Shown here: piece after piece, positions 1-64,000 of the stretch
How the letters are laid out: every line of letters begins with the position of its first letter
Position numbering within the stretch: position 1 is the first letter of the stretch
Assembly (NCBI GenBank): GCA_014360565.1
Contig: JACIXH010000004.1
Coordinates: forward strand, 14,429 to 78,428
Origin: Nocardia sp.
Lineage (GTDB): Bacteria > Actinomycetota > Actinomycetes > Mycobacteriales > Mycobacteriaceae
Reading direction: 5' to 3'
DNA: 64,000 nt
Position numbers and translations under genes: made by a program
The notes under the pieces: generated by a model
What the model was told of the DNA's origin: nothing
Databases searched by the model: none
What the model saw: only the letters and a program-made list of their open reading frames with translations

Positions 1-1665
1 TGTCGGCCCGGCGATCCCGTTCTGCATACCGTGGCCGAAGGCGATGACGCGCGGCGTCGCGAACAACGGAATGCTCGGCAGCTGCGCCCACAGCAGGTTC
101 TCGGCCTCGGTCAGCAGGTTCAGCGTCGCGGTCGAGTTGGCCTCGCCCGCAAGCTGATCGGTGATCGCATCGTAGCGACCGTTAGCAAAGCCACCGAAAT
201 CGAGGCCGCTACCCGCCCGCAACGCGGCGAACGCGACGACGCCCGCGCTCGACCCCGCCGGCCCCGGCACCGCGCCGGTTCCGCCGAGTACCGCGTCGAC
301 CGCCCCTTCGGGCAGCTTCAGCGGGGTGAAGTCGGGCGCACCCGCGTCGACCACGGTGATTCCCGCGCCACGGCAGGAATCGGCGATCATCGCCACGGTC
401 TGCGCACGGCGCGCATCCGGGCCCTGGTAACCGATCCGTACCGTCGGCCGGGCCGTGCCGGAGGAGGCCAGAGTCGCCGTCGCCGCGGGGATGTCGGCGC
501 CGCGATACCGCTCGGCCCCGCCGATCACTGCGGGGTAGTACAACGAATCCTGCTGCACGACATGGGCATTCAACACACCGGCGCCGAGGCCGTGCTTCGC
601 GGGCTCGCCCGCCTTACCCAGGGTGTCGAACAGCGCTTGGCGCGGCACACACTGTGCGAACGCCCGCCGCACCTCCACCTGTGAGAACACCCCACCGGTG
701 GCGAGCACGAGTTGTTCGGCGCTGCGGCTGGGCAGGATCTGCTCGTCGAAGCCCTCGAGCTTCAGATCCGCGACCGACCCGGCCCCGAGATCGACGACCC
801 CGAGCGCGTTCTCCCCCGCCTTCGCCGCGAAGTCGGTGCCCTTGGGCCACACCACGATTCGCTTCGTCTCGGGCGGGTCACCCCACCACTTCTCGTTGGC
901 GACGAGCACCAAACCGTCCTTCACACTGAAGGATTCGATCCGATACGGACCCGACGACGGGAACTTCGTCAGATCGAGCTCCCCGGGCTTCATCGTCCAG
1001 CCGTTGTTCCAGAAATCGGCGATCCGATCGATCACCGCACCGTCGCCGGTCTGCAAGGCGTCCACCACATTCGGCACACCGACCGCCTGCGCCACCACAT
1101 GCGCGGGCATCACCTCGGCCGCGCTGAACAGCGTCCGCCACGGCAGGTAGTGCTTGCCGGGCCGGAACACCACCGTGGCGTCCTTGGAGCCCGGCTGGCA
1201 GTCGATCCGTTCGATCTCGTCGTAGCCGGCGGTGCTCGCCGCGTCGAACAGCGAGACCGGCCCGCGTTCGCCGGGGCGGGTGTACTTGCCCGAGCGCGCC
1301 GACCACGCGAGCACCAGGTCGTCGCAGGAGGTCTTCACTGCGTCGGAGTACACCCCGTCCGGATTGAGCCGGTACTGCACCGTCTGGGTCTCGCCGGGCA
1401 CTTCCTTGGCCGTGCCGACATCGGTGTCGGCCACCTGCTGACCATCGGGTCCGGTGTAGAAGAAGCCCGTGAGCACGCGACCGAACACCGCCGCGGTGCC
1501 GCTACTGGCGCCGAGCGTGCTCGCGCCGTTGTAGCTGGCGACCGCGGCGTCGACCGCGTATCCGATGGAAGGCACCTGGTTCTTGGTGGAGCACCCGGCC
1601 ACCACGGAGGTGGTCACAGCCGCCGTGGCGAGCACGGTGATCAGCCGAATCGTGCTGCGTCGCAT
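1..1665 (-). CDS. ABC transporter substrate-binding lipoprotein, family 5-like (Rv2585c-like); 3' end runs off the window
   Basis: Manual translation from ATG 1665: MRRSTIRLITVLATAAVTTSVVAGC (lipobox) ... SSGPYRIES ... LVANEKWWG; located directly downstream of secF as in mycobacteria. Confidence 0.8.
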   Translation of the reverse strand, partial: MRRSTIRLITVLATAAVTTSVVAGCSTKNQVPSIGYAVDAAVASYNGASTLGASSGTAAVFGRVLTGFFYTGPDGQQVADTDVGTAKEVPGETQTVQYRLNPDGVYSDAVKTSCDDLVLAWSARSGKYTRPGERGPVSLFDAASTAGYDEIERIDCQPGSKDATVVFRPGKHYLPWRTLFSAAEVMPAHVVAQAVGVPNVVDALQTGDGAVIDRIADFWNNGWTMKPGELDLTKFPSSGPYRIESFSVKDGLVLVANEKWWGDPPETKRIVVWPKGTDFAAKAGENALGVVDLGAGSVADLKLEGFDEQILPSRSAEQLVLATGGVFSQVEVRRAFAQCVPRQALFDTLGKAGEPAKHGLGAGVLNAHVVQQDSLYYPAVIGGAERYRGADIPAATATLASSGTARPTVRIGYQGPDARRAQTVAMIADSCRGAGITVVDAGAPDFTPLKLPEGAVDAVLGGTGAVPGPAGSSAGVVAFAALRAGSGLDFGGFANGRYDAITDQLAGEANSTATLNLLTEAENLLWAQLPSIPLFATPRVIAFGHGMQNGIAGPT

Positions 1666-1690
1666 GATGAGACCCCCTGCTTGTCGGTCG

Positions 1691-2875
1691 TCAGTGCCTT
1701 CTCTTCTGCCGCTTTCCGCTCGGCCGCGAACCCGGCCGCGGCGCACCGCTGTCGGTCGGTCGAGGGCCGCGGGGCGCCGAAGCACCCGCGCCCACCGGAA
1801 CCCGAGCGCCGGAGGCGCCCTCTGCCCGCTTGGCCAGGACCTTCTTCGTGTGCGCAGCCACCGGACCCCACCGTTCCTTGATCGATACCAGCACCGGCAC
1901 GGCGAAGAAGACCGACGAGTAGGCGCCCACGATCATGCCGACCATCTGCACCAGCGCGAGGTCCTTCAGGGTGCCCACACCCAGCAACCAGACCGCGATC
2001 ACCAGCATGCCGATGATCGGCAGGATGCCGATGATCGTGGTGCTGATCGAGCGCATCAACGTCTGGTTGGCAGCGAGGTTGGCCTGTTCGGCGTAGGTCC
2101 GTTTGTTCAGGTGCATCACACCGCGGGTGTTCTCCTCGACCTTGTCGAACACCACGACGTTGTCGTAGAGCGCGAAGCCCAGAATCGTGAGCAGACCGAT
2201 CACCGCAGCCGGCGTCACTTCGAACCCGACCAGCGAGTAGATCCCCGCGGTGACGATCAGGTTGAAGAACAGCGACACGATCGCCGCGATCGACATGTCC
2301 CGTTCGAAGCGGATCGCGATGTAGATCATCGTCGCCAGCACGAACACCAGCAGCGCGATCAGGGCTTTCTGGGTGATCTGCCCACCCCAGGTCTCGCTGA
2401 TGTCGGCGACACTGATCGCGTCGCGACTCACCGCACCGGAGGCGTCCTTCGGCTCGAACTCCGTGAGCATGGCGGTGGTCACCGCGTCGATCTGCTCGAT
2501 GTCGAGGGTTTCGGACCGGACCTGGATGGTGGCGCTGGCCCCGGCACCGACCTTCTGCACCGAGACCGGGCCGTGGCCGATGGCGTCGGAGTAGACGTCC
2601 TCCACCTGCTGGGTGGTCATCTCGGCGGTGGCCGGGATCTGGATCCGCGAACCACCGGTGAAGTCGATGCCGAGAGTGAAGCCGCGCACCGCGATGCTGA
2701 GCAACGACACCAGCACGAAGATCGCCGCCAGCGAGTAGAACAGCTTGCGCCTGCTGACGATGGGGAAGCCACCGGTGCCGGTGTAGAGCCGCTCCAAGAA
2801 GCTGTGCCGCGGCGCCGGGCCGGATCCGCGCTTGTCGAGTGCCACCGGGTCGCCGGTGGGATGGGCGTTGGTCAT
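1691..2875 (-). CDS. secF: protein translocase subunit SecF
   Basis: LGIDFTGG motif, YDNVVVFDKVEEN, NQTLMRSI; overlaps secD stop. Confidence 0.95.
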   Translation of the reverse strand: MTNAHPTGDPVALDKRGSGPAPRHSFLERLYTGTGGFPIVSRRKLFYSLAAIFVLVSLLSIAVRGFTLGIDFTGGSRIQIPATAEMTTQQVEDVYSDAIGHGPVSVQKVGAGASATIQVRSETLDIEQIDAVTTAMLTEFEPKDASGAVSRDAISVADISETWGGQITQKALIALLVFVLATMIYIAIRFERDMSIAAIVSLFFNLIVTAGIYSLVGFEVTPAAVIGLLTILGFALYDNVVVFDKVEENTRGVMHLNKRTYAEQANLAANQTLMRSISTTIIGILPIIGMLVIAVWLLGVGTLKDLALVQMVGMIVGAYSSVFFAVPVLVSIKERWGPVAAHTKKVLAKRAEGASGARVPVGAGASAPRGPRPTDSGAPRPGSRPSGKRQKRRH

Positions 2876-4572
2876 CGTGACATCTCCTTCGGCCGGGCCT
2901 GGCCCGCGCCGGTTTCCCTGGCGATCTGCTGCACCACGCCGAGGCCGTTCACCGACGGCTTGGCCCAGAACGGCGAGCGCGCGGCGAGCATCATCAACGG
3001 TGCGGTAACCAGGTACAGCACGATCACGTCGAGGACGGTCGTGACACCGAGAGTGAAGGCGAAGCCCTTGACCTGGCCGGCGGCGAGCACATAGAGCACC
3101 ACCGCGGCGATCAGGCTGACCGTCTTACCGGACAGGTTGGTGCGCTGGGCCCTGGCCCAGCCGCGCGGCACCGCCGATCGGAAACTGCGCCCTTCACGCA
3201 TCTCGTCCTTGATGCGTTCGAAGAACACCACGAACGAGTCGGCGGTCAGACCGATACCGATGATCAGACCGGCGATGCCGGCCAGGTCGAGGGTGAACCC
3301 GATCCAGCGCCCGAGCAGCACGATGATGCCGTAGACGGCGAAACCGGCCGCGATCAGCGAGAACCCGGCCAGAATGCCGAGCAGGCGATAGACCAGCAGG
3401 CAATACATCAGCACCGCGATCAGGCCGATGGCGCCGGCGAGCAGACCCGCCTTCAGCGAGGACAGACCCAGCGTCGCCGAGACCGTTTCCGCTTCCGAGG
3501 TCTGGAACGACAGCGGCAACGAACCGTACTTCAGCGTGTTGGCCAGCTCGGCCGCGCTGTCGGCGGTGAAGCTGCCCGAGATCGACGTGCGACCACCCAG
3601 CTGCGGACCCTGCTGCACCTGCGGCGCGCTCACGACCTTCGTGTCGAGTACGAACGCGACCCGCTTGTTCACGTACTCACCGGTCAGCGCGGACCAGGCG
3701 TCGGCGCCCCCGGACTTGAATTCGAGGTTCACCTCGTGGCGGGCCTGCTGGGCGTTCAGGCCGGAGGTCGCGTCGGCGATCTCCTGGCCGTCGATGCGGC
3801 TGGGGCCGAGCAGGAACACCTCGGTGCCGTCCTGCGAGCAGGCGACCAGCGGCAGGGCCGGGTCGTCGTTACCGGTCAGCGGGTCGGGCTTGGTGCAGTC
3901 CATGCTCGCCAGGGCGACCTGCTGGGTGGCCTGGTCGGTGCTCTGACGCAGCTGTTTGGCATCGGCGATGTCCTTGGCCTGCTGCTGCTGATAGGTGAGC
4001 CCGCCCGGCGGCGGCGTCGGGGTCGGCGGTGCCTGGGCGGGGAACACCCGTGACTGCGGTGCCGGAGTGGTCGGCGCCTCGGCGGGCGGGGTCGCCTCGC
4101 CGGTCTCGGGTGCGGGAGCGTCCGTCGCGGGCGGTGCGGTACCTCCCGGTGGCGCGGTGCCGGTCGCGGGCGGTGCCGCCCCGCCTACCTGCGGCTCGGT
4201 GGCGAAAAGCACCGGGCGGATGTAGAGCTTGGCGGTGGTGGCCAGCGCGCGTGCCTGCTGGCTGTCGTCACCGGGCACCGTGATGACCAGGTTGTCACCG
4301 TCGATGACCACCTCGGAGCCGGCGACGCCGAGACCGTTCACACGGGCGTCGATGATCTCCTGAGCCTTCTTCAGGCTGTCCTGGCTCGGCTTGCTGCCGT
4401 CGGGGGTGCGCGCGGTCAACGTGACGCGGGTACCGCCCTGCAGGTCGATGCCGAGCTTGGCCGACGGGGAATGGTCACCGGTGAAGAACACCAGCGCGTA
4501 GATCACGGCCAGCAGCGCGGCGTAGACGCCGAGCAACCGGAACGGATGCGCCGATCCTTGGGAAGGTGGCAC
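2872..4572 (-). CDS. secD: protein translocase subunit SecD
   Basis: KLGIDLQGG, LKYGSLPL, ADSFVVFFERIKDE, VKGFAFTL. Confidence 0.95.
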   Translation of the reverse strand: MPPSQGSAHPFRLLGVYAALLAVIYALVFFTGDHSPSAKLGIDLQGGTRVTLTARTPDGSKPSQDSLKKAQEIIDARVNGLGVAGSEVVIDGDNLVITVPGDDSQQARALATTAKLYIRPVLFATEPQVGGAAPPATGTAPPGGTAPPATDAPAPETGEATPPAEAPTTPAPQSRVFPAQAPPTPTPPPGGLTYQQQQAKDIADAKQLRQSTDQATQQVALASMDCTKPDPLTGNDDPALPLVACSQDGTEVFLLGPSRIDGQEIADATSGLNAQQARHEVNLEFKSGGADAWSALTGEYVNKRVAFVLDTKVVSAPQVQQGPQLGGRTSISGSFTADSAAELANTLKYGSLPLSFQTSEAETVSATLGLSSLKAGLLAGAIGLIAVLMYCLLVYRLLGILAGFSLIAAGFAVYGIIVLLGRWIGFTLDLAGIAGLIIGIGLTADSFVVFFERIKDEMREGRSFRSAVPRGWARAQRTNLSGKTVSLIAAVVLYVLAAGQVKGFAFTLGVTTVLDVIVLYLVTAPLMMLAARSPFWAKPSVNGLGVVQQIARETGAGQARPKEMSR

Positions 4573-4670
4573 AGCAGGTCATCTCCTAGGCGGAAGTCGA
4601 GGCTGGATCGGTGGGCACAACGGTGCCCAGCCCGGAACGCCAGTGCGCCCGGGCAGGGAAAAGGGACTGG

Positions 4671-5012
4671 TCAGTCCTTGGTCAGCCGGGTCTCGGTCTG
4701 TTCCACGGCTTCCTCGGCGGGGGCGTCGGTGACCTCGGGGGCCTGTTCGACCGCCTGCTCGTCGGCGCGCACCTCGCGGATGGCCTGACGCAGCCAGGTG
4801 GTGATCACGTCTTCGGCGATCTCCAGGTCGACGGTGTTCTCGTCGAGGTCGACGACGGTGCCGTACAGACCCGAGGTGGTGACGACAGCATCACCGACCT
4901 TCAAGGCTTCCTGCATCGTCGAGACCTTCTCGGCCTCCCGCTTCTGTTTGCGGATACCGAAGAACATCGGCACGAGCAGGGCCAGGATCAGCAGCGGAAA
5001 CAGGAAGTCCAT
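4671..5012 (-). CDS. yajC: preprotein translocase subunit YajC
   Basis: N-terminal TM, LKVGDAVVTTSGLYGTVV; upstream of secD. Confidence 0.92.
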   Translation of the reverse strand: MDFLFPLLILALLVPMFFGIRKQKREAEKVSTMQEALKVGDAVVTTSGLYGTVVDLDENTVDLEIAEDVITTWLRQAIREVRADEQAVEQAPEVTDAPAEEAVEQTETRLTKD

Positions 5013-5123
5013 CGTCGAAGTCAGTCCCTAGTCAGTGGTGGACGTGCAAGTACGCCTGACAGTCTGCCAGTTCCCCGCCGCGGCGACACACCGGACACCG
5101 GCGCGCGCGTGAAAACGCGGGAC

Positions 5124-6614
5124 TCAGACTGCGCGGCCGTAGGTGTAATCGTCGAGCGGGAAGGACACAGCTTCGCGGTGCGCGGCGGCGGTGCTGGTGG
5201 GACGCAACAGCGCCGCTTCACCGTGCTGGTTGAAGTAATAGCTGCGCGCGGAGGCGCAATCGCCGCCGTAGAAGACCGAGGACCCCAGCTTGCCGGTCAT
5301 CCGGTCGAGGAACTGCGCATTGGCCTGTTCGGTGACCTCGAAGGTGTGCTCGCCGCGACGGAACAACTCGGCGAACAAGCGCCCCATGTGTTTCATCTGG
5401 GCTTCGATCGTGGTGAAGTACGACAGCCCGCTGTAGGAGTAGGGACTGTTGAGGCTCAAGAAGTTGGGGAATTTGGGCACGGTGATGCCCTCGTAGGCCT
5501 GGAACCGGTTGTCGCGCCAGAACTTTCCGAGATTCACGCCATCGCGGCCGACGATCTCGATCGCCGGGAAATTCACGTCCCACAGGTTGAACCCGGTGGC
5601 CAGCAGCAGGGTGTCGATCTCGGTCTTGTGGCCGTCGGCGGTGACGATGCCGTCGGGTTCCACATGGTCGATCGAGTTGGTCTCGAGCCGTACGTGCGGT
5701 TGGTTGAACGTCTTGAAATAGGTGTTGGAGAACGTCGGGCGCTTGCAACCGAAGTCGTAGTGCGGAGTCAGCTTCTGCCTGGTCTCCGGATCACGCACCT
5801 GCGCGAACAGGTGCGCCTTGGCCATCGCTGCGGCTGCTCGGTTCAAGGGTTTGGCCTGCTTGTAATGCAGCACGCCCACGACCATCAACGCCTCGAGCAT
5901 GCCGGTATTGACCAGCCGTGCCGCCTTCTGCGTCAGCGGCACCTTGTCGAACAGTTCCCGCACCGCGCCCGGAATCGGAGCGTCGACCTTGGGCACCACC
6001 CAGATCGGGGTCCGCTGGAACACGGTCAGTTCGTCGACCTTCTTCGCGACTTCCGGCACCAACTGCACCGCCGTGGCGCCGGTGCCGATGACGGCTGCCT
6101 TACGGCCGGTCAGGTCATAATCGGCGTCCCAATCGGTGGTGTGGATGATCTTGCCCGCGAAGGACTCGATACCGGGGAACGGCGGCGTGTAGGGCTGCGA
6201 CAGGAACCCCGTCGCCGCGAGCAGATAGCGCGCGGTCAGCGTCTCACCGCCGGCGATCGTGACCACCCACTGCTGATTCTCGGCGTCCCAGCGCGCGCCG
6301 TCGACAACGGTGCCGAACCGCATCCGCCTGCGCAGATCGTATTTATCCGCCACATACTCGGCGTACTTCTTCAACTCGGCGCCCGGCGCGAACAAGCGGG
6401 TCCAGCGCGGGTTCGGCTCGAAAGAATAGGAGTAGGTCACCGAGGCGATGTCGACCGCCAGACCCGGATACCTGTTCACGTGCCAGGTGCCGCCCAGGTC
6501 GTCCTCCCGCTCCAGGATGACGAAATCGCGCAACCCGAGCCGGTCGAGCTCGATACCGGCCCCGATGCCACCGAAACCCGCTCCGACCACGACCGCGTCG
6601 AACTGAGGTACCAC
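5124..6614 (-). CDS. flavin-containing monooxygenase (BVMO-like)
   Basis: GAGFGG, GGTWHVNRYPG, FAGKIIHTTDW fingerprint, GTGATA, ATGF; GTG start at 6614 after GGAGG. Confidence 0.9.
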   Translation of the reverse strand: MVPQFDAVVVGAGFGGIGAGIELDRLGLRDFVILEREDDLGGTWHVNRYPGLAVDIASVTYSYSFEPNPRWTRLFAPGAELKKYAEYVADKYDLRRRMRFGTVVDGARWDAENQQWVVTIAGGETLTARYLLAATGFLSQPYTPPFPGIESFAGKIIHTTDWDADYDLTGRKAAVIGTGATAVQLVPEVAKKVDELTVFQRTPIWVVPKVDAPIPGAVRELFDKVPLTQKAARLVNTGMLEALMVVGVLHYKQAKPLNRAAAAMAKAHLFAQVRDPETRQKLTPHYDFGCKRPTFSNTYFKTFNQPHVRLETNSIDHVEPDGIVTADGHKTEIDTLLLATGFNLWDVNFPAIEIVGRDGVNLGKFWRDNRFQAYEGITVPKFPNFLSLNSPYSYSGLSYFTTIEAQMKHMGRLFAELFRRGEHTFEVTEQANAQFLDRMTGKLGSSVFYGGDCASARSYYFNQHGEAALLRPTSTAAAHREAVSFPLDDYTYGRAV

Positions 6615-6651
6615 GCCGAACCTCCACACTGAGATCGAGAATGCTCCAGTC

Positions 6652-6673
6652 TCAGAATGACACGTCATTCTGA
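6652..6673. promoter_or_regulatory. probable TetR operator (perfect 10-bp inverted repeat)
   Basis: TCAGAATGAC-AC-GTCATTCTGA between the divergent FMO and TetR genes. Confidence 0.7.
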
Positions 6674-6698
6674 TTACAGCGAATGTAACATCGTCAAT

Positions 6699-7328
6699 GT
6701 GACGAAGCCACCCTCGCGAATCGACCAGCGCAAAGCCGAATTGCGCAGGGAGATCATCGATACCGCCTTCGACTGCTTCGCCGAGAAGGGCTATCACGCC
6801 ACCGGAATCGCCGATATCGCCACACGTCTCGGTATCGGGCACGGCACCTTCTACCGCTACTTCGCGAACAAGCGCGACATCATCGACCATGTCATCGACG
6901 AGGTGAGCGGGCGCATCTTCGGCGCGCTCGACAACGGCATGGAGCCCGAAAGCGCCGCCACCATCGAGGAATACGCCGCGCTGATCGACCGGATCGGCGA
7001 TTCACTCAACCGCGTTCTGCTCGCCGATCCGCGCACCGCGCATCTATTGCTGTTCCACGCGACCGGTATCGACGACGAACTCACCGAGCGGGTCTACGGT
7101 CTGGTCGACGCCACCGAGGTCCTCATGACGCGCTACCTCGAGCACGGTGTGCGGGTCGGCTACCTGCGCGCCGACATCGATACCGCCAATACCGCCAAGG
7201 CGGCACTCGGCATGATCGTCGCCGGGCTCGTCGCAGGTATGCGAAGCCCTGATCCCGCCTCGATGTCGGTGTACAGTCACGCCGTGCGGCGGCTGTTCAT
7301 CGATGGCGTGCGCGCCGCTGCCCGATAG
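6699..7328 (+). CDS. TetR/AcrR family regulator
   Basis: FAEKGYHATGIADIATRLGIGHGTFYRYF HTH; GTG start 7 nt after TAACAT (possibly leaderless). Confidence 0.9.
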   Translation: MTKPPSRIDQRKAELRREIIDTAFDCFAEKGYHATGIADIATRLGIGHGTFYRYFANKRDIIDHVIDEVSGRIFGALDNGMEPESAATIEEYAALIDRIGDSLNRVLLADPRTAHLLLFHATGIDDELTERVYGLVDATEVLMTRYLEHGVRVGYLRADIDTANTAKAALGMIVAGLVAGMRSPDPASMSVYSHAVRRLFIDGVRAAAR

Positions 7329-7364
7329 CGAAAAGCCGTGGGATAGAAGGGCAATCCTGAGATA

Positions 7365-7943
7365 ATGACCGCTGTGACGCCCGACGATGTGAGCCGCACC
7401 CACTTCGCCATGCCGACCCTGGGGCATCGCGGCTACCACGCGGACGAGGTCGACGCCTTCCTGGAAAGCGTATCGGCCACCCTCGACGGGCAGGGCGCGC
7501 TCACCGCCGACGACATTCGCCACGTGCACTTCGGCGCACCCCGTTTCGGCGGTCGCGGGTATCAGGCCGACCAGGTCGACGACTTCCTCGACCGGGTGCG
7601 GACCGAGCTCGAACATCGCCAGAAGGGCGGGGCTCCCGTTCCGGCGGCGCGGGCGGGCGACAGTGTCGCCGAGATGCTCACCCCCGACGACGTGCACCGC
7701 ATGCGCTTCACCCAGTCCGCGGTGGGCAGGCGCGGCTATCACGAGGAAGAAGTCGACGCCTTCCTCGACCTGGTCGCGGCCACCCTGGCCCACAACGGCC
7801 CCGGCAGCCTCACCGCCGCCGACGTGCGCGGCGTCCGCTTCACCGACTCCCGCCTCGGCACCCGCGGCTACTCCCGCGACGAGGTGGACGCCTTCATAGA
7901 CCTGGTGATCACCGCCCTGGAACACCCCGAACGTAGACACTGA
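7365..7943 (+). CDS. DivIVA-domain repeat protein (4 tandem copies)
   Basis: Four repeats of T(P/A)xD(V/I)xxxxF...RGYxxx(E/Q)VDxF(L/I). Confidence 0.85.
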
Positions 7944-8093
7944 CCACCACGCGGGCCTTGCGCCAACGGCAACAGCCGACGGTTTTCGGCCGCCTTGATC
8001 TGGACTGGCCGAAGGGTGCGACGAAGGAGTGCCCGTAGGGAGGCAAGATCAAGGTTCCCAGGCCGAAAACCAGCGGCGCCGGCCGCCCATATC

Positions 8094-8606
8094 TCAGCCC
8101 TGGATGCTGTGCAGTTCGGCTTCGCGCAGGTCGTCGGGGAAAACGTAGCGCCGGAATGCCCAGAAGCGGAACGCCATGGCCAGCAGGACGCCGAGGATCT
8201 GTCCCGAGATGAAGTTGGCGGCCATCTGTACCGTCGGATCCACGTGCGGCACACGTAGATTCAGCACGTAGAGCGACAGGGCCTGCGGGATCATGGTGAC
8301 CGCGATGCCCAGTGCGCTCACCGTGAAGAACAGGGCGGCTTCGTGACTGCGCTGCCGCCCGCCGCGGGCGCGGAAGGACCACTCACGGTTGAGGATGTAG
8401 GAGGCGATGGTCGCGATCAGCGCGCCGAGCAGGCGCGCGGTGAGCGGCTTGTCGCCGAGCACGGTCAGTTTCACCGCGTACACCACTCCGGTGTCGATGA
8501 ACCAGGTGATCGCGCCGACGACGGCGAATTTGAGAAGTTCCCGATGTTTCAGGAGCAGGGAACGCAACGGCTCGGGGAATCGTTGCACCACCTCTAGGAC
8601 TGCCAC
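8094..8606 (-). CDS. GtrA family membrane protein
   Basis: ELLKFAVVG, SYILNREWSF, FRFWAFRRYVF; about 4 TM segments. Confidence 0.85.
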   Translation of the reverse strand: MAVLEVVQRFPEPLRSLLLKHRELLKFAVVGAITWFIDTGVVYAVKLTVLGDKPLTARLLGALIATIASYILNREWSFRARGGRQRSHEAALFFTVSALGIAVTMIPQALSLYVLNLRVPHVDPTVQMAANFISGQILGVLLAMAFRFWAFRRYVFPDDLREAELHSIQG

Positions 8607-8660
8607 CGAATCGACAGTAGACGACCTTGCGGTGCGGCGCCCGCCTGGAGCGCGGCGATC

Positions 8661-9755
8661 TCAGTCGGAGAGGTCGACGCTCGGCTGGGGTTCGCGCCCT
8701 CGCACTTCGATGGCGCCGATGACCAGGTCCGGCGGTGGCACCAGGCCGAGGTGTTCCCAGGCGCCCGCCGTCGCGACCCGCCCGCGGGGTGTCCGAGCGA
8801 CCAGTCCGGCACGGACGAGGAACGGTTCGCAGACCTCTTCCACGGTGGCCGCTTCCTCGCCGACGGCCACAGCCAGGGTCGACACGCCCACCGGTCCCCC
8901 ACCGAATCCGCGCACGAGCGCACCGAGGACGGCGCGGTCGAGCCGGTCGAGTCCCAGCGCGTCGACGTCGTAGACCTCGAGTGCCGCCATCACGATCGAG
9001 TGGGTGATGATGCCGTCGGCCCTGACCTCGGCGTAGTCGCGCACCCGGCGCAGCAGCCGGTTGGCGATACGCGGGGTGCCCCGGGAACGTCCGGCGACCT
9101 CGGCGGCGGCATCGTGATCGATCTGCACGCCGAGGATGCGCGCCGAGCGGATGAGGATCTGCAGCAGCTCGCCGGGGTCGTAGAAGTCCATGTGCCCGGT
9201 GAAGCCGAAGCGGTCGCGCAGCGGGCCGGTGAGCGCACCCGAGCGCGTGGTTGCCCCGACCAGGGTGAACGGGGCGATATCGAGGGGGATCGAGGTCGCG
9301 CCGGGGCCTTTGCCGACGACCACGTCGACGCGGAAGTCCTCCATCGCCAGATACAGCATTTCCTCGGCCGGGCGGGCCATGCGGTGGATCTCGTCGATGA
9401 ACAGGACATCGCCCTCGACCAGGTTGGACAGCATCGCGGCGAGGTCGCCCGCGCGTTCGAGCGCCGGACCCGAGGTGATGCGCAGTGCGGTGCCGAGTTC
9501 GCCCGCGATGATCATCGCCATGCTGGTCTTACCGAGGCCGGGCGGCCCGGACAGCAGGACGTGATCGGGGGTAGCGCCGCGTTGGCGGGCGCCGTGCAGG
9601 ACCAGCGCGAGCTGTTCGCGCACGCGGGGCTGGCCGATGAACTCGTCGAGCGAGGTCGGGCGCAGCCCGGTCTCGGCTTCGCCGTCGGTGCTGAGATATC
9701 GGGCGGTGAGCTCGGATTCGTCGGTCTCGTCGAAGCTGTCGGAGTCGGAGTACAC
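8661..9755 (-). CDS. ruvB: Holliday junction branch migration helicase RuvB
   Basis: [45 protein letters not shown]. Confidence 0.97.
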
Positions 9756-9758
9756 GGG

Positions 9759-10358
9759 TTACCTGTTCTTGCCCAGCAAGCCGAGCGCGGCACGCAAGGC
9801 CACCGAGGTGGTGGCGGTGGGCTGGTCGGCGAGAACGGCGTCGACGGCCTGTTCGGCCTGTTTCGCGGGGAAACCGAGGCCGATCAGTGCCTCACAAACC
9901 TGTTCGCGCACAGGGGTACTCGGTGTCTGCGCACCGGGTGGGCCGGTGGGGACAGCCACCTGGTTCACCTTGTCGCGCAGTTCGACGACCATCCGCTCGG
10001 CGCCGCGTTTGCCGATCCCGGGCACCCGGGTCAGTGCCGAAACATTGCTCTCGGCCAACGCCTTGCGCAGCGCTTCGGGTTCGAGCACCGCGAGCACCGC
10101 CATCGCCAGCCGTGGGCCGACGCCGGAAACGGTCTGCAACAGAGCGAACAGTTCACGCGCTTCGGTGTCGGCGAACCCGAACAGGGTCATCGAGTCCTCG
10201 CGCACGATCATCGCGGTGTAGAGACGGGTCTGCTCGCCGCGGGTGAGCCCGGCGAGGGTGGCCGGGGTGGCATTGAGGCGGTAGCCGACGCCCGCGGCCT
10301 CGATCACCACATGATCGAGCGCGATCTCGAGTACCTCACCGCGTACCGACGCGATCAC
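9759..10358 (-). CDS. ruvA: Holliday junction branch migration protein RuvA
   Basis: [38 protein letters not shown]; GTGA overlap with ruvC. Confidence 0.95.
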
Positions 10359-10924
10359 CCGCGCACCACCTTCCGTTGTTCGGCCAGCCGTTGTTCGTAG
10401 CGGCGGCGGACCGCCTCCGCCTGTGCCTGCGCCGCGGCCATCCGGTCCATCAGCGGCGCCCGCCAACAATGACAGATCGCCAGCGCGAGCGCGTCGGCGG
10501 CATCCGCCGGTTTCGGCGCCACCTGTAAGCCGAGAATCCGCGTCACCATCGCGGTGACCTGAGCTTTATCGGCCGTACCGTTGCCGGTGACGGCGGCTTT
10601 CACCTCACTGGGCGTATGGAACGCCACCCGGATACCGCGCCGCGCCGCGGCCAGCGCGATCACTCCACCGGCCTGCGCGGTGCCCATCGCGGTTCGCACA
10701 TTGTGCTGGGCGAACACCCGCTCGATCGCGACAGCTTCGGGCCGATGAGTGTCCATCCACTCTTCGGCGGCATCGGCGACTGCCATCAACCGCAACGCCA
10801 ACTCGGCCTCCGGCGGCGTGCGCACCACACCGACATCGAGGGCGACCACCTTCCGCCCCGGCCCACTGTCGACCATGCTGAGCCCGCACCGGGTGAGCCC
10901 GGGATCGACGCCCATCACCCGCAC
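10355..10924 (-). CDS. ruvC: crossover junction endodeoxyribonuclease RuvC
   Basis: [31 protein letters not shown]. Confidence 0.95.
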
Positions 10925-11088
10925 CGGCCACCCCTTCGAAGACACGAACAGTTGTTCGAAAGTCTAGAGCATGTCCGGGTTCCGGCCGACCAACGACACG
11001 ATGCGCACGCCGGTCCCGGCGGTAACCCCCTCATCGCCCAATGGCCGTTCCCGACCATCGCGGGCACCTTCTATCGCCGAAGCGGGCA

Positions 11089-11598
11089 CTACCCCAGCGC
11101 CGCGGTGAAGGCCTCGAGCGCGCGATCGTCGAACAGCACGAACCGCACCTGGTTCACCTTCGTGTCGGCCGCACGGACGGTCTCGACCGCGATCCGCGCG
11201 CCGTCGTCGATGGGCCAGCCGAAGATGCCGGTGGAGATCGCCGGGAAGGCGACGCTCGCCGCCCCCAATTCATCTGCCACCCGCAAAGACTCGCGGTAAC
11301 ACGAGGCGAGGAGCGCGGATCGGTCCTCGGTGGCCGACCACACGGGGCCGACGGTGTGGATCACCCAGCGCGCAGGCAATCGACCCGCCGTGGTCGCCAC
11401 TGCCTGCCCGGTGGGCAAACCTTTTCCGTAGTGCGCGGCACGCAGGTCGCGGCATTCGGACAGGATCTGCGGGCCGCCTTTGCGATGGATCGCCCCGTCG
11501 ACGCCACCACCGCCGAGCAGCGAGGAGTTCGCGGCATTGACCACCGCGTCCACCTGCTGTTCGGTGATGTCGCCCCGGACCGTCTCGATGCGCGTCAT
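11089..11598 (-). CDS. macro domain protein (O-acetyl-ADP-ribose deacetylase, YmdB-like)
   Basis: GDIT, VNAANSSLLGGGGVDGAIH, VIHTVGPVW, AFPAISTGIFG. Confidence 0.92.
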   Translation of the reverse strand: MTRIETVRGDITEQQVDAVVNAANSSLLGGGGVDGAIHRKGGPQILSECRDLRAAHYGKGLPTGQAVATTAGRLPARWVIHTVGPVWSATEDRSALLASCYRESLRVADELGAASVAFPAISTGIFGWPIDDGARIAVETVRAADTKVNQVRFVLFDDRALEAFTAALG

Positions 11599-11685
11599 GA
11601 CCTCATTGTGCCGGGTGCCGACCGCGGCCACGGGTACCGTCGAAGGGTCGACAACGGTCTGTCCGTCCGAGGCGAGGAGAACCAC

Positions 11686-12186
11686 ATGGCCATACCCACC
11701 GGTGACATCGTGCCTACGCCCGAGGGGCGGGATCTGGTGATCACTCGGTCGTTGGGATTGCCGATCGAGGAGGTGTGGGCGCGGCTGACCGATCCGCATC
11801 TGACCTCCGGGTGGTACGGCACCTGGGAGGGTGCGGCGGGTAAGGGCAACACCATTCAGGTGCAGATGCGCTACGAGGAGGGTGAACCGTGGTCGCCGAT
11901 GCGCATCGACGACTGCACCCCACCGATCCACCTCGCCATCTCCTCGGCCGACCAGATCGGCCTGTGGCGCTTGGAAGTGACCCTGCTCGACACCGGCGCG
12001 GCCACCGAGCTGCGCCTGGTTCAGCACCTGACCTCGGATTATCAGCTGGCGGAGATCCCGCATATCGGTCCGGGCTGGGAGTACTACGCGGACATGTTCG
12101 TCGCCGCGTGCACGCAGACCGAGCGACCGGATTTCGCCGACTACTACCCGTCGATGTCGGGCTACTACCAGCAGCGGTCGTCGTAG
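11686..12186 (+). CDS. SRPBCC/AHSA1 domain protein
   Basis: PIEEVWARLTDP...WYG, GPGWEYY; GAGGAG RBS upstream. Confidence 0.8.
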   Translation: MAIPTGDIVPTPEGRDLVITRSLGLPIEEVWARLTDPHLTSGWYGTWEGAAGKGNTIQVQMRYEEGEPWSPMRIDDCTPPIHLAISSADQIGLWRLEVTLLDTGAATELRLVQHLTSDYQLAEIPHIGPGWEYYADMFVAACTQTERPDFADYYPSMSGYYQQRSS

Positions 12187-12199
12187 CCGAAACGTGAAG

Positions 12200-12227
12200 C
12201 GCCCCGGCCGAATTCACGGCCGGGGCG
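12200..12227. terminator. hairpin between convergent genes
   Basis: CGCCCCGGCCG-aattca-CGGCCGGGGCG. Confidence 0.65.
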
Positions 12228-12243
12228 GTTCGACGAAAACGGG

Positions 12244-12999
12244 CTACTCGTCGTCGAGCTCGGCGGCGACCTCGTCGGAGATGTCGACGTTGGTGTACAC
12301 GTTCTGCACATCGTCGCTGTCTTCGAGAGCGTCGACCAGCTTGAACACCTTGCGGGCCCCCTCGACGTCGACCTCGACCGACACCGACGCCTGGAAGCCG
12401 GACTCGGCGGAGTCGTAGTCGATCCCGGCGGCCTGCAGGGCTGAACGTACCGCGACCAGATCGCCGGGCTCGGAGATGATCTCGAAGACATCGCCGTGGT
12501 CGTTCACGTCTTCGGCGCCCGCGTCGAGGACCGTTTCGAGGATGTCGTCCTCGGACAGGCCGTTCTTCTCGAGGGTCACCACACCCTTGCGGGCGAACAG
12601 GTACGACACCGAACCCGGATCGGCCATGTTGCCGCCGTTGCGGGTCATCGCCAGCCGGACCTCGCCCGCGGCGCGGTTACGGTTGTCGGTGAGGCACTCG
12701 ATCAGCACGGCGACACCGTTGGGCCCGTAGCCCTCGTACATGATCGTCTGCCAGTCGGCGCCGCCGGCCTCTTCACCACCGCCGCGCTTGCGGGCGCGCT
12801 CGATGTTGTCGTTGGGGACCGATGTCTTCTTCGCCTTCTGGATGGCGTCGAACAGCGTCGGATTGCCCGCAGGGTCACTACCACCAGTGCGGGCCGCCAC
12901 CTCGATGTTCTTGATCAGCTTGGCGAAGAGTTTGCCGCGCTTGGCGTCGATTCCCGCCTTCTTGTGCTTGGTGGTGGCCCATTTGGAGTGGCCGCTCAT
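12244..12999 (-). CDS. yebC: YebC/PmpR family protein
   Basis: [35 protein letters not shown]. Confidence 0.95.
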
Positions 13000-13093
13000 G
13001 CCCTACTTCCTTCAAGTCGGTTGCGCGTCTGCCCGGGCGGACAAGCTCGATCCAGCCTACTCACTCCCCCGCCACGCCCGCCGACGCGGGGTT

Positions 13094-13762
13094 TCACGGC
13101 CTCGAACGCACCAGGTCGACGAACAGTTCGTGCACGCGAAGATCACCGGTCACCTCGGGATGGAACGAGGTCGCCACCACATTGCCCTGTTTGGCCGCGA
13201 CGATGCGCCCCTGCGCCGGGCCGTGCGGTACGCGGGCCAGCACCTCGACACCGTCACCGACCCGCTCCACCCACGGCGCGCGAATGAATACCGCGCGCAC
13301 GGGCGTGTCGAGGCCGGAGAAGTCCAGGTCGGTCTCGAACGAGTCGACCTGACGACCGAAGGCGTTGCGCCGCACCGTCATATCGATGCCCGACAGGTGC
13401 TGGGCATCGGCCCTGGTGTCGAGGACCTCCGAGGCGAGCAGGATCATGCCCGCGCAGGAACCGAACGCGGGCAGCCCGTCACGCAGCCGCGCCCGCAACG
13501 GGTCGAGCAGGTCGAACGCCTGCAGCAGCTTCGAGATCGCGGTCGACTCGCCACCCGGCAGCACCAGCCCGTCCACGGCCGCCAGTTCCGCCTCGCGTCG
13601 GACCAGCACCGGGTGGGCGCCGCAGTGCTCCAGCGCGGCAACGTGTTCGCGCACGTCACCCTGCAGCGCGAGGACGCCGATGGTCGGCCGGGTGCGGGTC
13701 GAGGTTGCGTTCACAGCCGTTGAGCTTACGAGCGCGGCCGATGTGGGCCCGCTCACGCTCAC
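13094..13762 (-). CDS. pdxT: PLP synthase glutaminase subunit (start uncertain: 13762 or 13714)
   Basis: [39 protein letters not shown]. Confidence 0.93.
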
Positions 13763-14580
13763 TGGTGGCGCGGCGTGCGGATCAGGCCCTCCTGGACGAC
13801 GGCGGCGACCAGGTTGCCGTCGCGGTCCCAGATCTTGCCGTCGGTCAGCGCGCGACCGAACCCGGCCGAGGGCGAGGACTGGTCGTAGAGCAGCCACTCG
13901 TCGGCGCGGAACGGGCGCAGGAACCACATGGCGTGGTCCAGCGAGGCGTTCTGGGTCGGTTCGTCGGGGTGGATCACCTTCGACGAGCCGAGCAGGGTCA
14001 TATCGCTCATGTAGGCCAGCGTGCAGACGTGGAACATCGGGTCGTCGGGCAGCGGATGCCGGTACCGGAACCACACCTGCTGCGGCGACACTGCCCCGTC
14101 ACGAGCAACGACCTGCTCTTGCGGGACCGTGCGGATGTCCCAGTGCTCCCACTCACGCATGGCCCACAGCCGCTCCGGAGTCATGGTCACGCTGGCGTCG
14201 GGCAGGTCGTCGGGACCGTCGACCGCGGGCATCACGTCCTGATGCTCCGGCCCTTCGTCACCGTGATGGAAGGAGGCCGACATGGTGAAGATCGCCTGTC
14301 CGTCCTGGACGCCGGTCACCCGCCTGGTGCAGAACGAGCGGCCGTCGCGGATGCGTTCCACCAGGAAGACGGTGGGTTCCTCCGGATTGCCCGGCCGCAG
14401 GAAGTACCCGTGCAGCGAGTGCACCTGGAAGCTGGGATCGACGGTACGGACCGCCGAGACCAGCGCCTGCCCGGCCACCTGACCGCCGAAGGTGCGCGGT
14501 AGCTGAGACTCCGTGGACGCGCCGCGGAAGATGTCGCGCTCCAGCCGCTCGATCGCGAGCGCCTCTTCGATTGTCGCCAT
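13759..14580 (-). CDS. tesB: acyl-CoA thioesterase II
   Basis: [40 protein letters not shown]. Confidence 0.93.
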
Positions 14581-14651
14581 GGGCTCGAGATTATCGCCTC
14601 GCCGACCGGGCGGTATGTCCGGCTGGGCACGGCAGTGCGGAATTTGCTGTG

Positions 14652-15269
14652 ATGGTCGGCGTGCCGACGTTCACGCCCACCTCACCCGCCGCCCTCGCAC
14701 AACTCGTCGCCGACACCCTCGTCGGGCTACCGGGGCGACGGGTGATCGCGGTCGACGGGGCCGATGCCGCCGCACCCGTCGAGCTCGGTAACCCGATCGT
14801 GTCCACGCTCCAGGATCTGGGTCGATCGGCGGCGGTGGTCTCGGTGCACGATTTCGTGCGGCCCGCCTCGTTGCGCATGGAATACGGACGCGACGACGAA
14901 TGGTCTTATCGCACAGCATGGTTCGACTACGAAGCGCTGCGGCGCGAGATCCTCGACGCGCTGCGCGAGGACGGGCGCTGGTTGCCCGCGCTGTGGGACG
15001 AGCAGCGAGACCGGTCGGCGCGGGCGGTGATTCGCACGGCACAGGCCGATCTGGTGCTGGTCCTCGCGGGGCCGATGTTGCTGGGGCGCGGTCTCGACTT
15101 CGACCTCACGCTTCGCCTCGAGCTCAGTGAGCGGGCGGCGCTGCGGCTCACGCCCGCCGAGCAACACTGGACACTGCCCGCCGTGCGCGATCACACAGTC
15201 GACAATCCTGAGGACGCGACCTGGACTGTCCGCTGGGATCATCCCGATCGCGCGGCGCTGCGCCGTTGA
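14652..15269 (+). CDS. uridine-kinase-like P-loop-fold protein with degenerate Walker A
   Basis: VIAVDGADAA, DFVRPASLR, WFDYEALRREIL. Confidence 0.65.
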   Translation: MVGVPTFTPTSPAALAQLVADTLVGLPGRRVIAVDGADAAAPVELGNPIVSTLQDLGRSAAVVSVHDFVRPASLRMEYGRDDEWSYRTAWFDYEALRREILDALREDGRWLPALWDEQRDRSARAVIRTAQADLVLVLAGPMLLGRGLDFDLTLRLELSERAALRLTPAEQHWTLPAVRDHTVDNPEDATWTVRWDHPDRAALRR

Positions 15270-15328
15270 TCGCGAGCCTGGCCGTCGATGGAAAACCGAT
15301 GTCGCCCAAATGCGTTCGGACACGCGAA

Positions 15329-15356
15329 AGCCCCGTCCGGAATTCCGAACGGGGCT
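15329..15356 (-). terminator. intrinsic terminator
   Basis: AGCCCCGT..GGAATTCC..ACGGGGCT stem followed by TTT on the minus strand. Confidence 0.65.
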
Positions 15357-15369
15357 CGAGCGAGCGGGA

Positions 15370-15870
15370 TCAGGCGCAGGCGACCGAGGTCTGGCCCAGG
15401 TTGGTCAGCATGCCGCAGGCCCACGACTTCTGGACCTTCCACTTGCCCGCCTCGGCCACGAACGGCACGTCGACGATGTTCGTCTGACCGTTGAGCGTGA
15501 AGTCGGCCTTCGCGTTGACGCTGTCACCGAACGAGGTCACCTCGGTGACCTGCACCTGGACGTTGTTGTCCTGGACGGCCTGAGCCAGGCGGTTCGGCAG
15601 CTCGGGATCGGCTTCGATGCCCTGCACGAAGTCCAGCTTCTGGTCGTTGGGGACCGCCGGATCCAGTGCGGTTCCGAGCTGCGCGTTGAGCTGCTCCACG
15701 GTCGGCACGGCGGGCAGATCGTCGACGGCCGGAGCCGCGGCCTTGGCGCTGGTGGTAGTGGTGGTCTTGGGCGTGGTCTCGCCCTTGTCGTCACTGCACG
15801 CGCTCAGGCCGAGGGCAGCAACCACAGCCAGTCCTGCGATCGCGACTCGTCCGGTCCTACGAAACTTCAT
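15370..15870 (-). CDS. lipoprotein, low-molecular-weight antigen Mtb12-like
   Basis: Lipobox LSAC, Thr-rich linker, C-terminal VPFVAEAGKWKVQKSWACGML...C. Confidence 0.7.
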   Translation of the reverse strand: MKFRRTGRVAIAGLAVVAALGLSACSDDKGETTPKTTTTTSAKAAAPAVDDLPAVPTVEQLNAQLGTALDPAVPNDQKLDFVQGIEADPELPNRLAQAVQDNNVQVQVTEVTSFGDSVNAKADFTLNGQTNIVDVPFVAEAGKWKVQKSWACGMLTNLGQTSVACA

Positions 15871-16047
15871 CCACTCGTCCTTACGTCGGGTCGGAATCTC
15901 GCCCTGGGGGGCGACGGCCCAGGACCCGCGCCACACGGCGCAGGCCTCGATGCCACGGCCCGGACGCTACCCAGTGAATTTGAGGAAACTCTGAGACACA
16001 GACAGCCTGGATCTGTGCGACGCCTCGGAGAGCGGTGTACCCCAGGG

Positions 16048-16836
16048 CTACCCGGAGCGCAGACCGGCCACTGCCTCGACCAGCCGGGCGTGGGTGCGCG
16101 CGTCCGCCGCGGCGATCAGACCGTGCGGCGCGGTGTGCAGCGGTTGCCCGGCCAGGCCGGTCACCACGCAGCCCGCCGCCTGGCATATCGCGATCGCGCT
16201 GCTGAAGTGCACGCTGTCGCGCAGGTCGCCGCCGGTGATGTAGGCGGCACGGCGACCGGCCGCGACCCAGACGAGGGCAAGGGAAGTCGATAAGACCCGC
16301 GGGTGGAACTCGTCCACGAAGCCTTCGGCGTCGAAGAGACGCGCCGGGGTCGACCAGGGGAAGGGGTTGTCCAAGTCGACATCGACGAGGTGGCTTCCGG
16401 CATGCGGGCCCAACGGCTCGTCGCGGCCGTCGGCGCGGCGGAACCCGCCCTCCCCCGCTGTCCAGAACACTTCACCGGCGAACGGATCGGCGGTCGCCGC
16501 TGTCCGCACCACGTCGCCCACGCGCAGCGCGACGTTCACTGCCACGAACGCGGTGTCGACGGCGAAATTCCGTGTGCCACAGATCGGATCGATGAACCAC
16601 GTTCGAGCGCTGCCCGCCGCTCCGGTGATGCCCGATTCCTCGGCGACGAACCGGTCACCCGGGCGCGCGGTCGCGAGCACATCGAGGATGGCTTTCTCGG
16701 CCGCGATATCGGCCTGCGTGGCGAAATCGTCGCCCTGTTTGGCGTAGTGAGTGAGCGGGGCGCGAAACGCCGACCGGATCACGTTCGAAGCGACTTCTGT
16801 TGCGTGGATTGCGATTTCACTATCCGACTGGTGCAC
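16048..16836 (-). CDS. inositol monophosphatase family protein (variant motifs)
   Basis: DFATQAD, AEESG, WFIDPICGTRNF; GTG start after GGAGA. Confidence 0.8.
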   Translation of the reverse strand: MHQSDSEIAIHATEVASNVIRSAFRAPLTHYAKQGDDFATQADIAAEKAILDVLATARPGDRFVAEESGITGAAGSARTWFIDPICGTRNFAVDTAFVAVNVALRVGDVVRTAATADPFAGEVFWTAGEGGFRRADGRDEPLGPHAGSHLVDVDLDNPFPWSTPARLFDAEGFVDEFHPRVLSTSLALVWVAAGRRAAYITGGDLRDSVHFSSAIAICQAAGCVVTGLAGQPLHTAPHGLIAAADARTHARLVEAVAGLRSG

Positions 16837-16851
16837 CGTCTCCAGGCTACG

Positions 16852-17085
16852 GACCGCGCCGCACCCCGGCAGCCGAATGCGGAGGTACGCCGATCCAGCA
16901 CGGACGCGCAGCTGATCTGATACGCGCACGGCGGGAGCGAACGCGGAGGTACGCCCGTTCGACACTGACGCGCAGCGGTCCTCAGACCGCGCACGGCCGG
17001 AGCGAATGCGGAGGTACGCCCATTCGACACAGACGCGCAGCGGTCCTCAGACCGCGCACGGCCGGAGCGAATGCGGAGGTACGCC
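16852..17085. repeat. tandem repeat of about 65 bp, about 3.5-4 copies (VNTR/MIRU-like)
   Basis: GAA(T/C)GCGGAGGTACGCC at 16875, 16939, 17004 and 17069; the intervening sequence is also repeated. Confidence 0.9.
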
Positions 17086-17819
17086 TAGGTGGCCAGGTAT
17101 ACGGCTAGGCCGAGGCCGGCGATTCCGACCGACACGCGCAGCACGTTCGGCGGGATCACCTTCACCACGGGCAGACCGCACCAGCCGCCTGCCAGCGCAC
17201 CCGCGCCGAGGGCCAGTGCCGCGCCCCAGTGCACCGGCCCGAAGGCGGCGAACCCGATCGCGGCGACCAGGTTCGCGATGCCGAGCAGGAAACTCTTGAG
17301 AATCGATGCGCTCCACAGGGATTCGGAGGTGCACAGCATCATCATCGACAGGTAGATCACGCCCGCGCCCGCACCGAAGTAGCCGCCGTACACGGAGGTG
17401 AGCAGGATGCCGACCGGCACGATCCAGGGCGCGCTGAGCTCGCCGATGTGGCGTCGCACCAGCGGTTGCACCAGCAGGGCGATCGAGGCCATGGCCACCA
17501 GGAAGGGCACGACCACCTCGAATGCCCCGTCCGGGGCGACCAGCAGGGCGAGCGCGCCGAGCAGCCCGCCCACGGCCGACAGCACCGCCCAGCGCACCAG
17601 CGTGGGTCCTCGGCCGATGAGTTCGCGTCCGGAATTGGCGGTCGCCCCGACACCGACAGCGACCATGGCGACGGTATTGGTGACATTGGCCGCGACGGGC
17701 GGCAGTCCGGCGGCCAGCAGCGCCGGATAGGAAACGATCGAGGCCATCCCGGTGACGAAGCCGATCAGGCCGGTGAAGAATCCCGCGACGACCAGCAAGG
17801 AGAAGTCGAGCGCGGTCAC
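17085..17819 (-). CDS. sulfite exporter TauE/SafE family permease
   Basis: GMASIVSYPALL, ANVTNT, YGGYFGAGAG; about 8 TM segments. Confidence 0.88.
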   Translation of the reverse strand: MTALDFSLLVVAGFFTGLIGFVTGMASIVSYPALLAAGLPPVAANVTNTVAMVAVGVGATANSGRELIGRGPTLVRWAVLSAVGGLLGALALLVAPDGAFEVVVPFLVAMASIALLVQPLVRRHIGELSAPWIVPVGILLTSVYGGYFGAGAGVIYLSMMMLCTSESLWSASILKSFLLGIANLVAAIGFAAFGPVHWGAALALGAGALAGGWCGLPVVKVIPPNVLRVSVGIAGLGLAVYLAT

Positions 17820-18148
17820 GGAACGACTGTACGGTATGCCCAGTTGGCAGCAATCCATGGGCTGAAGCGGGCCGACATCGCCGTTTCCGCACGACCTCGT
17901 CGGCCTCGAAGGCCGCGTCCGCGAGCGCGCGGATGGCAGGAACTGGTCGCGGTACTGCCGGCGGGCGAATTGCCGCGGCACTGGTGACGGCGTGCACGCG
18001 AAGGCGCCGCGCGGGCAGGCCCCGCCCACATCGCCGAAGAACGGTATTCCGCGAACGCTCAGGCCACGGACAGCCCGGCCCCACATCGACGACCAGCGCC
18101 GGGATCACGACGACGCGCCGTAGCCCGTGCCAGGATGTCGGAGTGCAG

Positions 18149-18934
18149 ATGACGACTTTCGAGCCGGGCGAACCACCCGTTCGACGTAACCGGCTGGACT
18201 CCAACACCGTTGCCCGCCTCGACGACGTCACCACCTTCGCCCAATTGCTCGACGCGTTGGAGCTGGTCCGCATGGATCATCCCGATGCCAGGATCCTGTG
18301 CACGCTCGACGACCTCGGCCAGTGCGCGTACACCAGCATGCATGCCACCCTCGGCCTGGTGGAAGGCGAGCACGAAGATCACGACGACCCCGCCGCCACG
18401 CATCACGCCGAGAACGTCACGGTCTCCCGGATCGCCGCCCTGCTCGACAGCCAGGCCGCCCGCGTTCCCTGGGAAGCCTTGCGCGATACCCGCAATGCCT
18501 CCGAGGACGAACTCAGCGCCCTCGTCGCCGCCAACCGCTGCCCCGACCGCGTCGTCGACGACGTCGTCCTGATCCAGCGCGTCCCCGTCGACCGCGACGA
18601 CCTCGCCATCGCGGGAATCCCCAACGGGTACTTCGCCGACGACTGGAGCACCTTCGACAACCACACCGTCATTTGCCGGATGGCCACCCACGGCTACCGC
18701 CACATAGCCATCGGCGCCTCTCTGCTCGCCTTCACCCGCCCCGCTCCTCCTACCCCCGAGCAGGCCGCCGCCCTGGTCACCGACCTGACCCACCTCTACG
18801 GCTCCCCCACCGCCATCGGCTGGCACGAATTGGCCGTCCAACTCCCCACCCACCGCCACCTCGTCCTCGGCTACGCCGAGAACTTCGCCGACGCCCTCAC
18901 CACCGACACCGAAGGCGCGGCGGGCCAGCCTTAG
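18149..18934 (+). CDS. hypothetical protein
   Basis: 261-aa ORF with high-GC codon usage and GGAG upstream; no recognised family. Confidence 0.65.
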   Translation: MTTFEPGEPPVRRNRLDSNTVARLDDVTTFAQLLDALELVRMDHPDARILCTLDDLGQCAYTSMHATLGLVEGEHEDHDDPAATHHAENVTVSRIAALLDSQAARVPWEALRDTRNASEDELSALVAANRCPDRVVDDVVLIQRVPVDRDDLAIAGIPNGYFADDWSTFDNHTVICRMATHGYRHIAIGASLLAFTRPAPPTPEQAAALVTDLTHLYGSPTAIGWHELAVQLPTHRHLVLGYAENFADALTTDTEGAAGQP

Positions 18935-19002
18935 CCTTCGACGCGAATCCGCCTGATCCGCAAGGGATTACCCGGTCCGACGCAAGACTCGGCCACGAGA
19001 AA

Positions 19003-19042
19003 CGCCTCGGCGGGCGTCGTGATCACGACGCCCGCCGAGGCG
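19003..19042. terminator. perfect 40-bp palindrome between convergent genes
   Basis: CGCCTCGGCGGGCGTCGTGA|TCACGACGCCCGCCGAGGCG. Confidence 0.7.
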
Positions 19043-19076
19043 AATACTGCAGTGCCCGAACAGGTTCAGGCGAAAA

Positions 19077-20000
19077 TCACCAGCCGCGCTCGGCGAGGCG
19101 GTGGGGCTGCGGGATGTCTTCGACGTTGATGCCGACCATGGCTTCGCCCAGGCCGCGCGAGACCTTGGCCAGCACGTCCGGGTCGTCGTAGAAGGTGGTG
19201 GCCTTGACGATGGCGGCGGCGCGCTGTTCGGGGTTGCCGGACTTGAAGATGCCGGAGCCGACGAAGACGCCTTCGGCGCCGAGCTGCATCATCATGGCGG
19301 CGTCGGCGGGGGTGGCGATGCCGCCGGCGGTGAACATGACGACGGGCAGCTTGCCGGTCCGGGCGATCTCGCACACCAGCTCGTAGGGGGCCTGCAGCTC
19401 CTTGGCGGCCACGAACAGCTCGTCGGCCGACAGCGAGGTCAGGCGACGGATCTCGCCGCGGATGGTGCGCATGTGGGTGGTGGCGTTGGAGACGTCGCCG
19501 GTGCCCGCCTCACCCTTGGAGCGGATCATGGCCGCGCCCTCGGTGATGCGGCGCAGCGCCTCGCCCAGGTTGGTGGCGCCACAGACGAAGGGCACGGTGA
19601 AGTTCCACTTGTCGATGTGGTTGGCGTAGTCGGCGGGGGTGAGGACCTCGGACTCGTCGATGTAGTCCACGCCCAGGCTCTGCAGGATCTGCGCCTCGAC
19701 GAAGTGGCCGATGCGGGCCTTGGCCATCACGGGGATGGAGACCGCGGCGACGATGCCGTCGATCATGTCCGGGTCGCTCATCCGGGACACGCCGCCCTGG
19801 GCGCGGATGTCGGCGGGCACCCGCTCGAGCGCCATCACGGCCACGGCGCCGGCGTCTTCGGCGATCTTGGCCTGCTCGGCGTTGACCACATCCATGATCA
19901 CGCCACCCTTGAGCATCTCGGCCATGCCGCGCTTGACGCGGGCGGTGCCGACGGTGTTGGTGGTGGTCTCAGGCGTAGTCACGGCTGTCTCCTGTGTCAT
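19077..20000 (-). CDS. pdxS: PLP synthase lyase subunit
   Basis: [51 protein letters not shown]. Confidence 0.97.
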
Positions 20001-20152
20001 GGGCGCCAATCAAGTCGCTCGGATTCGGTTCACCGTCGATTCTAGAGCTGCCCGAATTCGGCCTTCATAGCCAGTTGAGCACCACTGGCCTTGTCGCGAC
20101 CAGCGGCGATACCGGAGCAGGCCACGGCTGGCCTGCTCCGATGGCCTGGTAC

Positions 20153-21337
20153 TCACCGCGCGTCGACCCCGATCGGGTCCGCCGACCGACCGTGCCGAAC
20201 CCGGTCGAACACCACGATCGCCGCCGCGACGGCCGCCGCACCGCAGGCGCACCACAGCGCCGCGACCGGGGATTGCGTGTGATCGACGACCACGCCGGCG
20301 ACGACAGGACCGAGCACGGCGCCGACATTGAGCGCGGTGGTGGCCAGCGCCCCGGCGAGGCGAGGCGCGGCGGGTGCTGCGGTCCGCACGATCGTCGCGA
20401 TCAACGCGGATCCGACGCCGAACGCGGCCGCCCCGGTGAGCAATGTCATGACCGCGACTCCCGCCATTGTGTGCGCGGTCATCGTCGCCAGCGCCCACAC
20501 GGCGACCAATCCGGGCGTTCCCACGGTCACGATGGAGCGCGGGTGGCGGTCGCTGTACCGACCGGTGAGCGTCACGCCGACGAAGGAACCGACACCGAAC
20601 AACGCCAGCACCAGCGGCACCCAGGCGGCGGTTGCTCCGGCGACGGTAGCGGCGACGGTGCCGAGATAGGTGAACGCCGCGAAGGTCGCGGCATTGACCA
20701 GCACCCCGACGAGAACGGCCGACCGCACCTCGCGCCCACCCAACACCGCCCACTCCGACCGCATGTACCGATCCGATGCGTCCGCCCCGGCGCCGTCACG
20801 CGGCACCATCGACGCCAGCGGGACGAGAACCACCGCGCTCACCACCGCGACGGCCCAAAAGGCCGATCGCCAGCCCCACAGCTGCCCGAGCAGCGTCCCA
20901 GCGGGCACACCCGCGATACAGGCCACCGTCACGCCGGACACGATGATCGAGGTCGCCCGTCCGACCAGCGCGGGCCCTACCAGCCGTGGCAGAGCGGCCA
21001 GCACGATCGCCAGAAATCCGGCATTGGCCACCGCGGCGACCACCCGGGTAGCCACCAGCACCACGAAATCGGTGGTGAGGGCGCCCACGACATGGGCGAG
21101 GCAGAAGAGCGCGAGAAACGTTGTCGCCGAACGCCGTAGCGGCCACCGGCCCGCGGTCGCCGCCATCGTCGGCGCCCCCAGCACCATGCCGACCGCGTAC
21201 ACCGAGGTCAGCAACCCCACTGTGCCGAGCGAAACGCCGAAGTCGGCGGCGGTCGGCGCCAGCAACCCCGACATCATGAATTCCGATGTGCCCTGCGCGA
21301 AAACCGCGGCAGCCAGCACGAAAACCCCGATGGGCAT
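20153..21337 (-). CDS. MFS efflux transporter, Cmx/CmrA-like
   Basis: FAQGTSEFMMSGLL, GVPAGTLLGQLWGWRSAFW, ATTALNVGA; about 12 TM segments. Confidence 0.82.
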   Translation of the reverse strand: MPIGVFVLAAAVFAQGTSEFMMSGLLAPTAADFGVSLGTVGLLTSVYAVGMVLGAPTMAATAGRWPLRRSATTFLALFCLAHVVGALTTDFVVLVATRVVAAVANAGFLAIVLAALPRLVGPALVGRATSIIVSGVTVACIAGVPAGTLLGQLWGWRSAFWAVAVVSAVVLVPLASMVPRDGAGADASDRYMRSEWAVLGGREVRSAVLVGVLVNAATFAAFTYLGTVAATVAGATAAWVPLVLALFGVGSFVGVTLTGRYSDRHPRSIVTVGTPGLVAVWALATMTAHTMAGVAVMTLLTGAAAFGVGSALIATIVRTAAPAAPRLAGALATTALNVGAVLGPVVAGVVVDHTQSPVAALWCACGAAAVAAAIVVFDRVRHGRSADPIGVDAR

Positions 21338-21645
21338 ATTCGATCAACTCTCCGGATACCCGGGACACCACGCGTCGCACGCCCGGTGTCCAGATGAGGC
21401 GGCATCGGGCGAATCATGGCCCGTCCGCAAGGAATCGACGATCCGGCATTGCGAACGACACATCGCATCAGTCCGTTGACTGATGGATGGTGGACCCACA
21501 ACGCCGCCCAGCCCGCGGGCCGGACGGCTACCTTCTGGACGCCTCCGGAGAATTCACCCGCTCACCTTATGTGAAACGGCACCGGGAAAGTCAACCGTTT
21601 TTCTCGACAGCCGACGGCGATCGTCGCGCCGGGGCAGGCCGCCGG

Positions 21646-22860
21646 TCAGCGTGCGGGACTGTCGAACCGGACGTGGACTTCGGAGGCGCCGCGCAATGCC
21701 GCCACGGCCGCCGCCTCCTCGCGCAGCAGCGCGCGAAGCCGCGAGCTCATCGGCTGGAACGGCGTGATGGTGAGTGTCAGTGTGGACCCGCTCTTGCGTG
21801 GGCGCCAGATGCCGGCAACGGCACCGTCCGCGAGCACCACACCCGGCGCACCGGCCGTCTTCCACACCGCGCGTCGATATTTCGGATCGACGATGGTGTC
21901 GCGATCCCTGGTCTGCGAGTAGGGGTCACCGGGTGGCAGCAGTCGCGCACCGTCCGCCTTGTGCGCCGACCGGAGCTCGTCCAGGTCCTCGGTGCGGATC
22001 CACCGGCGCCGCCCGTTGTGGTCGACCGGAGTGAGCTCGTTCGCCACCTTGTCCCACCACGGATCCACGTCACCGGCTCGCACACCGAGCCAGGCCGCGA
22101 ATTCGCCGCGAGACGACGGTCCGTAGCACCGCAGATAGCGGCGCAGCAGCGTGGCGCGATCGGCTGCGGGGTCGGTCTTGGGCAACGGGCCGTCGAGCCA
22201 TTCCTCGAGCAGAACGAACGGCGCCGTGTTGTCGGCACGGGGCGCGAGGCAGACGATGCCACGCAGTGTCAGGATCCGCAGGCAGAAGTGCACGACGGCC
22301 TCGCCCAGCGGCTGGTTCGCGCCGTACCGGCCCGGGGCCTCCCAGGCTGCGCGCTGGGTCGCGGTCAGTGTGTCCGCGATACGCGTGGCGAGTTCCGCGC
22401 CGAGGTCGCCGATCGCCAACGCGCGCTGCGACAACACCGAGCCGATGTGCGCGACGGTGCGATCCACCACCTCGTCCAGACCCATCCCGAGTGTGCCGTG
22501 AGCCGGACCGGCGCCGCCGATCAGGCGCAGCCGCGCCACCTCGGTCGCCGGCAGGACACCGGAGGTGAACACCGGGGCATCGGCCGTCGGGAAGAAGAAC
22601 GGCGAGCCGCGCATACACCAGGTCTGCAGCAACAACTTGTCCTGCGCGACAAGGTGATCGAGGTGCGCACCGGTCACGCCCTCGACCCGGGCCGCCAGCG
22701 CGAGCAGCGCCGAACCCGGTGGACTGTTCTGCACCGCGCAAACGCCGGCTACCTCGAGCAGATCGTCGATCGGTCGCTGCGCGAGCAGATTGTGCGAATG
22801 CAACCGGAACCCGATGACCTCAGCGTTTCCGACACTGACAGATTTTTCCCGAGCCGCCAT
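21646..22860 (-). CDS. winged-helix HTH_42 / AlkZ-YcaQ-like DNA glycosylase family protein
   Basis: AVQNSPPGSA, TWCMRGSP, RRYLRCYGP..FAAWLG, LLPPGDPY, DGAVAGIW. Confidence 0.8.
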   Translation of the reverse strand: MAAREKSVSVGNAEVIGFRLHSHNLLAQRPIDDLLEVAGVCAVQNSPPGSALLALAARVEGVTGAHLDHLVAQDKLLLQTWCMRGSPFFFPTADAPVFTSGVLPATEVARLRLIGGAGPAHGTLGMGLDEVVDRTVAHIGSVLSQRALAIGDLGAELATRIADTLTATQRAAWEAPGRYGANQPLGEAVVHFCLRILTLRGIVCLAPRADNTAPFVLLEEWLDGPLPKTDPAADRATLLRRYLRCYGPSSRGEFAAWLGVRAGDVDPWWDKVANELTPVDHNGRRRWIRTEDLDELRSAHKADGARLLPPGDPYSQTRDRDTIVDPKYRRAVWKTAGAPGVVLADGAVAGIWRPRKSGSTLTLTITPFQPMSSRLRALLREEAAAVAALRGASEVHVRFDSPAR

Positions 22861-22920
22861 GCTTCGCCTCCGATCGTCGCCGCGCACCAGATCGACCGAC
22901 CGTAACCGCCGCGTCGATCA

Positions 22921-23090
22921 CCTCAGCGGACCACGAGCCCCGTGTTCGTCTCTCAGCGGGCCGAACGGTCTCCGAGTCCACTGCCGCCCCGGCCGCGCCT
23001 CAGCACCACGAGCCCCGCGTCATCTGACCGCCAGCGGCCCGAACCCACCACGAGCCCCGTGCCTCCCGGCCACTTCAGCGGATCGAACGG
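22921..23090. repeat. degenerate short direct repeats
   Basis: ACCACGAGCCCCG at 22930, 23005 and 23047; CAGCGGnnCGAAC at about 22954, 23032 and 23076. Confidence 0.7.
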
Positions 23091-24124
23091 ACGACGTGCT
23101 GGGTGTCGTCCACGGCCGCGGTCACAGCTTCGGCGAGCAGCTCGTCGAGGTGATAGGGATAGACGGCCTCGCCCGCGGCGTCGAGGCTGCGGATGTCGTC
23201 GGCGGTGCACCACCGGTGGTCGGTGATCGTGCGGCGTTCCAGGGCGGACAGGTCGGCCGGGCGCCATTCGAAACCCGGCGAGCGCAGGGTGAAGAACAGC
23301 TCTTCGGAGCGGATGAGCTCGCCGTTGAACGGGAACACCGCGACGCGACGCCACAGCGGACCACGCAGCGAGGCCGGATCGACACGCTGGCCGGTCTCCT
23401 CGTAGACCTCGCGGATCGCGGCGTCGCGCAGGTTCTCCCCTGGTTCGACGCCGCCGCCGACGGTGAACCAGAAGGCCACCTCGGGAATCATCGGATCGTG
23501 ACCGCGCAGCAGCAGCACGCGGTCCTGTTCGTCGAGCAGGATCACTCGCGCGGAGGTGCGGGTGGTGTGGACGACGAGGCCGGTCGCGGCAGCGGGCGTC
23601 GCGCGCTCGGTGATCTCGAAATAGTGCGGCAGCGGCGCGGTGCCGCCGAGGTGCAGGATCCGCACCGGCCTGCGGGTACGCAGGGCGAGGGTGTCGCGCA
23701 CGGCGTCGTTGTGGAAGCGGCGCGCGATGAGCACCCGCGCCTCCGCGTCGGCGAGTTCGGCGACCAGCTGCGGTCGCAAGTGTTCGATGTCGACGAGCGA
23801 CAGCGCCGCGGAGAGCTGATTCTCGATCGTTTCCCGGTCACTGCGGTCGGCACGTTCGGCGCGATCGGCCAGCGCGGCGAGCTGCGTGGCGCGTTCGGCC
23901 CGGCGCGGATCGGTGCTGACCGGCCCGGCCTCCGACATCGCCACGGCGCGGGCGACCACGGCACGACGAGCGAGTGCGGCGTCGAGCGCTTGCCAGGACT
24001 GATCCGAGCGCACGTGCAGCCGGTCGAGCCGGTTCGCGGTCGAGTAGGCCCACACGCCGAGGGCCAGGACCAGCACGGCGATCAGCCCGAGAACGAGGAC
24101 GGTGGTGGCGGAGAAGGTGATCAT
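23075..24124 (-). CDS. membrane-anchored NUDIX hydrolase (Rv2609c-like)
   Basis: N-terminal TM, ANRLDRLHVR, Nudix box GGGVEPGENLRDAAIREVYEETG. Confidence 0.88.
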   Translation of the reverse strand: MITFSATTVLVLGLIAVLVLALGVWAYSTANRLDRLHVRSDQSWQALDAALARRAVVARAVAMSEAGPVSTDPRRAERATQLAALADRAERADRSDRETIENQLSAALSLVDIEHLRPQLVAELADAEARVLIARRFHNDAVRDTLALRTRRPVRILHLGGTAPLPHYFEITERATPAAATGLVVHTTRTSARVILLDEQDRVLLLRGHDPMIPEVAFWFTVGGGVEPGENLRDAAIREVYEETGQRVDPASLRGPLWRRVAVFPFNGELIRSEELFFTLRSPGFEWRPADLSALERRTITDHRWCTADDIRSLDAAGEAVYPYHLDELLAEAVTAAVDDTQHVVRSIR

Positions 24125-25245
24125 CCGGCGGCCCGCACCCGGTGGTCACCGATGGTGACGGTCTCGTACACCCGCAGGATCTGTTCGGCCACGACCGGCC
24201 AGTCGTAGCCCGCGACCACCTGGGTGGCGGTGCTCACCAGAGCTCGGCGCACGTCGTCGTCGGTCAGCAGCGTGTCGATCGCGGTGGCCAGCGCGGCGGA
24301 GTCGCCGATCGGGGTGAGCATGCCCGCTGTGCCGTCGCGCAGCACGCGGCGGAACGCGTCGAGCTCGCTCGCGACCACCGCGGTGCCTGCCGCCATCGCC
24401 TCGATCAAGATGATGCCGAAGCTCTCGCCACCCAGATTCGGCGCGACATACACATCGGCACTGCGTAGGGCAGCGGCCTTCTCCTCGTCGGAGACCTGTC
24501 CGAGAAAGCGCAGATGCCCCGCGTGCTCCCCCGCTTCCCGACGCAGCCGTTCTTCGTCACCGCGCCCGACGATGAGGATCTCCACGTCGGGGTGATGCAC
24601 GGTGAGTGCGGGCAGCGCGCCGAGCAGCACGTCCATGCCCTTGCGTGGTTCGTCGTAGCGACCCAGGAACAGCACGGTGCGGCCGGGGCGCGGATATCCG
24701 TCGAGCGGCTCACCGCGCGCGAACGCCGACACATCGACGCCGTTGGGGATCTCCACCGCGTCAGAGCCCAGCGCCTCCACCTGCCAGCGCCTGGCCAGCT
24801 CGGACACGGCGATCCGCCCGCTGATCTTCTCGTGATACGGGCGAAGCACACCCTGAAAAGTACTGAGTACCAACGACTTCGTGGTCGAGGTGTGGAAGGT
24901 GGCGACGATCGGGCCCTCGGCGATCTTGAGCGCCAGCATCGACAGGCTCGGGGCGTTGGGTTCGTGGATGTGCAGCACGTCGAAGTCGTTGCTGTCGATC
25001 CAGCGCCGGATCCTGGTGTAGGCCATCGGTCCGAACGACAACCGCGCCACCGAGCCGTTGTAGGGAATCGCCACCGCGCGACCCGCCGAGACGACGAAGT
25101 CGGGCAGCGGGGTGTCGTCGGAGGCTGGCGCGAGCACGCTCACCTTGTGTCCGCGCTCGATGAACACCCGGGCGAGTTCGACCACATGCGCCTGCACGCC
25201 GCCCGGAACATCGAACGAATACGGGCAGATCATGCCGATCTTCAC
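24121..25245 (-). CDS. pimA: phosphatidyl-myo-inositol mannosyltransferase
   Basis: KIGMICPYSFDVPGGVQAH, RYDEPRKG, GESFGIILIEAMA; operon context. Confidence 0.93.
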   Translation of the reverse strand: MKIGMICPYSFDVPGGVQAHVVELARVFIERGHKVSVLAPASDDTPLPDFVVSAGRAVAIPYNGSVARLSFGPMAYTRIRRWIDSNDFDVLHIHEPNAPSLSMLALKIAEGPIVATFHTSTTKSLVLSTFQGVLRPYHEKISGRIAVSELARRWQVEALGSDAVEIPNGVDVSAFARGEPLDGYPRPGRTVLFLGRYDEPRKGMDVLLGALPALTVHHPDVEILIVGRGDEERLRREAGEHAGHLRFLGQVSDEEKAAALRSADVYVAPNLGGESFGIILIEAMAAGTAVVASELDAFRRVLRDGTAGMLTPIGDSAALATAIDTLLTDDDVRRALVSTATQVVAGYDWPVVAEQILRVYETVTIGDHRVRAAG

Positions 25246-26165
25246 GCCGAGCCGCCCGTCTGCTGCGCGTTGATCCGCGCCAGTCGTTCGGGCGACAGGT
25301 CGCTCTCCCACATCGGCTGCAGCATGTGCCAATCGGCCGGGTGCTCGGCGATATTGGCGGCGAACCGGTCGGCCAGCAACTGCGTGGCCGCCTCGATCCC
25401 GCCGGAGACATCCAGTGCCGGTTCGGCTTTCAGCCCCCAGCCTTCGGTGCCGTCTTCGTCGACGGTGAACCAGCCGTGCACCGGCACCAGCGCCGCACCG
25501 GTCTCGATCGCCAATTTGGCGGGGCCTGCGGGCATCCACGTGCGTTCACCGAGGAAGTCGACAGCCACGCCCTTTCCGGTGAGGTCGCGTTCGCCCAGCA
25601 GGCACACGATCCGGTTGCGTCGCAGGCGTTCGGTGAGCGCGGCGAACGGCGGCTGCTCACCACCGGTCAGCGGGAAGACCTCGAAACCGAGGCTCTCGCG
25701 ATAGGCGACGAACCGCTCGAACAGCGATTCGGGTTTCAGTCGTTCCTGAACGGTGGTGAAGTTGTCATAGTGCTGCACCAGCCAGACACCCGCCATGTCC
25801 CAGTTGCCCGAATGCGGGAGCACCAGGATGAGTCCACGACCTGCTTCCAGCGCGGCGTCGACATTCTCCAGACCGCCGACGTAGTAGTCGATCTCGGTGT
25901 GGTCCATCGACGGCAGCCGGAACGCTTCGCGCCAGTAGCGGGCATAGGAGCGCATGCTCGCGCGCATCAGGTCCTCGGGCACCTGATCGGCGGGCACACC
26001 GAGGACACGAGAAAGGTTGCGGCGCAACTGTTGCGGCCCACCGTCTTTCACCGCACGATCGGCACCGAGGTTGAAGAGCTTGCGCGCCAAACCCTCCGGC
26101 GCCGAACGCACCAGACGCCAGCCCGCGGCATATGCCCAGTCGCTCAGCTGAACTGTGAGACTCAT
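25242..26165 (-). CDS. patA: phosphatidylinositol mannoside acyltransferase
   Basis: YWREAFRLP, PHSGNWD, HPADWHMLQP; lies between pgsA and pimA. Confidence 0.9.
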   Translation of the reverse strand: MSLTVQLSDWAYAAGWRLVRSAPEGLARKLFNLGADRAVKDGGPQQLRRNLSRVLGVPADQVPEDLMRASMRSYARYWREAFRLPSMDHTEIDYYVGGLENVDAALEAGRGLILVLPHSGNWDMAGVWLVQHYDNFTTVQERLKPESLFERFVAYRESLGFEVFPLTGGEQPPFAALTERLRRNRIVCLLGERDLTGKGVAVDFLGERTWMPAGPAKLAIETGAALVPVHGWFTVDEDGTEGWGLKAEPALDVSGGIEAATQLLADRFAANIAEHPADWHMLQPMWESDLSPERLARINAQQTGGSA

Positions 26166-26824
26166 GGTGCCTCCTGCTGCGGTGCGGGCGGGATGACAAC
26201 CCGCGCACCCGGGGAATTACGCACCGCGAGCACCCGCTGGAACACCGTCACCACACTCAGCACCGCCAGCACCCACATCGCCACGTACACGGCCCAGGTG
26301 AGCCAGTCGATCCCCCAGTGCCCGGCGATACCGGTGAGCCCGGCGCCGACCAGCACGATGACCAGGCGATCCGGACGTTCGATGAGCCCGCCGTCGGCGG
26401 ACAGACCGCTCGCCTCGGCCCGCGCCTTGGCGTAGGAGATCACCTGCGAGGTGACCAGCACGATCAACGTCACCGCGAACAGTTGCTTGCTGTGCTCGTG
26501 ATAGACCGCCCACCAGGCGAGCCCGCCGAAGATCGCGCCGTCGGCCACCCGGTCACAGGTGGCGTCGAGGACCGCGCCGTACTTCGTACCGCCGCCGCGA
26601 GCGCGCGCCATCGCACCGTCGAGCATGTCGAACATGACGAACAGCCAGATCACGATCGTTCCCCAGAACAGGTGTCCCGAAGGGAACAGGGTCACCGCGG
26701 CGGCGATCGTCGCCGTGGTGCCGATCAGTGTCATCGCGTCCGGGGTGAGCCCCGTCCCGACGAGCGCTTTGCCCAGCGGCGCAGTCGCTTTCGCAAACGT
26801 CTGGCGGCCGAAGAAGCTGAGCAC
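26162..26824 (-). CDS. pgsA: phosphatidylinositol phosphate synthase (CDP-alcohol phosphotransferase)
   Basis: DMLDGAMAR...GAVLDATCDRVAD motif. Confidence 0.92.
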   Translation of the reverse strand: MLSFFGRQTFAKATAPLGKALVGTGLTPDAMTLIGTTATIAAAVTLFPSGHLFWGTIVIWLFVMFDMLDGAMARARGGGTKYGAVLDATCDRVADGAIFGGLAWWAVYHEHSKQLFAVTLIVLVTSQVISYAKARAEASGLSADGGLIERPDRLVIVLVGAGLTGIAGHWGIDWLTWAVYVAMWVLAVLSVVTVFQRVLAVRNSPGARVVIPPAPQQEAP

Positions 26825-26904
26825 GGTCTTTATTCCTCCTGCGACCTGCGGGACACCCGCACCCGATCGGCTGCGATGCATGTGACTTCGCGATGATCAC
26901 ACAT

Positions 26905-27459
26905 CTACGCCTCCCATGCCTGCGCCAGCAGCTGCCGCGTTTCGCGCAACAACTGAGGCATCACCTTCACCCCGCCGACCACGGTGATGAAGTTCGCGTC
27001 CCCGCCCCAGCGCGGAACGATGTGCTGGTGCAGGTGGTCGGCGAGCGAACCACCGGCCACTCCGCCGAGATTGAGACCCACGTTGAATCCGGCAGGCCGG
27101 GAGACCTGCTTCATCACGCGAATGGCCCGCTGCGTGAAGGCCATCAGTTCCGCGCTCTCGGCGGGCGTGAGGTCCTCCAGGTCGGCTACCCGGCGGTACG
27201 GCACCACCATCATGTGCCCTGGGTTGTACGGGTACAAGTTGAGCACCGCATAGACGTTCTCGCCGCGGGCGATGATCAGGCCGTCCTCGTCCGACATCTT
27301 CGGGATATCGGTGAACGGGTGCCCGGTCGCGTCCTTGGGCTTCACCTCACCGGTGATGTAGGACATCCGGTACGGCGTCCACAACCGCTGCAGGCGATCG
27401 GGCTGCCCCGCCCCGGCGTCGACGATCGCGCCGGCATCGGGGGCGAGGTTCTCGTTCAT
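26905..27459 (-). CDS. HIT family protein (Rv2613c-like Ap4A phosphorylase)
   Basis: [20 protein letters not shown]. Confidence 0.9.
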
Positions 27460-29519
27460 GCCCGACCCGCCGCGGAGACGACCTCGAACCCGTCGGCGGT
27501 GGGCGAGGCGTTCTCGCGGTGGGCGACCCAGGACTTGATGGTGGCGACCGCGTCGGCGACGGGAACACCGTTGACCTGGGTGCCGTCGCGGAACCGGAAG
27601 CTCACCGCGTTCGCCTCCACATCGCGCGCACCTGCCAGCAGCATGAACGGCACCTTCTGCGCGGTCTGGTTGAAGATCTTCTTCTGCATCCGGTCGTCGC
27701 TGCGGTCCACCTGGGCTCGAACGCCTGCGTCACGCAACTGCTCGATCACCGAATCCAGATGGGGGACAAAGTTTTCCGCGACCGGGATGCCGACGACCTG
27801 GACCGGAGACAGCCAGGCGGGGAACGCACCGGCGTAGTGCTCGGTGAGCACGCCGAAGAAGCGTTCGATCGAGCCGAACAGAGCGCGGTGGATCATCACC
27901 GGACGCTGCTTGGTGCCGTCGGAGGAGGTGTACTCGAGGTCGAATCGATCGGGCAGGTTGAAGTCGAGCTGCACGGTCGACATCTGCCAGGTGCGCCCCA
28001 GCGCGTCCTTGACCTGCACGGAGATCTTCGGGCCGTAGAACGCGGCGCCGCCGGGATCGGGCACCAGGTCCAGGCCGGAAGCCCCGGCGACCTTCTCGAG
28101 GGTCTCGGTGGCCTCGGCCCAGAGTTCGTCCGAGCCCACGTACTTCTTCGGGTCCTTGGTGGACAGCTCGAGGTAGAAGTCGTCGAGGCCGTAGTCCTTC
28201 AGCAGGCCGAGGACGAACTGCAGGGTGCTGGTGAGTTCGGCATGCATCTGCTCTTTGGTGCAGTAGATGTGCGCGTCGTCCTGGGTCATGCCACGCACGC
28301 GGGTCAGGCCGTGCACCACGCCAGACTTCTCGTAGCGGTACACCGAGCCGAACTCGAACATCCGCAGCGGCAGTTCACGGTAGGAGCGGCCGCGCGCCCG
28401 GAAGATCAGGTTGTGCATCGGGCAGTTCATCGGCTTGACGTAGTAGTCCTGGCCGGGCTTGCGCACGGTGCCGTCGTCGTTGAGCTCGGCATCGAGGTGC
28501 ATGGCCGGGAACATGCCGTCGCGGTACCAGTCCAGGTGCCCGGAGGTCTCGAACAGCGCGCCCTTGGTGATGTGCGGAGTGTTGACGAACTCGTAGCCCG
28601 CGTCGATGTGGCGCTGACGCGAGTACTCCTCCATCTCCTTACGGATGATGCCGCCCTTGGGGTGGAACACCGGCAGGCCCGAACCGAGCTCGTCGGGGAA
28701 GGAGAACAGGTCGAGCTCGAGACCCAGCTTGCGGTGGTCGCGGCGCTCGGCCTCGGCCAGCAGCTCCAGGTAGGCCTCCATCGCCTCGGTCGATTCCCAG
28801 GCGGTGCCGTACATGCGCTGCAGATCCTCGCGGTCCTGGTCACCGCGCCAGTAGGCGGCCGAGGAACGGGTGAGCTTGAAGGCCGGGATGAATTTGGTGG
28901 TGGGGATGTGCGGGCCGCGACACAGGTCGCCCCACAGTTTTTCGCCAGTGCGCGGGTCGAGGTTGTCGTAGATGGTCAGCTCGTTGCCGCCGACCTCCAT
29001 GATCTCGGGGTCGTCGATACCGGACTTGTCGCTGATCAGCTCCAGCTTGAACGGCTCCTTCGCCAGTTCCACCCGGGCTTCCTCCACCTCGACGACGCGA
29101 CGCGAAAAGCGTTGCGCGCCTTTGACGATCTTCTTCATCCGCGATTCCAGCTTGGCCAGATCCTCGGGGGTGAAGGGCTTGTCGACCCGGAAGTCGTAGT
29201 AGAAGCCGTCCTTGATCGGCGGGCCGATGCCGAGTTTCGCGTCCGGGAACTCCTGCTGCACCGCCTGTGCCAGCACGTGCGCGGCGGAATGGCGGATCAC
29301 GCTGCGGCCGTCCTCGGTGTTGGCGGCGACCGGCTCCACGTCGGCGTCCGCCTCTGGGATCCAGGACAGATCCTTGAGGGCGCCGTCGGCGTCGCGCACG
29401 ACGACGATCGTGTCGGGCCCCTTCGTGGGCAAGCCCGCCTCCCGTACCGCTGCGCCCGCGGTAGTCCCGGCCGCCACCCGAACGAGGCCGACTGGACTGA
29501 TGGGTGCAGAGGTGGTCAC
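27456..29519 (-). CDS. thrS: threonine-tRNA ligase
   Basis: [42 protein letters not shown]. Confidence 0.97.
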
Positions 29520-29776
29520 GGGAATGTTCTCCTTTTGTCCGGGTCCGTCCGGGCTTTCGGCGCAGGGTTCGTCCCGCACCGCAGATCCGCGCAGGGTCTG
29601 TCCTGCGTCGCCCATGCTATCGGGAGCGCCGACAAGCCGTGTCGATGGACCTAGGACCGCATGTCGAGTATCAGCGCAGACCGCGGTCGGCCATGACCGA
29701 GCCGAGGGTCGAGGACGAGCTCTCGGTTCGGGCGCGCGTCGGTACCCGCGACGACCCGACGACGGCGACCGCTGCG

Positions 29777-30448
29777 TCAGTGCAGCGAGCGCGCGGCGGC
29801 GGCCAGGAGTTCAGCGCGGTCGGCGGGCGCGCGTTTCGGGCAGCTCGTGCACATCTGCCGGCCGGGCGCCTCGAAGACCAGGCAACACGAGACGCGCCGG
29901 ACGAAGGTGCGGCCTCCCACGGTGACGAAGCGCGGTACGGGCAAGCGCGAGCCGACATCGGCCGCCAACCGGGTCGCTGCCTCCGCAGACCCCGCGTCCA
30001 GCGCCCGATTACCGATGGCGTCGGCCGCCACCGCCCACAGCGCGGGAATTCCGGCCCCGGATACGGCCGCGACCTGAGTGATCACCACGGTCAACGTCGC
30101 GCGCAAGGCGCTCGCGACTTCCTCGGCCGCCGCCGCACCGGTCTCGCCGCCCACGTCCGAGCGCACGGAACGTCCGTTGGCATCGACCGGAACCCGGCGG
30201 AACCGCATCTGCTCGACGCCACCGTCCGGGCGGACCACGCAGTCGAAGTCGTCGAGCGCGGCCACCGGAGCCGGGGTGCCCGCGGCGTAGGCGACGGCGA
30301 TCTGCTCGACCAGCGTCGAGGCGACCATGCACCACCACAGGGTGCCCGCGACCCGGGGCACGTCGGTGTCCCAGGTACGGCTCATCGCATCGATCTTGGC
30401 GGCGACCCACGACGGGTCGGTGAGGAGGCGGCCGGGAGACGTGCTCAC
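29777..30448 (-). CDS. FhuF-like 2Fe-2S ferric siderophore reductase domain protein
   Basis: C-terminal [21 protein letters not shown]; GTGA overlap with the upstream gene. Confidence 0.8.
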
Positions 30449-30936
30449 GACATCAGGGGACTGCGCAACCATGGCCAATCGACTCCGATCCACCCTGCGA
30501 CCATCGAAAATGTACCGAGCAGCCACAACGTCACCAGGACGAGGGCGAAGGTGCCCACCGCGCCGAGCACCTTGATGAACCAGCCGCGCGAGGTGTACCA
30601 GTCCATGACGATCCGGTACTTGCCGCGCACCCAGTTCAAGGTGTGATGGGCCCAGACGAACTCGGTGGCCAGGATCCCGAATCCCGCGAACACCAGCGCC
30701 CAGCCGGGTCCGGGGTACGGGATCGTGACGATCCCGATGATCAGTACCAAACCACCGACCACGCCGACGACGATGCGGTAGCCGAGGTTGAGGGTAGGGC
30801 GCTGCGCGATGTGTCCGCGGAAGGCGCGCCCACGGTGCTTGAACCCATCCCATCGGCCCGCTCCGGCCGGTGGAGTTCGGTCCGCGGCGTCGGCGCCCTC
30901 GGTGACGTGCTCGGCGGCGGTCGGATCGCTGGTCAT
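30445..30936 (-). CDS. TIGR02611/PGPGW family membrane protein
   Basis: IPYPGPGW..LATEFVWA. Confidence 0.85.
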   Translation of the reverse strand: MTSDPTAAEHVTEGADAADRTPPAGAGRWDGFKHRGRAFRGHIAQRPTLNLGYRIVVGVVGGLVLIIGIVTIPYPGPGWALVFAGFGILATEFVWAHHTLNWVRGKYRIVMDWYTSRGWFIKVLGAVGTFALVLVTLWLLGTFSMVAGWIGVDWPWLRSPLMS

Positions 30937-30980
30937 GGTTTCCAGCCTACGAGTCCGGCCCCCGCCGAGTCGCGTCATCG

Positions 30981-33200
30981 TCAACCGGTGACGGCGAGAG
31001 CGGCGTGATCATCGATCGCGCTGACCCCGTCGAGGGTCACCTCGAGTATCCGCGCACCCGCGATGTCGAAGAACAGGCCCGACACCGCCAGACCACGCTC
31101 GGCGACAGCACGGCGCACCGCGGGATTGCGTCCCAGCGTCTCGAGCTGCACGGCGACATTGACCATGCTGAGCTGATCCACCTCGTCGTACCCGGCGGCC
31201 CTGGCCGCGGCGGCCACCGGGTGACCGGCACGCAACCGCTGCAACGTCGGCTCGGCGTGGCGCAACCAGGAGCTCAGACCACCTCGGGTGTCGGCGGCGG
31301 AGTACACCGCTTTCATCGCACCGCACGAGGAGTGCCCGCACACCACCACGGAGCGCACCGCGAGACTGTCCAACGCGAAACTCAGCGCGGCCTCGACGGA
31401 ATCGTCACCGCTGACCGGCACCAGGTTGCCCACGTTGCGCACGGTGAACAGGTCGCCGGGGCCGCTGTTGGTGATCACGTTGGGCACGATCCGCGAATCC
31501 GAGCAGGTCAGGAAGAACGAGTCCGGGTCCTGATGCGCACCGTCGAGGTGTGGCCGCACCACGTGGGCGTGGCCGCGGTGGAAGGCGGCGATACCCGCTG
31601 TCATCGCGGCGCCGCCGGATTTCTGATGGCGCCAGGGCCGGAGCATGTCGTCGATGGCGGCACGACCCAGTGCGCGGGTCGGTGGCGCGGCCGGGGTATT
31701 CGCCATCTTGGCGTGCCCGATCTCGATGAAATCGACGCGGCCACCGGTACTTTCGTGCTGCCGCTGCCAGTCCTCGATAGCCTCGAACGCGGCGTGGTCG
31801 AGGAAGTCGACGACCATCTCCACCGTCACATCGACGCTCGCGGGCACCTTCGCCAGCTCGGCCGACAGTTTCGGCAACGCGAGAAAGGTGCACGAACCGA
31901 CGATGTGGACCTGCCAGTTGCCGTCGGGCAACGGCGTCGCCTGCACGTGCACCCGCACAACCCGCCACAGCAGCAGCCCGAACGCCAGCCCCAAGCCGAT
32001 GACCACGCCCTCGAGGAGATTGGTGAACACCACGCCGAGCACGGTCACCACATAGACCAGCAGGTCGCCGGTGCGGCGCGCGAGCCGGATATGGGCCAGC
32101 TTCACCAGCTGCGTGCCGATGACGATGAGCAGACCGGCCAGCGCGGCCTTGGGAATCTGTTCCACCAGGCCGACCAGCGCGACCGAGAACAGCAGAATCC
32201 AGAGTCCGTGCAGGACGGCTGACGCCCTGGTCCGCGCGCCCGCCTGCACATTCGTAGCGCTGCGCACGATCACACCGGTGATCGGCAGGCCGCCGACCAG
32301 GCCGGAGACGACATTGGCGGTGCCCTGGCCGATCAGTTCCCGATCGAATCCGGTGCGCGGTCCGGTGTGCATCTTGTCGACCGCCACGGCCGAGAGCAGA
32401 CTCTCCACACTGGCGATCAGCGCGATGGTCAGCACCATCATCGCGACGGCGGTCCAGTTGCCCGAGGGCAGTTCCGGCAGACCGAGCGCGTCGAAGACCG
32501 ATCCGCTCAGCGCGATGCGATCGACCTCGGGCAGGCCGAACGAGAGCACTGTGCCGACGAGTACCGCGACCAGTGGGCCCGGCACCGCGCGCAGCTTCGG
32601 TGGGACGTACTTCCAGCCGAGCATCACCGCGATCACCACGGCGCCGACGAGCGCGTCACCACCGTGCAGCGACAACAGCTGCCCGGGTAGTTCGATCAGA
32701 TTGCGCAGCGCGGTGCTGTGCGAGGAACCGCCGAGCAACACGTGGATCTGCTGCAGGGCGATGGTGATGCCGATACCGGCCAGCATGGCGTGCACCACCA
32801 CGGGCGCCACGGCGAGCGCGGCGCGCGCGATCCGGCTGAGTCCGAACAGGATCTGCAGCACGCCGGCGGCGACCACGATGAAACAGGTGACGCGCCAACC
32901 GAATTGGGCGATCGATTCGGCGACGACGACGGTGAGACCGGCGGCGGGTCCACTGACCTGCAAAACCGACCCGCCGAGCGTTCCCGCGACCACACCACCG
33001 ATCACGGCGGCGGCCAGGCCCGCGGCGATCGGCGCACCGGAGGCGACCGCGATTCCGAGCGAAAGGGGCAGTGCGACAAGGAAAACCACGATGGAAGCCG
33101 GTAGATCGTGACGCAGTAGCGTCTGCTGCCACGCGGGGCGCGGCGGCTCTTTCGACAGAATGTCCGTACCGGGCGGGGCAAGGTCGTTCTCGATAGACAT
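30981..33200 (-). CDS. SulP anion transporter - beta-carbonic anhydrase fusion, copy A (Rv3273-like)
   Basis: DLPASIVVFLVALPLSLGIA, SGPAAGL, TCSDSR, GHSSCG. Confidence 0.92.
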   Translation of the reverse strand: MSIENDLAPPGTDILSKEPPRPAWQQTLLRHDLPASIVVFLVALPLSLGIAVASGAPIAAGLAAAVIGGVVAGTLGGSVLQVSGPAAGLTVVVAESIAQFGWRVTCFIVVAAGVLQILFGLSRIARAALAVAPVVVHAMLAGIGITIALQQIHVLLGGSSHSTALRNLIELPGQLLSLHGGDALVGAVVIAVMLGWKYVPPKLRAVPGPLVAVLVGTVLSFGLPEVDRIALSGSVFDALGLPELPSGNWTAVAMMVLTIALIASVESLLSAVAVDKMHTGPRTGFDRELIGQGTANVVSGLVGGLPITGVIVRSATNVQAGARTRASAVLHGLWILLFSVALVGLVEQIPKAALAGLLIVIGTQLVKLAHIRLARRTGDLLVYVVTVLGVVFTNLLEGVVIGLGLAFGLLLWRVVRVHVQATPLPDGNWQVHIVGSCTFLALPKLSAELAKVPASVDVTVEMVVDFLDHAAFEAIEDWQRQHESTGGRVDFIEIGHAKMANTPAAPPTRALGRAAIDDMLRPWRHQKSGGAAMTAGIAAFHRGHAHVVRPHLDGAHQDPDSFFLTCSDSRIVPNVITNSGPGDLFTVRNVGNLVPVSGDDSVEAALSFALDSLAVRSVVVCGHSSCGAMKAVYSAADTRGGLSSWLRHAEPTLQRLRAGHPVAAAARAAGYDEVDQLSMVNVAVQLETLGRNPAVRRAVAERGLAVSGLFFDIAGARILEVTLDGVSAIDDHAALAVTG

Positions 33201-33424
33201 GATTCTCCTTCGCCGGCTCCCGGCGCTGGGCCGAGGCCGATCATCACGAGGACGGTGGTGAAGCAAAGGGGCTGAAAGCGCGCTGCGATGCCGGTGCGAC
33301 GGCGAACCGGCGACGGTGGATCCAAATCTATTGGTAAAGAATTGGCAAAGCCAGTGTGCCGCACAAACAGTGGGCCTCGCCATAACGCCGGGGGCGGTGT
33401 GGTGTGACCCACAACCACCCCCGT

Positions 33425-35620
33425 TTACACCGGTTCGGCAGCGACCCTGCGAACCTCGTCGAAACCGGAGATCCCGTCGGCGTGGATCTCGATCACCCTC
33501 GCGGTCGCCAGATCGAAGAACAACCCGGTCACCGCGACACCGCGTTCGGCCATCCCGCTGCGAATCGCCGGGTAGTCGACGAGGGTCTGCACCTGGCGGG
33601 CGACATTGACCATGCCGAGTTGGTCGACCGGGCCGAAGCCGGCCGAAGCCGCGGCCTCGGCGACCGGATGGCCGCCGTAGAACGCCGCCAGGGTCGGCTG
33701 CGCGTGGGCGAGCCAGTCGTCGAGCCCCGGCCCGGCCTGAACCTGCCGGTACAGCGCCTCCATCGCACCGCAGGCGCTGTGCCCGCACACCACCACCGAG
33801 CGCACGTCGAGCTTGTCGAGCGCGTAGATCAGCGCGGCCTCGACCGAGACGTCGCTGCCACCGACCGGCACCAGATTGCCGACATTGCGGACGGTGAACA
33901 GATCACCGGGACCGCTGTTGGTGATCACATTGGGCACGATCCTGGCGTCGGCACAGGTCAGGAAGAAGGTGTCGGCGTCGGGCCGGTCGCGCAGCCCGTG
34001 CAGGTGCGGGCGTAGCAGGTGCGCGGGCCCGCGATGGTAGGCGGCGATCCCCGCGGTGATGGCGTCACCCGCACCGCCGGTGCGCCGCCACGGCCCGATC
34101 GCCTCGTCGATCACCTTGCGTGACTGACCGCGTTCGGGTGGTGCGGTATCGGCACGAGCCATCCGCGCGGTACCCATTTCGACGAAATCGACCGAGTCAC
34201 CGGCGAATGCGCGCTGGTCGGCCCATTCAGCGATGGCATCGCAGGCCGCGTGGTCGAGGAAGTCGACGGTCATCTCCACGGTCACGTCGACCCCGGCGGG
34301 CACCTCGGCCAGTTTCCCCGCCAGTCTCGGCAGTGCGAGGAAGGTGCAGGAGCCGTCGATGGTGACCAGCCACCGTTGCGAGCCCGGCACCGCAGCGGCG
34401 GTGATCGTCACCTTGACCACCCGCCACAGCAGCACCGCGAACGCCAGCGCCAGCCCCATCACCACTCCTTCCAGCAGGTTCGCGAACACCACCCCCGCCA
34501 CCGTGACGACATAGACCAGCAGATCACCGGTGCGCAGCGCCCGCTTGATGTGCGCGAGTTTCACCAACTGCATCCCGATCACGATGAGCAGTCCGGCCAG
34601 CGCTGCCTTCGGGATCTTCTCCACCACGCCGACCAGGGCCACGGAGAACACCAGAATCCAGAGACCGTGCAGCACAGCCGAAGCCCGGCTGCGCGCCCCC
34701 GCACGCACATTGGTGGCGCTGCGCACGATCACACCGGTGATCGGCAGCCCGCCGATCAGACCGGACAGCAGATTGGCCGAGCCCTGTCCGAGCATCTCCC
34801 GATCGAAATCGGCGCGCTGACCCTCGCGCATCCGGCCGACGGCCACCGCCGAGAGCAGGCTTTCCACACTGGCGATCAGCGCGATGGTGAGCACCGTGAA
34901 GGCCACATGCCACCAGTCCCCCGTGGGCACCTGCGGTAGCGTCATCGAGTCGAACAGCGAGGCGTTCAACATGATTCGCTCGATCTCGGTGGGCAGCACG
35001 GTCGCCAGCCCGGCACCGGCGAGAATCGCGACCAGCGGTGCGGGCACGAGGCGGATCCGGGCGGGCAGGTACTTCCAGCCGAGCAGGATCGCCATGACCA
35101 CGAGGCCGACGACCACGTCACCCCAGCGCGCGGCACGCAGTTGCGCGGGCAGCGCGCTCAGGTTGGCCAGGCTGGAACTGCCCGACACCCCACCGAGCAG
35201 CACCAGCAGTTGCTGGAGCGCGATCGTGATGCCGATGCCGGCGAGCATCGCGTGCACCACCACCGGCGCCACCGCCAGTGCGGCCCGCGCGATCCGGCTG
35301 AGCCCGAACAGGATCTGCAGTACACCCGCCGCAGCGACAATGAAACAGGTTGCTCGCCAGCCGAATTGCGCAATCGTCTCGGCGACCACCACCGTCAGCC
35401 CCGCGGCGGGCCCACTCACCTGCAGCGGGGACCCACCGAGTAAACCGGCCACCACACCGCCGACCACGGCGGCGATCAATCCGGCGGCGACCGGCGCACC
35501 GGAGGCCACTGCGATGCCGATCGAGAGCGGCAGCGCCACCAGGAAGACCACCACGGACGCGGGAAGATCGTGGCGCAGAACAGATTTCCATCGAGGGCCC
35601 AGATCGTTGTCGGTAGCCAT
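33425..35620 (-). CDS. SulP anion transporter - beta-carbonic anhydrase fusion, copy B
   Basis: DLPASVVVFLVALPLSIGIA, TCADAR, GHSACG; start inferred from an RBS identical to copy A. Confidence 0.92.
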   Translation of the reverse strand: MATDNDLGPRWKSVLRHDLPASVVVFLVALPLSIGIAVASGAPVAAGLIAAVVGGVVAGLLGGSPLQVSGPAAGLTVVVAETIAQFGWRATCFIVAAAGVLQILFGLSRIARAALAVAPVVVHAMLAGIGITIALQQLLVLLGGVSGSSSLANLSALPAQLRAARWGDVVVGLVVMAILLGWKYLPARIRLVPAPLVAILAGAGLATVLPTEIERIMLNASLFDSMTLPQVPTGDWWHVAFTVLTIALIASVESLLSAVAVGRMREGQRADFDREMLGQGSANLLSGLIGGLPITGVIVRSATNVRAGARSRASAVLHGLWILVFSVALVGVVEKIPKAALAGLLIVIGMQLVKLAHIKRALRTGDLLVYVVTVAGVVFANLLEGVVMGLALAFAVLLWRVVKVTITAAAVPGSQRWLVTIDGSCTFLALPRLAGKLAEVPAGVDVTVEMTVDFLDHAACDAIAEWADQRAFAGDSVDFVEMGTARMARADTAPPERGQSRKVIDEAIGPWRRTGGAGDAITAGIAAYHRGPAHLLRPHLHGLRDRPDADTFFLTCADARIVPNVITNSGPGDLFTVRNVGNLVPVGGSDVSVEAALIYALDKLDVRSVVVCGHSACGAMEALYRQVQAGPGLDDWLAHAQPTLAAFYGGHPVAEAAASAGFGPVDQLGMVNVARQVQTLVDYPAIRSGMAERGVAVTGLFFDLATARVIEIHADGISGFDEVRRVAAEPV

Positions 35621-35822
35621 CATTCTCCTTCGCCGGGAGCGCGCCCCCGGTTCATCGGTCGAACATGCACTGGCAAGAAAAGCGACGCACTCGCAACAGC
35701 GGTGACACTGCGAACGGCTTCGTGGAGCTCGGACTCATGACGCGAAGACCGCGACAATGGTAAAGAACTTCCCAAGCGCTAGGAAAGCTTTTCGGGAAGA
35801 TTGTGACCAATCGCGGCCGATT

Positions 35823-35838
35823 TGTGACCTCAGTCACA
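35823..35838. promoter_or_regulatory. CRP/GlxR consensus site
   Basis: TGTGA-cctcag-TCACA, about 200 bp upstream of SulP-CA copy B. Confidence 0.6.
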
Positions 35839-36579
35839 TAGCAGATTGTGGGCCAGCTGCCGTTGGGTCGCGTGGTCGACGCCCGCGCTCGCCGCCCACG
35901 CGGCGGGGCCGCCGTGCGCGGTGTCCAGGTGGGTCAGGAACTGAGCCATGGTGCTCGCGTCGGCGGCGAAGATCCAGGCAGGGAGCCGGTCGGCATCCGT
36001 CCGCCCGCTGCGAGCCCGCAGCGCGGCGATGTTGGGGGTGGTGGCGGCATAGTCGGCGACGATGTCGTCGGCGCGCACCCCGGCGACCGCGAGCAACAGG
36101 GCGATCACCACCCCGGTGCGATCCTTGCCCGCGGCGCAGTGGATCAGCGCGGGGAGCTGGGCCCGGGTGGCGAGCAGTTGCAGCACCGCGGCGATGTTCT
36201 CGCTGCTGTGCTCGAGGTATTCGCAGTACCGATCGAACATGCTCCCGTCGGGCGCGACATCGGCGAGGTCGAGCCGTACGCGATCAGCGCCGTAGATGTG
36301 CACATTCCGATGGGTGGCGACGGCATCGACCACGACACCTGTTCCGTCCGTGCCGATCTCGCCCGGCCCACGCAAGTCGACGATGGTCCGCAGCCCGCAC
36401 TCGGCCAGCAGGAACGACACATCATCGGCGTCGAGCCCGGTCAGCACCTCCGACCGCAGCACCCGCAGCCGGCGCACCTGCCGCCCGTCCGTCGTGCGCA
36501 ACCCACCCAGATCGCGCGCGTTCACCGCTCCGCGCAGCGGCAATCTTCGTGCTACCGAGGAACTCTCACTGCCCGTCAT
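35830..36579 (-). CDS. tyrosine-protein phosphatase (PtpB/IphP-like)
   Basis: NARDLGG, IVDLR, HCAAGKDRTG, IVADY. Confidence 0.9.
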   Translation of the reverse strand: MTGSESSSVARRLPLRGAVNARDLGGLRTTDGRQVRRLRVLRSEVLTGLDADDVSFLLAECGLRTIVDLRGPGEIGTDGTGVVVDAVATHRNVHIYGADRVRLDLADVAPDGSMFDRYCEYLEHSSENIAAVLQLLATRAQLPALIHCAAGKDRTGVVIALLLAVAGVRADDIVADYAATTPNIAALRARSGRTDADRLPAWIFAADASTMAQFLTHLDTAHGGPAAWAASAGVDHATQRQLAHNLLCD

Positions 36580-36839
36580 CGCATCCCGCTCTCGTTACCT
36601 GAGTCGCGATACTTCCCCCTTCGAGCGCACACGACGTCCGTGATCGGCAACTGCGATAGCAGGATCAGATCGCTCTATGCCACCACTTCATCCACTGAAC
36701 GTGGACCGGTGGATCCGAGCGGCCGCACACGCCCGGCGATCCACCCGACATCCGGCGGGAGAAGCGATCAGGAATCGAGAAGTTTCGAGGTCGGCGCCGT
36801 GGAAGCATTGTCTTGCACGGATCGATGAAAGGGTTTCCG

Positions 36840-37248
36840 ATGAACATCACGTGGGTTCGACGAGCTCATCGCCTGCTTGCCGTCGGCTTCCTCGCCACCA
36901 TCGTCATCACGGTGATCGGATTGTCGATCGGCGGACCGGAATGGGTGGTCTACCTGCCGCTGATTCCACTCGCGGGCCTCTTCCTGTCCGGTGCGCTGAT
37001 GTTCGTGGTGCTCGTGCGCGGCGCGCGAGCGATGTCGGCGCCCGGCGGGAGCGACGGCCGGGTCCGTCTGGTGCACCGGTGGTCGGCGGTGGTTCGTGGT
37101 CGCTGTCGTTGCCACCGTGTTCGCGCTGGCACGGCAGGACCCGATCGTGTGGGTGTCTTATCTGCCGTTGATCCCGCTCGCCGGGCTCTTGCTGTCCGGC
37201 TCGTTCCTGCTGGTGGCGCCGCGGCTACGGGCGCGGCGCCACCAGTAG
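36840..37248 (+). pseudogene. small internally duplicated membrane protein with a frameshift at about 37092
   Basis: The first half ...WVVYLPLIPLAGLFLSG is matched by ...WVSYLPLIPLAGLLLSG only in the shifted frame 37093-37248. Confidence 0.7.
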
Positions 37249-37255
37249 GCCGGCG

Positions 37256-38479
37256 TCAGCCGATGTCGACCACCCGCGCCCAGTCCGGTGGTCTGTCCGG
37301 AATGTAGTCCGGATCGTCGTGCCGCCACGCGCGCTCGCGGCGGAACAGCCCGACCACGGTCCGGCAGGCCGGTTGCTGTGACGGCCATGGCGTCTGACCG
37401 TCGGTGAGGGCCACGAGCACATCCGGGCGGGTGCGCAACGCCTTGACGAACCCGGTGCGCAGGTCGGTGCCGCCACCGCCGATCAGCGTCATCCCCTCGG
37501 CCTGGCACAGCGGGTGGGCGATCCGTGCGGCGGCGTCGCACGAGAACACGGTGACCAGATCGCGGCGCCCGCCCACCGCGCGCATGATGGCCGCCACTTC
37601 CAGCAGGGCACTACCGAGTTCGTCGTCGCTGACCGACCCCGAGGTGTCGATGACCACGCTGACCCGAGGTGGGGTGCGGCGCAGGCTCGGCAGGACGATG
37701 CCGGGCAGTGCCGTCGAGCGCCGGGCCGGGCGACGGTAGGTGTAGTCCTCGCCGACGCCGGGGGCCGAGACTGCCGCACGGAGTGCGGCGCCCAGCAGCT
37801 GACGCCATGGCTGGGACGGATGCAGTGCCTCGTTCGCCCAGCGCCGCCAACCCTGTGGCGAGTCACCGGGACGGCCGGCGATGCCCTGTGCCACGAGGAA
37901 CCGGACTCCGTCGCGCTGCTGCTCGCTGAGGCCGTCGGCCCCGTCCGGCCCCAGCTCCCACTCGCGATCGGACCCGTCCGCACCGCTGCCACAGTCGAGC
38001 CAGGCCATGTCCTGACCGAGATTGCCCAGGCGGAACTGGCCCAGGTAGTCCTCCATGAGCTGACCTTCGTGCAGCCCCAAGACCGCGGGCGTGACCGCGT
38101 CCTCGGGCCAGACCAGGCCGTCGCCGAACGCGTCGTCGTTGATCTCGGCATCGGCGGCGATGTTCATGCGCAATCGCTCCCCCGGGCCGGTCAGATCGTG
38201 GAGGCGGGCGTAGCGGTCGCTGCGCGCGTGATGGTCACGCAGCAGATGTGACACCTCGTGCACGAGGATCGAGGCCAGTTCTTCCACCGATTTCCGGTCG
38301 ACGTAGCGGGGCGACACATAGCAGCGCCAGTACTTGTCCACGCCCATCGTCGGCAACGCCGCCGACTCGACGATGTGCAGCGCGTACAGAGCGGTCGCCA
38401 GATAGGGACGAGCCGAAACCGCGTGCAGCCGTGCGGCATACAGCTTGGCGAAATCCAGCCCGGTGGTATCGGCTGTCAT
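37256..38479 (-). CDS. DUF2201-type metallopeptidase-vWA domain protein
   Basis: HEVSH, NIAADAEIND, MIDAS DTSGS, GGGGTD; ATGA overlap with the AAA gene. Confidence 0.87.
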   Translation of the reverse strand: MTADTTGLDFAKLYAARLHAVSARPYLATALYALHIVESAALPTMGVDKYWRCYVSPRYVDRKSVEELASILVHEVSHLLRDHHARSDRYARLHDLTGPGERLRMNIAADAEINDDAFGDGLVWPEDAVTPAVLGLHEGQLMEDYLGQFRLGNLGQDMAWLDCGSGADGSDREWELGPDGADGLSEQQRDGVRFLVAQGIAGRPGDSPQGWRRWANEALHPSQPWRQLLGAALRAAVSAPGVGEDYTYRRPARRSTALPGIVLPSLRRTPPRVSVVIDTSGSVSDDELGSALLEVAAIMRAVGGRRDLVTVFSCDAAARIAHPLCQAEGMTLIGGGGTDLRTGFVKALRTRPDVLVALTDGQTPWPSQQPACRTVVGLFRRERAWRHDDPDYIPDRPPDWARVVDIG

Positions 38480-39723
38480 CGGCCCGCCTCGACCGCGACA
38501 CGGGCAGCGGCGCGATCGGCACTCTGCGACACCGACACCACCGCGGCGAGTCGTTCGATCGAGGCGGGCACCTCCCAGTTGTCGCGGCGCAGTGTGGCCA
38601 GGGTGGTGGCGGGTACGACCACCAGGTCCGGAGCTCCGGTTTCCACCGCTTTGACCAGCAGCGACCACGCCGCGTCCCAACGAGACCGCTCGGGTCGTCG
38701 ACGGACTGCGGCCACCACACCGTCGAGCACGGCTTGACGCAGGTCGCCGCGCGTGGGCAGCTCGGCGGCGGCGGGATCGGCGAGCAGCACCTCGGGATCG
38801 GGCAGATCCATTCGATCGATGCTGGTCAGCAGTTCGAAACCGGCACCGTCGCCGACCGTGCCGCGGATCAGCTGCGACAGCACATCGCGACTCGCGTCGG
38901 CCGCGGTGGCGAAGGCGATCAATCGCAGCGTCATCTCCCAGCTGCGCGGCGACGGCCACGGACCGCCCCGCCTGGTCTCGGTGGTGGGCATCTGATGCAC
39001 GAGTTTCGGCCGCGCCGCGAGCAGCGTGCAGACCGCGCGGCGAGCGAAAACAACCGCTGCCGCGAAACTTTCGGGCGCGAGCCGGGGCAGGGTCGCTCGT
39101 GGCCACGTGCCACCGAGGCCACGAACGACGACGTCGTGCTCGTGGGTCCATTGCAGGTGCACGAACCGGTTCGCCAGCGGCGGGCTCAGCTCCCAGCCGT
39201 CGGCGGCCGAGGAGCGCGGGTTGGCGGCAGCGACGATGCGCACGCCCGGCGGCAGTTCCAGTGCGCCGACGCGCCTTTCGAGAACCACTCGCAGCAGTGC
39301 GGCCTGCACGGCGGGCGGCGCGGTGGACAGCTCGTCGAGGAACAGCAAGCCGCGCCCGGCCCGCACCAGGCGCACCGCCCAATCCGGCGGCGCCATCGCA
39401 ACGCCCTGGGTCGCGGGGTCCTCGCCGATGACGGGCAGCCCCGAGAAGTCCGATGGCTCGTGCACACTCGCGATCACCGTGGTCAGCGGCAGGTCTAGTG
39501 ACTGGGCGAGCTGGGTCAGGGCCGCGGTCTTGCCGATGCCGGGCTCGCCCCACAGCAGTACCGGCAGGTCGGCGGCCACGGCCAAAGTCAGGGCTTCGAG
39601 TTGCGTATTGGTCCGCGGTTCCGTCTGTACCTCACCGAGCAGAGCGAGGAGTTCGCCGGCGACGTCGAGCTGTGAGTCGGAAGCGGGGGTCGGAAGCGCA
39701 GCGCAGGGAGCATGAACAGTCAT
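38476..39723 (-). CDS. MoxR-like AAA+ ATPase
   Basis: GEPGIGKT, LLFLDE, AAANP, LANRF, SPRSW. Confidence 0.9.
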   Translation of the reverse strand: MTVHAPCAALPTPASDSQLDVAGELLALLGEVQTEPRTNTQLEALTLAVAADLPVLLWGEPGIGKTAALTQLAQSLDLPLTTVIASVHEPSDFSGLPVIGEDPATQGVAMAPPDWAVRLVRAGRGLLFLDELSTAPPAVQAALLRVVLERRVGALELPPGVRIVAAANPRSSAADGWELSPPLANRFVHLQWTHEHDVVVRGLGGTWPRATLPRLAPESFAAAVVFARRAVCTLLAARPKLVHQMPTTETRRGGPWPSPRSWEMTLRLIAFATAADASRDVLSQLIRGTVGDGAGFELLTSIDRMDLPDPEVLLADPAAAELPTRGDLRQAVLDGVVAAVRRRPERSRWDAAWSLLVKAVETGAPDLVVVPATTLATLRRDNWEVPASIERLAAVVSVSQSADRAAARVAVEAGR

Positions 39724-39821
39724 AGCGGAATCACCTTGTGGGTTCAGAAGAATGGGATGAATGCCGAGCGCGCGCGCACTCGGGCGGTACGAGAACGCGT
39801 GTCCGCGTAGTGCGGATCGCG

Positions 39822-41420
39822 TCAGCGCACAGCGACGTGTCGCGGATGTGCGCGACGCTCGCCACGGTCACGCCGGGGCGAGGGATCCAGGCCCCGCCCT
39901 GGTGCGGGCAGGCCTGCGCGGAACAGGCCGTAGGTGATCCGTTGTCGCACAGCGGCCTCGAGGGCTTCGCGCAGCGGGCCGTCGCGTAGGACGGCGTCGG
40001 CTCCGAGCCGACCTTCCACGATGGTGAGCGCGCCGTCGATATCACCGTGGTCGAGCCGTTCGCAGACGCCGACCAGCCAATCCGGTTGGCGCAGTGACCG
40101 ATCGATGGCTTGCAGACAGGGCATCGGGGTCCCGGTCAGGGCGGCGAGGAGTTCCTCGCGCCGAACTTCGGCGGGGTCGTGGTCCAGGGCGGCGAGCACC
40201 CCGTCCACCAACCCGATCCGGTGGCGTTCGCCCCGGCACTCCACGATCCGATACCCGGCGTCGACCTCGGACGCCTCGGTCGTTGTGCCGTCGAAGCCGA
40301 GCGCAGAGGCAACCAGGGGATGCAGTCGATCGGCGGTGATCACGCCCGCCCGGAGCAATTCCAGGTCGGGCAGCACCCAGGTCGCCGCGTCGGGCAGGAC
40401 CGGAACAGCCGAGATGCCGCCACGCGGGTGTTGCCTCGAAATGCGCACTGCCGGTGGCGTGTCACCGTCGGCGTCTACTTCCAGCACCACCCGCTTCCTG
40501 GCACCGCATCGCACCAGGACCAACCCGGACCGGCGGCCTTCGGACCTGAGCAGGATGCCCGCTTCGTCCGCCCAGCGCTCGACAGCACAACCCTGCGGCA
40601 CCGAGCTCGACAACCCGACGCCGGCGCGACCGGTCGGAGGAACCGTCTCGACATCGGATCGGCCCCGCGAGATCAGACCGGCCTGCCTGAAGCCGGGCCC
40701 GTCGCCCGGCTGTGACACCGAGTCACGGGAGCTGGATTCGTCGCTTCGCACCGGACCTGAAGCGACGAATTCCTCTGCTCCGGAACGGGTTCCCAACTCC
40801 GAGGCGCGTCGCGAATCCCACAGATGCCGGTGCAGGTCGAGCCGGTAGCGACTGCTGGGTCGAGGATGTGGGTGCATGCGCGGGCCGGTCGCGGGGCTCG
40901 CCGCGTCCCACAGCGCGAGGCTGATGCGCTGACCGGCATCCGCCCACGCCGGCGGCGTCCGAACCACCAGGTATACGGAATTGGTTCTGGGGCAACGCAT
41001 TTCGTCGAGAGGGTCGGCATTGTCTTCGTTGTCGTAGCGCGCCAACACCATCGTCAGCCCGGGCCGGATCAGTCCGTCGGGCGCGATTCTGGGGAGATGC
41101 CAGCGCAGCAGATCCGGCGCCAGATGCCGCACGTCGGCCCGCACCCGTGCGGCGAGTCCGCGCCCGTGTGTCCGGGCCAACGACCGCAGATCCATCTCGA
41201 CGTCGACGTGGGCCGCGGCGCACGCCCCGGCCCAGTCACCGACGAGGCGACGTTCGGTGGCGACACCGATCATGGTGGGCGGCACCGCGAACGCGCGCAC
41301 CCGAAGCCACAGGGCTCGGCGCGCATCGTCGTACGACACAGGTGGGTGCTGCGGATTTTCGGTGAATTGCCCGCGATCGAGCGGGCGAGAGGCCGGTTCG
41401 ATGACCGGCACGGGGCTCAA
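39822..41420 (-). CDS. conserved hypothetical protein upstream of the MoxR/vWA pair
   Basis: 532-aa ORF co-oriented with AAA-vWA; APDLLRWHLP, LHPLV, C-terminal C/H residues. Confidence 0.7.
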   Translation of the reverse strand: MSPVPVIEPASRPLDRGQFTENPQHPPVSYDDARRALWLRVRAFAVPPTMIGVATERRLVGDWAGACAAAHVDVEMDLRSLARTHGRGLAARVRADVRHLAPDLLRWHLPRIAPDGLIRPGLTMVLARYDNEDNADPLDEMRCPRTNSVYLVVRTPPAWADAGQRISLALWDAASPATGPRMHPHPRPSSRYRLDLHRHLWDSRRASELGTRSGAEEFVASGPVRSDESSSRDSVSQPGDGPGFRQAGLISRGRSDVETVPPTGRAGVGLSSSVPQGCAVERWADEAGILLRSEGRRSGLVLVRCGARKRVVLEVDADGDTPPAVRISRQHPRGGISAVPVLPDAATWVLPDLELLRAGVITADRLHPLVASALGFDGTTTEASEVDAGYRIVECRGERHRIGLVDGVLAALDHDPAEVRREELLAALTGTPMPCLQAIDRSLRQPDWLVGVCERLDHGDIDGALTIVEGRLGADAVLRDGPLREALEAAVRQRITYGLFRAGLPAPGRGLDPSPRRDRGERRAHPRHVAVR

Positions 41421-41585
41421 CGGCCCGGGCGCTGAACGCCCTTTCGACTCGATGTCATGTGGCCAGTATGCACAATCGCGCGCCAGCCGACAAGCGGTGA
41501 CGCTGCGATCGCGCGCCCCGCGGCCGGGTCGACGAGGTAGGCGGGCCCAGGTCAGCGACTCGGTGCCCGCCTCACCTCCGGGTCG

Positions 41586-43058
41586 CTACCGCGCGTCGGT
41601 CAGCTCGCGCGCGGCGGACTGCTCACCCAGCTGCGGGTAGGTCGGGTATTCGATGCCCGAGATGTACTGCACGGTTCGCACCACCTGGCACGAGTAGCCG
41701 AATTCGTTGTCGTACCAGACGTAGAGGATGGCGGTGTCGCCCTCGACGATGGTGGCGTTGGCGTCGATGATCGAGGCCGCGCGCGAGCCGATGAAGTCGC
41801 TCGAGACCGCGTCGGTGGCGGCGGTGTAGTCGAGGTTGCGGCTCAGCGGGCCTGCCAGCGATACCTGACGCAGGTAGCCGAGCACGTCTTGCTTGGTCGT
41901 CTCCTGCTTCAGCTGCAGGTTCAAAATCGCGACCGACACGTCCGGGGTGGGTACGCGAATCGAGTTGCCGGTGATCTTGGCCTTGAAGTCCGGCATCGCC
42001 TTGGCCACCGCGGAGGCGGCGCCGGTCTCGGTGAGCACCAGGTTGAACGGCGCGGAGCGGCCGCGACGATCGGCCTTGTGGTAGTTGTCGAGCAGGTTCT
42101 GGTCGTTGGTGAACGAGTGCACCGTCTCGACGTGCCCACGCACGATGCCGAATTCGTCGTCCATGGCCTTGAGCGGCGGCACGATCGCGTTGGTCGTGCA
42201 CGAGGCGCAGGAGAAGATCTGCTGCGACAGGTCCAGATCGCGGTGGTTCACGCCGTGCACGATGTTGGGCACATCGCCCTTGCCCGGCGCGGTGAGCACG
42301 ACCTTGTCGATGCCGGGGCGCAGGTGCTGGGCCAGGCCGTCGCGGTCACGCCAGCGACCGGTGTTGTCGATCAGGATCGCGTTGTCGATGCCGTACTCGG
42401 TGTAGTCGATCGCCGCGGGGTCATCGCTGTAGATGAACTTGATGACGTTGCCGTTCGCGGTGATCGTGTCGTTGTCGGTATCGACCTTGATCGTGCCGTT
42501 GAAGTGCCCGTGCACCGAATCGCGGCGCAGCAGCGACGCCCGCTTGGCCAGATCGTCGTCGCCGCCCTTGCGCACCACCACCGCGCGCAGGCTCAGCCCG
42601 TTGCCCGAGCCCGCCTTCTCGATCAGCAGCCGGGTGACCAGCCGCCCGATCCGCCCGAACCCGTAGAGCACCACATCCCGCGGTCCTTGCGAGATCGCCT
42701 TGTTGCCGTCGCTCACCTGGGCAAGCACCGAGGTGGTGAACTCCTCGACCGACAGGCCGCGCCCGTCCGCGTGGTATGCCATCACGAGCTGACCCAGGTC
42801 GATCTTGCACGGGCCGAGATCCAACCCGCTGATCACCTGCAGAAACGGCAACGTCTCGTCCACCGACAGCTCTTCGCCGCCGATCTGGCGCGCGAACCGA
42901 TGCGTCCGCAGGATGCTGATCACCGACTTGTTCACCAGCGACCGGCTGTGCAGCAGAATCGTCACACCCTTGCTGCGATACAACGTCCCGATGATCGGAA
43001 TCATCGCCTCCGCAGCAGCTTCCTAAGCGTTCCAGCGATCAAGTTGTTCGGTAGTCAA
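41586..43058 (-). CDS. long-type glyceraldehyde-3-phosphate dehydrogenase; in-frame TAG at codon 12 (43023-43025), downstream ATG at 43004
   Basis: GFGRIGR, ASCTTNA, WYDNEFGY; AGAGGA RBS before TTG 43058. Confidence 0.85.
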
Positions 43059-43219
43059 CACACGTCCTCTGGTTCATCGATATTTCCGCTGCATCGATGC
43101 TAGTGAGGGCGGAATTTTCACCGAGGGCGGCTCCCCACCGGTGAGATCGTGAACACTGCGAAGCGGCGACGCCATAGGTGTGGATCGCGGCGCGGTGACC
43201 GCCGAACGAGCGCGGTGGT

Positions 43220-43813
43220 TCAGAACTTGCCCGCGTGGTGTTCGACCCGATGACCCAGCTGCGCGGTGAACTCGGCGATGAACTCGTCGGTCAGCGGCGG
43301 CCAGCCCCAGAAGTCGAAGGCGAGGGCGCCGAGGCCGAAGCCGTCGTCCCATCGCCAGTCGGTGATCGGGCTGCCCGCCTTGCACGAAGGACAGTGCGCC
43401 TCGCCCGCACCGGTGCGCTCCCACGCGTCGATTGCCTCCGAAAACGGTTGCCAGACTGCGGGATCCGCTTCGAAGGCCTGCGGGTAGTCGATGATCACCG
43501 TGGTCGCCCGGCAGCGTGGGCAGATGGCCTCGGCCGGTCCGATAGCGCCCTGACCGGAATAATGGGCATAGCGCCCGACGATGACAGCGACCGGCGCTGG
43601 GATCCAGTCCTCGCCCCAGTTCTCGGCGATCCGAGCCCACTCGGGACCCGCCACGTACCCTTCGTCGACCTGCAGGCTGTACATCGCGTCACCCGATGTC
43701 TCGCGAAGCAGCCACCCCCGCGACACCATCCAGTCGACCATCCGCTCCGCCACCGCGCCGGCGTCCGCCGCGTCTACGTCGAGATCGACAATCCGTTCGA
43801 AGAAATCACCCAC
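43220..43813 (-). CDS. hypothetical protein with two CxxC motifs
   Basis: CPRC...CPSC, FWGWPPL; start uncertain (43813 or 43822). Confidence 0.65.
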   Translation of the reverse strand: MGDFFERIVDLDVDAADAGAVAERMVDWMVSRGWLLRETSGDAMYSLQVDEGYVAGPEWARIAENWGEDWIPAPVAVIVGRYAHYSGQGAIGPAEAICPRCRATTVIIDYPQAFEADPAVWQPFSEAIDAWERTGAGEAHCPSCKAGSPITDWRWDDGFGLGALAFDFWGWPPLTDEFIAEFTAQLGHRVEHHAGKF

Positions 43814-43959
43814 GCCCCGCATCCTGCCACCGCGGACCAACACCGTCGCCGGTTTCCGAGCTTCAGCGATGAACCACGATCCGCCCGCACCCGGCCAGGT
43901 GCGCGTTACCGTCCACGCGACCATCGGCAGTGGCCTGTTCCACGCCGCTCGACACCGCG

Positions 43960-44403
43960 TCAGGTGGTGGCGTCCCAGTCGACGAGGGGTGGTTTCACTC
44001 TGGCGCACAACGGGTTTCCGGTCGCATCGGTGAGAACGAGCCGCGCCTCGAGCACTCCCGATTCTGTCGCGGCGGCCAGGATGCCGGCGGGGACGTCGGC
44101 GAGCAGCAGCTTGGCGCGGCGAAACATGCCGAACGCTCCGGCGTCGTCGACGGTGACCCAGCTGAGGTAGAGGAACCGCTCCCCTGGTCTGCCCTGGATG
44201 TAGGGCCCGCGGATGTCGGTGCCGTCGACGGTGCACTCCACAGTCCAGCAGACAGTGTCCGCGTCGCCGCGCTGCACATCCAGCAGTTCGCGCGGACGGT
44301 TCTTCCGCTGCACGCCCACGTGCACGTTCGAGTACGCGGTTTCGACCCCCGCCGGATGACACGACGACCCGGGTAGCCGCGTCCCCACGATTCGGATCAG
44401 CAT
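43960..44403 (-). CDS. DUF5990-like protein
   Basis: NVHVGVQR, GPYIQGRPGERFLYLSW, MFRRAKL. Confidence 0.7.
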   Translation of the reverse strand: MLIRIVGTRLPGSSCHPAGVETAYSNVHVGVQRKNRPRELLDVQRGDADTVCWTVECTVDGTDIRGPYIQGRPGERFLYLSWVTVDDAGAFGMFRRAKLLLADVPAGILAAATESGVLEARLVLTDATGNPLCARVKPPLVDWDATT

Positions 44404-44431
44404 CCGGCCATCTTCGTACACCCGGCGACGA

Positions 44432-46537
44432 TCAGTCCACGGCCGCGGCGCCGGTCCGAGCCGGCGTCGCCGCGTCGGTCTTCACGGGAGCCCCCGGCCA
44501 CCACACCTTGTCGCCCAGCAGCGCGAACAGCGCCGGGACAACGAGCGTGCGCACCACGAACGTATCCAGCAGGATGCCGATGCCGACCACGATGCCCAGC
44601 TGGGTCAGGGTGATCAACGGCAGCACACCGAGCACACAGAACACCGCAGCGAGGACGACCCCGGCGCTGGTGATCACGGCCCCGGTCGAGGCGACGGCAC
44701 GCACCATCCCCTGGGTGGTGCCGTGCGCGCCGGCTTCCTCGCGCGCCCTGGTCACCAAGAAGATCGTGTAGTCCACCCCCAGCGCCACCAGGAACAGGAA
44801 ACCGAACAGCGGCACGTTGGTGTCCAGTGCGGGGAACCCGAAGACCGTGCCACTGATCCAGCTGCCCGCGCCGAGCGCGGCGAGCGCACTGAGCACCGTG
44901 ACGCCGACGAGCAGCACGGCGGCGGGCACCGCGCGCAACAGCACCAGCAGCACCAGCAGCACGACGGCGAGAATCAGCGGTATGACCAGTGCTTGGTCTC
45001 GGCGAGCAGCGTCACGGATGTCGAGCGCTTCGGCGTCTGCCCCGCCGACCAGCGCCTCGGCGCCGGGCACCGCACCGACCGCCGTCCTGATCGCCGTGAT
45101 GGTGGTGAAGGCCTCGTCCGAACCCGGTGCCGCGTCGAGGACGACCGACCAGCGTGTCGAACCGTCCCCGGAGGTGCCGGTGGCCGTGGCGCGCGAAACA
45201 CCCTGCACGCCATCGAGTGCCGACTGCATCCGGTCGGTAGCCGTACTCCGCGCGATCACCACAGCCGGATCCGAGGCGCCGGACGGGAAGTGTTCGGCCA
45301 GCGTCTGCAGCCCGTCGACCGACTCGGCCTCGACCCGGAACTGCTCGGTGCGCGAAAGCCCGATATCGGTAGTCGCGAGCCCGGTCGCGAAGACGATCAG
45401 CACCGCCGATGCCGCCCCGGCCACGACGGCCGGGCGTCGCACCACCCGCTTGGCGACGTTGGCCCAGACGCCGTGCTCGGCCGCGTCGCGACCGTCCGCT
45501 TGCGGCACGAACGGCCAGAAGATCCGCCGTCCGCACAGTGCCAGCGCGGGCGGCAGTGCGGCGAGCACGAAGATCAGTGCCACCACGAGCCCGGCGGCCG
45601 CGAACGCGCCGAGGCTGCGGGTGTTGGGCAGCAGCGCGAGCAACAGCGTCAGCAGGGCGAGGACAACGGTGACATTGCTGGCGACGATGGCGGGCGCGGC
45701 ATGACGCACCGCTGCTCGCAACGCCGCTCGATGATCGGTGTGGCGATGGAGTTCGTCGCGATACCGCGACACCAACAGCAGCGCGTAATTCGTGCCGGCT
45801 CCGAACACCAGAACGCTGGTGATGCCGGAGGTCGAACCGTCGAACGTGAGCCCGGTGAGCTCGGCCAGCAGCATGCCGACACTGGTGGCGACGCGATCGG
45901 CCAGGCCGACCACCGTCAACGGCACCAGCCACAGCACCGGCGAGCGATAGGTGAGAATGAGCAAGGCCATCACCACGAGCGCGGTCACGATCAGCAGCAG
46001 CGTGTTGGCACCGGAGAAGGAGTTGGCGATGTCGGCGCCGAAAGCGGGTCCGCCGGTGATCTGCACGCGCAGCGAATCGGGTAGCCCGGTGGTGACATCG
46101 GTGCGCAGCTCGCTGACACGGTCGGTGAGCGCAAAGCCGTTGAGCTGCGCGGACACCGGAATCTGGGCGAGCGCGGCTCGCGTGTCGGGAGCGGGGATCA
46201 CCCGGGCGCCCTCGGCCGAGGCAACGCCGGCGCGAGTGAGCGCCGCGTCCAGTGCCGCGAGATCGGCGGGTGTCAGGGTGGCGCCGTCGACGCGCGTGGC
46301 GACCATGATCGCGGCGGCCGTTCCGGCATCGGGAAACCGCGCGGCAGCCTCGGCTGCCGCAGCCGATTCCGCCGATCGCGGCAGTGACATCGGGGCCTGG
46401 CCCGCGCTGTCGTTGCTGCCCGCCAGCCCCATCACAGCCATGGCGGCCGCGATCACCACGAGCAGTACCGCCCACGACCGACGACCGGTGACCAGCCCGG
46501 CGAACCTGTCCCAACCGTTTCTGTCGCTCACTCGCAT
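44432..46537 (-). CDS. MMPL/RND family transporter
   Basis: GAGTNYALLLVSRYRDEL, ALGVDYTIFL, GILLDTFVVRTLVVPAL. Confidence 0.92.
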   Translation of the reverse strand: MRVSDRNGWDRFAGLVTGRRSWAVLLVVIAAAMAVMGLAGSNDSAGQAPMSLPRSAESAAAAEAAARFPDAGTAAAIMVATRVDGATLTPADLAALDAALTRAGVASAEGARVIPAPDTRAALAQIPVSAQLNGFALTDRVSELRTDVTTGLPDSLRVQITGGPAFGADIANSFSGANTLLLIVTALVVMALLILTYRSPVLWLVPLTVVGLADRVATSVGMLLAELTGLTFDGSTSGITSVLVFGAGTNYALLLVSRYRDELHRHTDHRAALRAAVRHAAPAIVASNVTVVLALLTLLLALLPNTRSLGAFAAAGLVVALIFVLAALPPALALCGRRIFWPFVPQADGRDAAEHGVWANVAKRVVRRPAVVAGAASAVLIVFATGLATTDIGLSRTEQFRVEAESVDGLQTLAEHFPSGASDPAVVIARSTATDRMQSALDGVQGVSRATATGTSGDGSTRWSVVLDAAPGSDEAFTTITAIRTAVGAVPGAEALVGGADAEALDIRDAARRDQALVIPLILAVVLLVLLVLLRAVPAAVLLVGVTVLSALAALGAGSWISGTVFGFPALDTNVPLFGFLFLVALGVDYTIFLVTRAREEAGAHGTTQGMVRAVASTGAVITSAGVVLAAVFCVLGVLPLITLTQLGIVVGIGILLDTFVVRTLVVPALFALLGDKVWWPGAPVKTDAATPARTGAAAVD

Positions 46538-46547
46538 CACGCCGAAA

Positions 46548-46572
46548 CTATTTCAAAAACTTAAGTAATATG
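46548..46572. promoter_or_regulatory. AT-rich imperfect palindrome, possible MarR operator
   Basis: TATTTCAAAAACTTAAGTA between the divergent mmpL and marR genes. Confidence 0.4.
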
Positions 46573-46629
46573 CAATGCCGATGGTGACGGCGGCTAAGCT
46601 CCCTATCGAACACAGAGAGGAGGCCGCGC

Positions 46630-47145
46630 GTGGGCGACGACACCGCGGACACCGACCCGGCCGCCGATCGGGCAGGTCTGGAGACCGGGATAGCTCGGGA
46701 TCTGCGTGCCCTGACCGCGATCTCCGAACAGATCGGCCACGTGTTCGCGCGCTCGAACGACCTGCGCCCGAATGATTTCCGGGCCCTGATGCACGTCGCG
46801 ACGGCCGACGCCGAGGGCGCGCCGCTGAGTGCGGGCCAGCTGAGCAAGCTGATGGGCGTCTCCGCGCCCGCCGTCACCTACCTCGTCGAGCGCATGATCG
46901 AATCCGGGCATCTCGAACGGGTACCCGATCCGGTGGACCGGCGGCGGGTGCACCTGAGCTATACCGATCAGGGCATGACGGTCGCGGCCGGATTCTTCGG
47001 GCCGCTCAGCGCGCGCACCCGCACCGCCCTCGCCGACCTACCCGACGACGACTTGGCGGCCGCCCACCGCGTGCTCGTCGGTGTCACGGCCGCGCTGCGC
47101 GAGTTCTATACCGAGCTCCCGCAGTCGGCGCGCCCCGAGGAGTAG
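46630..47145 (+). CDS. MarR family regulator
   Basis: LSAGQLSKLMGVSAPAVTYLVERM, DPVDRRRV. Confidence 0.9.
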   Translation: MGDDTADTDPAADRAGLETGIARDLRALTAISEQIGHVFARSNDLRPNDFRALMHVATADAEGAPLSAGQLSKLMGVSAPAVTYLVERMIESGHLERVPDPVDRRRVHLSYTDQGMTVAAGFFGPLSARTRTALADLPDDDLAAAHRVLVGVTAALREFYTELPQSARPEE

Positions 47146-47197
47146 CGCTGCGCGGGCGCAGCGGAATCGGTTCGCCCGCCGACGGCGGTGATCAGTC

Positions 47198-48565
47198 TCA
47201 GCCCATGCCGTCGACGGCCGGGAGCGCCTCGGCTGCCCTGACCGCCGCGGCGAGCTCGTCGGCGGTGTGACGGAGCTGGTCGGGCGTGTGTTCGGAGGTC
47301 AGGAACAAGCGCAGGCGTTCGCTGCCGACCGCAACGGCCGGTGCGGTGATCGAGCCCGCGTAGATGCCCTGCTGGAGCAACCGCGCCGCCACATAGCCTG
47401 CGCGAAATTCCTGCGGCACCAGCACCGGGCAGATCGGCGTGCCCTCGGAAACACCGAGATCGAGTTCGCGGTCGACGAGCAAGGCTCGCAAGAGCGCAGC
47501 ATTGGACCACAGGCGGGTCAGGCGTTGCGGCTCCCTGTCCAGGATGTCCAGCGCGGCCAGGGCGGCGCCGATCGTGGACGGCGCCGGTCCCCCGCTCAGC
47601 ATCGCCACGCCGGGGGCGCAGACCTTCATCGCGCCGATCAGGTCGGCGTCACCGGCGATGAATCCGCCGCAACTGCCCAGCGCCTTGGACAGGGTGCCCA
47701 TCCAGATGTCGACCGCGTCGCCGGGCAGGGCCGAATGCTCACGGATGCCCCGGCCGGTTGCGCCGAAGACACCGAGCGAATGCGCCTCGTCGACCATTAC
47801 CGCACAGTCGAATTCTCTTGCCACCGCGGCAATTTCGGCGACCTTCCCGACGGTCCCGTCCATGCTGTAGTGGCCTTCGATCACCACCAGCGCGCGATCG
47901 AAATTGGCGCGCGCCATCCGCAGCACCGACCGCAGTGAATCGGGGTCGTTGTGACGGAAGGTGAGTTGGCGCGCACCCGACCACTGCACACCCGAGACCA
48001 CGCTGCGGTGGATCAGCGAATCGCAGATCGCGACATCGCCGTCGCGCAGCAGGAACCCGATCACCCCGGCGTTGGTGAGATACCCGCTGGTGGTGACCAG
48101 CGCGTCGGCCACGTCGTACATCCCGGCCAGGCGCTGCTCGAGTTCGCCGTAGAGCGGGATCTCCCCGGCGACGATGCGTGAGGCCGAGGCCGAGGCGCCG
48201 TAGGTGTCGAGCGCGTCCTTGGCAGCCTGCACCACTTTCGGATGATTGCTCAGACCCAGATAGTTGTAGGCGCCGAAGTTCACCAATTCGCGCCCTTGCC
48301 AACGGATCACGGTGTCATTGGCCCCCTCGCGCAGCAGAAAGACCGGATTCGGCATGCCGTATTGTTCGTGCACCGCCGCGATCGACGCGCGCTTGCTCGC
48401 CATCGCCGCCACCTCGGGGTGATCGGCGAACTGACGGCCGGGCCCCCGCCGCGCCCGTCGGGTGGCCGGCGCCGGGGCGGACGACGCCCGACGGTCCGAA
48501 CCCACCCCTGCTCCGGCCGCGTCGGTGAGCAGTTTCCTGGCCAGTTCCCGGGCCGATTCGCTCAT
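47198..48565 (-). CDS. PLP-dependent alpha-oxoamine synthase (AONS/SPT family, class I/II aminotransferase fold)
   Basis: NFGAYNYLGL, DSLIHRS, FRHND, EGHYSMDG, DEAHS, GTLSKALG; ATGA overlap with the PKS. Confidence 0.92.
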   Translation of the reverse strand: MSESARELARKLLTDAAGAGVGSDRRASSAPAPATRRARRGPGRQFADHPEVAAMASKRASIAAVHEQYGMPNPVFLLREGANDTVIRWQGRELVNFGAYNYLGLSNHPKVVQAAKDALDTYGASASASRIVAGEIPLYGELEQRLAGMYDVADALVTTSGYLTNAGVIGFLLRDGDVAICDSLIHRSVVSGVQWSGARQLTFRHNDPDSLRSVLRMARANFDRALVVIEGHYSMDGTVGKVAEIAAVAREFDCAVMVDEAHSLGVFGATGRGIREHSALPGDAVDIWMGTLSKALGSCGGFIAGDADLIGAMKVCAPGVAMLSGGPAPSTIGAALAALDILDREPQRLTRLWSNAALLRALLVDRELDLGVSEGTPICPVLVPQEFRAGYVAARLLQQGIYAGSITAPAVAVGSERLRLFLTSEHTPDQLRHTADELAAAVRAAEALPAVDGMG

Positions 48566-51500
48566 GCCCGCACCCCCACGATCGCTTCGGCCACCTTCGC
48601 ACCGGCCTGTTCGAGACTGAACGAGCGACCCATCTGCAGCGTCAGCAGGTCCACCCCGAGCGACTTCGACACCAGCGCACCGAATTCCACCGCCATCAGC
48701 GAATCCAATCCCAGTTCCGGGACCGGCACACTCAGATCTATCGAGTCCGCCGCGATGCCCATCACCTGTGCGAGCTGTTCGGCCAGCATGTAGGCCACCA
48801 CCTCGCCGCGTTTGTCCTCGTCCAGTTCGGCGAGTTGGGCGCGCAATCGTGTCGCGGCTGAATCATCTTGCGCGGCAGCGGCGATCATGGCCGCCAGGCG
48901 GCCGGTCTGGGCGAAGAACGGCGCGGTGGCGTCGACTTTCGCCCAGTCGATCGGGATGATCGAGGCCTGCGTCGCGCCCAGGCGCAAGGCCTGCTCGAGA
49001 TAGTGCGTGCCCTCGTCCATGTCGAGGGGGTCGAAGCCGGTGGTGCGCAGGTACCGGGTGATGTTCTCGTCGGCGGCGGCCATCCCGCCGCCGGACATGT
49101 GTCCCCACCCGACCGCGAGCGCGACCCCGCCTGCTCTGACCACCGAATCGGCCATCGCCTGTAGAGCGGAATTGGCTGCGGTGTAGGCGAATTGGCCGAT
49201 CGCGCCGAACATCGTCGAACCGGAGGAGTACAGCACGAACTGGTCGAGCCGCACGCCTGCCGCGTCGAGACCGGCGGTCAGGGCGCGCACGCCGTCCACT
49301 TTCGGCCGGTACACCACCGACAAGCTGTCGATGTCCATCACCGTCGCCCGCTTGTCATCGATCACCCCCGCCGTGTGGAACACACCGCGCAGCGGGTGCT
49401 CGGGGGCGTGTGCTCGTTCGATCACCGCACCCACTGCCGCCGCGTCGGTGACGTCCACCTGCTCGGTGACCACCGTGACGCCCTGCTGTTGCCACGCCGA
49501 GAGCTGGCTGAGCGCCGCCTCGGTCGTGGGGCCACTACGCCCGAGCAGTGTCACACGACGGGCGCCGTGACCGACCAGCCAGCGCCCGGTGGCCAGGCCG
49601 AAGGCGCCGAAACCACCGGTGATCAGATAGTTCGCCGCCGCGTCGATGCGCACCCGCGGCAGAGCGGGCCGGACCAGGGGTTCGGTTTCGGTCAGGTCGA
49701 GCGCGATCCGGCCGGTGCCGGTCGAACGCGCGACCGCCTCGAAGGCCTCGCCCACCGCGCCGGTGCCATAACTGGTGAACGGCAGCGCCCGGTAGGTCCC
49801 GTCGTCGAGCCGGTTGTTGATCCGGCGCACCAGGTCGAGCACACTCGCGCGCCGCACGCGAGCCATCCGGTCCAGATCGAAGGAGAAGTAGGCGATGTTC
49901 TTGTCGAACGCGCCCAGTTCCAGCACCCCACCGGCATAGATGTCGGCCTTGCCGATCTCGACGATGCGGCCGAATTCGGCGATCATCGTGAAGTTCTGGC
50001 GTTGCAGCTCGCCCGGCGCGGTACTGAGGATCACGTCCACTCCGCGGCCGTCGGTGAGCGCGAGCACCTCGTCGACGAGGGTGAGCGAACGCGAACCGAG
50101 CACATGGTCGGCGCCCTCGGTCAGCACACGTGCGCGGCGTTGCTCGGTACTCGCGGTGCCGATCACGATCGCACCGTGTTGTTTCGCGATCTGCACGGCG
50201 GCGGTGCCCACACCACCGGCGGCGCCGTGCACGAGCACCGTCTCGCCCGGGCGCACTCGAGCGAGCTCGAGCAGGGAGTGCTCGGCGGTGGCGAAGGCCG
50301 TGCCGCTCGTGCAGCGGCCGGGATCGGTACCCGGGCGGACGCGGGCGAGCAGGTCGGCGTCGGTGGTGTGGAATCTGGCGATCATGCCCTTGGAGGTCAC
50401 CGTCACTTCGTCGCCGACCGCCACATCGGTGACACCGGGGCCGACACGGACCACGGTCGCGGCCCCTTCCATGCCGGGCACCGTGCCGAAATACGTCGGC
50501 GCCAGCTCCTGCTCGCCCAGGACGCCGATCACCTTCAACGCGTCCTTGTAGTTCAAGCCGACCGCACGCATGCGCAGCTCGACTTCACCCGCCTCGGGAG
50601 CGCGGCGTTCACAACGCCGCCAGCCCAGCCGCGCGAACGTGCGCGAGCGGGGCAGTTCCAAGACGAAATTGGCCTCCGGATCGGTGAGTGGTTGTGCGGT
50701 GTCGAGGTTTTCGAGATGCTGCGGCAGAGTGCGGTCGACCACGGTGACCCAGCGCAGTCCGTCGCGCAGGATCACCTCGTCGCTGCGGTCGTAGGTGAAT
50801 GCGCCGGGCACGGTGAGCTCAGCCGCCAATTCGGTCGCCGTCACCCGGGCGTCGATATCGACCAGTCGCCACCGCAGCCGGGACTGTTCGTTGAGCAGCA
50901 CGCGGCGCGCGCCCGCCACTGCGGCCTGGGTGGGAAGCGGCGGTGCCGGGTCGGCCGGATGCGCGTAGGCGTGCGCCGTGACGACGGTCGCGTACAGCGA
51001 CCCGTCGCCGGTCATCGGAACCTCGGTTCCGAGCTCGTTCGCGCGAGCGTCGAGGAACCCCTCCAGGGTCACCGCGATGCGGCGCAGCGTCCAGAGCGTG
51101 GCGATGTCGCCGTCGGCCGCGTCGCCGGCAACCACGCAGACGTGCAGGCGCCGCACCTCCTCGACAGCGACGATGTCGCACAGCCGACCGGTCAGCACCG
51201 CTTCCAGCTCCGTGTCGGCGGGGTCGAGCGCGAGTGCGGCCGAACCGGCCGCACTCGCGCACACGGCCTTGTGTACCCGTTCGACGCGCTGGTCTGCGCC
51301 CTCGCCGTAGCCGAGGACCAGCGTGAACAACCCCTCGCTACCCGGCAGTGCGGTCGTGTCGACCGGATCGCGCAGCTCCCAGCGTTCTTCGTAGAAGAAG
51401 TCCGTCATCCGCTGTAGCGGGCCCGCGCCGGGAGTCAGTGACGCGAACCGCACGCCGCGCAACTGCAGGCATACGGCATTGCCCGCACCGAGCAGGTCGA

Positions 51501-54500
51501 TGTCGGCGGTCGGGTTGTCGTCTCGGGAGAGCCTGGTCAGCACCGTGACTTCGGCGGGCAGCGCGGCCAGTCGGCGCACCGACCGAACACCGACCGGCAC
51601 CATCGCCCCCTCACCGGCGCCACTGTGTCCGGTGAGCAGTGCCGCGACCGTCTGCAGTGCCGCGTCGACCACGGCGGGATGAGCCAGATACGCAGTATCG
51701 CGCGCGATCTCGCCGTCCACCTGGGCTACAACGGTGTTCGCGGCGAATCGGATCGCGGTGACCCGCTGAAACGTCGGGCCGTAGTCGAGCCCGGCGGCCG
51801 CCAATCCGCCGTAGAAGTCGGCGGGTTCGATCGCGGCCATCGCGGTGAGGTCGGGGACATCGGCGACGATCGGCGCATAGGAGCCTTCGACGAGGCGCCC
51901 GGTCGCATGCACGGTCCAGACCGATCCGGCAGCCCCGCGGGAGCGGATGGTGAACCGACGCGTCGAATCCTCCAGGTGGAGTTCGACAATCGGCGCGTCA
52001 CCGCCGTCCACGATCATCGGCGCGACGAACCGCACCTGCTCGAGTCCCACCTGTTCGGACTCGGCCCGTACCGCTGCGGCGCTGAGCGCGGCATCCAGAT
52101 ACCCCGCGCCCGGCATCAGCGTCGTCCCGCCGACAACGTGGTCGGCCAGCCACGGTTGCGCCGCGATCGACAGGTTCAGCCGCCAGGTGGTCGTGTCGTC
52201 GGGATGCCGATCGCCCAGCATCGGGCGCCCATCGGGGGTGCCGTGGCGTTGCACCCGCATCTCGGGCAGTTCCGAGCGCAGCACCGTGCGCTGCCAGGGA
52301 TAGCGTGGCAGCTCGATATGTGGTGTGGGACCGGGACTTCCGGCGAACAGGACGTCGATGTCGAGGGCGCCCGCGGCGTAGAGGTCGACCAGCACCTGGC
52401 GCAGGCTGTGCGCATCGTGGCGTTTGCGGTGCAGGGTGGCGATGGTCGTGCCCGTCTCGCCCGCACCGATCAGGATTTCCCGAATATTGGCCCCGAGCAC
52501 CGGATGTGGGCCGACTTCGAGGAACACCCGGTGGCCTGCCTTGACCACGGCGGTGACCGCCGCCGCGAATCGCACCGGCCTGCGGACATTGGCGCACCAG
52601 TAGTCGGCGTCCCAGTCGGCGCCGGTCACCAGCGTGCCGGTGACCGTGGAATACAGCGGGAGACGGGGTTCGGCGACGGTGATCCCGGCCAGCTCGGCGC
52701 GCAGTTCGTCGAGGATCGGGTCCATCAAGGGACTGTGATAAGGCACCTCGACCTGTAGATGCCGGGTGAAAACGCCTTGCGCGGTCAGTATCTCGGCGAT
52801 CTCGGCGAGCCGGTCGACGGCCCCGGCGAGCGTGACCGCCGAGGGGCTGTTGATCGCCGCGATGTCGACGGCGTCCTCCGCCGCGACGAGTTCTCCGGCC
52901 TCGTCCGGTCCGAGCCCGACCGCCAGCATGCCCCCGGTGCCTGCCGTGGTGGCCTGCAGCCGCGCGCGGTGGTAACTGACCAGCACGGCGTCACGCAGGG
53001 ACAGCATGCCGGTCAGATACGCGGCGGCCACTTCGCCGACGCTGTGCCCGACCACGACCGCGGGCTCGATACCTCGCTCCCGCAGCGTCGCGAAGAGCGC
53101 GACCTGCACCAGGAAGTTGGCAGGCTGCGCGACAGCGGTCGAGGTCACCGACGATTCCGCTTCCGGCCGCAGCAGTTCCTCGATGATCGACCAACCGGCC
53201 ACAGCGGCGAACTCGGTGTCGACGCGCTCGGCCTCGGCAGCGAAAACGCCGTCAGCCATGAGCAATTCGCGTGCCATCCCCCACCACTGCGGTCCCATAC
53301 CGGTGCAGATGTACACCGGTTCGGCCGCACGCTTGACGACGGTCCGGCCCACCCGGCCCGACCCGGTCGCCAGCTCGATCAGGCCCTGCACCAGTTGGGT
53401 GTCGTCGCCGAATGCGACTCCCGCGCGAACCGGGTGATGATGGCGGCGCCGCCAGGCGGCCTCGGCCAGCAACTGCGGATCAGCGCCGTCGGCGATGCGC
53501 TCGGCCACCCCGCGGGCCAGCTGCCGCACGGCCGCCTCCGAGCGCGCCGACAGCGGCAGGACCCCGAAATGAACCGGCGAGTGGTTCGGCTCGGCGCGCG
53601 GCCGGTACTCCTGCAGAATCGCATGGGCGTTGGTGCCGCCGTAGCCGAACCCGTTGACAGCCACCGCCATCCGCTCGACCTCCGGGCCGACCGGCTCGGC
53701 CTCGGTCAGCAGCCGAATCCCCCACTCCTCGAACGGGATGTCGGGATTGGGCGTCTCCAGCCAGCCCTGCGGCGGGATGGTGCGATGCCGGATCGCCAGC
53801 GCCGACTTGATGATGCCCGCGACACCGGACGCGGCTTCGGTATGCCCCAGCGTCGCTTTCAGCGACCCCACGCCGAGCGAACCCGAGCGACCCGAAGCGG
53901 CACCGTAGGCCCGGCCGATGGCCCGCATTTCGAGCGGATCGCCCACCGGGGTGCCGGTGCCGTGCGCCTCGACATAGGTGACCTCGCGCGCGTCGATCCC
54001 GGATCGCCGAATCACGGTGCGGGCCAGGCTTTCCTGCGCTGCGGCAGCGGGGACGGTAATGGCGGTGGTCCGCCCGTCCTGATTGGCGCCCGTCGCCTTG
54101 ACCACGGCATAGATCCGGTCGCCGTCGCGTTCGGCGTCGACCAGCTTCTTGAGCACCACCACCCCGGCGCCCTCGCCCCGGCCGTAGCCGTCGGCGGCCG
54201 CGTCGAACGGCTTGCTGCGCCCGTCGGCGGCCAGGAATCCGCCCTTGCACATCGTCACGAACGTTTCCGGCTGCACCATCACATTCACGCCACCGGCGAT
54301 CGCCACCTCGCAGTCGCCGTTGGCGATGGCCTGGCAGGCCAGATGCAGCGCTACCAGCGACGACGAACACGCGGTGTCGACCGTGACGGCGGGGCCCTTC
54401 AGGTCGAGCGCGTAGGCCAGCCGGTTCGACAACATCGTGTACGACACACCCACGGCGGTGTGCAGATCGACGTGCGACAGGGCCGCACCGACCGACACCG

Positions 54501-54888
54501 CCAGCTGATCGAGGGTGAACGCGCCCATGTACACCCCGAGCGAGGAGCCCGCGCTGCGCCCGGCCACGCCCGAATCGTCGAGGGCCTCCCAGGCCACCTC
54601 GAGGATCAGCCGCTGTTGCGGATCCATGGCGGTGGCCTCCCGGGGTGAGATGCCGAAGAATTCCGGGTCGAACGCCCACGGATCGCCCGTCATGAAGGCG
54701 GCGCGCTTGGTGTACATGCGCCCGGGAGCGCGCTTGTCACTGTCGTAGTACCGCCGCCAGTCCCAGCGCTCCGCCGGGATCTCGCGCACCCCGTCGCGCT
54801 TGTGGATCACGAAGTCCCAGAACGACTCCGGCGAATCGATACCGCCGGCATAGCGGCAGCCGATGCCGACGATGGCAATGTCAGTCAT
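48562..54888 (-). CDS. type I single-module highly reducing polyketide synthase KS-AT-DH-ER-KR-ACP
   Basis: KS DTACSS/HGTGT/GHTE; AT GHSVG; DH HVVGGTTLMP; ER HGAAGGVG; KR GGFGAFG, VIDD, YTAAN; ACP GLDSL; no TE. Confidence 0.95.
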   Translation of the reverse strand: MTDIAIVGIGCRYAGGIDSPESFWDFVIHKRDGVREIPAERWDWRRYYDSDKRAPGRMYTKRAAFMTGDPWAFDPEFFGISPREATAMDPQQRLILEVAWEALDDSGVAGRSAGSSLGVYMGAFTLDQLAVSVGAALSHVDLHTAVGVSYTMLSNRLAYALDLKGPAVTVDTACSSSLVALHLACQAIANGDCEVAIAGGVNVMVQPETFVTMCKGGFLAADGRSKPFDAAADGYGRGEGAGVVVLKKLVDAERDGDRIYAVVKATGANQDGRTTAITVPAAAAQESLARTVIRRSGIDAREVTYVEAHGTGTPVGDPLEMRAIGRAYGAASGRSGSLGVGSLKATLGHTEAASGVAGIIKSALAIRHRTIPPQGWLETPNPDIPFEEWGIRLLTEAEPVGPEVERMAVAVNGFGYGGTNAHAILQEYRPRAEPNHSPVHFGVLPLSARSEAAVRQLARGVAERIADGADPQLLAEAAWRRRHHHPVRAGVAFGDDTQLVQGLIELATGSGRVGRTVVKRAAEPVYICTGMGPQWWGMARELLMADGVFAAEAERVDTEFAAVAGWSIIEELLRPEAESSVTSTAVAQPANFLVQVALFATLRERGIEPAVVVGHSVGEVAAAYLTGMLSLRDAVLVSYHRARLQATTAGTGGMLAVGLGPDEAGELVAAEDAVDIAAINSPSAVTLAGAVDRLAEIAEILTAQGVFTRHLQVEVPYHSPLMDPILDELRAELAGITVAEPRLPLYSTVTGTLVTGADWDADYWCANVRRPVRFAAAVTAVVKAGHRVFLEVGPHPVLGANIREILIGAGETGTTIATLHRKRHDAHSLRQVLVDLYAAGALDIDVLFAGSPGPTPHIELPRYPWQRTVLRSELPEMRVQRHGTPDGRPMLGDRHPDDTTTWRLNLSIAAQPWLADHVVGGTTLMPGAGYLDAALSAAAVRAESEQVGLEQVRFVAPMIVDGGDAPIVELHLEDSTRRFTIRSRGAAGSVWTVHATGRLVEGSYAPIVADVPDLTAMAAIEPADFYGGLAAAGLDYGPTFQRVTAIRFAANTVVAQVDGEIARDTAYLAHPAVVDAALQTVAALLTGHSGAGEGAMVPVGVRSVRRLAALPAEVTVLTRLSRDDNPTADIDLLGAGNAVCLQLRGVRFASLTPGAGPLQRMTDFFYEERWELRDPVDTTALPGSEGLFTLVLGYGEGADQRVERVHKAVCASAAGSAALALDPADTELEAVLTGRLCDIVAVEEVRRLHVCVVAGDAADGDIATLWTLRRIAVTLEGFLDARANELGTEVPMTGDGSLYATVVTAHAYAHPADPAPPLPTQAAVAGARRVLLNEQSRLRWRLVDIDARVTATELAAELTVPGAFTYDRSDEVILRDGLRWVTVVDRTLPQHLENLDTAQPLTDPEANFVLELPRSRTFARLGWRRCERRAPEAGEVELRMRAVGLNYKDALKVIGVLGEQELAPTYFGTVPGMEGAATVVRVGPGVTDVAVGDEVTVTSKGMIARFHTTDADLLARVRPGTDPGRCTSGTAFATAEHSLLELARVRPGETVLVHGAAGGVGTAAVQIAKQHGAIVIGTASTEQRRARVLTEGADHVLGSRSLTLVDEVLALTDGRGVDVILSTAPGELQRQNFTMIAEFGRIVEIGKADIYAGGVLELGAFDKNIAYFSFDLDRMARVRRASVLDLVRRINNRLDDGTYRALPFTSYGTGAVGEAFEAVARSTGTGRIALDLTETEPLVRPALPRVRIDAAANYLITGGFGAFGLATGRWLVGHGARRVTLLGRSGPTTEAALSQLSAWQQQGVTVVTEQVDVTDAAAVGAVIERAHAPEHPLRGVFHTAGVIDDKRATVMDIDSLSVVYRPKVDGVRALTAGLDAAGVRLDQFVLYSSGSTMFGAIGQFAYTAANSALQAMADSVVRAGGVALAVGWGHMSGGGMAAADENITRYLRTTGFDPLDMDEGTHYLEQALRLGATQASIIPIDWAKVDATAPFFAQTGRLAAMIAAAAQDDSAATRLRAQLAELDEDKRGEVVAYMLAEQLAQVMGIAADSIDLSVPVPELGLDSLMAVEFGALVSKSLGVDLLTLQMGRSFSLEQAGAKVAEAIVGVRA

Positions 54889-54931
54889 GTGCGTTCCTCA
54901 CGTTGGTTCGTTCGCGAAAGCCGAGCGCCGG

Positions 54932-55552
54932 TCAGATCGGCTGCGGGCGGCGAACCATGATGTTGAGTTCCGGGCCGGACGCGCCGAGCCGCACGGCGCC
55001 GACGCGCTCGTTGCCCAGTGCCCGGTAGTAGCCGACGTTGGCGTCCTTGCAGATGCCGCAGATCGCCGCGCCCTCCCGGTCGGCTCGGTTCGTGAACGAC
55101 GCGTACATCGCGCGGCCGATGCCGCTGCGCTGCAGGGCCGGATCGGCACCGAGGTAGACGTGGAACAGGTGCGGCTCGACCGGAGCGGCACGGTCCATCG
55201 CCGCGTCCACCTCCGAACCCCGCCGCACCGCCGGGCCCATCGCCGCGAGAAACTCCGGCCCCGCGAGCATGTCGCGCAGGCCGCCCGGCCGGTACCCCTG
55301 CGGATACCACAGCAGCACGCCAACGACGCGGTCGCCCAGTACCGCCACTTCGGCGCCGCCTGCAGGCAGAAAGCGGTGCCTGATCATGGCGCGCACCATG
55401 CGCGGGGCTCGACGCCGCCGCACGGCCTCGTCCGGGAACACGTACTCGTCGACGGGATCGTCGTGTGCGAAAGCGGCGGCCAGTACCCGCACCATCGAGT
55501 CGATATCGGCCCGCGTCGCCGGGCGAACGAGCGGGATCGCGGTGGAACTCAA
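54932..55552 (-). CDS. GNAT N-acyltransferase (puromycin N-acetyltransferase/Rv0133-like)
   Basis: VRPAT, LAAAFAHDDP, QRSGIG motif A, NVGYYRALG. Confidence 0.85.
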   Translation of the reverse strand: MSSTAIPLVRPATRADIDSMVRVLAAAFAHDDPVDEYVFPDEAVRRRRAPRMVRAMIRHRFLPAGGAEVAVLGDRVVGVLLWYPQGYRPGGLRDMLAGPEFLAAMGPAVRRGSEVDAAMDRAAPVEPHLFHVYLGADPALQRSGIGRAMYASFTNRADREGAAICGICKDANVGYYRALGNERVGAVRLGASGPELNIMVRRPQPI

Positions 55553-55921
55553 AGCTGTTGTACCTCAATCGATCTGCCGGTCTCCGCGTCGCGGACAGCG
55601 TTCGGCACACGGTTGGTCGTTAGGCTATCTCAGGACACAGATCCTGCCGCCGCATTCGAACGACTTTCCAGCTTTTGTCAGGTCGTCAGGTGTCAAGCGG
55701 TGCTGACAGGCGCTCAGGCCAGGCACATTCGGGGTGTACGCCGGGCTCGGCTGCGGCACTGCGCAGCCCGGCGCCCTCCGAGGTCTCATCTGAAATGAAA
55801 ATGTGTCTGAAAGTGTCGGCGCAACCGACCGCGAGTGGGGAGAATTGGCCACGACGGCTCGGCGGGTTTCACCACCTGTCGCGTCGGCGCGAATCTCCTT
55901 CGGCAACAGAGGAAATCAACG

Positions 55922-57289
55922 ATGAACAAGTTGTCGAGAGCCACCACGGTGACGCTGGTTGCCGCCGTCGTCGCAACTGCGGGCGCCGGCGTCGCACATG
56001 CGGAAACCCCCGGCTCACAGTCCTGCACCCCGTACACGGCGATTCTCGCGCCGGGGACGTGGGAGACCACGCTCGACGCCGATCCCGAGATCCCCGTCGG
56101 GATGCTCCGGCCCGTCGGCGACGGCCTGCAACGCCAGTTCGGCCGTGACATCAGCGTGCTCTACATACCTTATGCCGCAAGCGCTTTCGACCTGGGTCTG
56201 AGCTACGCGGAGTCCCTGAGCACCCTGGAATCGGGCTTGCGCCAAACGCTGCGTGGCCTGTGCGACTCGACCCAGGTCGTCCTCGCCGGCTACAGCCAGG
56301 GTGCCGACGGAATCGGCGACCTCGCCACCGAGATCGGCAACGGCGACGGACCGATCGGTGCCGATCGAGTGGTCGGTGTCGGACTACTGGCCGATCCGCA
56401 TCGCGATCCGAACACCACACTCTCCCTGGGCACTCCGCAGCCCGGTCACGGCATAGCCGGAACGCGCAGCCGGGATTTCGGCGCGTTGACCGATCGGGTT
56501 CGCACCCTGTGTGCCGACGGCGACCTGTACTGCTCCCTCGATGCCGCCACCTCCCCGTTCCTCGCCGTGTTGGGCCGGGTCCTCAGCGGTGATCCCGCAC
56601 CGATCGCGGACGTCATCCCCGCCACGGTCGATCCCAGCGTCCTGATCGCGCAAGCCGTCACCATGGGCGCAGGCTGGACTGCCACCGCGGCGAACCTGCC
56701 GACCATTGCCGACAACCTCACCCGGCTCCCGGAATTACTCGCGGCGGGCGACATTCGCGGCGCTCACCTCACCGCGCGTGCGCTGAACGTTGCCCTGGCC
56801 CCGTTGGTCCAGGCCGCCGCCGGTGTGGACAGAGCCCTTGTCGCCCAGGTCATCCGCGCGGCCGCCACCGTCGATCCCTCTGGTTGGACCTCAGGCGTCA
56901 GCGTCATCGCCGACGCTCTCGTGCACATCGATCTTCTGAGCATCGCCGAGGGCACCGGCAGAATGCAGGAGATCCTCTGGCGTGCAGTCGAATCCCTCGA
57001 TCGCAACGATCCCCTCGCCGCGGCCGCCGACCTGGCGGGCTTCGCCGCCACCGGCGCCGACCTCACCGGCTCCGTACTCGGCCCCGTCGCCGCCGGTATC
57101 CGAGCCGACCTCCACGCCACCACCCGAACCCTGCTCAGCATGACCGACCCCGCCACCATCGACGAACTCGTCCAACTGGGCCGCCAAGGCGTGGACATGG
57201 CCAACTTCTATGCTTCCGCCGCCCACATCGACTACGGCGACGACGCCGCGCTCCTGCTGAGCTACCTGAGCTCCCGAGTCGGGTCGTAG
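55922..57289 (+). CDS. secreted cutinase-family alpha/beta hydrolase
   Basis: Signal peptide ending AHA, PGTWE, GYSQG, LADP, CADGDLYC. Confidence 0.83.
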   Translation: MNKLSRATTVTLVAAVVATAGAGVAHAETPGSQSCTPYTAILAPGTWETTLDADPEIPVGMLRPVGDGLQRQFGRDISVLYIPYAASAFDLGLSYAESLSTLESGLRQTLRGLCDSTQVVLAGYSQGADGIGDLATEIGNGDGPIGADRVVGVGLLADPHRDPNTTLSLGTPQPGHGIAGTRSRDFGALTDRVRTLCADGDLYCSLDAATSPFLAVLGRVLSGDPAPIADVIPATVDPSVLIAQAVTMGAGWTATAANLPTIADNLTRLPELLAAGDIRGAHLTARALNVALAPLVQAAAGVDRALVAQVIRAAATVDPSGWTSGVSVIADALVHIDLLSIAEGTGRMQEILWRAVESLDRNDPLAAAADLAGFAATGADLTGSVLGPVAAGIRADLHATTRTLLSMTDPATIDELVQLGRQGVDMANFYASAAHIDYGDDAALLLSYLSSRVGS

Positions 57290-57308
57290 CGGGCTCGGCG
57301 GACCACTC

Positions 57309-57350
57309 GCCGTTGCGTCGGCTCGATCAGTATCGAGCCGACGCAACGGC
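57309..57350. terminator. 19-bp perfect stem between convergent genes
   Basis: GCCGTTGCGTCGGCTCGAT-cagt-ATCGAGCCGACGCAACGGC. Confidence 0.75.
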
Positions 57351-57357
57351 ATTCAAA

Positions 57358-57573
57358 TCAGCACGACACTGCGCCTCTGGCCGAGCTGTCGAGACGCACC
57401 CCTAGAACTCTCGACAACTCGCCGACACTGTCGGCGCTGGGTCTCACCACATCACGTTCCCAACGGCTGATCTGATTTCCGTCCGCAATTCCGATCCAGT
57501 CGGCCAATTCCGCCTGGGTGAATCCGGAGGCCATCCTCGCCGCCCGAATAGCTTTGCCGATCTTCGTGGACAT
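57358..57573 (-). CDS. small XRE/Cro helix-turn-helix protein
   Basis: IRAARMASGFTQAELA..ISRWE...P; GAGGGAG RBS. Confidence 0.85.
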   Translation of the reverse strand: MSTKIGKAIRAARMASGFTQAELADWIGIADGNQISRWERDVVRPSADSVGELSRVLGVRLDSSARGAVSC

Positions 57574-57711
57574 GGTCTCCCCTCTCTCTCGGTGCCCTCG
57601 GCACGGACTGCATCAGCGCGGGTGCCCGTCGGCGAACACTCGTACCCCTGAAGCGGTCTCGCGCAACCACATTCGAACGATATCGGCGAATCGAACCGCG
57701 AAGGAGGCTGT

Positions 57712-57754
57712 GACTGCACGGCCAATGACTCTGCACGCACAAATGTGCGTGCAG
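57712..57754. promoter_or_regulatory. TGCAC repeats including an 11-bp inverted repeat; putative AraC binding site
   Basis: CTGCACGCACA-aa-TGTGCGTGCAG (57731-57754) plus an upstream CTGCACG copy. Confidence 0.45.
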
Positions 57755-57772
57755 CCGGGCGCGCAATCCCGG

Positions 57773-58747
57773 CTATTTCGGTGGTGTATCCACCACGGCG
57801 GCGCTGCGGCGCCAGTCGCGTGGCGTCATGCCGAATGCTTCGCGGAATCGCCGGGCGAAGTGGGCGGCGTCGCGGAAACCCACAGCACCGGCCACCACCG
57901 CGATGGACCGCTGAGCGTAGCCTCTGTCGATCAGCATGTCGCGGGCCCGGACCAGGCGTTGTTCGATGATCCACTGCTCGAGGCTGATTCCCGACTGGGC
58001 ACAAACCTTGTACAGGTGCCGAACGGAGATATTGTTGGCGGCGGCGATGCCCGGGATCTTCAAGCTCGAATCCGACAGGTGTGTGCGCACATACCCGAGG
58101 ATCTGTTCGATCAGCAGTTGCTCCGGAATGGCGGCGCCGTCACCGGGCCCGCGCCCGGCCGCCGAGATCAGTAGTGCCCGCACCATTTCCAGGCACGACT
58201 CACCCACAGACGCGGCGGCCGGGTCGGTTTCGAGCTGGTCGGCGATCCCGACGAGATGCTGTATCTGCGCGGTGACCATCGGGTACAGCGGCGATGCCGC
58301 CAGTCGCCCGTGCGCCGCCACCACAGTTTCCGCGGAAATGCCGAGGCGCTCCCTGGACAGCTGCAGGCACAGCGTTCCGCCGAGACCGTGCCAACCGGAG
58401 GCGAACGTGGTGGCCAGGTCGATCACTTCGCAGGCGCCGGGTTCGATCAACGTTTGCGCACCGAACTGTTCGTGCCTGCGAACCTGCCCGTTCTGAACTG
58501 TCACCGTCAGAGTGTCACTGGGCGTGGATCGCTCGTGCCGAGGAGTCCGCCAGACCTGGTGACCGGACACCTCGGAACGAGTGAGCGCGATCGGACCCAG
58601 CATCCAGGCCTGGTGCCTGCTGACCACTTCGGCCGGCGAATCCCACATCCGCAGGTTCGCCGCGATATCGGCTTCCTGCAGGATCGCGGTGACCGCCTCC
58701 CGACGGTCCGCCGGCGTGAAGTAGTCGGAGTCGATCAGCACTGCCAT
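57773..58747 (-). CDS. AraC family regulator (FeaR-like ligand-binding domain)
   Basis: IAAANNISVRHLYK, GFRDAAHFARRFREAFGMTPRDWR. Confidence 0.9.
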   Translation of the reverse strand: MAVLIDSDYFTPADRREAVTAILQEADIAANLRMWDSPAEVVSRHQAWMLGPIALTRSEVSGHQVWRTPRHERSTPSDTLTVTVQNGQVRRHEQFGAQTLIEPGACEVIDLATTFASGWHGLGGTLCLQLSRERLGISAETVVAAHGRLAASPLYPMVTAQIQHLVGIADQLETDPAAASVGESCLEMVRALLISAAGRGPGDGAAIPEQLLIEQILGYVRTHLSDSSLKIPGIAAANNISVRHLYKVCAQSGISLEQWIIEQRLVRARDMLIDRGYAQRSIAVVAGAVGFRDAAHFARRFREAFGMTPRDWRRSAAVVDTPPK

Positions 58748-58918
58748 TGGTGATCTCCACTTCGGGTTCTCGCCGGCGGTGGAGTCCCTCCCGTCGCCGG
58801 CCGCTGCGCGTTTCGGGTGATGGCATTTCAGGCGAATGTGATTGCACGGGCCTGTAGTCGGCGATGCTATCGCGCCGTGGCGCGCCCTGAGCCCGATTCG
58901 GCAGGGTTGCGCACCGAC

Positions 58919-59551
58919 TTACCCTCGCGCAGCGGCGGGTTCCCTTGCCGCGGTGGGCCGCAACGCCAGGATTCGGCGTTCGGCAGCCGTCGCCGTCGCA
59001 GCCCATTCCGGCCGCAATGCCGCGTAGGTGCACACGTCGCGCCACCGACCCTGGGTTCGGTACAGCTGCCGCAGCCGCGCCTCCGGCGTCAAGCCCACTC
59101 CCGCCATCACCGTGTCCATCACCGGATGATCGTGCCGATGCCCCGCCCACACCCGGTGGATCCCGAGCGGCCCGAAGGCGAAGGCCGCCATGAGCCGCCC
59201 CGCCTCGATACCACCCGCACGCAACGCCCCTTCCGGAACGACGACCAGCCCGCCGAGCATCGCGTTGCTGCCGAAATCCTCTACCAGCAGGCTGATGGTG
59301 CCGACCATGGTGTCCTCGCCCGGTGCCGTGATCGCCAGCGTGTACTTGCGGCGCGAGATCTCGCCGCGGGCACACAGGGCGGCGTCGAACGACGCAGCGG
59401 CCGCCTGGACACCCATGCTGTCGGTGCCCATATATCGGGTCAGGTGCGGATCGGTGAAGATCCGCTGATAGACGCCGACATCACCGGCACGCAGATCACG
59501 CAACCGCAGCCGCGAGCCGACCAGTTCCACATCGCGCAGGTCGATCGTCAA
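58919..59551 (-). CDS. GNAT, RimJ/RimL-like
   Basis: RLRLRDL, AFGPLGIHRVWA, GLTPEARLRQ...GRWRD; TTGA overlap with ThiF. Confidence 0.82.
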   Translation of the reverse strand: MTIDLRDVELVGSRLRLRDLRAGDVGVYQRIFTDPHLTRYMGTDSMGVQAAAASFDAALCARGEISRRKYTLAITAPGEDTMVGTISLLVEDFGSNAMLGGLVVVPEGALRAGGIEAGRLMAAFAFGPLGIHRVWAGHRHDHPVMDTVMAGVGLTPEARLRQLYRTQGRWRDVCTYAALRPEWAATATAAERRILALRPTAAREPAAARG

Positions 59552-60726
59552 CGGACTTCCTCCATCGTGCGCGCGAAGGCCGGAGCGATCTGTTGTCCGA
59601 GCGCGGGTATGAGCTCGTCGAGGTCGATGTAGGTTCGCCCGGACGGGATCAGCTCGCCGAGCAGGATCCGGCGGGCGGTGTCGGTCACCAAGGCGCCGCC
59701 GAGCATCACCCCGGAGGCCAGTTGTGGCCAGCTGGACAGGCTCCGGCCGATCTCGTCGACGGCGTCGCGCATCGCCGGACTCAGCCGCGGCTCATCGACC
59801 ATCGCCAGCAGCAACGACAGCAGCTCGCCCCGGTCCATCCTCGCGACATCGGACGCGGTCGACCCGCCGGTGCGGCCGTGGAACAGCGGGCGATCGAGTT
59901 CGAGATCGAAGCGCTCCACATCCAGCAAGCCGCGATCATTGGTGTCCATCAGCACCGGGACCCCTCGGCGCCGCGCGTACTCACGCGCAGCGACTTTCGC
60001 CCACACCGTGTCGCATTCCTCCACCAACAGATCCAGCGGCCCGGCGCCGCCCACTCCATCGAAGAACGGCCCGATCGATTCCTCGGTCAGCCCGTCGACG
60101 AACACCTCGATGTCGAGATAGGGGTCGATCTCGAACATCTGGCGCGCCGCCAGCACAGCCTTGGCCACCCCCAGATCGCTGACCCCGGCCCGCAACCGGT
60201 TCAGATTCGACAGCCCGACGGTGTCGAAGTCGGCCAATCGGAACGATCCGCCGACCCCTTCCATCGCCAGCGTCACCGCCGCGCTGCTGCCCACCGACAG
60301 CCCGATTACCCCGATCCGCCGCTCGCGCAGGTCTCGCTGCTGCGCTCGCTCGATCTTGTTGCGGTTGCGATCGGTGCGCACCCGCTGGAAACTCTCGCTC
60401 GGCAGCACATGCACCAACCGGCCGTTCCACGGATAGAACACCCATGTTCCCCACTGCCACAACGGAGTCTCGCCGCTGATCCGACGGCGCGACGCGGCCA
60501 GCGAGCTCGTCGAGTGCGCGAGGGCGGGTTCCTCGCAGCGGATCAGTTCGTCGAGTTGATCTTCGATCGTGTCGTGCACCGCGCTGACAGAACTCGACGC
60601 TGCCAGCGCTTCCAGATCACGCAGTCCCTCCCGGCTCGATGCATCGAGGAGCACAGGACGGAAATGCGATGTTGCAGCGCGGGGCGTGAGTACCGCCGGG
60701 CGCAGAACCGAGTGTTGCCGAACCAT
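59548..60726 (-). CDS. ThiF/MoeB family adenylyltransferase, Rv1355c (MoeY)-like N-terminal part
   Basis: WVFYPW, RTDRNRNKI, IGLSVG, LADFDT..SNLNR, EECD, DVERFD, WPQLAS. Confidence 0.87.
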   Translation of the reverse strand: MVRQHSVLRPAVLTPRAATSHFRPVLLDASSREGLRDLEALAASSSVSAVHDTIEDQLDELIRCEEPALAHSTSSLAASRRRISGETPLWQWGTWVFYPWNGRLVHVLPSESFQRVRTDRNRNKIERAQQRDLRERRIGVIGLSVGSSAAVTLAMEGVGGSFRLADFDTVGLSNLNRLRAGVSDLGVAKAVLAARQMFEIDPYLDIEVFVDGLTEESIGPFFDGVGGAGPLDLLVEECDTVWAKVAAREYARRRGVPVLMDTNDRGLLDVERFDLELDRPLFHGRTGGSTASDVARMDRGELLSLLLAMVDEPRLSPAMRDAVDEIGRSLSSWPQLASGVMLGGALVTDTARRILLGELIPSGRTYIDLDELIPALGQQIAPAFARTMEEVR

Positions 60727-61130
60727 GTGTGCGCAAACCTCCGACCCTCATGAGCGAACGGGAACCCGCTCGTCTCTGTCGACCAGGACGCGCAAAGGAT
60801 ACAGTCAGCACACCTCCAGCAAACCAACCTCCGGTTCACCGGCATGGCGTGATCAAACCTCCGCCAAACTGGGACAATGTCCGCCCGAGTCGGACGTGAC
60901 AATCGGCCGTATCCATGCGACTTGCGCAGTCTCGCAATGATCCCGCAAGCTTTGATCTCCGGGACCTCGGCGGCAACGACCGCGCACTGCCGTCCCGCCC
61001 GCTCCGGCAGGGATGAGCACGCAGCCCTGTCGTCGGGCTCGCTCCTCGACGCCCTCGTCAGCGTGGTAGCGGATGGAGGATGGTGGTCGGATGGCGGCTT
61101 GTCGTCGCGCCCGGCGATAGACTCGACGCG

Positions 61131-61754
61131 ATGAAACCGCTATCGAAGACGTCGAGCAGCGACGCAGGCTCCGATACGCGCCGGCGGATTCTCGCTGCCG
61201 CGGTCGAGATGGCGGAGACAACCGGACTGCGCAAAGTATCGATGGACGAGATCGCGCGCCGTGCCCGCGTCGGCAGAGCGACGCTCTACCTGCACTTCTC
61301 CGGTCGCGACAATCTGATCTCGGCCATGATCGACGACCAGCTGGCACGGTTCTTCGCAGACGTGCAGACCGTTCTCGACCGGTACGACAGCGGCGAGGAT
61401 CGGCTGATTTACGGGTTCGCCCACGCCTTCCGGCTGCTGTCGGGCAATGCGGCGTTGCGCACCGTCCTCGCGGTGAATCCGGAGATCTTGCAGCCGGCGA
61501 TCATCGGCGACAGCCAGGCGCTGCTGATGGGACGGATATTGGTCGAATCGGCCATGGGCACCGAAGACCTGCCCGCCGAGTCACGCTCGTTGTTCGCCGA
61601 GCATGTCGCCCGGATGTTCCACACCTACGTGCTGATCCCGACAAAGCTGATCGACATGGCCGTGCCGGGCATCGCCGAAGACTTCGCGCGGCAGTTCCTG
61701 CTCCCGGTCCGGGATCACCTGCTCGCGAACGCCCACGACACGAGTGCTCACTGA
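61131..61754 (+). CDS. TetR/AcrR family regulator
   Basis: VSMDEIARRARVGRATLYLHF. Confidence 0.9.
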   Translation: MKPLSKTSSSDAGSDTRRRILAAAVEMAETTGLRKVSMDEIARRARVGRATLYLHFSGRDNLISAMIDDQLARFFADVQTVLDRYDSGEDRLIYGFAHAFRLLSGNAALRTVLAVNPEILQPAIIGDSQALLMGRILVESAMGTEDLPAESRSLFAEHVARMFHTYVLIPTKLIDMAVPGIAEDFARQFLLPVRDHLLANAHDTSAH

Positions 61755-61792
61755 CCGCCCGGTGTGGGCGACCAGCGAGCACACGGCATCAC

Positions 61793-63064
61793 TCAGTCCG
61801 CGAGTAGACCCTTGGCGACGTGGGTCACCTGGATCTCATTGCTGCCCGCGTAGATCATCAGCGACTTCGCATCCCGAGCCAGCTGCTCGACCCGGTACTC
61901 GGCCATGTAGCCGTTACCGCCGAACAACTGCACCGCCTCCATGGCGACATCGGTGGCCGCCTTGGTGGAGTACAGCTTCATCGCCGACGCTTGCGCGAGG
62001 GTCGGGAACTTGCCGGCGGCGAAGCTCTCGAGCGCGTTGAAGACCATGTTCTCGACATTGAGCCGGGCGACCTCCATCTCGGCCAGCTTCAGCTGGACCA
62101 GTTGGAAGCGACCGATCTCCTGGCCCCACAGCTTGCGCGACTTGGCGTAGTCGACGCACAGGCGGTGGCATTCGTTGATGATGCCCATCGACAAGATCGC
62201 GCACCCGACGCGTTCGACGACGAAACTCGACCGCGCGCTCTCGCGACCGTCGCCACCCTTGTGTTCCTCGGTCTCGCCGAGCAGGCGATCCTTGCTCAGG
62301 CGCACGTTGTCGAAGAACAATTCACCGGTGGGCGAGGAGTGCATGCCCATCTTCTTGAACGGCTTGCCCTGGGTGAAGCCCTCCATGCCCTTGTCGAGCA
62401 CGAATGTCAGCACCTTGCGCTCACGCTTGTCGCCGCCGTCGCCCTCGTCGAGTTTGGCGTAGACGACAACGGTATCGGCGAAGGGACCGTTGGTGATGAA
62501 GGTCTTCTGACCGTTGAGCAGGTAATCCTCGCCATCGCGGCGCACGTAGGTCTTCATCCCACCGAACGCGTCGGAACCGGAATCGGATTCGGTGATCGCC
62601 CACGCCGCGACCTTGTCCAGGGTCACGATGTCCTTGAGCCAGCGCCGCTTCTGCGCGAGGGTGCCGCGCGAGACAATGGTCGCCGCGCCGAGACCAAGGC
62701 TGACGCCGACGGCGGCGACGCTGCCGAGGGTGACGCCGGTCAGCTCGCTGACCACCACCGCGGCCATACTGCCCTGCGCGGCGAGCGGGTTGGCGCCACT
62801 GCGCTTGTTGTCGGAGGGCTTCTTCTCGGGTGCGGGCTCGCCCGCGGCGATCCGGTCGGCCTTGGCCTGTTCTTTGGCCAGCATCTTGTCCACGGCCTCG
62901 GCGGCCATGACATCGATACCGAAGTCGGCGAACAGCTTTCGCATGATGTCGTAGGGCGGCAGGTCGCCGTGTTCGAGTTCGTCGAGGTGGGGACGAACTT
63001 CCTTGTCGATGAACGCGCGCACGGAGTCGCGGATCATCTCATCGGTCTCAGACCATTCGAACAT
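61793..63064 (-). CDS. acyl-CoA dehydrogenase
   Basis: AITESDSGSD, NGQKTFITNG, QLFGGNGY, IYAGSNEIQ. Confidence 0.93.
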   Translation of the reverse strand: MFEWSETDEMIRDSVRAFIDKEVRPHLDELEHGDLPPYDIMRKLFADFGIDVMAAEAVDKMLAKEQAKADRIAAGEPAPEKKPSDNKRSGANPLAAQGSMAAVVVSELTGVTLGSVAAVGVSLGLGAATIVSRGTLAQKRRWLKDIVTLDKVAAWAITESDSGSDAFGGMKTYVRRDGEDYLLNGQKTFITNGPFADTVVVYAKLDEGDGGDKRERKVLTFVLDKGMEGFTQGKPFKKMGMHSSPTGELFFDNVRLSKDRLLGETEEHKGGDGRESARSSFVVERVGCAILSMGIINECHRLCVDYAKSRKLWGQEIGRFQLVQLKLAEMEVARLNVENMVFNALESFAAGKFPTLAQASAMKLYSTKAATDVAMEAVQLFGGNGYMAEYRVEQLARDAKSLMIYAGSNEIQVTHVAKGLLAD

Positions 63065-63089
63065 CGTGTCTCACTCCATAATTCGTAGG

Positions 63090-63971
63090 TCAGGGCAGAC
63101 GCGCGGCGATGTCGTCGATCGACCACGCCTCGTCGGTCTCGATGGTCTTGACGTCGTGCCAGCCGGCGAGTTCGCTGATCGCGCCGCCCTGCACCGCGAA
63201 CACCTTGCCGTTGACCGGGCACTTCTCCCCTGCCAGGTATGCCACGAGGGGGGAGATGTTGGCCGGGCTGAACGCGTCGAAGCTGCCCTCGGCCTCGGCG
63301 TCGGCGGCCTCGGCGGCCATCAGCGCACCCATACCGGGGGTGGCCAGCGTCAGACGGGTCCGCGCGATCGGGGCGATCGCGTTGGCCCGCACGCCGTAGC
63401 GCTCGAGCTCGTCGGCCGCGACCAGGGTCAGCGCCGCGATCGCGGCCTTGGCCGCGCCGTAGTTGGACTGGCCCGCGTTGGGCATGGTCACACCCGACGC
63501 CGACGCGGTGTTGATGATCGCCGCATTGGGCTGACGGCCCGCCTTCGACTCGGCTTTCCAATAAGCCGAGGCGTGGTGGATGACCGAGAAGTGGCCTTTG
63601 AGATGCACCGCGACCACGGCGTCCCAGTCCGACTCCGCCATGGCGGGGATGAACCCGTCGCGCAGGATGCCCGCGTTGTTGACGACGATGTCGAGCTTGC
63701 CGAACTCGGCGACGGCCTGGGCGATCAGCGCCTGCGCACCCGCCCAGGTGGCGACGTTGTCGGTGTTGGCAACCGCGCGACCACCGGCGGCGACGATCTC
63801 GTTCGCCACTTCCTGCGCCGGGCCCACATCGATACCGTCCCCGCTGTTGCTGCCACCGAGATCGTTCACCACGACCGCGGCGCCCTCGCGGGCGAACAGC
63901 AGCGCGTGCTCACGTCCGATGCCGCGACCGGCACCGGTGATGACGGCGACCCGTCCTTCCAAGGCACCCAT
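63090..63971 (-). CDS. SDR family oxidoreductase
   Basis: TGAGRGIG, VVVNDLG, NNAG, YGAAK. Confidence 0.92.
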   Translation of the reverse strand: MGALEGRVAVITGAGRGIGREHALLFAREGAAVVVNDLGGSNSGDGIDVGPAQEVANEIVAAGGRAVANTDNVATWAGAQALIAQAVAEFGKLDIVVNNAGILRDGFIPAMAESDWDAVVAVHLKGHFSVIHHASAYWKAESKAGRQPNAAIINTASASGVTMPNAGQSNYGAAKAAIAALTLVAADELERYGVRANAIAPIARTRLTLATPGMGALMAAEAADAEAEGSFDAFSPANISPLVAYLAGEKCPVNGKVFAVQGGAISELAGWHDVKTIETDEAWSIDDIAARLP

Positions 63972-64000
63972 GCTTACTCCTTCGTTCACAGTCTCGGTCG

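Follow-up and report, generated by a model that had tools for sequence, protein, structure and literature searches.

A conserved GNAT-polyketide synthase-oxoamine synthase operon of Nocardia as a candidate pathway to ceramide-like lipids

The stretch of a Nocardia sp. genome analysed here (the window; 64,000 nucleotides, positions 14,429 to 78,428 of contig JACIXH010000004.1, assembly GCA_014360565.1) encodes a GNAT N-acyltransferase, a single-module polyketide synthase (PKS) and an alpha-oxoamine synthase (AOS) side by side, which raises the question of what the three enzymes produce together. A preliminary description had proposed that the PKS builds a long chain, the AOS releases it onto serine, alanine or glycine, and the GNAT acylates the resulting amine. 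We lean towards a refined form of this reading, in which the trio constitutes one conserved unit whose product, as judged from sequence, is probably an N-acylated long-chain 2-amino-3-ketone, i.e. a 3-keto-ceramide-like lipid. As the unit consists of three genes in 8.4 kb, the question is directly testable.

The operon GNAT-PKS-AOS is real and intact (Table 1). All three genes are co-oriented and lie where they had been placed before; 43 bp separate the GNAT stop from the PKS start, and the PKS gene ends in an ATGA that it shares with the beginning of the AOS gene, by which the AOS is predicted to be translationally coupled to the PKS. The GC3 of the trio (0.84-0.87) matches that of other window genes. 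Pfam searches and motif reading identified one complete PKS module with all catalytic motifs present and, by Pfam, no thioesterase domain; the AT motifs are, we assume, of the malonyl and not the methylmalonyl type. In keeping with the preliminary description, FadD, PapA and biotin genes were not detected by Pfam among 43 other ORFs, which represent part of the window's ORFs. An SDR or KDSR-like reductase (SgaC) was found neither in the operon nor conserved beside it, and a promoter and terminator scan of the locus gave nothing informative.

Table 1. Genes of the operon and PKS domains, in window positions.
Feature	Position	Strand	Remarks
GNAT N-acyltransferase, puromycin N-acetyltransferase fold	54932..55552	(-)	206 aa, TTG start
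Single-module fully reducing type I PKS	48562..54888	(-)	2108 aa, KS-AT-DH-ER-KR-ACP, without thioesterase
KS domain	53605..54885	(-)	C174, H309, H349
AT domain	52390..53316	(-)	GHSVG and VPYHS; read as malonyl-type
DH domain	51424..52224	(-)	H917, D1075
ER domain	49696..50631	(-)	NADPH motif HGAAGGVG
KR domain	49093..49635	(-)	TGGFGAFG, Y1902
ACP domain	48604..48816	(-)	S2063
PLP-dependent alpha-oxoamine synthase (AOS)	47198..48565	(-)	455 aa, PKS-linked clade

The trio is common to about a third of Nocardia species. The AOS is encoded in 71 of 200 Nocardia genomes, and an orthologue of the GNAT was identified in 67 of these and in none of the 129 genomes lacking the AOS; four AOS-bearing genomes gave no match to this GNAT query. 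For 64 of 76 Nocardia AOS copies the GNAT gene shares the strand of the AOS and lies 6.7-7.8 kb upstream of it, while the flanking genes vary from locus to locus, so the linkage is more than chance; the genomes are kin, and the co-occurrence thus does not represent 67 independent events. Outside Nocardia, 10 of 11 genomes of this AOS clade contain the GNAT within 4 kb, downstream and not upstream, and the gene adjoins PKS-AOS in other orders in two more genera. The GNAT is therefore tightly co-conserved with the AOS, as the preliminary description required. One genome of another genus with the AOS lacks a match to this GNAT query, and in the 20 kb examined around one GNAT copy (L164) no PKS-AOS is encoded. 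A sister Nocardia system (AOS 44-51% identical; L126-L134) contains no such GNAT in nine of nine loci, and only in this system is a KDSR-like SDR reductase encoded.

The PKS-AOS core is of a known kind, exemplified by PfSgaA/PfSgaB together with the RkpA/RkpG and WcbR/WcbT loci. In Pseudomonas fluorescens MYb115, PfSgaA and the serine-specific PfSgaB produce C24-C28 sphinganines, which are free or carry phosphoglycerol and are not N-acylated, and 6,101 homologous clusters have been tabulated, including two from Nocardia and one from Mycobacteroides (PMC12134224). Both systems combine a thioesterase-less, single-module reducing PKS with a directly following AOS of the PKS-linked clade, and the trio shares 33-38% (PKS) and 46% (AOS) identity with the Pseudomonas locus L020, whose AOS is a close SgaB relative. 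In contrast to the SgaAB type, the trio falls in a separate, well supported subclade of Mycobacteriales in both AOS and KS trees, the stretch from DH to ER in its PKS is shorter by about 350 aa, its AOS pocket is altered, and its operon contains a dedicated GNAT and no KDSR-like reductase. None of 72 PKS-AOS loci from Proteobacteria and other distant groups (L014-L085, some of them incomplete) contains the GNAT.

The AOS retains H186, D259, H262 and K294 and scores under the cut-off of every NCBIfam model for BioF, Kbl, ALAS and SPT (e.g. 305 bits against a cut-off of 426 for BioF). The genome encodes its own biotin operon, bioA-bioF-bioD, on another contig, with a separate BioF that is 33% identical to the AOS. 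In a tree built from a quick, unfinished search, the AOS groups with PKS-linked AOSs (SH-aLRT 99), a clade of 51 of the 56 rows that was picked by likeness to the query, apart from SPT, BioF and Kbl of E. coli, HemA of S. meliloti and the genome's own BioF; Pseudomonas L020 here stands in for SgaB, and PfSgaB, RkpG and Fum8 are not among the rows. As no canonical SPT exceeded the cut-off in ten genomes tried, spt and yghO of E. coli BL21 served as references. At the site equivalent to V79 of ThAOS, the AOS carries serine (S129), as do SgaB, SPT and BioF, whereas Kbl has Val and ALAS Thr; AOS subgroups carry Thr or Val at this gate site. The AOS of L020 matches PfSgaB, by eye, at nine of ten motifs, whereas three pocket motifs of the window's AOS differ from those of PfSgaB (GHYSMDG for GIYSMDG, MLSGGP for FLYSVG and YAGSI for NAQPI), so the use of serine is not assured. 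Serine is our best guess and alanine the next; glycine, which had originally been listed with the other two, appears least likely given the Ser at the gate position.

The third gene does encode a GNAT protein. Pfam by itself supports this assignment weakly (best match under the cut-off, E 0.012); the assignment is based on a sequence match to PDB 7k09 (E 2e-9) and on the fold of the structural model (pLDDT 90.5; TM 0.80 to 7k09). The fold is shared with puromycin N-acetyltransferase (PAC; 7k09, 7k0a) and with C. glutamicum 2qec at TM 0.75-0.81 and 24-27% identity. The GNAT belongs to its own small orthologue group with invariant DP..FP, C168-K169 and N172; its CoA loop (QRSGIG) is intact, and acidic residues in the acceptor region (D16, D31/D32, D116) are conserved. 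It differs from PAC in the replacement of LETS by GICK (all of 35 orthologues keep C168-K169), in its tie to a lipid operon and in its fusion to PKS modules in some genomes. Clusters returned by a query of the ESM Atlas were all generic actinobacterial GNATs. The known bacterial ceramide synthase (bCerS) also has a GNAT fold, and the preliminary description had linked the two. This kinship did not hold: against the one reference sequence used, YghO of E. coli BL21, hhalign gave a probability of 0.2% (E 0.31) and the profile score was -2 bits; the genome (85% complete) contains no yghO homologue. The GNAT is thus not bCerS and, as far as its sequence indicates, only a possible analogue.

We propose a three-step pathway. 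In the first step, the PKS would act iteratively on malonyl-CoA with full reduction in each round, yielding a very long, saturated acyl chain bound to the ACP, as suggested by its complete domains and by SgaA. In the second, the AOS would condense this acyl-ACP with an amino acid under loss of CO2, thereby releasing the chain as a thioesterase otherwise would, in line with the chemistry of the family and with SgaB. In the third, for which co-conservation, fold and fusion speak, the GNAT would acylate the new amine before any reduction, since the operon lacks a ketosphinganine reductase. The donor in the plain trio would be an acyl-CoA, with acetyl about as likely as a long chain; the closest structures, being small-molecule acetyltransferases, and the intact CoA loop favour acetyl transfer. 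The original scheme of chain building, release and N-acylation is compatible with everything tested, and two outcomes that would have spoken against it did not occur, since the GNAT is co-conserved and bioF is a separate gene; the bCerS homology and the choice of glycine are corrected above. The proposed order of amino-ketone formation, N-acylation and reduction is shared with the bacterial ceramide pathway of Spt, bCerS (YghO, CC_1154) and CerR (PMC9386255, PMC11334938); N-acylation before reduction is put forward for Caulobacter in PMC9386255. The trio departs from that pathway in its GNAT (206 aa, as opposed to the non-homologous 380-aa YghO), in an AOS that belongs neither to the canonical SPT models nor to the SPT branch, and in a chain supplied by a dedicated PKS. 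A parallel in reactions is alaremycin biosynthesis in Streptomyces sp. A012304, where AlmA, an AOS accepting Ser or Ala, is followed by the adjacent AlmB, which acetylates the alpha-oxoamine in vitro (PMC12006855); AlmA is ALAS-like, uses succinyl-CoA and is not paired with a PKS.

In four genomes (G169, G199, G203, G248) the GNAT forms the C-terminus of a second, modular PKS, fused in a single frame (KS-AT-DH-KR-ACP-GNAT) after the last ACP and thus in the usual place of a thioesterase; the ACP serine is intact at these loci and thioesterase matches are absent. In this one Nocardia lineage, the ACP-tethered GNAT would pass the polyketide chain of the modular PKS to the amine. A further-reaching reading, which we hold to be less likely than not, is that mycolic-acid bacteria, among them Nocardia farcinica, N. 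cyriacigeorgica and N. seriolae, form their own ceramide-like lipids by means of a PKS, an AOS and a ceramide synthase of puromycin-acetyltransferase fold, the third to be recruited independently. In one lineage the GNAT would then have become a new kind of PKS end domain, which releases a polyketide chain as an amide onto the sphingoid base, with both tails polyketide-made. It is quite possible, if not what we expect, that the fusions are instead incidental losses of a spacer, with the modular PKS priming the iterative PKS or feeding the AOS, while the tethered GNAT continues to use acetyl-CoA; this would affect the fusion only and is compatible with the three steps proposed for the window's trio. 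In two relatives (G273, G331) the same modular PKS occurs with an unfused GNAT, and one of them has a thioesterase gene after the AOS; a docking-like C-terminal helix persists between ACP and GNAT, and the locus looks like it is decaying in G203, which has only the last module, and in G189, which is broken by frame breaks. Against incidental loss stand three different in-frame PKS-GNAT junctions, the retention of the GNAT with the last module on either side of PKS-AOS (upstream in G169 and G199, downstream in G203 and G248), and the simple pairing of two chain builders with two acyl acceptors. Searches for longer GNAT relatives gave none at 365-2000 aa, a range that reaches at most about the length of the fused proteins, and fused forms are absent from a 50%-cluster library, in which five GNAT clusters exceed 230 bits and none is long. 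PKS-tethered GNATs have lost basic residues from their CoA loop, which could point to an acyl-ACP donor, but we give this no weight, as some free-standing orthologues lack these residues too.

An unlikely alternative is that a free amino-ketone or amino-alcohol is the true product, a sphingoid-like inhibitory metabolite which the GNAT acetylates for self-protection or storage, as in the case of puromycin N-acetyltransferase. That enzyme is the best match in sequence and fold, the CoA loop is intact, a few genomes encode PKS-AOS without the GNAT, and SgaAB release free sphinganines. A resistance gene would be expected in non-producers too, however, where the orthologue was found in 0 of 129 AOS-less Nocardia genomes, and fusion behind the ACP of a modular PKS is unexpected for a resistance enzyme. 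We regard it as improbable that the GNAT acts elsewhere, in chain initiation (as a CurA-like decarboxylase or loader) or protein acetylation, with the amine otherwise used by reduction or cyclisation. Its gene precedes the PKS at most Nocardia loci, and GNAT-like domains function in PKS initiation (PMC10006239), but gene order varies, the fused GNAT is C-terminal and not N-terminal, and the fold is that of amine acetyltransferases, with conserved acidic residues in the acceptor region.

With PfSgaAB already characterised as a sphinganine maker, the core is less novel than first thought, and the GNAT is what is new. In a literature search from which subscription journals were largely missing, the top-ranked matches, judged by title or start of abstract, included nothing on the trio; we found no reported product, nor any work joining Nocardia with a polyketide synthase and an oxoamine synthase, or with sphingolipids and serine palmitoyltransferase; to our knowledge, the mycolic-acid group including Nocardia is not known to make sphingolipids. 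In a survey of Nocardia, PKSs of ~2,130 aa with the domains KS/AT/DH/ER/KR/ACP are filed as putative mycocerosate synthases (PMC4035055). If the proposed pathway is correct, a common orphan Nocardia PKS filed in this way makes a nitrogen-containing, sphingolipid-like lipid, and the PKS route to sphingoid bases described in 2025 widens from free bases to N-acyl products, whose acylating enzyme would not be related to the ceramide synthase already known. The makers would include species infecting people and fish, in which a ceramide mimic could matter to host cells, and the ACP-GNAT fusions would offer PKS studies a small amide-forming release domain.

The trio PKS has the domain order of the mycobacterial Mas/Pks2-type synthases, which occur with PapA and MmpL. 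That it is itself mycocerosate-synthase-like and makes a branched cell-wall acid, the AOS being a spare biotin or threonine enzyme, is very improbable and largely refuted: this domain order, the survey's filing and the database name 8-amino-7-oxononanoate synthase for AOS homologues suggest it, but the PKS scores 1061 bits against a cut-off of 2400 for the Pks2 model (NF041183), its KS falls in a clade (support 1.0) separate from five KSs of the Mas/Pks2 type, its AT motif is, as read here, not of the methylmalonyl type, and the separate bioA-bioF-bioD operon and low identity to BioF speak against a spare BioF. A paralogous PKS in the same genome, 58% identical, has a PapA-like condensation enzyme next to it downstream in place of an AOS, which indicates that PKSs of this family depend on a downstream acyl acceptor. 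The genes neighbouring the operon were rejected as parts of the unit: MmpL (44432-46540) and MarR (46630-47145) are missing beside the six closest loci (L086-L091), and a cutinase-like gene (55835-57289) is not conserved at other loci. The locus of the paralogous PKS also contains an MmpL gene. In the other genera, MmpL adjoins the PKS-AOS-GNAT unit.

The minus strand of the window carries three consecutive ORFs in the order GNAT, PKS and AOS (alpha-oxoamine synthase), with a 43-bp gap between the first two and an ATGA overlap between the PKS stop and the AOS start. The PKS consists of one complete KS-AT-DH-ER-KR-ACP module without a thioesterase (Pfam) and retains all catalytic motifs, so that ORF calling, domain matches and motif reading bear out the operon as given in the preliminary description. 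In the AOS the PLP lysine and its partner residues are conserved, and its best relatives among solved structures are serine palmitoyltransferases (SPT; 3a2b, E 4e-71). Its closest named homologues are found in Nocardia (N. ignorata, 87%; also N. nova, N. cyriacigeorgica, N. seriolae and N. farcinica), followed by Mycobacterium and Rhodococcus, which assigns the window to Nocardia. The GNAT scores under the Pfam cut-offs and matches puromycin N-acetyltransferase in sequence (E 2e-9) and predicted fold (TM 0.80, model pLDDT 90.5). No homology was detected between the GNAT and E. coli BL21 YghO, assigned as a bacterial ceramide synthase (bCerS) in the accessible part of PMC9386255, and by its sequence the GNAT falls outside the bCerS family.

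Coordinates of the operon, of other features in the window and of selected comparison loci
Feature	Location	Coordinates	Strand	Remark
GNAT	window	54932-55552	-
PKS	window	48562-54888	-
AOS	window	47198-48565	-
MmpL and MarR genes	window	44432-47145		adjoin AOS; not kept beside closest relatives
Two sulfate-permease/carbonic-anhydrase fusion genes	window	30981-35623		tandem
ThiF-like Rv1355c-family gene and second GNAT (Acetyltransf_3 type)	window	58919-60726		the two overlap; ThiF-like gene covers first half of model only
Paralogue PKS	L165 (own genome, contig C384)	4109-14399		58% identical
Lone GNAT copy	L164 (G091)	12771-16430
PKS-AOS with extra copies	L159 (G106)	3-17208
Sister system	L133	3017-17298
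Third arrangement	L143	5713-12994

Biotin synthesis can largely be dismissed as the role of this AOS, since it stays below the thresholds of all BioF, Kbl, ALAS and SPT models, branches elsewhere, and the genome encodes a separate AOS (33% identical) in an operon with bioA- and bioD-like neighbours, labelled from their translations. In a quick IQ-TREE run (56 rows), it falls into a 51-member clade (support 99) made up mostly of PKS-linked AOSs; these members were chosen by likeness to the query, and 15 more rows were removed to thin the set. This clade, with a separate subclade for the Mycobacteriales copies (support 100), stands apart from E. coli SPT, BioF and Kbl, S. meliloti HemA and the genome's own BioF; the AOS phylogeny proposed as a check thus groups the enzyme with PKS-linked AOSs.

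Likewise, the evidence speaks strongly against the PKS being a mycocerosate synthase. It reaches 1061 bits with the Pks2 model (cut-off 2400), and in a midpoint-rooted FastTree of 58 KS rows it branches within a clade of Mycobacteriales (support 1.0) that is distant from five Mas/Pks2-type KSs and lies nearer to proteobacterial AOS-linked PKSs (0.94). Furthermore, its AT motifs (GHSVG/VPYHS) are, by the motif rule, presumably malonyl-type, which predicts a straight chain. The paralogue PKS lies within the same KS clade, but the gene after it encodes a PapA-like condensation enzyme; the locus also has a divergent MmpL and no AOS. This PKS family exchanges partners, the paralogue having a different acyl acceptor. 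The accessible part of a Nocardia PKS survey (PMC4035055) describes two orphan groups of ~2,100-aa KS/AT/DH/ER/KR/ACP proteins as putative mycocerosate synthases, and by accession order only the PKS of the window is probably its group #30.

The sphingoid chemistry proposed in the preliminary description has a characterised precedent, and the PKS-AOS pair alone is not new: the iterative PKS SgaA and the serine-specific AOS SgaB of Pseudomonas fluorescens MYb115, which that description did not cite, yield C24-C28 sphinganines, with the reductase SgaC probably acting next (Peters et al., 2025; accessible sections of PMC12134224). Of 6,101 homologous clusters counted there, two are from Nocardia and one from Mycobacteroides, genera not mentioned in the accessible main text. 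The AOS of a Pseudomonas locus standing in for SgaB (9/10 SgaB motifs matched by eye) is 46% identical to that of the window. Judged by sequence, the trio is best described as sister to SgaAB and not as an established member; it would work like SgaAB with an added ceramide-synthase-like step. The claim that no example of the trio has been characterised agrees with our search of mainly open-access literature, which found no publication on it; nor did it appear in the accessible parts of PMC3751702, PMC12153302, PMC11334938 and PMC10006239. Strict GNAT linkage and ACP-GNAT fusions are what this system, which is easy to test experimentally, adds to published chemistry.

The same 200 Nocardia genomes were searched with the AOS and the GNAT, using hand-set thresholds at clear score gaps (≥56% and ≥45% identity, respectively; four partial matches were added by hand). 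The AOS is present in 71 genomes (76 copies) and the GNAT orthologue in 67 (73 copies), all of them among the 71, with none in the 129 AOS-less genomes, which upholds the expected co-conservation. For 64 of the 76 AOS copies the GNAT lies 6.7-7.8 kb upstream, just before the PKS, for three it lies downstream behind a modular PKS, and for four it is on another contig after a contig break; no GNAT was found for five copies (four genomes). Neighbouring genes differ between loci, and the trio therefore moves as a unit. Among 364 non-Nocardia genomes of the family, 11 encode this AOS clade, at least 10 of them with a GNAT orthologue within 4 kb, located downstream of the AOS or of an MmpL; four weaker GNAT matches (157-162 bits vs ≥246) occur in genomes without this AOS clade. 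Three gene orders in three genera, in genomes that are kin and not independent, argue for a functional tie between GNAT and PKS-AOS. The lone GNAT copy of G091 follows an acyl-CoA synthetase-like gene, has its conserved CK changed to CE and lacks PKS-AOS within the 20 kb fetched. In G106, where no GNAT orthologue was found, two additional copies of this PKS, together with AOS fragments, come after PKS-AOS. An MmpL also flanks the PKS-AOS-GNAT unit in other genera.

In the proposed pathway, the PKS would convert malonyl-CoA to a saturated very long acyl-ACP, which the AOS would join decarboxylatively to an amino acid, yielding a 2-amino-3-ketone for N-acylation by the GNAT. The gate site of the AOS (S129, equivalent to ThAOS V79) favours Ser or Ala over Gly as substrate, this position being Ser in SPT and BioF, Val in Kbl and Thr in ALAS (PMC11906848, accessible part). 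Further pocket motifs are unlike those of SgaB, and the AOS may therefore accept some other amino acid. As the operon contains no reductase, the 3-keto group may persist in the product, barring reduction by a distantly encoded SDR. The sequence of an AOS and then an N-acetyltransferase acting on an alpha-oxoamine is proven for alaremycin (PMC12006855, accessible part). For the plain trio, acetyl and long-chain acyl transfer appear about equally probable; transfer of acetyl would yield a ceramide analogue with a short chain.

Five GNAT matches in the Nocardia genomes lie inside very long open frames. In four genomes (G169, G199, G203 and G248) a KS-AT-DH-KR-ACP module belonging to a second, modular PKS carries the GNAT at its C-terminus; the ACP serine is intact, and these loci gave no thioesterase match. 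G189 has the same arrangement interrupted by frame breaks, and G273 and G331 have a separate GNAT with its own start, about 150 bases after the module. Since there are three kinds of junction and the GNAT tree, weakly supported here, intermixes fused and unfused copies, fusion probably arose at least twice. The position of the modular PKS-GNAT relative to PKS-AOS varies between genomes, being upstream in some and downstream in others. Most simply, two chain builders would be paired with two acyl acceptors, the iterative PKS serving the AOS and the modular PKS the GNAT, which would give a two-tailed amide. That the fusion is instead incidental and the tethered GNAT uses acetyl is a tenable if less probable reading, favoured by a thioesterase gene in G273, the lone module of G203 and the failure of the fusion to appear in independent sequence libraries.

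Related arrangements occur in other loci. In a Nocardia subgroup (eight loci: L118, L120-L125 and L013) the gate site is Thr and a cytochrome P450 adjoins the GNAT; this subgroup may use a different amino acid and hydroxylate its product. A sister Nocardia system (L126-L134, L011 and L012), in which no GNAT orthologue was found, has Val at this site and encodes TetR, SnoaL-like, PKS, AOS, UnbV/ASPIC FG-GAP, membrane, DUF1702 and SDR proteins; it may reduce the ketone and has borrowed accessory genes of the enediyne-cluster type. A third arrangement, distributed across the family (L139 and L141-L145), combines an acyl-AMP ligase, a free ACP and often a thioesterase with a KS-AT-ACP-AOS fusion protein (about 1,450 aa).
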